DNA from: Lytechinus pictus
Taxonomy: Eukaryota
NCBI RefSeq assembly: GCF_037042905.1
Contig: NC_087251.1
Span: 33,482,001 to 33,546,000, forward strand
Reading direction: 5' to 3'
DNA: 64,000 nt
Every line of letters starts with the position of its first letter. The first letter of the stretch is position 1. The position numbers and the translations under genes were made by a program. Shown in pieces: positions 1 to 64,000 of the stretch. Below the pieces are notes generated by a model that did not search any database, had not been told where the DNA came from, and was given only the letters and a program-made list of their open reading frames with translations.

Positions 1-300
1 ATAATATTTCCACAACAATAAGACATATTAACAATTGATAACTTGATGATGGGAAAAATTCAAATATCTATTATTAATTGTTTAAATGTATCGGATTATT
101 GTGTAAAAATATGTATTTCTAAAAGCATTGAAAACCTAGAATATTATAGTGGGCTGGATTAGTAAGATCTGGAAAGTTCAACAATCAATGATCAACTTAG
201 ATAGAGACAGAAAAACAGTTTGAAGAAAAAGAATCATTTGAAGAAAAAATTGTCAAGAAGCAGTTTTATCTAGAAAACTTTTAAACTTGAATGGTGTTAT

Positions 301-670
301 GTTTTCCATGGTGCGCATCCCGTATCCAATAGCGTCCATCACTACCGCAGCCTCTCAACCGATACTGACATACATCTCTCGGCTCTCCTTTCGCAGGCTG
401 CCAAAGCCTTAGGTGTTACCGAGGATCTCATTTTGGGATCCATTATGTCAGCAGTTGGATTTGGCTCCCCAACTTGGAGGATTGAGCCCGGAATCCAACC
501 AGGTTGGAACCATTTTCCGACCCACCCCACCCTCCTCCAGCTCATCTTTCTGTCTATCTCCATGACGAAGCAGCGGGGATAGAAGAATCCCGTTACCCAG
601 TTGTTAGGGTGAGGATCAAATCAGTGCTGCTCTGCTGCATTAGCAAGGCTTTTACAGTCCCACATAAGAC
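301..670 (-). other. Candidate exon (GC-richer block with 3' splice site)
   Basis: Acceptor ttttcactctgctacctatttag|G at 670. The block is GC-richer than its flanks. All three frames stop within 26 codons, and the 3' boundary is approximate. Confidence 0.3.
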
Positions 671-1654
671 CTAAATAGGTAGCAGAGTGAAAAGCTATAA
701 AGTCGGGTCAAAATGTGATCTGTTTTGATAGGAGTCACTTTGCCTGGATTTGCTTTTTTTTATGCCATCTCACAAAGGGTATCACTGCAAATTTAGCTAC
801 CTTTCTTGTCTAGATCTTCACCGAAGACCCATCTCCCATGCAGACCCTTTTTCTCAAAGAAATTAAGTGTCATCTTCTTATGCAATGTCTTATCTAAAAC
901 GGTGAATAAAGCTTTATTGGAGGAAAATCGCTCTGATTTTCCTGAAGTTCAACGCTGAGACTTTGCCTATTAGAGCACTTAAGGTGTTGATAAAGCCTGA
1001 ATTTCATAATACAGCCATTCTTTTTACATTTGTTTTCCTTTCCTTTTCATCTTTAAAATACCTCAAAGAGGGCACATTCTTATTCTTGAAAACCAGACGT
1101 AGTATCCTTCTTGCTCTAAGTTGATTATTTTTTTTATATCTATTTCCTTGCAAATCACTTCTTTCTCCATCAACTTAATGTTCAAATGACTCTAAAATGC
1201 AACCCATATCTAAACATCTCTCAATTCCTCTTTACCTGCTTGCAATGTCATATCATTTTTCGTTCTTATTCATTTTCTATGGGGGGCGACCGACATGTCT
1301 ATTTTCTTAGATTTTTCAACCTGGCCATTGTCATCTGAAATCCATACCTCCTAGATCGAGAAATCCATGTTACCATCTGGAAAAATCTACCCTTTTCAAA
1401 AATATACTTCTAAATCGGTGGACTGCCAGTGGAAAACGGGGATAAAATCTCCCCAAATCTGAGGGATCATTTCCCCTTTCCTTTCCCCTACGTCATGAGG
1501 CATGTGGACATACCAGCTGTATGCCACATTGATTTTTTTCCTCTCGTTACATTAAAAAGATGACAATGTCAGTCAGTTTCAGTTTATTTCATTATAGAGC
1601 AACATAGAAAACAGACAGAAGGACAAAGATAGAATGTCCATGTCAAAAGGAATT

Positions 1655-1962
1655 GGCCTGTATTCCGAATTAATTAACCTAAACCAGTTTCAGTCTGGGA
1701 TAAAAATTATGGGACACTAAACGTGTCAAACATTAGTTTACACTGTAATGTTTTTTGTGTTTACGAGGATCCTTCCCATGTTTTAATAGTAAACAAAACT
1801 ATTGTATTCATTATTTCAAGACAATTTCTCATGATTTAATGCAAGATGAGATTTTATGTTAAATCACCTAATTATGCAAATTGATGTCACCTTTGGCTAA
1901 CTATATTAAAAACACAACTTTAGTCCATGGTTTAAGATTAACCGGAGTTTGCAATATGGGCC
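1655..1962 (-). mobile_element. ~300-bp MITE, GGCC-ended TIRs (PIF/Harbinger-like), family copy 1
   Basis: Ends are GGCCTGTATTCCGAA and TTGCAATATGGGCC. The reverse complement of the right end aligns with the left ~70 bp of the element at 5339. Confidence 0.75.
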
Positions 1963-2566
1963 ACTGTGACTAATTCAAGATTGTAACGAATAATAAACAG
2001 TCAGTCAAAAGACAGTTTCATTCTTAGATGCCTTTATGAGTCCCAATTTTGTTGTGCCTAGGAATAAAGCAAAGGGGGAAAAAAAATTCTCAAAAACTTT
2101 CATGTTCAAATGAATTGCATAATCATTAACGACGTTCATAAAGAATAAATACCTTCCAAACACCTCGCAAAAATAGCTACTCAATGCTTTTTTCTCATAT
2201 ACAATTTAAGATTTCTCATGATTTAGTCAAAGAAACCATATCAAGCCATATATCATATAATACATCACTTATTTTACATATACTCCAAGATTATGAAGGT
2301 ATCGCAATTATGAAAGCATGGAGGTTATCAAAATAAGTTAATCTAAAAAGCTAAATTAGTCATAAGTACAAACATGAGTGGAATACTTGGTTCGGGCAAT
2401 AGAGTAATCAAGTCAAGATGCTCATGAATGGGAGATCTACATAGTAGTATGATGTCGACGATGGTTAAAGGCGTTAAGAATACAATAAGCAATAGCCATG
2501 CCTGAGCTGCAATGACTGTTCTTTTTTCTCTCTCCTTCCATGCTCCTCCAATGCAAGTATGTCAAG

Positions 2567-2594
2567 TGAGTCACGCGAGACGAAATTGACGTCA
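2567..2594. promoter_or_regulatory. Adjacent consensus AP-1 and CRE sites
   Basis: TGAGTCA at 2567-2573 and TGACGTCA at 2587-2594 in a CpG-containing patch. Confidence 0.35.
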
Positions 2595-3455
2595 GTGCAA
2601 CGCCGGTCACGGAGGAACACCTAAAATTGGTCGAGACTAAGAGAAGAGGAGGAAAAATTGTGACTGAAATCCTGGCAATAAGTTGACATTTTAAAAATGT
2701 TTCGAAAAAATATTTAATATTTGGACTGGTACCTTACTGACTTCCGTGTTTTTACACTATAGCAGGGCCTATTCAGTCACCAGATGCTCACAAATAGGAT
2801 ATTTACCATATAAATCTGAGGCAAACTAAAATCATTGAAAGCTTGTCTATTGCAGAGGGTTGGGGAAAGGATATGTACATGGAACACTCCTGTATTCTTG
2901 TTTTAAGATGCTTTTTATTTAATATCTTCATAGCTAAAGGCAACAAGCACTATCACATTACTCGGTATACAGAGCAATGCCAAAATTTGAATACTTTCAC
3001 TAAATATGTAGCATGGTCATTCAATGGCAGTTTCTCTTTGAAAAATGTTCAGGTTCTCATAAATTCAAATCTATCATCTATCATATCATCTATCATGATA
3101 TTCATTCAACATAAATCCGGTAATTCAGTAACTTGATATTTACTTGTAGGTAATATGGCTTCTTATGTTTGGGTATTCAAATTATCTTGTCATTCGATCA
3201 AATATAAAATGCTCACAAGTTCTTGAATTGTGCTGTGTTGTCTTAAGGAATGAAAAATATAGGTCTTTCTGGGAAAATCATGAAATCATATGGCCTTGGT
3301 GATTTTTTTTAGTAATGGAATCCTTATTGGGGTCTGGAGGTTTCTGAAGGGTCAAATGAATCCATTCGCATTCTCCACCAAATACATAGGATATGAGTGT
3401 GCTCTTGGTCTTTGGTCTTTCATCAGGTAGACCAGCCAACCAGTCAGCATCATAC

Positions 3456-3524
3456 CTTCAGGCCACGCCCTCCATGTTTGGGGAAAATATCACATCTTGG
3501 GGAAGAAAATAGGTTTCTTGCAGC
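3456..3524 (-). other. Candidate 69-nt exon
   Basis: Acceptor gttgttgtttgtctttcag|G and donor GAAG|gtatga. It is open only in phase 0; in the DBD frame (phase 1) it reads RCKKPIFFPKM-stop. Confidence 0.35.
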
Positions 3525-5338
3525 CTGAAAGACAAACAACAACATGGAAGAGTGACCCTGCTGCCCCCTGTGGCTGACATCGGCACAGCTTCTTGAGCTG
3601 TTTATGAGGAACCGGTGGTGACAACAGAGCCACAGTCCCCAGGCTGCTTCACCTAGCCTAGGTCAGACCACCATTCCTTGGGCAGACAGACCTATGGGTA
3701 TGGATGATGGGTGGTTTCATCAAGCCCCAAAGCTACCAAGGAACAGCAGCAGACTGGTAGGTGAGTCAGGGGAGAGTACTGATGGGATTCGCAGAGTGTT
3801 GCCACAGTTAGTATATTCAACTGAAGAAGTATTTCAAAAAACAACAACTCCATCCTATTAATATGTGATAACTAAACTAGAGAGATACAACATTTGTTTT
3901 AATTAAACATATCTCATGATTAATTCTCTGATTTCATCAACTACTTCAATTTCATAAAATCAAATTTTTTTACCACATTTTATAAAGGTGTGGGAGAAAA
4001 TATAATAACTTTTTCTGGGCATATTTACATAAATATTTCAAAACCACCAAATAGTACAGAATAAGGAAACAGACTACTAGCCTATTTATTAAAATATTCT
4101 TCTGTCATTCATTATAATGATTATCAGATTATCAAGGCACTAGTAATTGGAAAATATATTGAAATACTTCTCTTGGCACAAAGAACAATAAACAAATTAA
4201 CACTATATCTTAAAATTAAAATAATCTGTTGGACTATACTATCCTAAAATATATTTTAATCTCTTAAAAACACCATTAACAAGCAGTACAACATTTCCCA
4301 GTTGATCACTCTCTCCCCTTTTCCTCCAGTCCCAAACAAAGACATTTTTGTTGGGTTCTTGAGGTGTTGACACATCTCCCGAGACCTGTCGCCTTGAACT
4401 ATGTATGGTGTGGCTCTACCAGAAACAAAACAAATGGGAAATAAGCATGAGGGGGCAAAAAAAACCCTGGTTGCTAGCAGAGTTATCAATCAAGCCTGGA
4501 GTCAGTCATGGTCATTTACTCTACCACTGTTTAATTGTCGTAAACATATTCTGGGGGTCGTTGCCCCCTTCGTTACCAAGGGAGGGTGCTTTATAACCGC
4601 ACATGACTTTAACTCTAAGAACGCCAAACCAGCTACATATCTTGGGATAATATGTGTAAAAGAATATGCATGAGGAAATGTAGGCCTACATAAATGCCCC
4701 ATTACAGATAAAACATAAAGGTCACATGATATATTAAACATGTATTCCGGATATACATTTTTTATGTTAGTATGTAGGGCTAGATCTGCAAAGAATCTGT
4801 TATGCCATGAATTCTAATGTCCAAGTATAGAACAAAGGTTGCAAAGATATGATATCTTATTATATCATATTAAATCTAGACAATTTGCCCTGATCACACT
4901 ACATCTATTTTGTTATAAATTGGGTTTTAGTGTTCCACAAATAATTTTACTCGACAAATACTAAACATGTATTCCTGGTATATTTTGTCATTTTCTGGAC
5001 AGCAATGCCTTTCATCGTGAAGCATATGGAATGCACGTGCTGAGATTGAATTGAGCTGCATACATTATATGGTGCTTCTACCACATGTGGGTTTTTTTTA
5101 TATACCCTCCTTCACATGTAACGATCCCTATGGCAAACATAGTATTGATCTGTTTTTACCAAAATAGACATTCAAAAACTGACTAGTGTGCTGTGAGAGG
5201 GTACAGGGTAAAGGAAAGATGAAGCAGAAAGACAAAAGGGTAGCCAGGGATAAATTGAAAAGATGAGTGGTACAAAATGCATAGATGGGAAGCAGGGGGG
5301 GAGGCATAGCAGAAGCAAATGAGCGGTTTAGACATAAT

Positions 5339-5641
5339 GGCCTGTATTCTGAACTCGGGTTTAAATTAAACCCTGGTTTAAAGTTGTGGTTTAACTATGG
5401 AGAGCCGATTGGAGCACAAATCTCTTACAGTACACATTCAATTTATTATTAGCTCCTGTGACACCCAAATTGTTCATAATTGTATGGGAATAATAACTGA
5501 AGCATTCTTCTTCATTATGATAGCAAAAGGAAACCAAATTAATATACAATATAAGCATGATTTTTTAATTTTTGGCTTCCTATAAATTTTGCACAGAGTT
5601 AGACCGTGGTCTAAGTTCAATCTGACTTCAGAACACGGGCC
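5339..5641 (+). mobile_element. ~300-bp MITE, GGCC-ended TIRs, family copy 2
   Basis: TIRs GGCCTGTATTCTGAA / TTCAGAACACGGGCC (13/15 match), with imperfect subterminal inverted repeats continuing inward. Confidence 0.85.
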
Positions 5642-7051
5642 TATGGAAAGAGAGCTTAGAGGAGAGAGAGAGAGAGATCATGAGAAAAGGTACATCTGAG
5701 TAATTAAATGTAAGCCCCTATATAATGAAATGTCATTCAAATAATCTTATTTGAGCATATATAATGTATATATTTTATAAGATCTTAAAGTCACTTTATT
5801 TCTTGTCAATGGTGTACAAAAAAGGACTGGCCAACAGCCCCCCTCCCCCCTAGATGAAGTCCTTGATGTCCCACTGGCACAGAGCGATCAGTGCATTTAC
5901 TTTGGCCTACCACAGCTTTGTTTTATAAAACAGCAAAGTATTAAAAAATGATATCTTACAATGCATAGTAAGTATTCTTCCACTATATACAGCAACAAGA
6001 GTGTCAAATACCTCCACATTGACAGATAGAAAAAACATTGGAAATGAATTCAGTCCAATGGGGGAAATTGGGAAAAATATAATGCCCAACACTGCACACA
6101 TGAAATGGAATCTCATTTGAGCGGACAGGTTATTAATGAACAGATACTATTTGACATATACGTCTTGTTATATCTCGCCAAGCCCTAGCTCACACAAAGA
6201 GTACTATCAATTACTATTATAACCCCCGTCTTGACTGTAGCTGAGGTCTGTCACAGACCCTGCAAGAAATATATATGCCCTTCAACAGAATAGGAGAGAG
6301 ACTTACAAAAAAGATAAACAATCTGGTCATGTCAACCAATAATATGACAATATAAATGAGAAAAATTCCTCATCCCCGAACCCTGCCAGGTTACAAGCAC
6401 TTTTCCTCCCTCGGCAGACAGGCGGTTGTGGCAGAGAGCCCCGTTAGTCGTCGTCGTACATGCATGCCTGCCCTGTACACGCAGGCAGAGAGGAGATGGG
6501 TGGAGGGAGGAATACATCATAAAATATGACTTGTACACCGAGCAGAAGATTCTTCTTGGCTGTTCTCAACAACTGCGGACAACCTCCCGACATAAGAAAT
6601 CAAGTAACCTCTTAGAAAAGTGCAAACATTGGTATGCAATGGACCCCATTTTTTCCCTCCTTGCCTCTCCCTTCCTCGTCTCTCTCGCTCTTGTATTTTT
6701 CTTGAAGCATGAACTGCTAGCCACAGCTAACAATTTTGATATCTTGCATGCACGATAGAGTCCGGTCGTGATTGCAGCCGGTATGACACGCCGTGGCAAG
6801 CATACTCAAGCACCATGGTGAAGCAAGTGTAACTATATTAGTCAGTGACAGGGATTCATGATCATCATCTTCATAATCATCATTATCATCAACTGAACAG
6901 TCCATCTGAATTTTATCAACACTGAACAGATTCAAAAAAATATTTCAAGTTTACCACTTCTCCAGCTCAAATTAAGAACCACTTATACCCAGTATTTCAA
7001 ATAAAAGATTTATTCCATTTCATTCTTATTTATAAGTGTATAAAGCTTTAA

Positions 7052-7356
7052 AGGAGAGCGGATTGATCGACACTGCATGTTGTCTGTCATTGCCTGTGTG
7101 TTATAAATAGCAGTCTTGAAATACACCTTTCGAGATATTTGTTACCGACAGATAATAAATTAGCCTATAACGTTTTTGGAGGAAAGTTATCTGCTTCTCT
7201 ACTTGGTAACATCACCATTGCAGTAAATCATTCAAACGGGTCTATAATACGAGACTACACTGCTAAGAATGTTGAATTATGGGAAACGAACCTGGCCAGA
7301 CATGAGTACTTGAGAACTTGAGGTGGGGCTATCAAGGCCGCTGGTTTGCATGCCCT
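7052..7356. mobile_element. Degenerate TTAA-flanked non-autonomous DNA transposon (Kolobok-like)
   Basis: TTAA at 7048-7051 and 7357-7360 flank AGG...CCT termini; the TIR match is weak beyond that. Confidence 0.4.
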
Positions 7357-9344
7357 TTAAATTCTTTGTTTTGATACACTGTCTTTTTATGGTACAAAAT
7401 TATATAACTTTGAACGACTTATCTTTTATACACTGTTTCTATACACTGTTTCTATAACACTCCACATGGTGTACCGTAAACCACATCAGCGATTGTACAT
7501 GCCACCATGCAAACCTTCAAACAACATCTGAGTTAAAATAACTTCTTAAATATGGCAATTCTATTTTTTTTTCAAGGAAATAAATCAATTTTGAACAGTA
7601 CTGTCTCTTTTATATTTCACATGTTTTCTCAAAATTTCTAAGCTTATAAATGAATAATATTTTCATGGAAAATGAATACTATTTTCATGGAAAATGAAAG
7701 TAATTCTCCCTGACCAACTTTCCTTCCGTCTTCACTTCCTACCATCAGGAACAATTCTTGAATGCCTCCGCACAAAACGGCTGCTGATGAAATGGTGTTA
7801 TTATGATTATTAAAAGAATTAAACCGTAAACCAGGAAGAAGAAGCAATTCATAGGGTCCTGTATTAGAAGGATAATTCCTTTCTTAAGAAATTTGACCCA
7901 AAAAGGAGACATCCTGCTGAACCTTGTGTCGCCATATCATTGATTTTGCTGGTAGATTTGTTGGAGTTGACACTACTTCAGGAAGTCTCAACCCAGACAA
8001 TAGTCTTGCTTGCTTGAATAAGTTTGATACCCATATAAGAATGTTGAGAATTGGCATTTTGAAAAGAACACTAATTAAATCTCTTGAAATTTAGTTTAAT
8101 ATTTATAGGGTAAATTACTTTATTTCATAATGCACTGTATGATATTCAACCAAAAAATTGTCAATTACTATTTTGTTTTTTTACTATTTTGTTGTATAGA
8201 TGTATAAGGCAATAAAAAAGCCCACAACAATTTCTCCATTGCAAATGTCATGAACAAAGGGGAATATTGCCATCCCTGTTTATCCAATCATACCTGCAAA
8301 CATACAACAAAACAAACAAAAATTATCCATAGCTGTACAGTTTGGCCAATGCTACATGTTTCACCCCTATCTCATATCACTGCACATTGGGCCTACTATT
8401 TAAATGTTCAGTAAAGTGTGGTTGAGTTCTTCCTGTTTATGCCATTAACTAGTATCAAAACTGATTTATCAAAGGGAAAAAATACAAACAGATTTTTTGC
8501 TAATAGGCATGGCACAAATGCATCGAGTTCACTTGATCCAAAACGGCATCATGAAAATATGATAAGTGTTAACTAAATTCAACTGATGTGCAATTCAACT
8601 TGCTATGCCCGTGGCTGCTACGGGATATATCTTAGAACAGTACCCCCCCCCATATACATGGCCATCTTTGACACAAACACATATTGGAGGGGTCGTTTCT
8701 CCTTTACGTGTATCCACTGCAAAATCACTGCCATCTTCTTTTGACGAAGGAGGGCGGGGTGGCTTGCCTCCACATGACATACGATTACAGTGCACTGGGC
8801 TGAAATCTCCACTATCCTTAAATTGCTAAATAAAGATCTACAGGTAGGGATTGATTGAGTGTAGTACGCACACCGCGCTGTCATTCAATGCCCCATGTAA
8901 CGGGAACATTAGCATCGCTGGCAGCAAGAAAACCGCCAGCCTTGCTCCTCAACTGCCCCAGTTAAATACATTAATATAAATGACTCTCTCTTACATGCTA
9001 GTGAACCCTCCCCTGCACTTTTAGTCAAGAATCTTATCCCTGAGAAGTTTTTGACCCTTTTTTTTCTTTGGTTTTTCTATTTGTGGTCTGTTGTTTCTCT
9101 TTCTATAAGCGTTGATATTTTGTTTGAATTTTTAATTTCATGAACAAAATAGATAACAATATTTTGTTCAAAGTGATAGACAATCTGCTCATCATTTTTT
9201 TACATCCACTCAATGTGATTTCTTCATTCAGTTGAAACAAAAACCAGTTCCAATGGAAGCTGATAACATAGTCTCAAATTAGTCAAATATGCTAATGTTT
9301 TTCCTCCTCCTCATATTGACAATCTTCATTAATTATCGTCAACA

Positions 9345-9592
9345 TTACACCATCATCAAGATCATCACCATCATCAAAATCATCATCACCATCACCACCA
9401 CCACAATCATCATCATAATTACCATCACCATCATTATCATTATCATTACCATCACCATTATCATCATTATCATCATCATCATCATCATCATAATTACCAT
9501 TACCATCATTATCATCATCATCATCACTACTATCATATTCATCATCATCATCTTCGTCGTCATTACCATCACCCGCCTCTTCCTCTTCATCA
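9345..9592 (+). repeat. Imperfect (ATC/ACC/ATT)n trinucleotide microsatellite
   Basis: Directly visible; it explains the poly-I, poly-D and poly-M ORFs at 9289-9693. Confidence 0.97.
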
Positions 9593-11239
9593 CAAACTAT
9601 CATTTCTCTATGAGCGATCTCTTCTCTCTGAAACCTTTTACAAACTCACCTGAAAACACGTCACACATGTACCAGTCTTTTATGACGCAATAAACCATCA
9701 ATTCTTGAGCAAATCAGCTCGTAATACTCTTTTAATGATCATTAAATTGGCAACACTTACACCACAAGTGGCTGCTCAAATCCACTGATTAATTAGAATC
9801 ATGGAGCCCCTGCCAACTTTTTTTTCCTCCTTCAATGAAACAGTCAAACGTGTTCTTTTCCACAATAATCAGAAGACTTCAATGTCACGTCTTCCCTATT
9901 GCTCTATTACTCAACGCTATAAAGATTCCACTTTCATATTAGAATTAACACTTTACCTGTGCTATTGTACTTTTATTTTATGACCAGTGTATGGTAGCTT
10001 TAAAAACAAGTCAACACAGAGACAGACCAGTGACTCTTATGAGGGAATTTGTCGACAAAGAATAGAAAGGGAAAGGGGAAAACAAAAGACGGTTACAGAT
10101 TGTCAAGGTATGGGGAAAGAAGCAAAGAAAGAAGAGAGTTAATACATGAAAAAAATAGACATCAGAAAGAAAGATGGAGAAAGATTTAATTTGAATGAGA
10201 GAAAGAAATTATCATGACTGAGACAAGAGCAAAAGTAATATATAAAATGCAATCCATCACAGAATGAAACTATGTGTTTGGTAATAAAATGCTGGAGTTT
10301 AAAAAAAAGGCGGATTAATTCCATTCAAGATGTTAATGTTAATGAAAGTACAGGCAGTCTATAATAAATACCTATCTATATCTAGGGCAAACAGCCTTTA
10401 CAAAGCAACCACAATGTATCGCCTGATTGGACCTTTAAAGGCAAAGAGGTTGTTGCCATGGTGATGGATGAGTGATGAGGCAAGGAAGACATGAAGGAGG
10501 ATGGGAGCAGGATGGAAATTGACTCATTACCATGATGGATAATTGTCGTTAATCTGGCTGTCGTGAGATTCCGACAGATTTGAGGGGAGGCGTTCGTTTT
10601 CGCTTCGTGTTTTCAACTCCTTCCAAAATCACCCGCAGGGCGCATTTGGAGAAGGCGTGGAGCGACTTGACGAGAACTGATTACAATTAATCAATTACTC
10701 AGCTTCAGGGATAACAATGATGATCGCATGTGAAGCAACCTGATTGAGTATATCCTCAAAGGCGTAATGTACTTATCAATTCGCATTCATCATTTCTAGG
10801 ACAAAAACAATTCACATATTTTCTGGTATTTCTTTATAGCATGATGGCAATTGCTGCATTCTTTATATACCTAAGCAAAGGTTTGAGGATGCAACATCCA
10901 CTTATTACCTTCATATTACAATATTTTAAAGGAGAGAAATAATCATAATTTCAAACACTATCAATATCTCTAATGAATTCTAAAATACAATAGGCAAATC
11001 ATTATTCACATCCTTTACTGATGATGAAATTCTCAAAATATCTCCCAATTCCTGTAATTTTACCGGAATGAATACAAATGACAACTACAGAAGTTTTCAT
11101 GCAATCAAAAGAGTTGGAATCACGACTTCACAGTTACAAAATCTTACATGGAGAAGATCACTTTGTGATCCTTTTCTCATTCCCCCATGTAGAAATTCCT
11201 TTTACATTGTCAAGGAAACAGGTTGAGAATTTGGTGAAA

Positions 11240-11259
11240 TTGACCTGGATCAAGGTCAA
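11240..11259. promoter_or_regulatory. Putative nuclear-receptor response element, everted repeat ER6
   Basis: TGACCT-ggatca-AGGTCA with two perfect half-sites; it includes TCAAGGTCA. Confidence 0.4.
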
Positions 11260-11500
11260 GTCTGGAGAAACATTCCTGTGGTGGTTGGCTGTGAAGTCTG
11301 GTCTACAACTGGAGGGGTCATTAACTAGTCATTTAGATGTGACAGAACCTAGTCAGTAGTCACACAATTGAAACAGATTCCACACTAATAAAAACTATTT
11401 CAGTATTTTCCATGAGATATCATTGGTCGATTTGAAGTCCGTTTCATGGGTGTGGCTGTGGCATTAGGGAGGGCAGCAGAGAACCATTTTCTTATATCTG

Positions 11501-11670
11501 GGGGCCGTTTCATAGCTGTTCGTAAGTTCAGAGCGACTTTAAGAACGACTGGTGAACCTTTCCTACGCGCTAACCCATCGACAATGGTGTATAGCATTTA
11601 CCAAAAGAAAGTATCACCAGTCGTTCTTAAAGTCACTCTTATTTTACGAACAGCTTTATGAAACACCCAC
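11501..11670. mobile_element. Palindromic ~170-bp MITE (Harbinger-like)
   Basis: Arms gtttcatagctgttcgtaag..agagcgactttaagaacgactggtga and tcaccagtcgttcttaaagtcactct..ttacgaacagctttatgaaac are reverse complements over ~55 bp. Flanks are CTG/CAG. Confidence 0.88.
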
Positions 11671-14453
11671 CAGGAGTGTAACAGAACAGACACTTTAAGA
11701 AGAACTGCTACTCCGTTCAATGCTACAGGTGTCTAATGCAATGTTTTTTTTTTAATGAACACAAAAGATCTTGGAAGTGAAATTCTACACAGATGTTGGA
11801 AGGAACAATCGTTGGAATTGAAGGCATGGTTTTCAAATATTGGCTCAGATTTTCACCATTAAAAAATAACTTATGATGGATATTAAAATTTGAGACATAC
11901 AAATTGCTTTTTAAAAACTATGATTGAAAGGCTTACATCATTTCAAGGTAACAATTTCATTTTTTTTTTAAATCTAATGAGTACATAGCAACAGCTGTAA
12001 CAAGAACCAGAAGTTTATGTGGAGTAATATATGATATCACTTTCAAATAGTGACTGATTTTTTAGTTCTCAAACATAATTGTAGTCCCCTCACCACACTA
12101 TTTTCAAGAATCAGAATGAATTCATTTTCTAATAAAAAAGGTTATCCAACGAGTATATACCACTACAAGCATTTACCAAAAATGAAAATATGTTTGCATC
12201 GATTTCACATATTTATCGTCACTCAATATAGATTTGAATGTACCCATAAAAGCTTCAAAATTATGAAGGAAATTTCATTATATGTAGTCAAGCTTTATGC
12301 ATATGGAAGGGTCATGGTCTACAGGAGAACTACTCAAAAACTTTACCAATTTGGCAACAATACTATATTTTCATTATCCATGCAGTTTCGTTCTATTGAT
12401 TGAAAATGCAAATTGTGGGGGCAGTGTTGGGGGGGGGGGTGTCGACAAAATCTGGATCAGCCATACTCCTGTTGCTACAGTAACCAAATATGTTTGCCAC
12501 AGATGTTTCAAATATCACTTGAAAGCGCAGGTCCACCAGTCAACATCAAGTACATCTACTGAACTACGACCTTTCTCCATACCAACCAAGCTCAGGGAGA
12601 CTGAGACCAAAAAAAATGCAATATGGGGAAAAGTGGAGAGAGGGAATGATATAGATTTGTCCCCCCTCCAAAAGAAACTGGGGTGCCTTAGATTAAAGAT
12701 GATAGGAGGAAACAGACAACATGACATAAATTGGTAAAATATTGACGTTCATGCAGCATCTTCAATTATAGGAAGCCCACTATCCCCGTATCTGTGGGCA
12801 GTGTAGCATTGATTATTGCACGATTTCAGCCTGTTCGGTGGATCCGCCTTCTTCGATTGCAATTATATACCCTTGTATTGCAGCAGCATGCAGGCCAACC
12901 AATATGCATGGCTTTCTGCTCAATCATGAAATTGAGAATGCACCTATGTCCTTTCTGTGTACTATCTATCTATCTCTCTCTCTGTTTCTTCCTTGTAACT
13001 ATTTTTATTTTATCTGTCACCATAAGTTCCCCTTCACATTCTGCATTTATCCCTACTTCATGTATGAACATATTTGTTTCTCATCTTTACAGAATATTTT
13101 AGTCCATCACTAAATTCTGTTATTTTTTTACATCTCCTCGTCCCCCTCCGTTTTTCTATCTCTTAAGTCCATGCACCTGCATGTCTTTCCCACACTTCTT
13201 TTCTTCAAAATAGGTAAAATGTACGTTATCGTCTTGTCAATATTCAACGATTTATATATTTAAATTTCTTTCTTCTAAACAGCAAGTTGGAACAAACATT
13301 TACCTTTTTTGCCTGCATTAGCTTTATGCTACACACCACACTATGAACACTTGAAAACATACCCCTCCCCTTTTTCCTCCCCCCCTCTCCTATGCCCCTC
13401 TTCCTCTATCTTTACCCCCCCCCCTCTCCTTCTGCATCTCACTTTCTCTATTATTCAAATGCCATGTGCAACTCTTTTATTTTTTTCATTGGCTCAATTT
13501 CACAAGCTTTCTCTATTGCCTCTGGTGTGTTTTTGCAGACAGCGAATATATGCAGAATGCACTCCGTTTGAGCTCTGCCGCAGTGTATTTGTTTGTGCAG
13601 CCCCGAATTAAAATAAACCCCTCTTTTCTTATAGTTATAGTTTCTTTTTCATCTTCTTCTCCTATTTCTCTGAATGCAATATGGTTTAGATAAACAATGT
13701 GCACCACGAGCTAGTGCAGTGTTGATTAAATTCTACATTATTTTGATTTTTCTTGATGTTGGTTATTCCTTTTTGCAATTCAATGAGCTCATGTTGGCAG
13801 TGATAGGCCCATAGTTTGTTGTCGTCAACAAACTTGCCCTTTTGGTTCATCCAAAGCAGTTCATTCTACAACTAGATTTATTCAAATTGCTTATAGCTGG
13901 TTGGTCATCACTGCTTTCATTTCAACTAACTGCATGCTATTTAAAAACCAACTAATTATTCTTTTTTTTTCCTTTTCAAGGAGAACCAAGACTAAAATGG
14001 AATTTCACATATAACCAGAGCAGACTCACTTCCTGGTAAAATGACAGGCAACAATTCATTGCCTAACATGGCAGAATATGAACATTGTGACTCATACCGT
14101 TTTCGTAATTTTCCTTGTAAACTTCCTCATATATAGGATTTTTTCTTTCCAACTTTCTGATAAGAATACTTCACATTCCATCTTTTATTTACAAACCTCA
14201 AACACCTAATGTGAATTAGAAGTGCCCCTATCTTCAGTAAGTGACGCAGTTTGTGGCAAATGTGCAAACTTGCAATCGGGGGAAAATATTTCAGAAGTAT
14301 TTTCGTGTTCTAGGATAGTCTTCTCATTTCTAATGGGTTTGCTCCAGTTGGTCTACTCCTACTGATAAGTGGACATACATTGTCAGCTATTGATATTTGG
14401 CCTTATTGCTGTTTAGTCTTGGCACCAATTAACCTGATAACCACTACAACTAG

Positions 14454-14948
14454 TATGCTTTTCACACTGCATTTCCTTAACCCCATACTATCCTTAACCC
14501 CGGACTATCCTTAACCCCATACTATCTTTTTTTGATTCACACTGTCTTTCTTAACCCCGTACTATTGCTTAGCCGGGGTTAACGCCTTAAACCCGGGCAA
14601 TCACACAGCTCATAAATATTGATGATTTTACCATACAGAGCGCGATTAACGTGTAATTTCAACTTCTGTGATTGGCTAATGCTTAGCCCCGCTTTTGCTT
14701 AGCCCTGTTTCGTTTCACACTGCATCTCTTAGCACCGCAATTGTGGTGCTAGCACCACAATAAGCCGGCTAACCCTGCTTTTTTGCAGGGCCAGATAGTA
14801 CCGTACTATTTACCGTGCTAGCCCACTTTGCTAAAACGTAGTGTGAAAACGAAGTGGGCTAAGCTTAACCCCGGGAAATTGGTGGGGCTAAGACCCCCCC
14901 CCCTTAGCCCCACCAATTTAGGACAAAAAGTGCAGTGTGAAAAGCATA
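14454..14948. mobile_element. 495-bp MITE with perfect 18-bp TIRs (PIF/Harbinger-like)
   Basis: TIRs TATGCTTTTCACACTGCA (14454-14471) / TGCAGTGTGAAAAGCATA (14931-14948), flanked by TAG/TAA. The interior has CTTA(A/G)CCC repeats. Confidence 0.92.
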
Positions 14949-15214
14949 TAAGAGTCATTCGGTCTAATCATAACATGGTCTAAATGATTCATTTTTCTAC
15001 TTCATCGAATAATAGGCTGATATGGGTATCTTCCAATAGGATAGATCGAGCAGAATTTCACCACATTCATATTAGTCAAATGGGCATTTGTGAGCTGGTA
15101 ATAAGGCAAAATAGTTAATAGACTAACCTTAGCCCCCCCCCCCCTTATAGTTAAGACCACTGTACACCTTACGCTTGGTCTGTGACCAATTGCGATTCGA
15201 ATATCCAAGTCCTT

Positions 15215-15293
15215 TGGAAGCGCATAGAGACATTATTCATAATGTGATATGCGCTATACAAGAACTGTAGGCCTATATTATTATCATTATTAA
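15215..15293 (+). mobile_element. 3' tail of an L2/CR1-type LINE or partner SINE
   Basis: Stem AGCGCATA...TATGCGCT followed by ATACAAGAA and a (TTA)n-like tail, the usual L2-clade 3' end layout. Confidence 0.65.
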
Positions 15294-15664
15294 TATTGAG
15301 ACATGGATCATATTACTGTGCAAGGTTCTAAACCTGTGACAATGCTACAATCCATGTTAGAATAAAAGCAAATTGAATATCTAGTCATAGTGACATCATA
15401 GCAATCTTTCGATTGGCTACGATTTGAAACCAATTTGGCTTTTACTCCAAAATAAAGGCCTGCAATCAACCAAATTAATAGATCATGATTTTTGCAGCAA
15501 ATTTAAACCTCGAAAAAGAAGATACTCTTTATTCACATTTTCAGAAAATAAGCAAAGTGTGATTTGTTCCAAATTTTATTGTGGACCAGTCGTAAGGTGT
15601 GCGGAGGTCTTGAGGAATTAGCAAAAACGTTATGCCGACGTAAAAACCCTTTAGCTAGACTTAC

Positions 15665-15909
15665 GTTCAGGCTTCATGCCTACATCAAGGCATTTCTGGA
15701 GTCTGCAGGCCGGGCAATGCCGCCTGGTGTATAGGTCCATTACACAGTTGCCATTGGCTTCACATGTAAATTTGGCCTTGCTCTTGATCTTACGACCGAA
15801 GAAACTTTTACAGCTCTCGCACGAGACCACCGTGTAGTGCAGGCCGCTTGCCTTGTCGCCACACACCAGGCATTTCTGCTTGGAGTAGTCAACCGACATC
15901 TTCTCGAAC
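15665..15909 (-). CDS. Internal coding exon of a nuclear hormone receptor: complete C4 double zinc-finger DNA-binding domain, NR1 subfamily, NR1H (FXR/LXR/EcR)-like
   Basis: Translation FEKMSVDYSKQKCLVCGDKASGLHYTVVSCESCKSFFGRKIKSKAKFTCEANGNCVMDLYTRRHCPACRLQKCLDVGMKPE has the exact C-x2-C-x13-C-x2-C-x15-C-x5-C-x9-C-x2-C-x4-C-x3-GM spacing. The second finger (GNCVMDLYTRR) resembles FXR GNCVMDMYMRR. The minus-strand acceptor is gtcttctctattttcatccag|G and the donor is GAAC|gtaagt (phase 1, just after GMxxE). A possible start ATG lies at 15899-15897. Confidence 0.96.
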
Positions 15910-17469
15910 CTGGATGAAAATAGAGAAGACAAAACAAACGAGGTTGGTTAATATGAATATAATTAGTTGTGGAAAATAAGGATACACATATTTGATTCAT
16001 AGGCAAGGCTGTAATGAACTCCTCCAATTTAGTAAAACACATACATTGAGAGGATAGAAATATAAGGGGACTATCATCGATATCACAATTGGCTTAAAGA
16101 AAGAGATAATTTAAGATGTGTACTGCAAAACCAATGTCAAGTTCATGATTTACCTGCATCTACATATAAATTCATGTCTTACAACTCATTTAGTGTAAAA
16201 TTGGTTTAATTTCTTCAACGAAACTTGTGATTACAGAAGAGGAAGAAATGTCGGATTGATAGAGTTAAAGAATACATGTATTCAGTTTAATTATCTTATG
16301 AATAGTTCTAATCTATAACTGACAAAATCAAAGGAGATAGACAAATATGAATAACCACAATATTCACTCCTGAGACGCAAGGGGGCATTGACTCAAATCC
16401 TTCTAATTCTGTTAAGGTCCTTATGGCACAAAAGTAGATGGCTATACTCAGACAGTGTAGGTTATGAACCTTTTACACATCACAAGCCACTCATGGGCCA
16501 AAGACGGAGAAAAAAAAGAAAGAATAATGTCACACCAGTCCATTCCTCCATCCCCAAATCTTTAGATGGGCATTTTCGGCATTTCTATTTCATCAAATTA
16601 AAGCCCAATCTAGCTTAATACACTGGTCAGGAAGTCCAGATCTCCCGCTGCATTTGCTGTTTTTAAAAGCTACATCAATACAGTCTCCTTCCAAAATATG
16701 AGCAGTGGGTTGGGGGAGGAAAAGAAAAGTAGAGCAATAAATTTCTTGTTAGAGTGGATGTCTGCAGGTAAGTGCACGCCATGGGTTTGACGGGTAGACT
16801 CCATGATGTGGACGGAGATAAGTAATGTACTCGTCTTTTTCTGGATATGCTTCTGTATGACGTGTCTGAATGTGTCTTGAATGTTGATCACATTTTAATG
16901 CAGATGCATACATTATCAGTACCATTATATCTTATATTTGCTGCAAATACATTCCCATGGAAAAATCTTGAGATGGGCTGACAGAACTGCGAGGTTCTGA
17001 ATTCATAATGTACTCCCAAAATTTACACCCTTCTACCTATTTTCATTTTTTTTAATGGTAAATACTATAAAATTTCCCCAGATTTTTGTTTCTAATTCTC
17101 AAATCTTGAAGTCTTTGTCTTCGGTGAAGACTGTTTCTTTCCATTCTTCATCCTCATTCACATCTCCCTTTTTATCTCCTTTATGTTGTCCATTCAAATT
17201 CATACCTCACTCCAAAAAAGAATGCATTATTAATCTTTCACTTTGACCCTCCACCTTCCTCCAGTCATTTTATCAGCTCTCTCCTAGACATAATATGCTG
17301 TGCAAACCCTTCACTCGAGTAAAGGGTCTGAATTGCAGCCTACTCATGACTTGTGTCCTGACGTCCCGAATTGAAACAGCAAGTTTTGTATGTGCTAGTC
17401 TTTGCGTGGAGACACACTTGTTGATCAAAGTTTCAATCAGGGTCTGTGCCTGCAGACTATCCTAGACCT

Positions 17470-17950
17470 TCCCCACTCCCATTCCTCTTCTTCAAACCCC
17501 TCTCCTCAGTACCCATTACCCCTCTCCCACTCCCCATCCTTTCAACACCCTCACCTCACCCCCCATTACCACTCTCCATCTCCTCAAGCCTCTTATTAAT
17601 GCCCCTCTCCCACTCTCCATCCTCTTCCTAACACCCCTTTCCCTAGCCCCGCTCTTCCCATTCCCCTCTCCCCATTACCCCTCTCCCACTCCCCATCCTC
17701 TTAACACCCCTCTTCTTTGCCCTGATTACCACTCTCCATCTCCCCCATCATTTTAAATACCCTTTGCCTTAGCTCCTATTACCCCTCTCCCACTCCCCAT
17801 CCTCCTCTGAGCACCCCACTCCCACTCCCATCTTGTTCTTAACACCCCTTTCCTCAGCCCCCTCCCCCCCTCTCACCATTCTCCCACTCCCAATCCTCTT
17901 CTCAACACCCCTCTCCTTCCCCTCTTCCTCCCCCTCTATTACCCCCATTT
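17470..17950 (+). repeat. C-rich degenerate minisatellite
   Basis: Recurrent ATTACCCCTCTCCCACTCCCCATCCTC...AACACCCC units; the + strand is nearly devoid of G. Confidence 0.85.
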
Positions 17951-19389
17951 CCTGTATGCCTGCATAATGCTGCTGCAGTGATCATATCCAAATGTCATAT
18001 TGACAAACGAATGATTCTTGTTTTGGTCAGGAACACACGATTGTAACCTTTCGCTTTTAACCGAGAGCAGCTTCGCATCTGCTTTGTGCCGATATATATA
18101 ACAAGTAGCGTGTTTAGCGGTCTTGTATTGAAAAGGAAAGTAAAATGTCTCTCTCTTGGCTAGCACTCAACAATACACGACCATCATCTTACCAACACGC
18201 TAGCCTATACAGTTTGTTCTCTCATTTCATAATTTCAATGTATACCCAAATCAGTCAGTGTATTTGGCAATTAGAATCAGTCTGATTAATTTCAAGTTCA
18301 AGAGAACAATTTTTATTGTTAGGCTAATTATCTGATAGTTCGTGAGACTTATAACAAGCATTTATAAATATGACATTCAATCAACAGGTCTCTTTGATCT
18401 TAGAAAGCAGACTACTGTTACTAACAAAGCGACTAAAGGACCAATGGCTTTCAATCCTATCTGAGGGGCTTGATATTTTGACCTATGACCACATTCACAG
18501 TTATGGGTCACATAGGCAACACAGAATATGCAAACTATGGTGGTACCTAGGATCATGTTTGGCTTTCTAAGCAGATCTGCAGGGCAATATTTTGTGTCAA
18601 ATTCTTGTGAAACCCAAGCCGATAAAATCCATCTTGACTGTTACTCAAATGCAATGTAGACATAACCATCTATTGTATTGCACCTGCAATAATATACCCC
18701 ATAATGGACTTGCAAAGACATAGAAAAAGAAAATGAAGTGAAAAAATCTGTTATTGTAGACTTTGGCACCTAATTGCGAAATACAATCTGGTTGAAAGTC
18801 CATTAATAAGCAGGCTGAGGTTGCTACTATTGGAGTACGGTGTCTTTAAAAGAACAGTTGGGGAAAGAAAACAGAAGGGTGACAAAACCAAAGGTTAGGG
18901 ATTGGAAGAATGCCGGTGTGAGGCTGAATGTTTGTCAATGAAGATTTCCCAGCAATCCTTCCTACACAAACGCACAATGTTGCTTACCAAATGAACATGC
19001 ACAACAGACCTGAATTATCTAAATGTAAGGCAAAAATATGAGAAGAACATTAAAAGACGCTAAGAAAAACATCCCTTTGCCCACAAGATTAGATTCCATT
19101 CAGCTGGTACTTTATGAACACGTGAAATGCAGAACAGAGGTGTGAAATGAGGGCTAACCACTTTTTAAAGTGCCAACTGGCAGTCAAAAAAAAAAGAATA
19201 AAGAGAAAAGAGGGAAGAAGATAGAAAGGGAATTTGTTGATATGGCCTACTGTGTCAAAAACTGCAACAAAAGAGAGCCTATTTTACACATGGATGGATG
19301 AATAAACCGAGTTTTCTTTTCTTTGGAAGCGAGCGAGCTGTGCGGTGCTATCGTCTGCCTCGGATTGCATTGAGAGAAGCTCTACTCAC

Positions 19390-19413
19390 GCAAGTAGAGC
19401 ATGTATAGTCACA
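19390..19413 (-). other. Candidate 24-nt microexon (or 3' end of a 5' exon) of the nuclear receptor gene
   Basis: Minus strand reads tgtttctttctctacag|TGTGACTATACATGCTCTACTTGC|gtgagt: strong acceptor, consensus donor, length divisible by 3. Confidence 0.4.
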
Positions 19414-19891
19414 CTGTAGAGAAAGAAACACTTGCAGACAAGCGCTAGCAACCCTGCATGCACGCCAACCAAGCAATGTTATTCTTTGGTCACAGAAGTC
19501 ATGGCACTTTATTCGCTGCAGATCAAGAAAGCGGAATCGAAGACATGATTCCGGATGATAGATCCTCGATCTTGGTGCATATGTTGCTTCATTCTTGATG
19601 AGGTATTGACGTTCAGTCAATGTTTGATCATGTGTATTTTTGAAGAACAACATGCAAGGCTCAAAGTCGAGCGGGAGGGGGAAAGGCAGGCAAAGCGGGT
19701 CGGGGGAAGTCAGTGGGGATGGAGGAGGGTGAGGGGGGATGATGTGATGCTTGCAGCTAAGACAGCAGACTTTCATAGCGATACAGGAATGGATATTGGG
19801 TCTACTGGAAAGCAAAACCAGCCAGCCAAGGTAGGGGAATCAAAGATGGCAGCTGCCCAGTGGGGCACGACCATAATTGTACGGTGACACG

Positions 19892-19905
19892 GCGCCCCCT
19901 GCTGT
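19892..19905 (-). promoter_or_regulatory. CTCF-like motif
   Basis: Minus strand ACAGCAGGGGGCGC, one mismatch to CCAGCAGGGGGCGC. Confidence 0.35.
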
Positions 19906-22900
19906 TGAGACGATACTCAATGACACGGACACCCCCAAAACTCCCGCTCACGGGGTTTATGCACTTTAGGGATATTCCAGCAAAGTAAATATGTATTTAG
20001 AGAAAAAAAAAATCACGCATGAGCTATGCCCGTCATGCCCCTGTGTGACAGAAAGAGAGAAGATTGTGTGAGACCACACCGGTCCTGGGAGAGAGAATAA
20101 AAACCCTACAATGTCAGAATGTCATCAAGTTTTTTTCTTTTGAATGGTTATCAAATGGATGAAATATCTGCAGGAGAATAGTTGATGACATGCAGATGTT
20201 ATTACTATTGATCAATTAGAAGGTGCTTCACAGTCAGGGGTACACATTCATCATAAGTAGAAAGGTAATGATGTCAGACTTGAAGAAAAAATGTTGCAGC
20301 ACTACGTAACAACCACCAGTCATCATAGGTCTATCTCATGAACTTTTCTCAACAACTAGGCTACATGTTTGTTTGCATCATGTATAAATGTAGGCCTGTA
20401 CACAAATGATTTTTTATACAAAATTCTAGTATCCTTTCTCAATAACCTTAAATAGCGGGAAGGGGATAAAAACAATATCGGAAAATGGTTGAATCAACCT
20501 TGTCTTGAACACAGTTTTCACCAAAGATCAATTCTCCGAACAGTACCAATAGGCCTACATACAAGAATGGTCAATGAAGTCATTACAAATGCCAGATTTG
20601 GTAAAGGGGAAAGAGAGATAGTTCAAATTCCCACAATGATCCATACTTTGATTAAAAGTATAATCAGATGAAATTCATTTCATAATTAAATGGGTATAAA
20701 AGACAGAGATATCTATCTCTGGCTATTAATTCATCAGGCCTATCCTATTAACAATCAAGATTAGGAGTTTAATAGTCTGGTCAAACAACTTCACCGACTT
20801 CATTCCCCCCAAACGATGAAAAAAATGGCTCTTTGGAGTTCTCTGCACCCTATAAATACTGTTGTCATGGACACCTATTTAGAAGGGAAATAATATATTT
20901 AGGGGAGATTATTGTTTGTGAGTAACCTTCTGGCAACAAAAGAAACTAGGTCTCCACTACTCAAATGAAAGATGTGGAATGCCACGGAATTGAATAGATT
21001 AAAAAGAAGAGAAGGCAACGTCTATGCAGCTAGTTACTTATCAAAACATTACATATAATAAAATCAAATCCACCTCTTTAGGGGAAAGCTTGAGAGGTGA
21101 AAATTACAGAATGAAAAAAAAAGAGCCCTTGAAATGAGGCAGGGGGAAAATGGCGAGGGAGGGTACAATGGAACGAAGGAAAGGAAAAAAATTGCTACGG
21201 GGCATTTACAGCTTAGAAGGGCCAAGCTTTTTTTTTCTGGGTCTTTTGAAAGAGTTTGTGAGAGAGAGGGAGAATGGGGAGAAGGAGAGAGGGTAAAAGG
21301 GGTAAAGTATCTATGGAGGGAATTAAAAACTATAATACAATGACTTGTTATTGTTGTTTAGAAAAACATACTTTTATTCCAAGTTGCAACCCTGAGAGAG
21401 AAAGCAGGCTGTCAAAACAACAATCTGAATCAAGGACTCAAAAGTGCAACACCTTTTCATTCTTCAAAACCCCCTTCCTTCTCTCAAATCAGAAACTTGA
21501 ATTTAAAAAAAATCCAATCCTTTGCACCACTGCAAGGCTTGAATGAAGTACACTTTACCTTTAAAAGGTTTTCACCTTGCTTTTCATACTTTCTTTTATA
21601 ACACACACTAATTCATCAAAGTCAAAGACAAGTTCCTCTTAAAGTTATCCAACACTACACACAGACCGTTTGGAATATCGTCCTAAACTTGAATTCCCCC
21701 ATCCCCAAAAGTAAATTTTAAATAAAATAAGTTTTTGTACGGGGAATAGTAGGTACTGACATGACTTAGTAATGCTATTCTCAAAGCGGTGAGCTAGTTT
21801 CATGATAAATGTATAACTAAAGCATTTCATTTATTTATTCATTTATTTATTTTTAGCTTTGTTTCCCTTCCTGCTTTCTTCAAAGAAAGCAGGATGTAGA
21901 AATCCTCCCTGAGATCTTTCCTTTCTCACGCCATTTGAATCTAATCATTTCATTAACAAAGCAAAGCAGTTTCTGAAACACTACAGAAACTAATACACCA
22001 GTCACACCAACGATACCAAGCCAAGCTATTACATTACTATCTTTAGCATATCAACAATTGTTTTTGAGCTGGTTATACCAGTGTGACTGAGGCACAACAT
22101 ATCCCTTTTCTCCCTTTCACTTACCGTTATCCAATGATGATTATGAATAGTGAATGCAAAATGAATGCAGTTTAATAGGACTTAAAACGCAATGGACGGA
22201 ACCCATTATGCAAAGTACAAGAGGGATACAAATTAGAAGCAGTGTGTAACCGTCATGAGGATTGGAAATTCAAATCAAGATGTAATTGCAGTCTTTATGA
22301 AAATATAAAGGCCATGATCTTGGGAATTAAAACCAAATTAAGAGCTATCAGGACAATTTATGGAATGAATTACATTTTGTCAACAAATAATACACTCTGT
22401 TGTCCATCTGGAAAACTCTAATTGCGTAATTTGCCACCACATGAAAATCAGAGATTTTAAGCCCCCTTGAGGTTGTTTGAGCCATCAAACATTAGCCGTC
22501 TTTACCCATAGTCCCACACCTAATCTATCATGTTGGTGAAAAAAAATAAAGCGACTGAAAGAAAACTGTACTTTTCTTTTAGAAATCAGATTTCTGTGTT
22601 CTAAGACTCCCTTTGACAAATTGCTCTGCCTCTCAATAAGACTCTTTAATAATTCATTTTAATGTTGATTTAATTTTGAGATTCTCAATCATTATAATTT
22701 AATTTCTTATTCATTCACAACTCCATCAGAAATTTCCACTGGTGCGAGAGATCTCAAGATTTGAAATAGTACATATGAGTTTAATAAATTGAAAAATATA
22801 AAAACTTCTACAAACAGATCACTCACATGGAAAAAACTGCATTCAAAAGGTAAAAAAAAACATGAGGCAAAAAATATCAAGTCATCATTTTACACATCAT

Positions 22901-23155
22901 ATTATTTCCTACCTTTTCTGATCCATGTAAACTTGATCTTCAATAAAATATGGCATGACACACTTTTCACTTTTGCTATTTCTACATATTTTTTTTTGAA
23001 GGGGGGAGGTGGATGGGATATCACCAATATGCAGAAATAAAAACGGAATACAACTCTATTTGAATTCCTTGAAAACTTCATACCAATTTTGTTCTTTTAT
23101 TTGAAGAAACTTAAAAGGGGGGAAAGAAGCTCTCCAAAAATACTTGTATTTTCAC

Positions 23156-23316
23156 TGTCTGCTCTCAAAGTCGCTGAGTGTCTCATTCAAAGAGCAAGTC
23201 GACGAGGATCTAGTCTTTGCCGATGCCGCAGACAACGTAGGACCATGTACATCCCTGTCCTCGTTCAGGCGAGACATCTTCAGCCCACGGCTTGCATAAT
23301 TGTTCCAATATTTCAT
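23156..23316 (-). other. Candidate upstream (A/B-domain) exon of the nuclear receptor
   Basis: Ser-rich frame MSRLNEDRDVHGPTLSAASAKTRSSSTCSLNETLSDFESR ends at a weak donor CA|gtgaaa. This donor is phase 2, compatible with the DBD exon start. No homology evidence. Confidence 0.2.
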
Positions 23317-26300
23317 AAAGTTCAACCCACTTACATAAATGAACCCTCTGTTTCTGGCCACCTAGGTGGATTAACGCTGGATGATATTTGTTACCCTAAT
23401 ACTCATCATTGCCATCGATTCGTCGTGGCTTATTGATCGGTTCTCGTTATTTCAGCTTGATTACATAACCCAAGAGATCGCTATATTTAATTGGTCTAGG
23501 GAGAGGACGAGTGCCTGGAGTTATGAGGGTTGTACGGGTATATAATCACGTCTCTCGATAACTAGTGCAGTCTACATTTTCCATTAATGATTATATAACA
23601 CAAGAGGTCTAATTTGCAAGATAAACACAGTCTATTGATTGTATGCGTATGACACAAAACATTGTTTTACTAATCATGGTAAATGACTTCTTTCTCTTCA
23701 CTCGCATTGTTTCAATTAGAAACAGTGGTATTGTATACAAATAGAGTAAAAGAGAAGGGGTGGGTAGATATGAAAACGCAATTATGATTTTCTGTTTCAC
23801 AACACGGGAACACTTTAAATAATGTAGTTTGCAGATGAAAAAGAGGAAAAACAGATATTTTTCAATCAGATTCAGGCAAAATCATCATTTAAACCGTATA
23901 ACAGAGAGACTGGCACATCTAATGCATCAATCGTGTATTTCTGATGTACAGTATATATGAAGATCATCACGGGTGCGAAGGACCAAACACACACTGTAGG
24001 TGCCACGTGGGGGGGGGGGGGGTAGGGCACAAAAAGGAATCAAACTTTTTAACTACAGTTTGATTAACAACCAAAATAGCCGTAGATATCAGAAGGAAAA
24101 GATAGATATGTATACTACATTGTATGAGCCTGATCTACTCTTGATGTGAACTTAGTATATAGCAAACAAACATTTTTTTTTCAAATTACATTCAGCTTAA
24201 ATTTACTCTGATCATCCAGATTTCTTTAAGACTCAATGAACAATTTAGGCAAAAATTAAATATCAATTAATTAATTAATTTATTTATTATTATTATATAT
24301 ATATATTTTTTTTTTTTGGGGGGGGTTCTAATCTCTTTTGAGATGTTAATGCACATAGTTTATACATTCCCTCTCCTCCTTCCTTCCACCTCTCTCCCAA
24401 TCTCTCTCTCTCTCTGATTTTCATCTTATTTTTTTACCCCACCTGCCCCTGGCATGGTTCCTTGGAGTCATTCTTTCTTCACTTCTGTAAAACCATAGGG
24501 TAACACAAGAATACATTGTCTCTTAAGGGAGGCAGGCTAAGTGTCCTCATCACTTTCATGCTCAACTTGTTTATCGCATACCACATGGAAAATGTAAAAA
24601 AATTCCTCACAGACTTCAACCAAGTTTGATGGTTTTAAACTGAAATATTATTACCTCAGAAGAGATCATTGAGATTAAAAGTATACAGGAAAAAAAAGCG
24701 GAAGAATGTATTGACGCTGAAAAAAATGCAACAAACACTGCCATGCCTGCACCAGCGGTCAAACGAGAGGCAAGCATGAGGGGAAAATGGGCAAATTATG
24801 AACGAAACTGGGGTCTTCTAAAAGCTTATCCACGGGGCAATTACATTAGATGATACCTTTTATGGAGATGCTATCGATGTTAGTCCATCATTTTATCAAT
24901 CTGGAAATCTATATATTGGCAATTTCCTTTGGGCGTAACAAGTAAATTTCGACAGGCGAAGGCAGTGCTCCCTAAATCTACAGGCCTCCAGCAAAATTTG
25001 ATTCATTAGATAGGAGCTGCCACGCACAATACAGAGGCAAAGTGGGTCTGTGCAGTCCGATGGTAGATTGTGGGTGGTGTTCGTGGGAGGGAGAATGGTG
25101 CAGCACTTTTTAAACTTTAAGAAATGTTGTAAGAGCATGATTAAGTTACATTACAGAAAGGTTTTTGAGGTGGTGGTAGGAATACGAGAGAGAGGTATGG
25201 AGTGGTCAAAGAAAAAAAAATTATTGTGTTGTTACAGTTATGGTGGAACAGGGTGCATATAAGAATAGAAGTATGAAGAATAATTAAGAAATGGCTGATG
25301 TGGAAAGGATTGAAAGAAAAGGGTAGATAGACAAGCAAAAATAAGACAGAAAAAAGGAGAGAGAGATATAAAGAGAAAGATTTTTAATAAATGATGGTCC
25401 CTTTAACTTTAATATTTGTAGTATATTCAAACAGATGAGGAATCATGATCAATCAAACAGTTTTAAAAGTATCATAAAACTTCATCAGGCATGGTAATTC
25501 CCTTTCACAAAACAAAAATTATCATTTCAGAATCAGTCACTATTATGTTATTATATGATAGGTCATGGCTGAAATGATAAGCGTGGTTTATCTTATTACT
25601 GCTACAAAAATGAATGGGGAGCCACACAAGTTGGTGATACCATAAAATTGGTCAGTACAACAGAAGTAGACCCGCCATGAAATAATCTGATTGGTCATAA
25701 CAATCTTACATTGATTCAATGGTAATGTATAGTCGAGATAGAAAACATCAAAGTTTTTATGGAAAAACATCATGAAGCTGTTCAGCTTCATTTTTATCAA
25801 TATTTATTTCATTTCCTAGAAAAATTAATTGAATTTACAACCTAGCTGTATTTCAAAAAAGATGCTGCCAAATTAGAAAGGTACAGATAAAGTCAGGATG
25901 AAAGGTAGAATTTCAAATATGTTCTTTACAGATAGACAACTTATATAAGAACATAAGATTAATAGAAAATAAAGTATTACAGAAGTTCAAAACACCAATT
26001 GCTTTGATTTTGAGCTCCCTTACATCAATTGAGTTGTCTTGTTTGTCAAATAGAAGTAAAAGCTGAAAAATTACATTTCACGCTGAGATAAACTTTGGTG
26101 GCTGGAGACTTGGCTGGAGGGGAAGGAGAAAAATAAGGTGGTTGAGAAATGAATGATTAGGTTTACGCAATTAGTATAAAAGCCATTAGCGCCAGCATGT
26201 GTGATTTAGTATTCTCCCGTTTCATGAATCCCACATGAGCTCCTCCATTGTACAATCGCAGCCATCAATCTCAAGAATTCCCTACATTGAGTCAAACCAT

Positions 26301-27039
26301 GCGAATCAGACGCAAAAGACTGGCTCAATCCTCATCTATAATTTGGGATGCTTGTCAGCGACGTGGCGAAAAAATAACTCAGCGACGCGCCCCGGACGAG
26401 AGAGCAAACAAAACGCGAGGGGAGCAAGGGCAGACGTCGGAGACCGCAGCTCAAAACGGAGGGCATTATGCGTGGGGTTTGGCAAGGTTGCGTCTCCGCA
26501 GAGAGGTGGTTAAGAGTTGCCAAGCATGGATCATTAATTTACATCTAAAATGTCATTTCGCACCTCCAAATATTTCCTTATTTTCAGCTTTCCTTGTTCC
26601 TTCCATTTTCCTGCCCCTTGTGGATGCCGACCACGTAATGGGGAACAAGAGATAGGGAGAGATTTAGAATGCAAGTAAGAGCACGGATGTAGTACAATGC
26701 ACTATTTTTTTTTGCATTGGGCAGTGAATGGCTGGACTTGGTTATCAATAATGTATGATGTGGATGCAAGGTGCTATCCATATCCATTCACTATCAATAT
26801 CCAATCACTCTGTCCTCAATCTTAGGTGTATCCAGCTTCAAATTATCTTTAGTCTTTTTTTCTCTCTTTCTCTTTCTAATTTTACAACTCTTATGTAAAT
26901 CTGCTACTTATCATTAATGCACACTTTTCCCATTTCCTCCTATTATCAAACACAATTTCTACTCTTATACCTCTGTCTACCACTCCCGCTCTCTCACTAC
27001 TTCAATATCTTCTAGCTATCACTGTGTGTATGCACCTTT

Positions 27040-27405
27040 CTTGATATATCTCTCTCTTATTCTTACTTTTCACAATTCTTCATTTATCCCCATCTTATTC
27101 CAATGTCTTCTCTTATCATGAGTAACATTCTCCTCCTGGCAAACCCCTTGATATATCTTCCCCCTATTCTTTTTTTTTCACAATTCTTTCTCTTCCCCAC
27201 CTCATTCCAACGTCTTCTCTTCTGTGTAACATTCTCCTCCTGGCAAACTCCTTGATATATCTTCCTCCTATTCTTTTTTTTTCACAATTCTTCCTCATTC
27301 TTTACCTTCTCATTCCCACAACTTCTCTTACTATGTGAAGGATTCTCCTCTTGGCACGTTCCTTGAAATATCTTCCTCCTATTCTTCTTATTCTCAATTC
27401 TTCTC
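27040..27405 (+). repeat. Tandem repeat, ~105-110-bp unit, ~3.5 copies
   Basis: CTTGATATATCTTC...TATTC...TTCACAATTCTT recurs near 27040, 27147, 27251 and 27362; ATTCTCCTCCTGGCA also recurs. Confidence 0.88.
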
Positions 27406-30400
27406 CACTACCTCTCCTCCTCCTTGCCCTCATAGCGGTTGTGGGTAGCTCCGTACGGTAACACCGCGGGCAGTGATGGCCCTGTGACTCACTGGTCTGT
27501 ACATAGAGCTTCTCCTGGACTAACGACCCATGCGCCAATTTGCATGAATATAGCCCCCAGATAATAAACTTTCTGTAAAAGAAGACAGTAGTCGTCAATG
27601 ACAAATGGAAGCTTCCCCCTCTCCTCTTTGCTCCATCACCCCTCATCACCCTCCCTCCTGAGGTTGAATGGAAAGGGTTTGAAATGAGATTTAAAAACAA
27701 TGTTCCAAATCAAGACTCAAAGATTTCACCTTTGGGGTAATCTTATTCAGATGGTTCCAAATCAGGAATCTTTGCAGAAGAAGGCATTATTTATTAAGTT
27801 GGTGACAGGGACTTTTATTGTTAGTAACCAATGCCATTGCAAACACTTCATCTCCTTTGAAGTTTTCCAAAGTAATGACACTAATTTCTAAAGTAATGAA
27901 ATACTTCTAAATTACAATCGCATATATTCAATTCCTAGTTGGTTTTCAACTTCAACATGCAGATTATGAAATAATTATTAGACCATACCATAGGAGCATA
28001 GTAGGAAAGTGGTTTAGTAATTATTTTCCAAACTTTACATTTATTTCCCACAATATTGAAATTTTGGATACTAGTAACAAGAATCCCACAAGTGCAAGCG
28101 TACCCATTGAAAATCTAATAATTGTTCCATTTCTGTTTTTTTTTTACTGCAGAATGGAAGCTGGACTGTTTGAATACAGAATATAAGGGTCTTAAAATTT
28201 AGGTTTGTATTTACTACTTGTCACAAGTAATATTTCTGTACAAATTTCAATGGACTAAATAGCAAGGCACACTAGATATGAAGGTGCCCTGCTTTTTCCA
28301 AAATATATTAATTTCATAATGAATATCCCAATCAATAATATTTTTTGTGCATGGGTATTGACGGAAGCGTTGTAAATTCAACTTCATACAAACTAAAGCT
28401 CTCTTCACATCGCCATGCCTTCTTTGTTATAGCGTATAAGCAGTGGGATATGCATGCATATTTAATTAGATTTGACATGATATGGATTGGCTATGGATCC
28501 ACATAGGAGCATTTGAGAAGCTCCTCTTCGGGTATATAAACTGGAATATACTTTTTTTTTCCCTTCCATCGTCGGTCCCTCGAAGTCATCGTTGTTCTTG
28601 CGCTTTTGGTTGGGATCCTCAGGCCTAGCGTAACATCCAGTCAGACCCCCAGGGCACATTCTCATACCTGACTGCACACATCTACCGATGCTGCATTGTT
28701 GCTTCTCCTACCATGCATATGCTTTCTTTCCCATCTCTCGTCTCTGTCGCTCTCTTCTCTCATTCTCTCTCCATGCCTATATCTCATTTTCTCTACCCCA
28801 TCTTTCTTTCTTTTCTTCTCCCTTTCTCTCATTCTCTCTCCATTTCTCTACCCCTCTCTTTCCCTTTCCTTTTTTCTCCCTTCTCTTGCAGTCTTAACTC
28901 ACTTCTTTTCTCCTCCTTGACAACCCTCTGATTTTTCCCATCTTCTTCCATATTCAAGCCAAAATTTTCTCCTAATTTCATCTCATTTATTTCCTCACTG
29001 TTTTCTAAATCTATTGTTTATATTATAAGTTCAGTTGTTTTTTACATTCCTCTATTTATTTGCCATCCTAATTGCATGAAAGGTTCTCTCCCGTTCTTGC
29101 CATTCACAACTCTGCCGCATCTCTATATCTAATAAGATTCATCATCTTCTGGACGTTGAGTATTTATCTAAACTAGCTCCTCATGCATCAGTTAGTTTCT
29201 TTCTGATGATGTCAACATTAAATTTCACAATCATATCATCATATTTGACTCCCTGCACTTTTGTTTGACCAATTTTGATGAATGCATTCACTTCTTTATA
29301 TATTACTTTTTAAGAAACAACATTCAGTCTGGTTCCGGCGTCCATGCTAGTTGCCTAAGTGTCTTTCCTTCCAACTAATCTCATTGTGAACATTCTCAGG
29401 TCTCCTGTTTGAAAAGCAAATAATTACACAGATATGCGGGAGACAACTGAATAAGACAAATCACGATTGGTATGACTTGTTTCCCCCACCATCGGGTGTT
29501 TCTTGCACACCGAGATCATAACACATATTTAGAGCGCCGGATGCTGGGAAGAAATTTGCTACACTCGAAACGTGTAACACAATCTCTGACCCAATCATCT
29601 CATAGCCTTCAACCACTCTAAGAAATCAGCATTACACCATCAAAGTACACTCCTAGTGGAAGCTTTGGCCTTGACATCTAAAAATACTCTTTGAAGAAAG
29701 ACCATTTGAAAATGAAGATTTGATACAGGAGGAAAAGGAAACAAGCATAGAATGATGGAGAGGACAGGTACATAAAAAAAAAAACATGGTGAATTTCATA
29801 TTCAGAACTGTATGCTGAACTCTTCAACTCAATTGGTACTGAAAATGGAAGAGAGAGAGAGGGGGAAAGTAAAATGTTTGGCAGAATTGCATTAGTGACT
29901 GGTCTGTGCCTGGGGAAGGGCAAAACCGCTGTTCCACTGCACCCTATGTCAAAATATTATTCGTGTAGGGTGGCGATTAAAAAAAAAATGAGTGTAACCC
30001 CGAGGACAGAACGCACATGGATTGGAGGAAGACCAGGAAATTAGGGCTCAAGATGGCGTGACGGAGGAGAATTAAAAGCAACAAGCGCCCCTTATGGTAA
30101 CACCCCCTCACTACCAACAACAAGGTGCCATTCATCTTGGCCATAGAGACCCCTGGAGGAAGCCCCTTGGATGGGCATCCTAGATGAAAAAACACAAACC
30201 TCAAACCTTGCCCTCACGAAACCCTTTACTTAATGACAAGACGCTTTGATTTCTTTGATGCAAGATGGAAAAATAACGAAGGCAGAGAGAATTGAAGGCA
30301 CTGCCTAGAAGGGGCGCAGGTTGGGTTACATTGTTTCATTTCCTTTCCCCCTCTATTATTCTCCATCTTCTCCCATCTTAAGCTGTTTTCATTCTGGAAT

Positions 30401-30776
30401 GTTCTTGATAGAAGAAAAAGCGAGAGTTGAAGAGAGCTCGACCAAGATGGATGTTTCAAATCAAGATCGAGCCTGTAACACAAAGCTCAGTATTGATCGT
30501 AGAATGTCTTTACAAATGATTGCATTGACTACAATGTACAATCAATCGTGAAACTCAAGCATACGATCAAACGCTAACCTTTGTGTTGCAGGACCCTTGT
30601 CTTATCAAAGCAGTCATGAAAGAAAAGGGGAACTTGAATGGTAATGCTACAAGCATTTCCTGCAAGACATCTGCAGATAAGTGTCTCTCAAGAAATGATA
30701 TGCTTCGGCCCAACAAGATTGAGATTAATACATTGCACAAGACATTTCCTGTAGCAGCTTCCTTCTCTACCTCTTT

Positions 30777-31184
30777 GACATCGTTCTCACTACCATCCTA
30801 AAACTAGTTTACTGGAAACTAATGTGGCGGAAACTAGTTTAACGCGTAAGTGAGAACGGTCTTGGAAGTGATCTTCCAAACTAGTTCGGAAAACCACCTC
30901 GCTATGTAGTTTTCAAGATCGCTTTGCCTTGTTAAACTGGTTTTAGCGAAGTGAGGACACAACCGTTCTTCAGGAAGTGATCTTAGCACATTTTGAGCAC
31001 GCTACTCCATACACTGTGTGTAGCTGAGAGCATTCCCATAGCAACAAGGCCACTCTATGTGAAGTGGTTTTGAAAACCACTTTTGGCTGATCAAATGGGA
31101 ATGCTAGCAAAGCGATCTTCCAAACTAGTTACCTGAACCAATTTCCAGTAAACTAGTTTTAGAAAGTATAATGAGAACGGTGTC
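30777..31184. mobile_element. 408-bp MITE with ~44-bp imperfect TIRs (Harbinger-like)
   Basis: Left GACATCGTTCTCACTACCATCCTAAAACTAGTTTACTGGAAA versus reverse complement of right GACACCGTTCTCATTATACTTTCTAAAACTAGTTTACTGGAAA. AAACTAGTT recurs internally. Confidence 0.9.
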
Positions 31185-31739
31185 TATGACAACGTAAGGG
31201 AAGTTTTCATCACTGTATTGTAAATCAAAAAGCAGACCAAGTTCAACAAACTCCACACTGACAAACAGCTAGGGACCAGGACACAACTTGTCCTCTTGAA
31301 CTCGGTTTCCGGAAAACAAGACATCCAGTGAAGCAATTATGTGTTTGCATATTTACTCCAAAGCCCAATCAAAGCTCTATATTCATATGGCATATATAAC
31401 AGTGTCTCAATAAACAATCCAGATTAACAGATTTATTATACATGCATTATTTTCAGATGTATAACAGACTCCATCAATATCATTAAAACAGTCCTAGTAC
31501 AATAATGCTTGCATTAAAACGACTGAAGGTCAGAAGTCCACAGAAGTTCATGCCTAACAAAATCACCTTACTCAGTTCCAATAATGTGTACATGAGAACA
31601 TGAAACTGCCTTCTAATTGTTGACTCATGATGGTTTGTTTTGACTTGAACTGTTTATGTTTGCATAGAATCCGTTTCTGAAGGGCATGTGATTACACCCC
31701 TTGCTAAATGACACCTAATGATCAGACAGGAGCGATATG

Positions 31740-32042
31740 GGTGGATTAACGCAATGCCATGAATCCTACCAGTGTCATATGGATTATATACACCAACAAT
31801 TCATGGTGGTACCTCCAACATCCAAGGACTGTCCTTGTGTTTGTCCTTGCATTTCTACAAAAAGTTGTCTTAAGTATGCCTTGATAAAGGTGGATTAACG
31901 CGATGTTAGGAAGCTCACCAGTGCAACATATGCATAGACTAACCCTAACATCTAATGGCAATACCATTATCAAGGACTCCTATGCATTGTACACTGCATA
32001 GATTTCTGTTAAGACTTCTGAAGTATGCCTTGATACAAAGGT
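31740..32042 (+). repeat. Diverged tandem duplication, 149-bp period
   Basis: GGTGGATTAACGC at 31740 and 31889; AAGTATGCCTTGATA at 31872 and 32021. Confidence 0.8.
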
Positions 32043-35000
32043 CCCGGATCCCGAGGGCATTCTGCTTAACTTGGTGTTGTTGGGTTGGGATCGGAATAAA
32101 AATAAAATTGGCTGTTTTTTGCAGGCTCCCCAATGCTAGATGGAAGGAAACAAGGGTGATGAATGGTACCCCGTCAGTCTGGCCAACAGACTAACATAAC
32201 TCATCCCCCTTTTCCGCATCAAGTCATTCAGTCTTTGAGACTTGTCATCCCATGAGGGAGGGGGTAATAGAGCTTGGGGGGGGGGGGGAGAAGTACTGAA
32301 TCTGTCAATCATGACCCCCCACCATACAAATACAACAGTTACAAAAATTCATTGCAAGTCAGTCTTTCTTTTGGGATATTGTGATATTTTGTGCATGGAT
32401 GTATGAGAATTAATATTACATCTTAGCTTTTCTTTCACCCTGATGAACTTTAGAGCAAACATCATCACACAATCACATATCTCATTCCCCACACAACTAG
32501 CCATATAAAGTGTTAAGAACTGTTCGAAAAAGCCTAATTTCACTTTAAAAAAAACATATTTGTTCAAAAGTGCACGGTAACAGCTTTTAAAATACATTTT
32601 CCAGACACACTGCTGCAATCCTGAAAAATAAATTCCATTTGATAATATCCTGCTAATATTACCTCTTGATTCTCTTGCATTATATTGAAGCTGTCAGTAA
32701 TATACTCCGATGATTACATTAATATTTCTCGGTCTCATGGGGGTAGGCCCAACTAGTTGTTCTGACCCACATTCTGGGGGAGTTTGGCAAACACCTTATG
32801 AAAATCACTCTTGACAAAACTAAATAAATGTTTCAATCGGTCTGGAAAGCAGGAGGGAGGAAACACAGACACATGTCCACACAACCCAGTTTTTGATACG
32901 AGACGAAGCAACAAGACAAATACGCAGGACACGTATTCATCACACATATCAAACCCCAGATGGTTTGCGAGACAAAAAGCGGGCATAAATGTCCCGGCGC
33001 AGATTTGTGCATATTTCACAAGGCAGACGTGACATTGACCAATATTTGCGAGAAGGGGAATCGACGCCTGCCCCGCTCATGGTTGCGATGATTCCCCATT
33101 TCTTTCTTTTCTGTTTTTTTTTACTGGATTGCTTAGTATGACAAATAGGCAAACAACATTGAAAGGGAACAGGGTGTAGATAGCTCTGAAAGTGAGAGAT
33201 ATGGAGGAGAGAGAAATATACTACCAAGATATATGTTTTTTTTCTATTGAGAGCAACAAGGATGTTTCTTCTATATTAATGCCAATAGGTGCTTCCAAAC
33301 TGACCCAATCACCAAAATGGCAGAATGGTCCAGATGGCAGATGAGGTGCATGACTTAAAATCACTAACTCAGCAGCCAGCGTACTTACTGGGGATGGGGT
33401 AGCATTTGTAATTGTAATTTGCTTTCACACTGCCAGAATACCCATGACCAATGGCCATGAGCAGGTATTTTCTTCCGGGAATATTACAAGTATACTTGAC
33501 ATTTTCTGATCAGGGTAGATTGGGGTAATTTCATGAACAGAGAATACATGGTATTCTTGGTTTCGATTTGGTCTAAAAGCAACGTATTGGAACAGCCTCT
33601 AGTTCTAACCCTCCTGGCCTTCAGAAGACAATACCAAACATGAGTAGTATAAAGTACTCTTGTGTCTTTATTACATTTCATTGATAAACAATATAATGGG
33701 CTCTTATTTCTTTTCTAGTAGCCTACATATTTCTTTAATGCTTGGTAAATGTTTGTCCTCCTACGTTTCACAGCTGCTATTGGTTGATAAGGTCTTTCGT
33801 AAATGTGTCAGTGTCAACAGCACAACAGAAGAAGGCCTTTGCGATGTATTTGCAGACATCCAGAACTCTGCAGGTCTCTTAACCTAGATAATAGATATAG
33901 GTGTTATGAAGGAATAATCTTATTGAGCCTTTATTGTCCAATGTTCTATACATGTATATCCCAATCTGTTAATACATGTTACTGATCTTATCTGCTTAGT
34001 TCTCCTCTTTCATCATGTTAAACCTCCTTTCTCATATCTTCATAGTTGTGCAATTTGAACATGGCCGCTATGGATGTATGGCTTCAATCTGACTTCTACC
34101 TTTAATGGACCTAAAAATTTGAGCTAACTGTAACAGTCGTTGAAATGCGACCATTGATCTCATTTCTCCCATCCACAGAGCTCCTGCCAAGCCCCCCTGG
34201 GCCCCCTTCTCAATTTTCCTCAACCCCGATCCAAACAACTGGATACCGGCCTGGAAAACGAGACGGGTAACCTATAGCGCCTTACACCTGTAGTCGGATC
34301 CTAGAGGCACAACACTATTATGACCATCTAGCACTGGAATCAGTGGAGAAGTGATACCAGTCTCTGATTTGAAGAGAGTGGTGCCCCGTTACCAGGCATT
34401 CCTTCACCTGTGTCCTAGATGGCAGGACTGGGCACTTGGCATGCCTGCCAGGGATGTAAAAGTGATACCACTCTCAGGTGCGAGCCGTTGGTAACGACTT
34501 ACGTCACACACTCCAAGCGGCAATCATAGATACTGCGTTAGACACGAAATTGTCTCTCGAGATGTGAACGTGACACCAGTCTTTAGTTTGGGGTGTGCTA
34601 ATCAATAACATCTTATCCTCTGTGCCAGGGGCTGGGCCAGATACTCAAGAAACTAAAAGCTTGTTGCACAGTTTTTCATTTTTACAGACAAGAAAGCCTA
34701 AGCATTTTGTCTGCATGACCTCATAAATTCATTTGTGTATTTTAAGACATGGCTGTGCATATGTATGCCATATGGCAATCCGGGGTTTCTTATCAAAAGT
34801 AAGAAGCAAAGATTCCTCTGGTAAGCTAATAATTCTCTAAAAGATCATTTGCCTTTCACGGTTGCACTATGGAATACCTGTCGACAGCTTGAGGTGGTAA
34901 AGATGCAGCAAGCACAGGGCAGTCTGATTTTATTGGGGCGGAACTACAGTAGATTGGGGGGGGTGCAATGATTTACCCAAGTAATGAGATGGACCCACTT

Positions 35001-35270
35001 TGGTCATTCACTTTAATTACTCCATGGGAGAATTTTCATGAAAAAAAAAAATCATCACAATGAAAACAAACTGTACATTTACTCACTTCCTTGTTTGGCT
35101 ACTATTATTAAGAAAAAGCTTGGAATGGAGATCAAGTGAGGAGGTCAAAAGAAGATGTGTATAATGCTGGAATAATCTGGGCAAATGAATCTTATTCTAA
35201 TAACTGATAATACCATCTGAATAAGAATTATAGAACATTACAGGTGTAGCCAGTTTAGGTATTCCAACTG

Positions 35271-35398
35271 GGAGATGTGTTTCAAAAAGCAAATAGTCGG
35301 TGATTAATTCATTCTGAGCCAATCAGATGCAAGGATTTCAATAGCTTATAACAGATGCCAGTGAAAATCACTGACTACTTGTTTAATGAAAGGCTTCC
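35271..35398. mobile_element. Short MITE with CTG target-site duplication
   Basis: CTG|GGAGATGTGTTTCA...TGAAAGGCTTCC|CTG, with an internal AGCCAATCAG. Confidence 0.65.
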
Positions 35399-38300
35399 CT
35401 GTTCTCTATCAATGTTGAAGGGGTACAGTACTAGCAGCAAAGGACACTGGGATTGATTTCCAGGTGCTGTGTCGTCGCTCCCGTTGTCTTAAGAATGCAC
35501 CACAGGAAAAACAGCCATGCCGCCTAAGCTATGTAAGAAAACAGTATTGTGATCCCCTTCCCCCTACCAAGAAGACCCCCATCACTTCACATGCTTAGTT
35601 AGACGTCATGCTGAAGAAGATGGCATTTCTGAATATTTGTTTTCAATGAAATGGTAACAGCCAAGGTACTCAAGCCTATTTTCAGTTATCATGAAACTAA
35701 ATGTTATTATTAGATGCAATCAATTAGCTAACATATTTAATCTTATCTTGTAGTCAATGACAGAAAATGCTGCATTAGAGGTTACAGTTTTTTTTTGGGG
35801 GGGGGGCGTTATCTAATGATGATGTGAACAGAGTGTGAATGGACACCTTTGTACAATTGGCACAGTGAGTGGAAAAGTCTGGCCATTGACGATAGTTAAA
35901 GTATCCGTTTTACAGGATACAATATGTTTTCTGATGTAGAAGGGTGTTCCAAGAAACATAATCTGAATTGCCTCTATGGATGGATGTGAACACATCAGTT
36001 TCTTGGATGTAACAGACACTCTGGTTAAAACCAGGCATCCATAAAGGATCTACACAGACCCAGATGCATCCCAGATGCGTGCCGACCCAGCACACGGAAA
36101 GAAAAAGAAACTGAAATCATAAAAGTTTCCTAAGTTGAAAAATATGTCATGCGCAGAAGAAATGCGGAAAGGTTGCAAGGTGGGGTCCCTAGCTCTCAGA
36201 AAACAAACTGCAAGGGAGTTTAGAAATCACGCTATTGTTTTGTGCCAACAGATGGAACTAATTTCAGCTCAAGTCAAGCAAGTCAAAGCAATCATCTTTA
36301 AATTGATCTTTTGACGTGCCGTTACTGTCCCTTTTTTTTTTACTCCTATCATGTTGAGGGTGTTTTATTTCAAGGACATGTCTCTTTTGGGGATAAAAAC
36401 ATGCCCATTTGCCGTTTGTACCCTCGCAAATGCCGACAAAGGAAAGAACATGGACAGTTTGGGGATGCATCATTAGGCGTGAATCAAAGAAAAGACATAG
36501 CTTTAGAGGATTAATGGCACAGATTACAACCAAAATATCCTCAAGATTTTGAGTAGCCCTTGCCCTTGATTAAAGTGGCCAATGCAAAATGTGCATTTAT
36601 AACTCAAGGACACAGACTTGTACTATTCATTTAACTGACCTACTAGAAGATGAAACACTTCCTTGATCAATTGGTGCGAAATTACTTTTCCTAATCATAT
36701 TTAATTGAAATCGCTTGAAAAAAAAAGAGTGAAGCATATGTCATACAAAAAGAAGCAGATGTACCTACAGAAATTATTCTCTAATGAAATTATTATCTTA
36801 ATCTACAAAAGTCTTAAAATTGAATAAAAATAACATTAGTCTTTTAAACTTTTACAATAACCATTTCCAAATAATGGGGCTTTAAATCATCCATGGATAC
36901 AATTTCATGAGCAACAACATAAATGCACCCTTCAAAACAAGATAAATGTTTAATGGTAACAAATTCCTTTATCAACTGACTGCCTTCAAAGAAGATAAAT
37001 CTGATATAATTATTCTTTCCTAAACAAAGAGAGAAAAGGACCCAGTTCAATCAAGTTGTTTTTTCTTCTTGCGCCATTCCAATATCAACATTATGATTTC
37101 ATCTATCATTTAATTATATTGGTTTCATGTGCCCCCATTTTCTCCCACTCACTCTTTCTGCTGAACTAGACACTTTTAATCACAGACTGACAAAAATGAG
37201 ACAAATTTTGAAAGAGTTAATATCTTGGCGAACACCTTTAGGCGAGAGACATTGTGATATCTTTGCCATGCTCCTGAAAATACCCCTACACCATCAATCA
37301 CTAAACATTGCTTCATTTATTTTTCCATTCCATCGTCAATTCACCGCCCCATTCCCTCCTTGTGCAGCGGGTCTCAATAGGTATTGTTATTAATCTAAGA
37401 GCCACATAACAAATATATATCTCTCTCCTTCTGCAATACACACACCAACAAAAAAAAAGGAGGAGGGTAAAAAGAAGATATATGCCCGGAACAGTTTAAT
37501 GTACTTTAAAATAAGAAGTGGTCGGGAGTCGTGGTGTACTTTTCATTTTGTCGGATGGTCTGTGTGTACGCGTCAGAGAGAGAGAGAGAGAGTGTTAGGC
37601 AATGACATGAAAGGATATGGACATAGTTTGTGAATCTGCCAAGCATAAATGTATGTGCTACGTCTATTGACTTGGGTTCCGAACAAAGAGCGGCTCGCAT
37701 GCATTGGTGGACTCTCTAGGGAATACTCCCCAGCATTTCTCCTTCATACCTCTACCCCCATCCCGTGTTCATAAATTTGGGGATTGTCGTCATACATTAG
37801 TTTATCTCTCTCCATCCCATGCTTCCTTCCTTTCCCCTCTCTCTCTCTTTCTTTCTATCTTTCCATCTCGTCTTCTACTTGTGTCTATAGACTCTACCGA
37901 TTCCTCTTGTTATCCGCACCCTAATACATCTTAATAATCAAACTTGGGAAACCAGCTCCAGACCTATGTCATGCCTTTAACAATAGTCCAATGTGCCAAT
38001 CAACCTACTTCCACGATTTTCTTTCCCCCACAGGACTACTAAAGCTGGCATAAAACCACTTTCTTACCCCCCTCCTTAAAATAACTGATGTTCTCTTTCA
38101 AATACTTGTTCTTGTTTTTCAATCCAGGAATTTCTCTTATAAAAACCTTCTCAAAAAATATTTAAAAATAATAATTTAATATTATCAAATGCAAAAAGTT
38201 TGATTAAGTGCTATTAAGGTGATTTATCATGGAGCCTTATTAGCTGAACCTCGATCAAGAAATACAATTTTATCCCGATTCCAGACTATGATCGTTAAAC

Positions 38301-41265
38301 GGCAATATCACTTGAAAACAAGGGAAAAGTTGTTTCACTTTGGAGGATCTTCATTTTTTTTTTTTTTAAGAAAAAATGCTTTAGAAATATGCAACAGAAC
38401 TTCATGGACAAACAGAAAGAAGGGAAGAAGCAACGCAAAGAGACAAGTAGCAGTTTAGAGGATGCCCAAATAGACTTTGTCGTGGATAAGCCTGTCTGGG
38501 ATTACCAAGACAAACTCTCCCGCTTATCACACAGCCTACAGTGCACCCATAAAGCCCTTAAAAAAGGAGAAGGGCTTCCAAAGCCATTGGTATGACACTG
38601 GGGTGGCAGCGTTGGGGTAACCCAAAACCCTCCTCCGCCTCCATAAAACCGGGTCACGCATCTCCTTACGCTGGGGTCAGCTGAAATCCGCTATGAGCCG
38701 CACCGGGGTCAAACGAATACCATGGAATACCATTACAGTGGAATCAAAGCCGACCCCACCCGGAGTGCAACCGATACGTGAGCAAAGAGGGAAAAACTTG
38801 GAGGGATGCAAGTTGGACTGGAGTAAAGGTAAAAATGGGGAAAAAAAGAAGTCGTGACTGGGAGAGGGGTGGCCTGTTTGCCCAAGACAGCCCCGGTGTG
38901 TATTTTGTGGTGTCATTTAGGGAGTCTTGATTCCTGTGTCAAATAAATGCTTGGGCTCAGGGCTTTGTAAAGACAAACCACATGAAAAACATAATATTTG
39001 GTATTCACACTGAATAAGGTACACAGGACACTCCCTTTTTTACAACTAGCCATTGTCAAGATCAGTCAGTTCTTGGAGGGAAAAAAATACAGGTTGGTTC
39101 TCTGCTCACAATGCACATGACTTTGCTTAAAATCTAAAAAATATCAGAAAATAGAGGTTTGAACTAAAGAAAATAATTCAAAGTTATGTGTCTGCATTTA
39201 TTACAATATAGACAAATGATTCAAGTTTTACTAACTCATGTCATACATATATTAATCTCTTGTTTACATATTAAACCAAGTAAGTATACTTGTAGTGAAA
39301 TACACGAGGTAAAGTTGTGTAGGTATACACTTTGGCTGCAAAATCTATCAGGAGTAGATGTCGACTGAGCACCTAATTTACAAAAATAAAAATCTTTGGT
39401 TTCCAAACTGCAAATATTTACTCACAAAAACAATGCCTATTCCTCTAAAAAATACCAACAAATCCTGTGTTGTATTCTTCGCATCACATTCACAGATTGG
39501 TATATGGGTGACAACACAGAAAAGAATTTGTTTCTGCTTTAAACTGATGGAAAAGTTCATGACCCTGAGACTAACTATGACACCACCGACCTGCAGCTAT
39601 CTACCCCCTGATGGGGAAAGGGGGTAGATATCACTATTTGAGGGGAACAGGAGAGGGCCAAATAACCATGAACAAAAACAAACTAAATTCAGAAAAATAT
39701 GAAAATATTAGACCAGCAAAAAGAGTAAGAATAGACCCGGAGGGCTCTCGATACATGCTGGCTTTCTGGAATTCCAATTAATTTGGTTGGGCCAAGCAAA
39801 GGTAGTTACTGCAGTATCAGGAGCTATCATAGCCCACTCTTCTTCTTCTTCTTTAAAAAAGAAAGGAGGGAAAAAAAATATAGAGCAAACATGAAAATTG
39901 TAAAGCGTAAAATTAACAGTTTTCTGGTGATTTCAAAATCAAGATTCCTCACTATTCAAATAGAGACTCTACTTCTATATTATTTTTTTGAATTTTTATA
40001 ATATATGCTCGTGACTGTTTTCCGGTATCAGCAATGTCGTTTATCGCTGAAAAGGTGTGGTTGACTGGTGGGTCGTAGACTGAATGAATGAAAGATTCTG
40101 CGGTGGTGCATCCTCTAGGCATTTCTTTCGGGGATCCAAAAACCACATCCAGAGAAAGTATTTAAAACCATCATTTATTCAACAAGATTCCTACTGATGC
40201 CAGCATTCCTGCATGGCCCATGGTATTCCTTTTGGGAAACCTAAATCTAGGAATAACATACCCGCCAGATATCTAGCAGGCAGCCTTCCAAGACTAGCTC
40301 ATAGGATGCATCTGGCTCTGACCTCGGTGACCCGGCCATCTTGGAAAATAGCATTCCCTTCTTTCGTCATTTTGCGAGAGCTGCCTGTCAAAAGCAACCC
40401 AGGCTTGCGTGCTAAGCCTGTCTTGCTTGATACAACCAATCTTTGCTCTTTCTAACATCACAGCTCCGCTTTTGCACAAAAAGGAGTAACTGAAAAGTCG
40501 AGAAAATTTAACATGAATATTGTATATTTCATGGGGGCATTCAAGATGGGTGGGAAACTAGACAGGACTGTCTAATATCTATGTGAAATTAATTTAATTG
40601 GTAACTACTTCATCTCTGTGAAATAAGTTAATTGTTTAGGCCTAATACTTTCTCTTAATGTTTCATTTCATCTCCCATTTGGTATATTTTCGAAAATTCA
40701 AACCAATAAAAAATACAATTCTATTTCATTACCTCCACACTCTACGGCAATACACATTCATATAATCTATTCAAGATTTGGAATGATGAAATGCATTTTG
40801 GGGGGATTAATCAAAACTTGAAACAGGCTTTAAAAAAAACCCTTGAAAATTCATAAGATGTTACTAGTTATAACAGTCACACCTCTTAGAACTCAAGCCA
40901 TGCAACAAACTGATTTCCACCCAGGATGTAACGTAATGGTCCATAGATGGTGGTTGTTAAGCATGGTGTGGCACAGAGCATACCATCCCGCTCTCTGTCA
41001 GTTTCCCTGCTTGAGTCTAATTGAAGTCTTCCAAGCACACCGAACATGTAGGATTCCCCCTTCAGACGACTCAGGCAAACTAGCAGGAATCTAATTTCTC
41101 GCTATGTATCGCCTTCCCTCGTCCCTTGCTGATTACAAATGAAGGCGTAATGGTTGCAAACGGTGGGCGCGCAGGGATTCTAATTGTTATCTCAGTTGTG
41201 CCCTCTTATAAGCTCATCTTATTTGCTCTCAAATGCTGTGGAAGATTCACCTTGGGTATTCTTAA

Positions 41266-41660
41266 AGGTAAATGTTAGTTTTGGTAACGATATCAAAATG
41301 AGTTCGTACAGAATCCAATGAAATGACCACCAAAGTGTCTGTTTGTATAAATAAAACGCTTGTGCCAAAGGATTCTGGAAGAAATTGTGTAATTGCTGAG
41401 AAATCTGCAAATAAGCACATGATTCGGGTAGAGCGTCGGGCCCGACGCTCAAAGCAATAATTATACACAGTCCCACGTGCGCTTATCTGTGTTGGGGAAG
41501 TTCAGTCTGAACATTTTTCAGCGTAGATTTCAAGATTTCACAAAGTTCAGTTTATGTAACTGTACCAGATCTAGATCCTTGATGATATACTGACAATTAA
41601 GCCTGGTTTTACAGACTTTCTCATGAAATCAGTGCTTACTGCAACTACTGGAATTTCTCT
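41266..41660. mobile_element. TTAA-flanked non-autonomous DNA transposon (Kolobok-like)
   Basis: TTAA|AGGTAAATGTTAGT ... ACTGGAATTTCTCT|TTAA; purine-purine 5' ends and imperfect short TIRs. Confidence 0.7.
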
Positions 41661-41794
41661 TTAAAGTCTGATTCATGCAACACAAGATATTTTTTTGGGG
41701 GGGAAAGCAGGTTGGTTTGTAATCCCTACACTGTCTGTGTTTCTGTGCTCAAATAATTCTCCAGTTGAGCAAAAGTAAAAATGAATTCATTCTC

Positions 41795-42001
41795 CACTGC
41801 TAAAAACAATTTAAACAAAGCTGTTTACTATGTGAATTGCACAGTAGTTGTTTAAACATTTTAAACAAGTGTTTAAAATCTTACACAACAAAGTTTAAAT
41901 TCAAATATTTAATCATCAATAATTTAAGCATGGTTGTTTAAGATTTTAAACGACTGTGTGATTCACATAGTAAACAGTTGTGTAAATTATTTTTAACAGT
42001 G
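41795..42001. mobile_element. CACTG...CAGTG palindromic MITE (EnSpm/CMC-like)
   Basis: Arms CACTGCTAAAAACAATTTAAACAAAGCTGTTTACTATGTGAAT and ATTCACATAGTAAACAGTTGTGTAAATTATTTTTAACAGTG are imperfect reverse complements. Confidence 0.82.
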
Positions 42002-43999
42002 TTTGAAAGCAAAAATCAAGAATTTATTATTTGCCTTCATATCCCTTTCACAGAACGAAGAAAAACAACTCCATACATCATCAGTCTTGCATATGCGACC
42101 AGCCACATTTTTTTTCATATCTTGGTAATCTTGTCGCCACTCGTAAATATATAATCGATTTTGATGACTAAGTACTGACCTTTATAAAAATCCAAATGCA
42201 GGTTTATACTTTTAAAAACAACAGCTGGACATTAATCCTAACAAGCTGGTAAAAGTCAAGATTAAAAACTTTCATTTTATAATTATTTTGCTCTAAAAGA
42301 TAAAGTGCCAAGCATGAATGCAGAGCATACAGTTTGAAGTGAGACGTGCCTCCCACCATTACGCATCTATTTGCTCGAGAGGGTGTGGAAATTCCCACCA
42401 TTTTGCCATCAGCTGACAGCCTGACACCTATCTATTAAAGTGACCACGTTCTCGGACAACAGTGGACAAAGCTCAACACTCGTTTCATTATTCCTTTCCT
42501 CTCTCTTCTTCCTATAGCTCTCCTACAGCTTTTTCTCAAGCACCTTGCATACCACAAAGACAAGCTCTGTGTATATTCAAGATATTCTTAAGAACTGCCA
42601 AACTTCACTATCAATTATAATAATAACAACATGCATGTTAGTAACATGGAATGTTTAAAAACCTTATGAAATAAAAATCATCAAAATACATTCGTTTGAA
42701 AGACCGCAGTCCCTGAAACGTCTGGCTTGCTAACTGTGTGAGTGTTCTCCCGCTAGCTATCCAGTGTGTTTGTGGATGCTATCGATTGTGCCAAAAATAA
42801 TATATTTCTGTGTCTGTAACATTTCACAGAATTACATGACGACTGTTGCTACCATTCCTTTCCTGTTTACTCACTAGGATTAGGCTGCTGAAACACTAGA
42901 ACACTTAAAGCACATCTACAGCAGTAGTATTATCTAAAGAGGGACACTTTTTTTTTTCCATAATGGGGTAAAGTCGAAAATTTGGAGAAATATTCACATG
43001 TTTTATGGTCACATTTTGATTTCATTCAAATGCTTATCAATATAGAAATTAATGCTTCAATTATATATTTTTTCACAGACAAAAGCTAATGAAAAGTTAA
43101 AGATACTGTTTAAGATACTGAAATTGTGCCACTTGATTGGTCGACAGCAGCAGTCAATATTCCATAGATCGTTAAAATTACAATTTTTTTATCGGGGGGG
43201 GGGGGGTCGAATCTTTGCAATCAACCTGCTTGAAATAAATAGAAATTTTAAAACTACATATCCAACAGATTTTTGTTTAATTTAGTGAAAAGAAACATCA
43301 GCTGTGAATTACTTTTTTTTTAATAAATAAATTACTCCCATTCGTCATATGCATGTACACATCAAGCCTAAACATATCACTTTCATGAGACATGCTAAAA
43401 AAGGAATATTGCGTGACGAATAGAACAATTCAATCTCTAATATAAGATATCTTTTTCAAACAATGGTATCTCCGTGTTCGGAAAAAGAAAAAGAAAAAAG
43501 ATAATAAAGAAATTAATTGGATAATACCAGCATATGTGCTCTTTGAATAATGACTGCTTCAGAAAAATGATCATCAACCGCGACAGGAAAGGTCCAGGCA
43601 ATGTGGCTCATATTTCCAAATTTGTAACATTATTCCATTGCATGTTCATACAAACAAGAGGCATAAAATCAAATAAAAAAAGTCACTTATCAAATGAAAT
43701 TAACTACATTAAGAATCAGAAAGTTGTCTAATGCTGGAATGTGATTATTCTTGATGATGAAAATGTAAATGTACGATCTGTGCCACTTTCCACTTATGGT
43801 GACGCCAACAAGTATCTCTTTGGCTAATGATATGTAAGATTTGGCAGAGTTTGAAGTTTCTGTAAGGGATGTTAACTCTTATATCCAAACATCAAGGCTT
43901 TCCACAACTTCAATATTTCACCCCCTCCCAAATTATGCTCTCTACTGAGCATGAATTTAACTGTAGCAATTGAAGAAAAATTTCCATCTCTCACCTCAG

Positions 44000-44136
44000 G
44001 GGTCCGTTGCAGAAAGAGTTGCGTTTAAACGCAAGTCAATCGCAAGTCCCAAATGGGCGCTGTTGATTGGTTGAAAATCAAGTTGCGCATGATTTTTAGA
44101 GTTGCGATTGACTACAACTCTTTCTGCAACGGGCCC
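44000..44136. mobile_element. 137-bp MITE with CAG target-site duplication (Harbinger-like)
   Basis: CAG|GGGTCCGTTGCAGAAAGAGTTG ... CAACTCTTTCTGCAACGGGCCC|CAG; 21/22 TIR match. Confidence 0.93.
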
Positions 44137-44595
44137 CAGGACCTACAAACTGGATGGGGAGGTATTCAGATAGGATTTAGAACTAGACAGTCCTAGGCCA
44201 GCGGAATGCAGCTTTGAACACCAGTTACTGGTCCTCTATGCATCACCCTCCTGATGCCAACTGACAGGTTATCCCTTCCCCCTCCATTTGGAGTACGCAA
44301 TACCGTCTTGAGCGCAACAAGCGAGGTGGAAGACCTGCCTAACCAATCAAGCCTTGTTACGTGGACAGGCGATAGAGATAGCAGCGGCGGGGTGTTGGGT
44401 AACGGGTCGTGGGGGCGGTTGCACTATGTGGGTAGTCCCAACTTCTGACGATGTCTTCGGTTGTCATGCACATAGTCTATACTCAGTGTACGTAGCATAG
44501 CAGCAGAGATGGTTATGTATTACAAACCTGCATAATATTGTTACCGGTAGCAATGTAACAAACCCAAATCAGGAACCTGCCAGCCTCCAAGGCAG

Positions 44596-44739
44596 GGGAG
44601 CATTTCATCAACACTTAAGTCTCACAAGTTGTCGGACCTGACAACTTTCCTTGACTTTGATTGGCTGAGAAGCACAGTTCAATGATAATTGTATAATGCA
44701 TACTATATTGGATAAAACATCCTTTCATTAAAAGCTCCC
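44596..44739. mobile_element. Degenerate short MITE related to the 35271 element
   Basis: GGGAGCATTTCAT ... ATTAAAAGCTCCC ends; internal TGATTGGCT. Confidence 0.6.
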
Positions 44740-45264
44740 AAATTGTTAAGAATTTCTAAGAATCACCTTGTTGTTGCAAGTGGCAGCCATCAAATCAGTA
44801 CAAAAAATGTATGTTGGTTTGGTGACTGGGTGCAGGCTTTTGTGAGGGTGCTGGAATCATTGTTTAAAGTATACACACAAAGAAAATTCACGAAAGTGAT
44901 GATTATAGACAAATTATATATGAATGGAAAGGTCTTGTCTTTTTATACACAAATATGTCACTAAAAAGTCTTATCGATGTCGTGGAAATGCAAGAAATTA
45001 AATTATTAGAGACCATTCTAAGCCCCCCAGCCGCCCCCAGACCGACAGTTCACGCAGTGAAAACAGTCGAGAATAATGACGTCACACAATAATCGAGCTC
45101 ATCATCCCTCTGTGCATAATACACTGAATCACCTTACTGACCTCTTCAATATCTTCCGAATTTACCGTTTTCTTCATGTAATGTGACATCCGAATTCTGT
45201 TTTCGACAACTTCAGACTATAAGGGAACCATAACTGTGTTATTTTGCCCGTTTTTTATTGAATT

Positions 45265-45480
45265 GTGAACTGGAAAGATCGATTTTGTCCACTCGACAGT
45301 CTTCGTTGTGTTGCTCTACTAACTATTGAAAAACTCCAAGCTGCACGGTCCCATTCACTTGCTCCCGATGCATGTTGCAGGCTACGCTGTTTGATCCAGT
45401 CAAAAGTCAAGGTAAGCATGTTTGGAAACTGTACTTGTTCTGACGATGCATTCAGGTCAGATGACAGATACAGATCTGAT
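45265..45480 (+). pseudogene. Possible decayed THAP-domain remnant (transposon-derived)
   Basis: Frame RCVA...SHSLAPD...LRCLIQSKV...TCSDDAFRSDD loosely follows the THAP pattern CxA...FPxD...W...CSxHF; key residues are lost. Confidence 0.3.
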
Positions 45481-45563
45481 ATAAGTTTAGAATCATGCAT
45501 TTTGGCATAACTACTATTAAAATTAAAAAGTTTTTATTTTAGAAATAATGTTTTTGTACAATT

Positions 45564-46179
45564 CCACCCAAGGCAAGGGTTCATTACATGCCGCCACGCA
45601 CAGAAAAATCAAGCCATAGAAGTCGTGTGTTGTGGACCCAAGAAGTGAGATCCCAGACGCCTCCAGGCTAAGCACGCGCGACCCACTAGTTAGAAATCCA
45701 CTGCCAAACGCGGTTCGTGGTGCGGGGTTAGTATACTTAATACGTGTGAGTGGCACAATTCCAGCAGATTTTTTCTTCAGATTTCTAAAACTGGTCAGGA
45801 CTCAGGCAGGCAATTAAATTTTTTAGGAGCACTGAGTGGTATGGACCATGGCTGAAAATCTGCTGTTTCAGAGGAATGTTTAAGTTTTTATTATACACAG
45901 AATTATATCACCATGATGCCGATGTCATGAAGCCAGACAAATTTTCAGCAGTGATTACCCTGATTCCTGGCCAAAATCACTCACACGTATTGCGAGGTTA
46001 GTATTAGTATACTACTAGTACGTATTGCGAGGTTAGTATTAGTATACTAACCACGAACCGCGTTTGGCAGTGGATTTCTAACTAGTGGGTCGCGCGTGCT
46101 GGGATCTCACTTCTTGGGTCCACGACTTCTATTGCTTGAATTTTCTGTGCGCGGCGGCATGTAATGAACCCTTGGGTGG
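45564..46179. repeat. Long inverted repeat / foldback element (~190-bp arms)
   Basis: 45564-45752 is the reverse complement of 45978-46179, apart from a few substitutions and block indels. Confidence 0.93.
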
Positions 46180-46287
46180 GCCAAAATTAGAGTCTGGTGT
46201 TTCTTTCTGATTAGAGTGTTGCTGCATATATGTATGCGTAATGCCTTCAACAATGAAGATAAATGCAATCTTTGTAATGACACAGAG

Positions 46288-46478
46288 ACTCAGAGAGCAC
46301 CGTACCTCAAGTGATGTTCGTGTAGTCTCCACTTCACTACTGGAGTACTGCTACAGCCTACACTACGCTACACACTTACCCGGGTAGGTGTGGCGTACAT
46401 GTACGGTAGTGTAGCGGTAGTGAAGTGGAGTGGGGCCTACACAAACATCACTTGAGGTAGAGCACCAGTGTTCTGAGT
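46288..46478. repeat. Second imperfect palindrome centred on TACCCGGGTA
   Basis: TACCTCAAGTGATGTTCGTGTAG..CTCCACTTCACTAC pairs with GTAGTGAAGTGGAG..CTACACAAACATCACTTGAGGTA. Confidence 0.88.
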
Positions 46479-47427
46479 GGAACTTTTCAGGTGTCTAAAC
46501 CTACTATCATTTGTTGTTGACCGGGAATTACATGCCACCGCACGTCATCAATCATCACGATAATTAAATTCATACTTTGATTTGATTATTTAAACTATTT
46601 CTTTTTTTCTCTCTTCTACACACAGATCTGCACAATTGCTAACTCTGGTGACTTCTGGTCTCTGCTTGCTACCTCAATCTGGGAGATTCCATCATGTCCT
46701 TTTACTATGATTTGGATATAGCCATTTTTTTCTTCACTCTTTCCAGGACCTACGGTTTGCAAGTTGTGGAATGATAATGATACAAAAGAAAAAATTTCTT
46801 TATCAATCTTGGAAACAATTTTGAGCACAGTTTTGGAGAGAACTAAGAAATTTTACTCGGACAGGAATACAGCTTGTCAAAAATAATAACACACAATTTA
46901 AAACGAAAGAACAATTTTAATGTTACTAGGGCATTTTGCGAGAAATGTTATACTCAATCACACGTCCCAAATCAAGGGAAAGTCCTTTGATTAAACATGT
47001 AGTTGAATTGCGATTGCAACTCGACCTTATTACGCTTGAATTTGAATTTAAGACTTACGCTTGATTTGCAATTGAACATAAGTTTCTTGCAGTGCCCCAT
47101 AATTATGTTTTGTTATCAGATATTTAACGTGCTGATTTTTCTCGAAAGGTATAATATATTTGTCCTTTTAAACGGTATTTGAATATGGGTACGCCTTTTA
47201 TTTGTTTTCCACAATATTTATTGCATGTATGAACAGAAGTGAAATATTTATTGTGAAGCACTGTGAATGTTGTGTGATGGTTCATCATCAGACTGAAAGC
47301 CTGGTGGATGTGAGGAAGTGGCCTGGATGAAAGAAAAGTGAACATGTGTCCAATTACTGATTTGCATATTCTAAGACAATTTTGTTTCTGGATAAATTTT
47401 GCTATGCATTCCCTACATTAAGAGTAA

Positions 47428-47757
47428 AGGAGAAGTCCACGCAATCAAAAATTCATTTGAATTTAAAGAAAAATAACAAGATATTGCAGGAAATTTCATA
47501 AAAACTTTGATTCAAATTTATATAATTACTATTTTAACAGTTCCGTAAATATAACCTATTGTGATCAGATGAAGAGTTTCCTATCGTCAAATCTGCAAAG
47601 AATAAAAAACAAAATGCCACAAAAAATAGAAACGAATGTGATGTGAGTGACAACTCTAATTTGCATATCATTGTTTTGTGTATATGACTGTTTTGAGTAA
47701 AAACAACAAGGGAAATCACTCTATTCAAATAATTTTTAGTTGATGTGGACTTGACTT
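47428..47757 (+). mobile_element. Old, internally deleted copy of the 53522 MITE family
   Basis: Ends AGGAGAAGTCCAC ... GTGGACTTGACTT|TTAA; retains the GAAATTTCATAAAAA subterminal motif. Confidence 0.7.
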
Positions 47758-47940
47758 TTAACTCTACCCCTCCCATCCCAAATAAGAGTAGAAATAATCT
47801 AATCAAGAACTTGAAAATCAAAAGCAGCAATTAAGAAGCAAGATTTGATAAATACAGGTCTGAATAGAATTTCACAAGAAAATAAAAAGAGAAAAAAAAG
47901 ATGGGTAGGGACGGGGAAGGAATAAAAAAAAATACCCAGA

Positions 47941-48021
47941 AAAAAAAAATCCGAGTTTCGAACCAGGGTCCTCGCACATGACAAAACAATGGCCAACGCA
48001 TTTGGCCACAGACCATCGCCC
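47941..48021 (-). pseudogene. tRNA-derived fragment (SINE head or tRNA pseudogene)
   Basis: Minus strand: A-box-like TGGTCTGTGG, B-box GGTTCGAAAC, then a T run. No intact acceptor stem. Confidence 0.6.
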
Positions 48022-48379
48022 TAACAGGAAGGCATTTTTAAGATATATGAAAGAAAGTCCGCTCGCCGCTGTTTCCTAATAATGCTTCGGCAATTCAACT
48101 GCAATTTCAGTCATTTCGCGATGGATATTGCCGTGTTTTTTTTGTGATTCCTGACTTTGCTACTTAATGAAATTTCATAATTTTTGTTCAGTCATAAAGA
48201 AGAATGTCTATGCTTTATATTGACTATAACATTAATGTGACGCAAGTGTGATTTCTACGTGAAAATATGCTTTGTTTATTCACCTATATTTCTTGAAAAA
48301 AAAAAAAAATTCTAAGCTAAATATCGGTCACCAAAATACGTTAAATGTGCACTTTTTTTCACTGTTCAGTAAATTCAAA

Positions 48380-48712
48380 CTTTTATCTATATAACAAGAC
48401 CAATCTTAAGAGGAATAAACAATTCTAAGAGCAAAAAACGCTGATTGGAAAGATCGTCTCCAATGGGCTGCTGTCAGCTCAGCTGCTCACTGCTCATTGT
48501 GTGACGTCACTCAGCTGGAGCTCGCAAGAGGACCGGTGGAAGGCAGAAATATGGCATGAAAATAAATCATTTTTGAGAGCTGATTTCTGCAATCTCTGAT
48601 CACTATTTTGAAAAGTGAAGTTATATATCTGATTAGTAATACTTCCCCTTTACAATGATGACCACATAAAGTCATTATAAAATACTTTTGATTCTTTGGA
48701 TGTATACTTTAA
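48380..48712 (-). mobile_element. One terminus of a probable TTAA/Kolobok-like element
   Basis: Ends ...TGGATGTATACT|TTAA and contains CTGATTGG and GTGACGTCAC. The partner end was not found and the left boundary is approximate. Confidence 0.4.
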
Positions 48713-51700
48713 CAATTACCTTGTACAAAAAAATTCACTTAGCCTACACTATCAGATACTGATACAAACATTTTGTTAAAAATTGACTTTCATTTTTTCA
48801 GCAAGATCAGAAACCAATATTAACCCACAAACTCAGCGAGGCAGAGCAGCATGAAGCATTAATATGCGTTAAATTCCGTTTATCGGCTTCTGTGGTTGGT
48901 GTGGTTTGGGAAGTGTTGGAGCATTGTAATACCAGAGGGTAGATGGAGCGCATGGGAGAACCTTAGGGGCCACCAAATTGAATCACATGTATTTAAACGA
49001 ACATGTTAAGATCATATGTATAGACAGATTCTAATTTAATGGTTCAGTTTTACAATTCATAGAGTTTTGGGTGATTTGGGGATTGAAAGAACATTATCAA
49101 TGTTGCCTTCATCAGGCCAGAGTTTCAAAGACCATACTCTTAGCCATGTTCTTGAGGATTAGCTATTTCCATTTAAAACTTAATTCATTTAAGGACAGCA
49201 TGTAAAACAATACAGTAACACAAATAAGCTACTTATCTTATGTTTTTTATATGTTCAACGTATCACACCTCTATTTTCTTTCTGCGACGTGCAATTCAAT
49301 TTTTTTTACTACATGAGATGAAGCTGGTTCTATAGGTAATACTTATGATGCCTAACCAATACTAATCACCTAAGCAATAAAGGTGTTCTGTCAATACAAT
49401 AGGTGATGCCATCAATCATGGGCAGAATAGGGACAAGATATCAAAGAGAACATAGAACTGTGACAGAGCCTTGATAAAAGATGTTGTCTCTAATCTCTGT
49501 GTCTTGGTGAATTCAAAGCTTTTGAAAATCAGATGAAGATGAAGATGATAAAAAAAAAGTAATTGAATCTGATGAGCATTCTAGTCCCTTTCTTTCTTCG
49601 GGGCGCACACCAACACGTTCGCGCGAAGGCGACATCCCCCCATTTTGATGAGACCAAAGTGCAGCGTGACCCTGTGAAGACCCTTACACAATAGCGGCAA
49701 GGATTGATATGATCAGTGTGAATAGATAGAAAGGCAGTGATCTCAGTTGTGATAAAGCTTATTGAGTGTTCTCCAGGAGTATTGTGGTGATGTCACGGCT
49801 TAATTAATGGGGTAGCCCTGTCTAATGGGGTCATAATTTCAATCTATAATCCCCTCATTCCTGCCTGCCACAGACAAACCCTCCAAAATTATGTATTCAG
49901 CTGTCTTGTGTTGAACAAGAACTGCTTGGGCTCTTCTCCTGCGGCAAGTTTAAGATTTTTTTCTTTTACCTCTCCCCTCTTCTCTCGTCATCTCGATTTT
50001 TCTACTTTAAGTAGATGGATGTCACTTTACCAATAAAGCCCATCCTATTCTGGAGGATGAGCCGTTTATGGCAAGGAGTATTTGGTCGTCACATCGGCAA
50101 GGCGGCTAACATCACAAACAGGAACCGTGAATAGGAGAGCGCAAGCAGCCTGGTTCGTGATGGAGCTCCGGGGCTCAGCGCGATGCGCCAAACGAGAACT
50201 CAATAGCAACGGGGGAGCGCAACAATAGCTTGTCTGTTTAGTCAATGCGACTAACAAGCAATAAATTTTTCTGCTGATGCCACCGTTGCCTTTTCTTTTC
50301 CAAACTCCATTCTCTTACTCCCTCTTCTTCTTCTTCATCATCAATCCCCTCTACCCACTTCTCTGTATATTATATACTGGCTTCAGGGAGTGTGTCATAA
50401 TTTTACAATAGTGTTTGTATTGAACTTGAGGGAATAACAAACCGGTGCATGGAGGTGCATTTTTCATCGGCAAGATTTCTCCTCCCTTTTATTCAGCTAG
50501 GTGTCAGTGACATTCTTGCGTGCCAACCAGGTCCTGGTGAAGTCACTTGTACTTTCCTTCACCAAAACCCTGCACTCATTCCTCCACAACCTTGAGCAAC
50601 ACCAACAAAGAACTCTTCAACAAGCTCCCAACCATAAAAGTGACAACTTTTGTCTCAGCTTCATTCAAAGGCCCTCTATTTGCGGACATTCATTTTGTAT
50701 CATTTGAACAATGACACAATAAAAGCCTTTTCATGGCAAAAGAGAGTGGAAGAGAGAGACTGGAAGTGGCTGAAAGAGAGGGTTGGGAAAGAAAAGATCC
50801 AAGTGAAAAAAATCTATCATATATCATAACTGCTGTGAAAGAATCTCTATTATTTCAGCCATTTTGAGTCACCAAGGCTACTCTTTTTATCTCGTTTAAC
50901 TTGATTGTAAATACCGATAAATAAAAACAGACATTGCTCCAAGAAGTGAAGGGAGAAAACAGTTGCAATTTTGTGCAAACATTTTGAGGTGAACCTTCAA
51001 AAGAAAGCAAGAAGGCAACAAAAAAAGTTTAGCTTGACTGGGAGAAAAACGAAAGGTGGGCAGTAAAGTGCAGACTTGAAGGGTCATAAGCTACCGGAGG
51101 GGCTAAAAACACTGGGCAGCAAATAATGGTGTAGGGGGGATCAAAGGCATAATAGCACAGGTCTAATATATCCTGATAAGGAGTATAAAAAACATGTGAA
51201 CAGTTAATGGTTATCATGAAAATAGAGGGTGGAAGAAATTCAGAAAGATTTAGAATTAAGATGTTATCAAGATCAAAGCTGGCCGTCTTTAAGCATTCCA
51301 TTAATCTAGCAAATATGTTTTTAAAAAGCTTTAAAACACAATTTTCAATAAGAGAACCATTTTCAAGATTTGAAGAAATTAGAAAACTTACTGAAAAGAT
51401 TCATCTTGGTTAAATGGATACCACAAAAGGGTCACAGAATAAAATGAAAGGAGACCAGAGTCAAATCATTTGTTGATTTTGTTACAAATTACCCCATCGC
51501 ATTTTCATTTGTTTTACTTTTCATATAGGCACTATCATCTCTATTATTATTTTTATCACGATATACTAACCAATGCAACATTTTTTTTTCAGCCCCTCTA
51601 CAATATGAGGAAGGCAATAGATACGTTTGGAATAAGGGGTGGTCGCAGAGTTGGAGGGGGTGGGGAGGGGGCTCTTTAAATTTTTTCACTATTCTTCTTC

Positions 51701-52533
51701 CTGTACTCACTATGAATGTTTACCTAACACTCTAGTGGTAAGTGTTTGAGGAAAGGATTAAAATACATTTACTGATAAATCAATGCCATAGACCGTGAAA
51801 GATGGACAAGAGGCAGGTTTTCTATGAACACGAAGTGGTTACAATTGAATGCTGGGTTTATTTTGCAGTTTCATTCCTTTCCTTCATTTTTGTTTTTTAT
51901 TCCGAGATCAACTTTTCATTATTGATATGTTGACAGGTGCAGTGATCCAAGGGAACCAATGACTTTCAGCGGGAGCACTACCAAAGATGATAAGTTCATA
52001 CAAGAAAAGAATATCGGACTCATTATTTGGCATAATAACTGATTATGAAGGATGATGATATAATCAATATGACACCAGGAAGAATTAAGGTAGCCTTGTT
52101 TGTCTTCTTTTTATGTTAACTGTCATCTATAATAATTGATTTCTAAGTGCTTTGAGCATTTTATTTCAATCTTATCTCACTTTCTTTTGCTTCTAAAATA
52201 GGCCTATACCCCCTAATAAACTAAATGTAATCAAGAAAAAAAATAGATACATAAGTACAGCAACCTTAAAAGTAGTCTGATAAAGATAATTTTCTTATGA
52301 TAATACTAATTAAAAACAATGCCCTAGTTGTAACAATTTTCTACCTTCTTAGGGAAACAACTTAATAATTTACTTTTTTTTACACTTGAATAAATTTTCA
52401 TGATATTTCCCATCTGACCTTTAGTGGTGTAAAAGTACAGTTTACAGAGCACAATTGTCATAATCTACATGAATTATCTATGGTACTTTGTACTTTCAAC
52501 AACAAAATCATTACATTTGACATATTTTTAATA

Positions 52534-52992
52534 AAAAGTACATCTACATATTCCTTCTGTATTTTTCTTCTTACTTTTAACAATTAAATAATTCCATTTG
52601 ACTTCATATTTCAAAAAGTACATCTAAGTGTACTCTATATAATTATACTTCTTACTTTTAACAATAAAATTATTACAATTTAATCAATATTTTAAACAAT
52701 AATAAGCCATCCAGTATAATTGTGAAAGTACATTTATCTAACAAAAATAAAGAAACAGTTGGAAACATATGGCACCAAGTTTACCCAATTATTCACTATT
52801 CATTATTGAAAAAAAGTACATCTACGTGTACTCTATATAATTATGCTTCTTACTTTTAACAATGAAATTATTACAATTTACTTAATATTTTCAATAATAA
52901 TAATCCATCCATAACAATTGTGAAAGTACATTTATCTTACAAAATAAAGAAACAGTTTGAAACATAGCATCAATTTTACCCCATTATTCACT
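52534..52992 (+). repeat. AT-rich tandem duplication, ~198-bp unit, 2 copies plus a partial one
   Basis: AAAAAGTACATCTA.GTGTACTCTATATAATTAT..TTCTTACTTTTAACAAT near 52613 and 52811; ATTGTGAAAGTACATTTATCT appears in both copies. Confidence 0.92.
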
Positions 52993-53521
52993 TCAAATAG
53001 CACAACCATGTAGGATAACTATATGATTCTACTTCTTTACTTAACTACTCAAAGATACAGAATTACATGATATATCATCGAATCAGCCACTTTTCTCCAT
53101 ATTCTCCTCCATTAATTGACTCCTTCAAAGTAAGCCTCTTCAATCTGAGGACAGCAAGGCCAAAGCAGGTTTCAAATAATGATGTAGACATTGATAAGTC
53201 TGTGGCAGAGCACATTTTCCTCTTATGCCATAAAGTGCTATTGTTGAGGGTATATGTATATTCAGGACAAAAATGATTATGTAACCACCACTTATAGTGC
53301 ATGGCACAGAAGAAAACATAACCCAAACTGGTCTTTCTTTCTAAGTCTCATTCATCTGAATCTCTTTCCTTGTATCTTCCTCCTTTCACTATCTTTTTCC
53401 TTTGCTACAATCATCACTTTTGCACTTCTTTCTTGATCATCCTCTTATTTTCTATATATTTTTTCAATTCATTAGCATCAATATCAGTAACATATACTTC
53501 AAACAGAAACTGGAAACTTAA

Positions 53522-54111
53522 AGGACAAGTCCACCCCAACAAAAAGCTGATTTGGACAGAAAGAGAAAAATCAAACAAACATAACACTGAAAATTTCATC
53601 AAAATCTGATGTAAAATAAGAAAGTTATAACATTTTAAAGTTTCACTTAATTTTTCAAAACAGTTACATAAATGCACATCCTGGTCAGCATGCAAATGAG
53701 GGGACCGATGACATCATCCACTCACTATTTCTTTTGTATTTTATTACATGAAATATTCTAATTTTCTCCTCACTGTCAAGTGATACAATGATTAATTCCT
53801 GCATGAACATGTGGAACTAGCATTGTTTAATACTATATGGTTCTGTCAAGTTGGTCCTTATTGTCAAATCTATAAAAAAATGAAATATTGTATAATTCAA
53901 ACAATAAAAAACAAAAGAAATAGTGAGTGATGGACATCATCGACCAACTCGACTAGTTGTGCATATCACTGTTTTGTGAAAAATAAGCGAAATTTTAAAA
54001 TGTCATAACTTTCTTATTTAACATCCGATTTTGATGAAATTTTCAGCACTATGCTAGTTTGATTTTTCTCTATTTATTCAAGTCAGCGTTTTCCTGGGGT
54101 GGACTTGACCT
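53522..54111 (+). mobile_element. 590-bp MITE with TTAA target-site duplication (Kolobok-like)
   Basis: TTAA|AGGACAAGTCCACCCC ... GGGGTGGACTTGACCT|TTAA, with ~120-bp imperfect subterminal inverted repeats (CTGAAAATTTCATCAAAATC / GATTTTGATGAAATTTTCAG). Confidence 0.95.
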
Positions 54112-54379
54112 TTAATAGGCCTACTAATGGTAAATGCTGACCTTGACATATCCACCTACCATCAAAATCAAGCCAGGGCTATAGTTTCATGTAGTAATTC
54201 TTTTCATTATTCGCAGTTCAGAATTCTGCAATATCAATCGAGTTATTCTCCAACAAGATCACTCTCATATCTCCTATAGGCTTGTATCTGAAATCTAGTT
54301 AAAAATAATTTATTGCCAGAAAAAAGGTTTCTAAAAAGAGTTTATGACTTTACATAAAATCTCATACAATAACGGCATA

Positions 54380-54570
54380 CACAGTTAAATGCCGTTTTAT
54401 ATCTTTATACAATGCTGTCGTATGAACCTTAAAGTAGTTGTGTTAACATGCATACAACATCTTACACAACAAAGTTTAAATCTCAATACTTACTTCTCAA
54501 TAAATTGAGCAAGGTTGTTCAAATTATAAACTACTGTAAGGTTCATATAGTTAACAGCGTTTATACTGTG
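54380..54570. mobile_element. CACAG...CTGTG MITE with TA duplication, related to the 41795 element
   Basis: TA|CACAGT...ACTGTG|TA. It shares TCTTACACAACAAAGTTTAAAT with 41878-41899; inner IR TATGAACCTTA / TAAGGTTCATA. Confidence 0.75.
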
Positions 54571-57500
54571 TACACGTAGGCCTATATTTCTCACAGAACG
54601 CAGGCTAATGTTTGACCATCGCCATTTCTTTATACTGTGAACTTCCAGCTAGCTTTGAAGTAGTAATAGTGTATAACTTCTAGACTCTATTTTAATGACC
54701 CCTGTTCCTCTTCTTAATTTGTTTCTCAGCCTTCTTCAGATATCCTGTTTGTCCACTCTGATTGACTGCTTTTCCGTTACCTTCCCAGAATGCTCCTTGC
54801 CTGGCTAGCCCAGAGGAAAGATGGTAAGAAATTATTTAAACAGCATGCCAATGTTTCCCTCTCTAAATTACTCTTTTGTAATGTCATGTCTCTTTCTCCA
54901 GCCAGCCTAATCTAATTAACGATTTAAGGATGTTTCTTTCCTGGGGACCTTAATTATATAATTGGGTATTTCATTAAGTTGCTATTAGCGATTAATAAAT
55001 ATTGCAAATCCAGTTCACAGATATTGATTGTTGCTTAATCAGGCAAGCTTTGTTAAACTTTATCAAGTTCAAATTTTATTCAAATAGTATGTATAAAATT
55101 TAAATACTGATAGTAGGCCTATACTCCAAGATTATCATAACATAATTATATCCAGTGGATAAAAACAGATCAATGGCAGGTAGAAAGAAGGAGTTCCAAA
55201 AATGGGCCTCCTCAGCAATTGACTGCCCTATGAATTATCAATAGAGATCAGAGAACATTAGAAAATTAACAAGCTGACATTACAAAGTGAATGCAAATGA
55301 AGATGTTAACGGTTTATAAATGACATAGAAAAAGTCACTTCAAAACTCACAAAGCAGAAACAAAACCCTTATACCAGCAATTTTCCTCAAAGCGGCTACC
55401 CTCTAGGAGATATAGTCCCCTAAATTACGCCATACAGCAATTTAGTCATTCGGGCCAATGCTCCGAGTCCTCACACACAACATGCTAGCATTAGCCGTCT
55501 ACGAGAACACGACAGCCTTGGCAGTAATTCCCCGAAAGCCGACTTAAAAGCTTTGTGCAGTGAAATTGAATCTCTAGTATCACGGAGACGGGCTCAGTTA
55601 GCAGGGGGACCTGCTTATGTTAAGTGTTGTTGTGTCATTGGACTACATCTCTCCGTGTATTTACTCTCCAACGTGGCTGCTTTCATTAAAAAGAGATTCA
55701 ATAATTCTGCAAGTGTGGAAACTCGATATCCTATCAATGTCTATTCATGCACAATCCATGCACAATAGTGGAAATAATAAAATCCCTGGCATGAAATATC
55801 ACAATCATTTCATCATATTAAACTACAACAAAATAGCCATCATAAATAATAGCCTTGCCTTCTCCATTGCATCAAATTAAATAGATACTTGGAAACTTTT
55901 ATGGGGTTCACCTAGCCAAAATAATCAAAAGATTTTTTCAAGATTTGGCGTAACAATACTAGTCGTTAAAAAGATAGGGCATAAAATTTACTAATCAATC
56001 ATTTGCAGGGCATTCATATCTATTGCCTGGAAGGATTAATTTCCTTTGAAAAATGATCAATATAAATATGGTTGCAGGAAAGGGATACTGTAATCATATC
56101 TGTCCAAGGTGGAATTTATAATTTTTGCTTGGTACTAAGATAAAGAATGGAGGATCATATTTCAAAATAAAAAAATATTCAATAATGTTTGAAACTAAAT
56201 ATGTTTTATTAGCTTAAATTTGAATTTAAATTCCTTCATTAATTGGCATATATGGAGTGTAAGGGCACAAGATATATTCAATTAAACTCCAATTAAACTG
56301 AGGCACAGTTTAACTAACAATAAAAATTTAATAGGGGTCATATCTCTCTATTTCCCCCATGGATCTCTAACATTAATGGTGATAACAACAGCCACAGAAG
56401 TTACAATAGAGTCATGCAAATATACTACGCTGAGCTGTAGACAGCGTGACCTAAATGCCAATGTATATGGGATTGTGATGCAGTCGGCCAATGGTTGTTT
56501 GAATACACCCGCTGCAGCGGCTGCCAGGGGTCGAGACCGCGGAAGCCGAGCCAGCCGTCATCGCTATCACAGTGTGTACACATTAACACTGGGATTGTAG
56601 CAAAGCTGGAAAAATAAGACTATTGGGATAGCTGGGGTTGGAGAGGGCGGCCCCAATGCACGTGCTCGGGGGAAGCTGCCTGCTGCTGAGCTACTGCTTC
56701 TATTGTTGTCCTTTCAGCCTGGGACTTGAGGATAAACTCCAGAGGCTCTGGAAGTAATCACAGATTTGGGCAAAGCAGATCGAAGTTGAAGCCTTCTTCT
56801 TTTGAAGAAACTGAGAAACTGATAGGTATGCCTGCGACGTATCATACCCCCAAGAAAAAAATAGAGGGTTGAAATGGTCTGGGGACTAGGCTATAAGATC
56901 CTGTTCCTCCAGGAATATTTAGCACTTGAAACTGATTTTATGGTAGAGATTGTATTTTGTTTCCATAATCAACTAAAAGGTTATTTTAAAACATAATGAT
57001 TCTCTCTGATTGCTCAACATTTCATTTTAAGTGTCATATTATTTTCTGATGAAGTGTCTTTTTATAAGGAAAGTATCATTCTGCATTATCACTATTTTGA
57101 TGGTACATTTGAGCACACATCCTTTTTTTTAAAAGGGGGGGGGGCAGGTGGGTGTTAAATCTGAACTGTAGGCAACCAAGTCAAAGACTGCAAGGAATAA
57201 ATTTGTCAGTGTCTATAAGGCAAATAACAAAAAAAGAGGAGATGACTAGTCATTCAAATCAAAACAAAAGTTCAGTCTTCATCTTATTTTGTTGCTCTAT
57301 AAACAATATAAGGATCTAATCAAAGCAGATATCATCATCGCCATCACCCATCCCTCTTTCCTTTAATATTACAAAATCTTCTGATATCACAGCAGGACCA
57401 GACGCAAGACATTTTTCTTTTTACATCCTAAACATTTCCCATTTGTTTTGTTTAATTGGTTATTATGGTTGAAATTCACCTTGAGCCATGATCATTAATT

Positions 57501-60048
57501 TACCTGGCTCGGCGCAATCCCATCTCACCTAATCAAATTTGGAAGTAACACACAACATATACATGTAACCCAGGTAATTGAGGTATACCATAATTAGCCT
57601 TGGCGGTAAGATGGAGTCTGGCCGTCTCAACTACCTTTCTGTCCATATTCCTGTGTTCATTCATACATTTTATGCACTTTCTCAAGTCTACATTCTTAAC
57701 CTAATTATAGATCTTAACCAAATACGTTTTTAAAGTCATCATTTTTAATATGTATATTTCAACAAGCATACACCTGTACCCACGTCAAGATTGAAAGTAA
57801 AAAAAAAATCAGTGAGATACAACTGACATAATTTGCAACATAGAGAAAGAATTTTACATATACTGTTTTATGAAAACAAACAAAAAAATTTCTTCAATGG
57901 TATGGATGATTTATCAGAATTCATGACTTTAGAGCCTAGATGTCATATTTTCTTGTAGACAAAATAAGTAGGCCTATATAGCAGTTCTGATCCATACCAC
58001 CTCAAAAGATGAATGATGAATTTCTATTTAATCATCATTATAGATTTTCCACATCAAAAAGGTAACATCTACAGTCAGTAAGCACAGAAGGCTATGATGC
58101 GAGGGAAACTGGCAATGAGCAAGAAACTGCTTTAGGATTAACAGAACGTGATGAAACAGACAAACAGCAAATGGATGACACGTGAAAAGGAAGACCAAAG
58201 AGGCATAGGAAAAGAAGAAACCCCTTTCTTGTGAGGCACAGTTTGACTCTGAGTGACTCACGATTCTTATCGCCATTCTCAAAATGTCTAGGAGAATGTC
58301 TTTCTCCAACTTGTCTTTATTTACAACCCATAGTGGCACACGAGGAGAAATTCGTCAACCTCTTCCTTTATCTCATAACCAGCAACATGCATGAAAATCT
58401 TGAAAAGCTGGCAACTGAAAGCAGATACCGCGAGTCAATATCTGTCTTGAGGTCTGTGATCATCCGACAAAAGGTTGTTGAATTATTTATCTAGGATAGC
58501 TGGCTTAGTGTAAATTTGACATAAATATAGTTTTAAATACCCCAAGCCTCGGAGGAGGTGTGGCCATTATGGACAAGTAGGCAAATGCACGACTGCAAGG
58601 AAAGCCAGAGTGTGGATGAATATGGACGAGATGTAACGCAAGCGCCGTATTCTGAGATAAGCATTCGTGGCTTGGCGCGAAATGCGAGTGGGTAGTTTAA
58701 AGAGCACGATCTGAATGGATCGCGTCTTCCAGTCAGCTGTACTTCTGTAAAGTTATATCATTTCATAATTTTCTCATCTTTGATCATTTATTAAAGTGTG
58801 AGTATTCTGAGGTGGTTGTGAGCCGAGAGTGTCATAGTGCAGTACAAAGCGGAAATGGGTTGAGAGAGAAAGCAAGTTTGACGCAAAGAAAGTAGAGAGG
58901 ATATAATGCCTGAATATGTCATTCTGATTTATATGACGCAAAGTATTACATGCGTCTCCAAGACCATTATCAGGGGTACATAAATATGCTTCCTTTTTTT
59001 TCTTTTTTTACAACACAAAGTCACATCAAGTATTCTCTTGCATTTCTCTCTTCTACTATGAACAGAGAAAAATCTTGGGAATACCTTCAAATTCAAACAT
59101 TCTCTACTTACTGTTTATCAATCTATTAAAATCATTATCAACAAGAATACTATGGGGGTAAGGATGATACACAAGAATGTGAATAAGGAATTTCTGATTG
59201 CTTGGAGTTCATAATCAATTCAGGAAAACAATTGTTTTCTCCAAGACCACACTTTCAATGGTACAAAACAAGTCCTCACAAATTTCTGACTAAAAACAAC
59301 TGATGATTCTCTTGAAGAAAAGCTTTGTTTCATTCTTTCAATGATGCTGTTTAAGTTCAGCGGAAATAATGTGATTAGACAGATTGACATGTCTGTCATT
59401 TCAGTGCATGTATCTACAGTTTACAGTCCATTATTATTTGTATCGTCATAGTATTTGCCCGTAAGCATGGCCGTGCAGATGATCCCCGTTCTGGAGTGAC
59501 ATGGTACTCCGAAAACCCCCTCAGAGCAGACGGCTGAATTGTGGTGGACCACAAAGACAAACTAAAATATGCTAATAAAGAGCCCTTACCAACTGGATGC
59601 CTAGTACCATTTGAGCAAAGTGTTTCTTAATTCATAATTGTATTCTTCCCCATACTAAATAGACTCACATCTCAGCCCTTCACTGTAGGGCTGGATGTGA
59701 AGTCGGCAGCGTTCTTTTTTTCATCATCGTCGTCGGTGGCGTTAAATGGAGAAAGGGAATGTTACGCTAAGCCGCCAAGCTTACAGTGTAGCGGGAGCTG
59801 AGTGAAGGTAATTTCAATGTCTTAAGCAAACACTACCAACCAACCACCCCCTCCCTTCTCTCTTTCTCTCTCTCTCTCTATCTTATTCCTCTTCTTTTCA
59901 TCCATCATAAAAGAGGGAGAAGTATTCATTTTGATCCACAAAGGCAACGAAGCAGCCAGCTCCAATTAGGGTCATGTCCAAATGTACCAATCAGCATTAC
60001 CATTCCTGACAGTTCTAAGCCTATGAGCAACATCTTCGGGTGGTTGTA

Positions 60049-60176
60049 AGAGAGAGAGAGAGAGAGAGAAGGTGGGGGAGAATAGAGGATACATAGAATG
60101 GAAGACAGAAAGAGAGAGAGAGAAAGAGAGAGAATGTGAAAGAGAGAGAGAATGTGAAAGAGGGAGAGAGGGAGAG
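60049..60176 (+). repeat. Interrupted (GA)n microsatellite
   Basis: Directly visible; a complementary (CT)n tract lies at ~59850-59880. Confidence 0.9.
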
Positions 60177-61092
60177 ATTTTTACAGAGGTGGAAATTTGG
60201 ATGAAGACTGGGGAGAGCACAAGAGACGTCACGGGGGGGGGGGGGGGGTCCTTAAGGACAATAGTTCATGTCATTTAAAAAACACAAGAGGCTTTTACTA
60301 TCATTTACTAGTCTCTAGACAAAAAAAGAGACCCGATACCTTAGAATACAGACTCCATGCAAAATTATATTTTTTTATCCTTATGCACAAGAAAGATAAC
60401 TTTAAGAAGGAGTAAGAAAACAAAGCCAAGTTATGAACAAAAGAATATGCAACTCAATGTTTTTAAAGAAATATGCTTTAAAAAATAAAGTTTTTCTTTA
60501 CTTACAAAGAAAATCCCCCAAAAGTTCAAACAATATCCATACAAAGTAGAAATTAATATTGACACAATGCAATATAATAATAAAAATGGAATGACTTTTT
60601 TACTAAATAAATTAAGTAACATCAGGGTACTTTCCTTTTAAATTCAAAGAAAGACTTGTCTACATGAATTTTCAAGCAACTTCAATCTTAATATGTCTAC
60701 ATTATATTTAACAAGTCAAATGGATATGAGTGATTCAGAGAGCGATATGTCATATCCAATATGATTCCTTAGACAATTCCTTTTACCACTGATTGCACAT
60801 GATTATACAACCGCAACTTACATTTACCACAAAATGGGACCAAAAAAAAATGTCATCAGAATTTACAACAAACTGCATCTGACAAGTCGAACAGACAAAT
60901 CCTTGGAAAGTCATAAAAATCATCTTGATCTATTCATATTGAACTGTACTTTGAAAATCAAGGAGTAAAGATGACATTGTTCAAAGTTTCTTGCTAATAG
61001 GGGGGAGGGGCAAATTAATAACCAGAAAAAAAAGTTACTTTGTTCAAAACAAATAATATCACAACTACTGTGTCAAAAATGAGCATTTGCAT

Positions 61093-61275
61093 CCTTTGGC
61101 AGGGGGTTATCTAACAATTGCCACTCTCCATCCAGGTGTGGTAAATGGGTACCTCTTACAATGAATTCCTTGCAAACCTTGAGCACCTGAAAAGGTAGTG
61201 GTGCTAAAGCTGGGGTAGTCGTGCACTGCTATGCGCTATTTAAATGTTGCATATCATTTCATTGTCATTATCATT
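61093..61275 (+). mobile_element. SINE remnant (central domain plus L2-like tail)
   Basis: CTCTCCATCCAGGTGTGGTAAATGGGTACC core, similar to widespread invertebrate SINE central domains. The 3' end reads GCGCTATTTAAATG followed by a (ATT/CAT)n tail. Confidence 0.65.
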
Positions 61276-61726
61276 TTTCAAAACAAAAATTTATATAACT
61301 CCCAATTAGATCAGGCATGACAGTTTCGTAGCTCATTCTAAATAACTGTTAATTTTATCAATAAACAATTAAAGGTGAAACTAATAAAGACATACATGGG
61401 TCCTATGAACCTTATACAAATGTCGTACAATAAAAACAATAATGACAGGAGGCTTCACCATCTGATTAAAATATTCAAACAAGCTGTCAGAAAAAGATAG
61501 CTTGTTATGGGTATGAGTTGTCATTTCAGACAAATGTTAAAAATTAAAAGCAAATAGATTAGAAAGAGAAATTTTTGCAAAGCCTCTATTATGCATATTT
61601 TCATAAGCAATGCAATTTAAATTTTTTGAAAAAAAGTGGAAGTGAGTAAACTGTGAGGTTGACATTGTGCAAACGAAACTGAAGTAGGTCCCGAAAGAAC
61701 CACTAGCTCTCAATGCAAGACTTCTG

Positions 61727-61869
61727 GGGCCTTTTTCATAAAACTTGTAATAATAATAACTTGAAATTACTGTTTTAAGCTACGGAAATCAATCAATTTG
61801 ATCGGCTGATAGAAAACTTGCTGTAGAAATTGGACCTTTGTTGTTATCACGAGTCTTGATGAAACGGGT
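61727..61869. mobile_element. Degenerate short Harbinger-like MITE
   Basis: GGGCCTTTTTCATAAAACTTGTAATAA ... TTATCACGAGTCTTGATGAAACGGG imperfect TIRs. Confidence 0.55.
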
Positions 61870-64000
61870 TGTTGCCAATTGAGGATGCCACGAAGATCAC
61901 AGATCCTCCGCAAACCAGGAAGAGGGGAAAGGAACGCACGCACACACACAATAGAGGGCTCAGGAGTATATGTCTCGGAAGCAAAGACGAATATTGCTAG
62001 TGACATTATATCTTCCTGTGGGTTGGGCACTACTCAAATTGGCAAAGCAATGGCTTCTGCTCACTCCTCTTCTTCTCTACTATTCACCTAAATTGACTTT
62101 TATTTTTTTCAAAAATGCAGGACTTTACCCCCTTCTTTTTGCTGAATAATTTTTGCTCAGTCAGGCAGAATTCAAGCAAATTTTGGGATATGAATAATAT
62201 ATGAAATAAGCAGCAAACTTGTAGATTCAAAAGATAGGGGGGGGGAATGATGAAATTCATAATGCTCACTTCACTGTACTATGATAAATCAAGAAATGTT
62301 TTCTGCAAGTTGAAGAAATGGATGGGTAGACATGCTCATAGTGGTGGGATTAATTTGGGGTTGTTGTTGTTTTGTTTTTAGTCAATACTTGCTCCCCATC
62401 TGGTTCTCTTGATGAAGTCAGTCTTTTCAATAGGTAATCAGCTATTTTCTCAAGAAAAGCCATAAAAATAAGGGCATTTCATCTATCAAAAATGACAGTG
62501 AATAATGTAACTTAAAGTTGACATTTCATCATGTGAAATTGCACAACAACCAAACTAAACTTTCTGGGTTTTTTTTAACTTGCGATAATTTTCATATTTT
62601 CAGCACTTTGAGATATTTCTGAGTATATCAATGATTTTGCAGAGGGGGGAGGGGGAGGGGGAGGGGAGGTGCTTAAGGCTTATTGTATTGTATATCAGGG
62701 ATCTAGACCTATGCTTTTCTCTAGATGAAAGGCAACAACCAATTCAGTAGTGTACAAATTTGAAGTTCAAGCCTGCATGATTCAAGAATGATGATTATTA
62801 AAAGTAAGAATCGCTAATTGAGGGATTTTGGTAGAGTGCGAGTCACGTTGCAAATTCTCATTAGCCACTACCATGACTACATGGTGGATTTATACTCAAG
62901 GAGAAAAATAGTTTCCCGCTTCTAATTATCTGGAAAAAAAAATAATGGGAGTCATATTCCTTTGAATTTTTATATAACAACTTACCCAGTGAAGAGGTCG
63001 TCGTTTTCCACCACTTTCTTCCAAAAAACCTCCATGTTTGTTTGCTTTTGTGTCTCAGTCTATCCACTGAGCTGATGTGGAACACAGTTACCCACAAAAC
63101 AAATAGGAGCGCCAAGTAGATAATGGAGATAAATGCAGTATCATGTGAAAAAAATAAAACCTAGGCTATGATTTGTCTTACAAGTCCAGAAAAGCGGATG
63201 GTAATGGTGGGGTGTTTACAGCTACAGCTGATTGGTCTAAGGAACACTGATTGTATTGGAGGACAAGAGAAAGTATCCAGCTTATGATGCATGCAGTCCT
63301 CGTGCCGTGGAGTCCGTCTTGAATATAGAGGTATGCCACTGTTGATTGAAGGTTTATATTGGGAGGAGCTGGTGATGAGGAATGGATGAAAATAAGAGTG
63401 AACGTCCTCCTGGAGTAGGTAGCAACTGCTTCTATCTATTTACAATCCATGTGCTATACATGCAGAGAATCACGTCTAGACCTTCACTATCGAAGCTAAG
63501 CCTGCTAAGCTGACTGACTGTATACTGGCTGGCTAGATGTGTTTCTTGCAAGGGTCCCACTCAACGTTATGAGAAGCCAAACAAGACCCCGTAACGGTGA
63601 CACACAGGCAAGGAGCGCTCGCTCCGTTCACCACGACGCTTTGCTTATTTATTGCTCTCGCCTATAGCCTCCAGCAAAGTACAAAGGCAGAACAGAGGCT
63701 GACTGGCTGAGCAGGCAGGCAGGGAGGCAGGCTGGCTGGCTGGCTGGTTGGATGCTGGGGCTACTATTAATGGGGACTCAGCAAAGAATGCATGCTTTAT
63801 CTGATCTTATCCACAATTCCTTCTTGCAGCACTTCAACCTAGAATCAAGAAATGGAAGATTTTCTTCTGGTTGTCTCTGTATCCAATTCTTTTCCTTAAC
63901 CCTCCCAATAAAAAACAATAACACCAGAGTGGTGTGCACATGCACTGTCCGACCGGTCGCAATTGGGACGATTGTAATCAGCTCAGCCAGGGCAGAGAGA

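Follow-up and report, generated by a model that had tools for sequence, protein, structure and literature searches.

The recognition helix of NR1 nuclear receptors hardly varies. It reads EGCKGFFRR in the NR1H receptors (LXR, FXR and EcR) and in the NR1I receptors (VDR, PXR and CAR), and EGCKGFFRR plus S, T or A makes up 208 of the helix matches in the protein set that we collected, a set biased by our searches. The base-contact residues of NR1J receptors (HR96 and DAF-12) read ESCKAFFR (PMC2774871, PMC4388693). Among sea urchin genes, FXR/LXR, NR1H6a, NR1H6b (SPU_015456) and NR1H6c have four separate entries in a supplementary table, and the same report describes the function of Nr1h6b as not clearly defined and reports that non-coding elements close to nr1h6b and nr1h6c have been under positive selection in a heat-tolerant Echinometra (PMC9557091). 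Nr1h6b is also one of 230 regulatory genes selected for analysis among those present at more than 300 transcripts per embryo at 24–72 h (PMC11315938).

The locus that we describe encodes ESCKSFFGR in place of EGCKGFFRR; a preliminary description, made from the DNA alone, had rightly called this recognition helix atypical. Six of the eight NR1J residues are matched, with Ser replacing Ala and Gly replacing Arg.

The window contains the DNA-binding domain exon of Nr1h6b

The window, a 64,000-nucleotide stretch of Lytechinus pictus contig NC_087251.1, contains the following features:

15665..15909, minus strand: DNA-binding domain (DBD) exon of Nr1h6b, 245 bases, encoding the whole DBD, with a phase 2 acceptor and a phase 1 donor
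15789..15821, minus strand: recognition helix CESCKSFFGRK, with the Gly codon GGT at 15797–15795 in the ER-alpha K210 position
15884..15906, minus strand: match to the S. purpuratus Nr1h6b forward primer, with 3 mismatches, each a synonymous change at a third codon position
62986..63035, minus strand: upstream coding exon, ATG plus 16 codons, with a phase 2 GT donor
15910..62985, minus strand: intron between the two coding exons, 47,076 bases
1..15664, minus strand: start of the downstream intron, which exceeds 15.6 kb

The DBD is encoded by a single open exon (15909–15665) with 0 stop codons, which lies between a polypyrimidine/AG acceptor at 15911–15910 and a GTAAGT donor at 15664–15659 on the minus strand. 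Both zinc fingers are encoded with normal cysteine spacing, and the domain scores 100.4 bits (E 7.5e-29) against Pfam zf-C4, for which the cut-off is 21.1 bits. The intact Zn-binding cysteines and their spacing, the lack of stops and the helix CESCKSFFGRK noticed earlier are thus all seen in the exon. The helix aligns without gaps to EcR, FXR and LRH-1, putting Gly in the place of the first basic residue of FF[RK]R.

Translation of the upstream exon (63035–62986) gives the N-terminus of S. purpuratus XP_782721.2 without a difference, and the frame is kept across the join to the DBD exon; the 98 residues encoded by both exons are identical to the S. purpuratus protein. When three full-length orthologues were compared with the window by tblastn, the DBD exon alone was matched, and a scan for the next exon was also negative; the hinge and ligand-binding domain (LBD) exons fall outside the window. 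A search of the whole window against Rfam gave 0 matches.

On these comparisons the exon is the orthologue of S. purpuratus Nr1h6b (SPU_015456; WHL22.771234.1; XP_782721.2/XP_030854495.1), whose protein records carry the automatic name ‘oxysterols receptor LXR-beta’; sea urchin Fxr (SPU_011348) is a distinct gene. An initial assignment to the Nr1m genes was dropped after the Nr1h6b primer match; primers for sea urchin Nr1m3 match no protein that we collected. The Nr1h6b primers come from supplementary file 5 of PMC11315938. The forward primer gave 0 matches in 100 shuffles, and the reverse primer was placed neither in the window nor in any collected protein. Both Nr1h6c primers translate to matches in protein P0156 and both Fxr primers to matches in P0170. 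The clade of Nr1h6b orthologues, hereafter group A, has a support of 100/99 in the LG+C20 tree described below.

The 17-residue N-terminal peptide (62986–63035, minus) is nearly constant across sea urchins, starfish, sea cucumber and feather star. Such constancy is not usual in the A/B region of a receptor, and the peptide may form a short interaction helix. Within the long intron, 40262–40339 and 39590–39622 (minus) show a match of ~81% to the N-terminus of a different S. purpuratus model (P0021), and the second stretch ends at a phase 2 GT; they could represent alternative 5' exons, or else conserved non-coding sequence. A second N-terminal isoform with a PPxKRxR-like basic end is present in a sea urchin, a feather star and a sea cucumber-like record (P0022, P0011 and P0153), and the window yielded no exon for it.

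Contigs resembling spliced transcripts span the exon

Contigs from all four of the sequencing runs aligned, which were taken from 18 runs containing the sequence among 24 listed, span the DBD exon, with matching ends no more than 2 bases from the splice sites. In runs X1 and X5 the exon piece is embedded in longer contigs of 3214 and 1471 bases, respectively. This pattern is that of spliced transcripts, although the runs are only presumed to be RNA. Contigs from a second organism have two differences within the exon, both synonymous. Positions 16015–17226 have no contig cover in the four aligned runs, which we did not weigh as evidence. High-copy repeats flank the exon at 14500–15610 and 17227–17500, where hundreds of contigs map in each run.

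Both L. pictus RefSeq models of the gene (XP_063957548.1 and XP_054759233.1; P0041 and P0148) omit the DBD. They begin with residues encoded exactly at window positions 443–345 (minus), inside the downstream intron, where the reading frame (345–443) has no Pfam match. The omission would fit a pseudo-exon with private mutations, an outcome that the preliminary description had allowed for; we reject it as having next to no chance of being correct, because the encoded protein is 100% identical to that of S. purpuratus, the upstream exon joins in frame, and the exon lies within longer contigs with breaks at its splice sites. The DBD-less models are probably an annotation error caused by the long introns, although a real DBD-less isoform starting at 345–443 is conceivable. 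The two gene models given for nr1h6b in PMC9557091 are consistent with split annotation.

Nr1h6b belongs to a clade of three paralogues

Searches with full-length orthologues recovered two paralogue groups, B and C. Group B, with the helix EGCKSFFLR[S/N], differs from group A in both domains (DBD 64–72%, LBD 37–43% identical). Group C, whose helix is mostly EGCKTFFRRN, is more distant from group A (DBD 45–62%, LBD 26–38% identical). Both groups share the second finger and the Trp extension with group A. Group B is, from the match of both primers to its member P0156, sea urchin Nr1h6c, and group C is probably Nr1h6a.

All ten representatives that were named are echinoderm or hemichordate. A 17-member profile search gave nine matches of at least 474 bits, all from these two phyla, followed by an ascidian LXR at 285 bits; the search was word-indexed with 8000 candidates scored and does not by itself prove absence outside the two phyla. 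Groups A, B and C are sister groups in every tree, and in the LG+C20 tree they form one clade (100/99) within which A and B are sisters (99/94).

Members of groups A and B lie on equal-sized contigs in Glandiceps (P0016/P0042), Antedon (P0010/P0050) and Asterias (P0014/P0047), which suggests that the two paralogues share a chromosome in these animals; in Patiria and Ptychodera the contigs are unequal.

The altered helix is fixed in echinoderms and hemichordates

An identical CESCKSFFGRK helix is present in 16 of the 17 matches to a DBD search; the seventeenth is a snail protein with 51% identity. DBD identity is 95–100% in echinoderms and other records and 85–89% in three hemichordates. The named carriers of the helix are 13 species, 10 echinoderms from four classes and 3 hemichordates, so that it is shared by sea urchins, starfish, sea cucumbers, feather stars and acorn worms; brittle stars are not represented among the named group A records. 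Helix position 9 is Gly in 31/31 group A entries and Leu in 13/13 group B entries, counting isoforms and fragments. Ten group A orthologues share the same residue in 58 of 66 DBD columns (lowest pairwise identity 88%), as compared with 44 of 66 for 9 members of the sister group B (lowest 73%).

This conservation of helix and domain argues that the Nr1h6b receptor is slow-evolving. The preliminary description had proposed a lineage-specific, fast-evolving receptor and had suggested looking for ESCKS and FFGR in orthologues. These residues are indeed common to the orthologues, and the lineage restriction agrees with the named members from three sequence searches, all of which are echinoderm or hemichordate. 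Fast evolution is contradicted: the DBD is 100% identical to that of S. purpuratus, 85–89% identical to those of hemichordates, and more conserved than the DBD of the sister paralogue. Judged from this distribution, a single helix change preceded the split of echinoderms and hemichordates and has remained fixed.

In the full-text literature we found no paper that pairs ESCKS with a nuclear receptor or cites six of the accessions; subscription surveys may discuss the helix or the clade. The gene is real, expressed and already named, and its recognition-helix variant is real, under strong constraint and apparently undescribed.

Orthologous ligand-binding domains carry RXR-heterodimer markers

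The LBD was read from orthologues outside the window, in which it is present together with AF-2 (PF00104 on P0020). Eleven of 11 group A rows of the alignment have Lys in helix 3, Arg in helix 5, His in helix 11 and Glu in AF-2, residues with pocket and coactivator roles. Glu42, Arg62 and Arg105 are likewise present in 11/11 rows, and an LXR-like helix 10 is intact. The same three residues occur in the ROR and HR3 rows, and ROR and HR3 act as monomers. Glu42, Arg62 and Arg105 are described as class II (RXR-heterodimer) markers, with Arg62 called the strictest (PMC9535869). From these residues Nr1h6b is predicted to be an RXR partner and is likely to be ligand-regulated. An AlphaFold2 model from a 4-sequence alignment was poor (mean pLDDT 51) and was left unused.

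One column of the C-terminal extension holds a Trp in 30/30 rows of the three-paralogue clade and in 0/52 other rows, and the basic stretch that follows the second finger is near-invariant in group A. Both observations would suit a receptor that works without RXR, as a monomer or homodimer on a clearly different element, and that uses the Trp-bearing extension to read flanking bases. We consider this improbable in view of the intact class II markers and LXR-like helix 10.

The glycine may alter recognition of the central half-site bases

Lysine K210 of ER-alpha, at the position taken by Gly in Nr1h6b, hydrogen-bonds the central G and T of the half-site (PMC1904296), as does K32 of AncSR1 (PMC11838366). 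The preliminary description was thus correct that the replaced basic residue contacts DNA; in ER this position reads bases (PMC1904296). Its suggestion that the receptor may recognise another half-site or bind DNA weakly is plausible. In modelling, K210 clashes with the methyl group of a thymine that replaces the central G (PMC1904296). The K210A substitution of ER-alpha reduces binding 5- to 10-fold; the consensus is still preferred, transactivation is retained, no new high-affinity site is gained, and the authors conclude that simple rules are poor predictors of such changes (PMC1904296). An AncSR1 intermediate with a Glu-Ser-Ala helix binds weakly (PMC4500092). This mutational evidence comes entirely from NR3 steroid receptors, not from NR1. 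The K210A result argues that losing the residue at this position need not, alone, shift specificity.

Group A keeps the base readers Glu, Lys and Arg and has added Lys residues two and four places after the Gly. In the mechanism that we propose, the half-site would still be read by three side chains of the helix, Glu at position 2, Lys at position 5 and Arg at position 10, whereas Gly at position 9 would neither contact the central G and T nor clash with the methyl group of a thymine. With contacts and clash gone, T at the third base (AGTTCA- or AGTGCA-like) would be the likeliest gain. The affinity lost may be offset by the two extra lysines, the basic C-terminal extension and RXR. DAF-12, which has a similar Glu-Ser helix, prefers AGTGCA/AGTTCA. 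With a little more than even confidence, we propose that Nr1h6b is a conserved echinoderm/hemichordate receptor, a predicted RXR partner and likely ligand-regulated, and that its half-sites are likely of the AGnnCA type, with a preference at the two central bases that is shifted or relaxed. Confidence is held at this level by the analogy to steroid receptors and by the K210A result, which partly opposes a shift.

The intact Glu, Lys and Arg base readers are also compatible with a helix that reads plain AGGTCA as usual, perhaps more weakly, with Ser, Ser and Gly tolerated, fixed early and locked in by neighbouring residues; NR5A receptors carry ESCKG and bind AGGTCA-related sites. The retained consensus preference and transactivation of ER-alpha K210A point the same way (PMC1904296). 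However, Gly is fixed in 13/13 named species and Leu throughout the sister group, which suggests a positive function and makes unaltered recognition rather unlikely in our view. Two changes are combined in the helix, each of which lowers affinity in steroid receptors (PMC1904296, PMC4500092), so a domain without specific DNA binding, conserved for its protein contacts and acting through tethering to other factors or sequestration of RXR, also deserves mention. It is very improbable: the remaining DNA-facing residues are all kept, basic residues have been added, and conservation extends over the whole domain.

None of these results demonstrates a new mechanism, and the gene is catalogued already. 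A helix that lost a base-reading residue and has since stayed unchanged throughout echinoderms and hemichordates offers a natural test of how NR1 specificity can move, for which two differently altered paralogues, Nr1h6c and group C, serve as comparisons.

Placement of the clade within NR1

Phylogenetic analysis started from 85 rows. Three with misaligned or truncated LBDs were dropped, and the remaining 82 gave an LG+G4 tree; removal of a further 24 near-duplicates, long branches and partial rows left 58 rows and 268 columns for a more careful LG+C20 tree. Several reference rows were labelled by reading their motifs. The LG+C20 tree places the three-paralogue clade beside NR1I plus NR1J (93/89), with NR1H on a branch of its own that does not include the clade (94/89). 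An LBD-only tree also groups the clade with NR1I/J (support 89), a DBD-only tree leaves its position unresolved, and the 82-row tree branches it to NR1H with a support of 41. In AU tests, neither union of the clade with NR1H (p 0.282) nor union with NR1I to the exclusion of NR1J (p 0.0585) is rejected. Taken together, trees and tests leave the NR1H membership implied by the name unproven, and we only lean, on this phylogenetic evidence, towards kinship with NR1I/J.

Nr1h6b resembles NR1H in the MD[LM]Y motif, the helix 11 His and the class II markers, and the closest solved structures by sequence are LXR-beta (E 6e-52) and the FXR LBD (E 4e-29); it differs from NR1H in its helix, and its group is only 24–37% identical to NR1H in the LBD. 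In the LXR, FXR and EcR rows a Trp follows the AF-2 Glu, completing the His–Trp pair of helices 11 and 12 that has a role in NR1H receptors; group A keeps the His but has Phe in 11/11 rows. The helix 12 Trp is also missing from five NR1H-like rows. A VDR-like row shares with group A the Lys four places after the Gly position, RRHCxAC and the His/Phe of helices 11 and 12, and HR96 shares the Glu-Ser of the helix. NR1I receptors differ from Nr1h6b in the helix, and LBD identity to NR1I/NR1J (22–30%) is not above that to NR1H. The second finger had been described as FXR/LXR-like; this fits its MDLY, which resembles NR1H, but not the RRHCPAC that follows, which resembles VDR and mammalian CAR. NR5A receptors (FTZ-F1, SF-1 and LRH-1) have ESCKG, the LRH-1 helix differs from that of Nr1h6b, and the best full-length matches are NR1. 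The trees contained no NR5A row, and we take the FTZ-F1 box of NR5A to be missing from Nr1h6b. Look-ups in the ESM Atlas returned generic nuclear receptor clusters alone.

S. purpuratus appears, according to a review, to have three NR1H genes and no NR1I genes (PMC4245547). A tentative and rather unlikely reading is that Nr1h6a, b and c are misnamed and constitute a separate echinoderm–hemichordate NR1 group, sister to NR1I/J, that takes the place of the VDR/PXR/CAR branch, which sea urchins are reported to lack. Each paralogue would then have fixed its own helix after duplication, and Nr1h6b would have used a half-site unlike AGGTCA since before the echinoderm/hemichordate split. Were the clade indeed sister to NR1I/J, it would also be a candidate sterol or xenobiotic sensor in animals where NR1I is reported missing (PMC4245547).

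Three amphioxus models of ~855 residues (P0052, P0054 and P0149) contain two DBDs, the first with ESCKG; they may represent tandem NR1H genes that have been fused, or else genuine forms with two DBDs.
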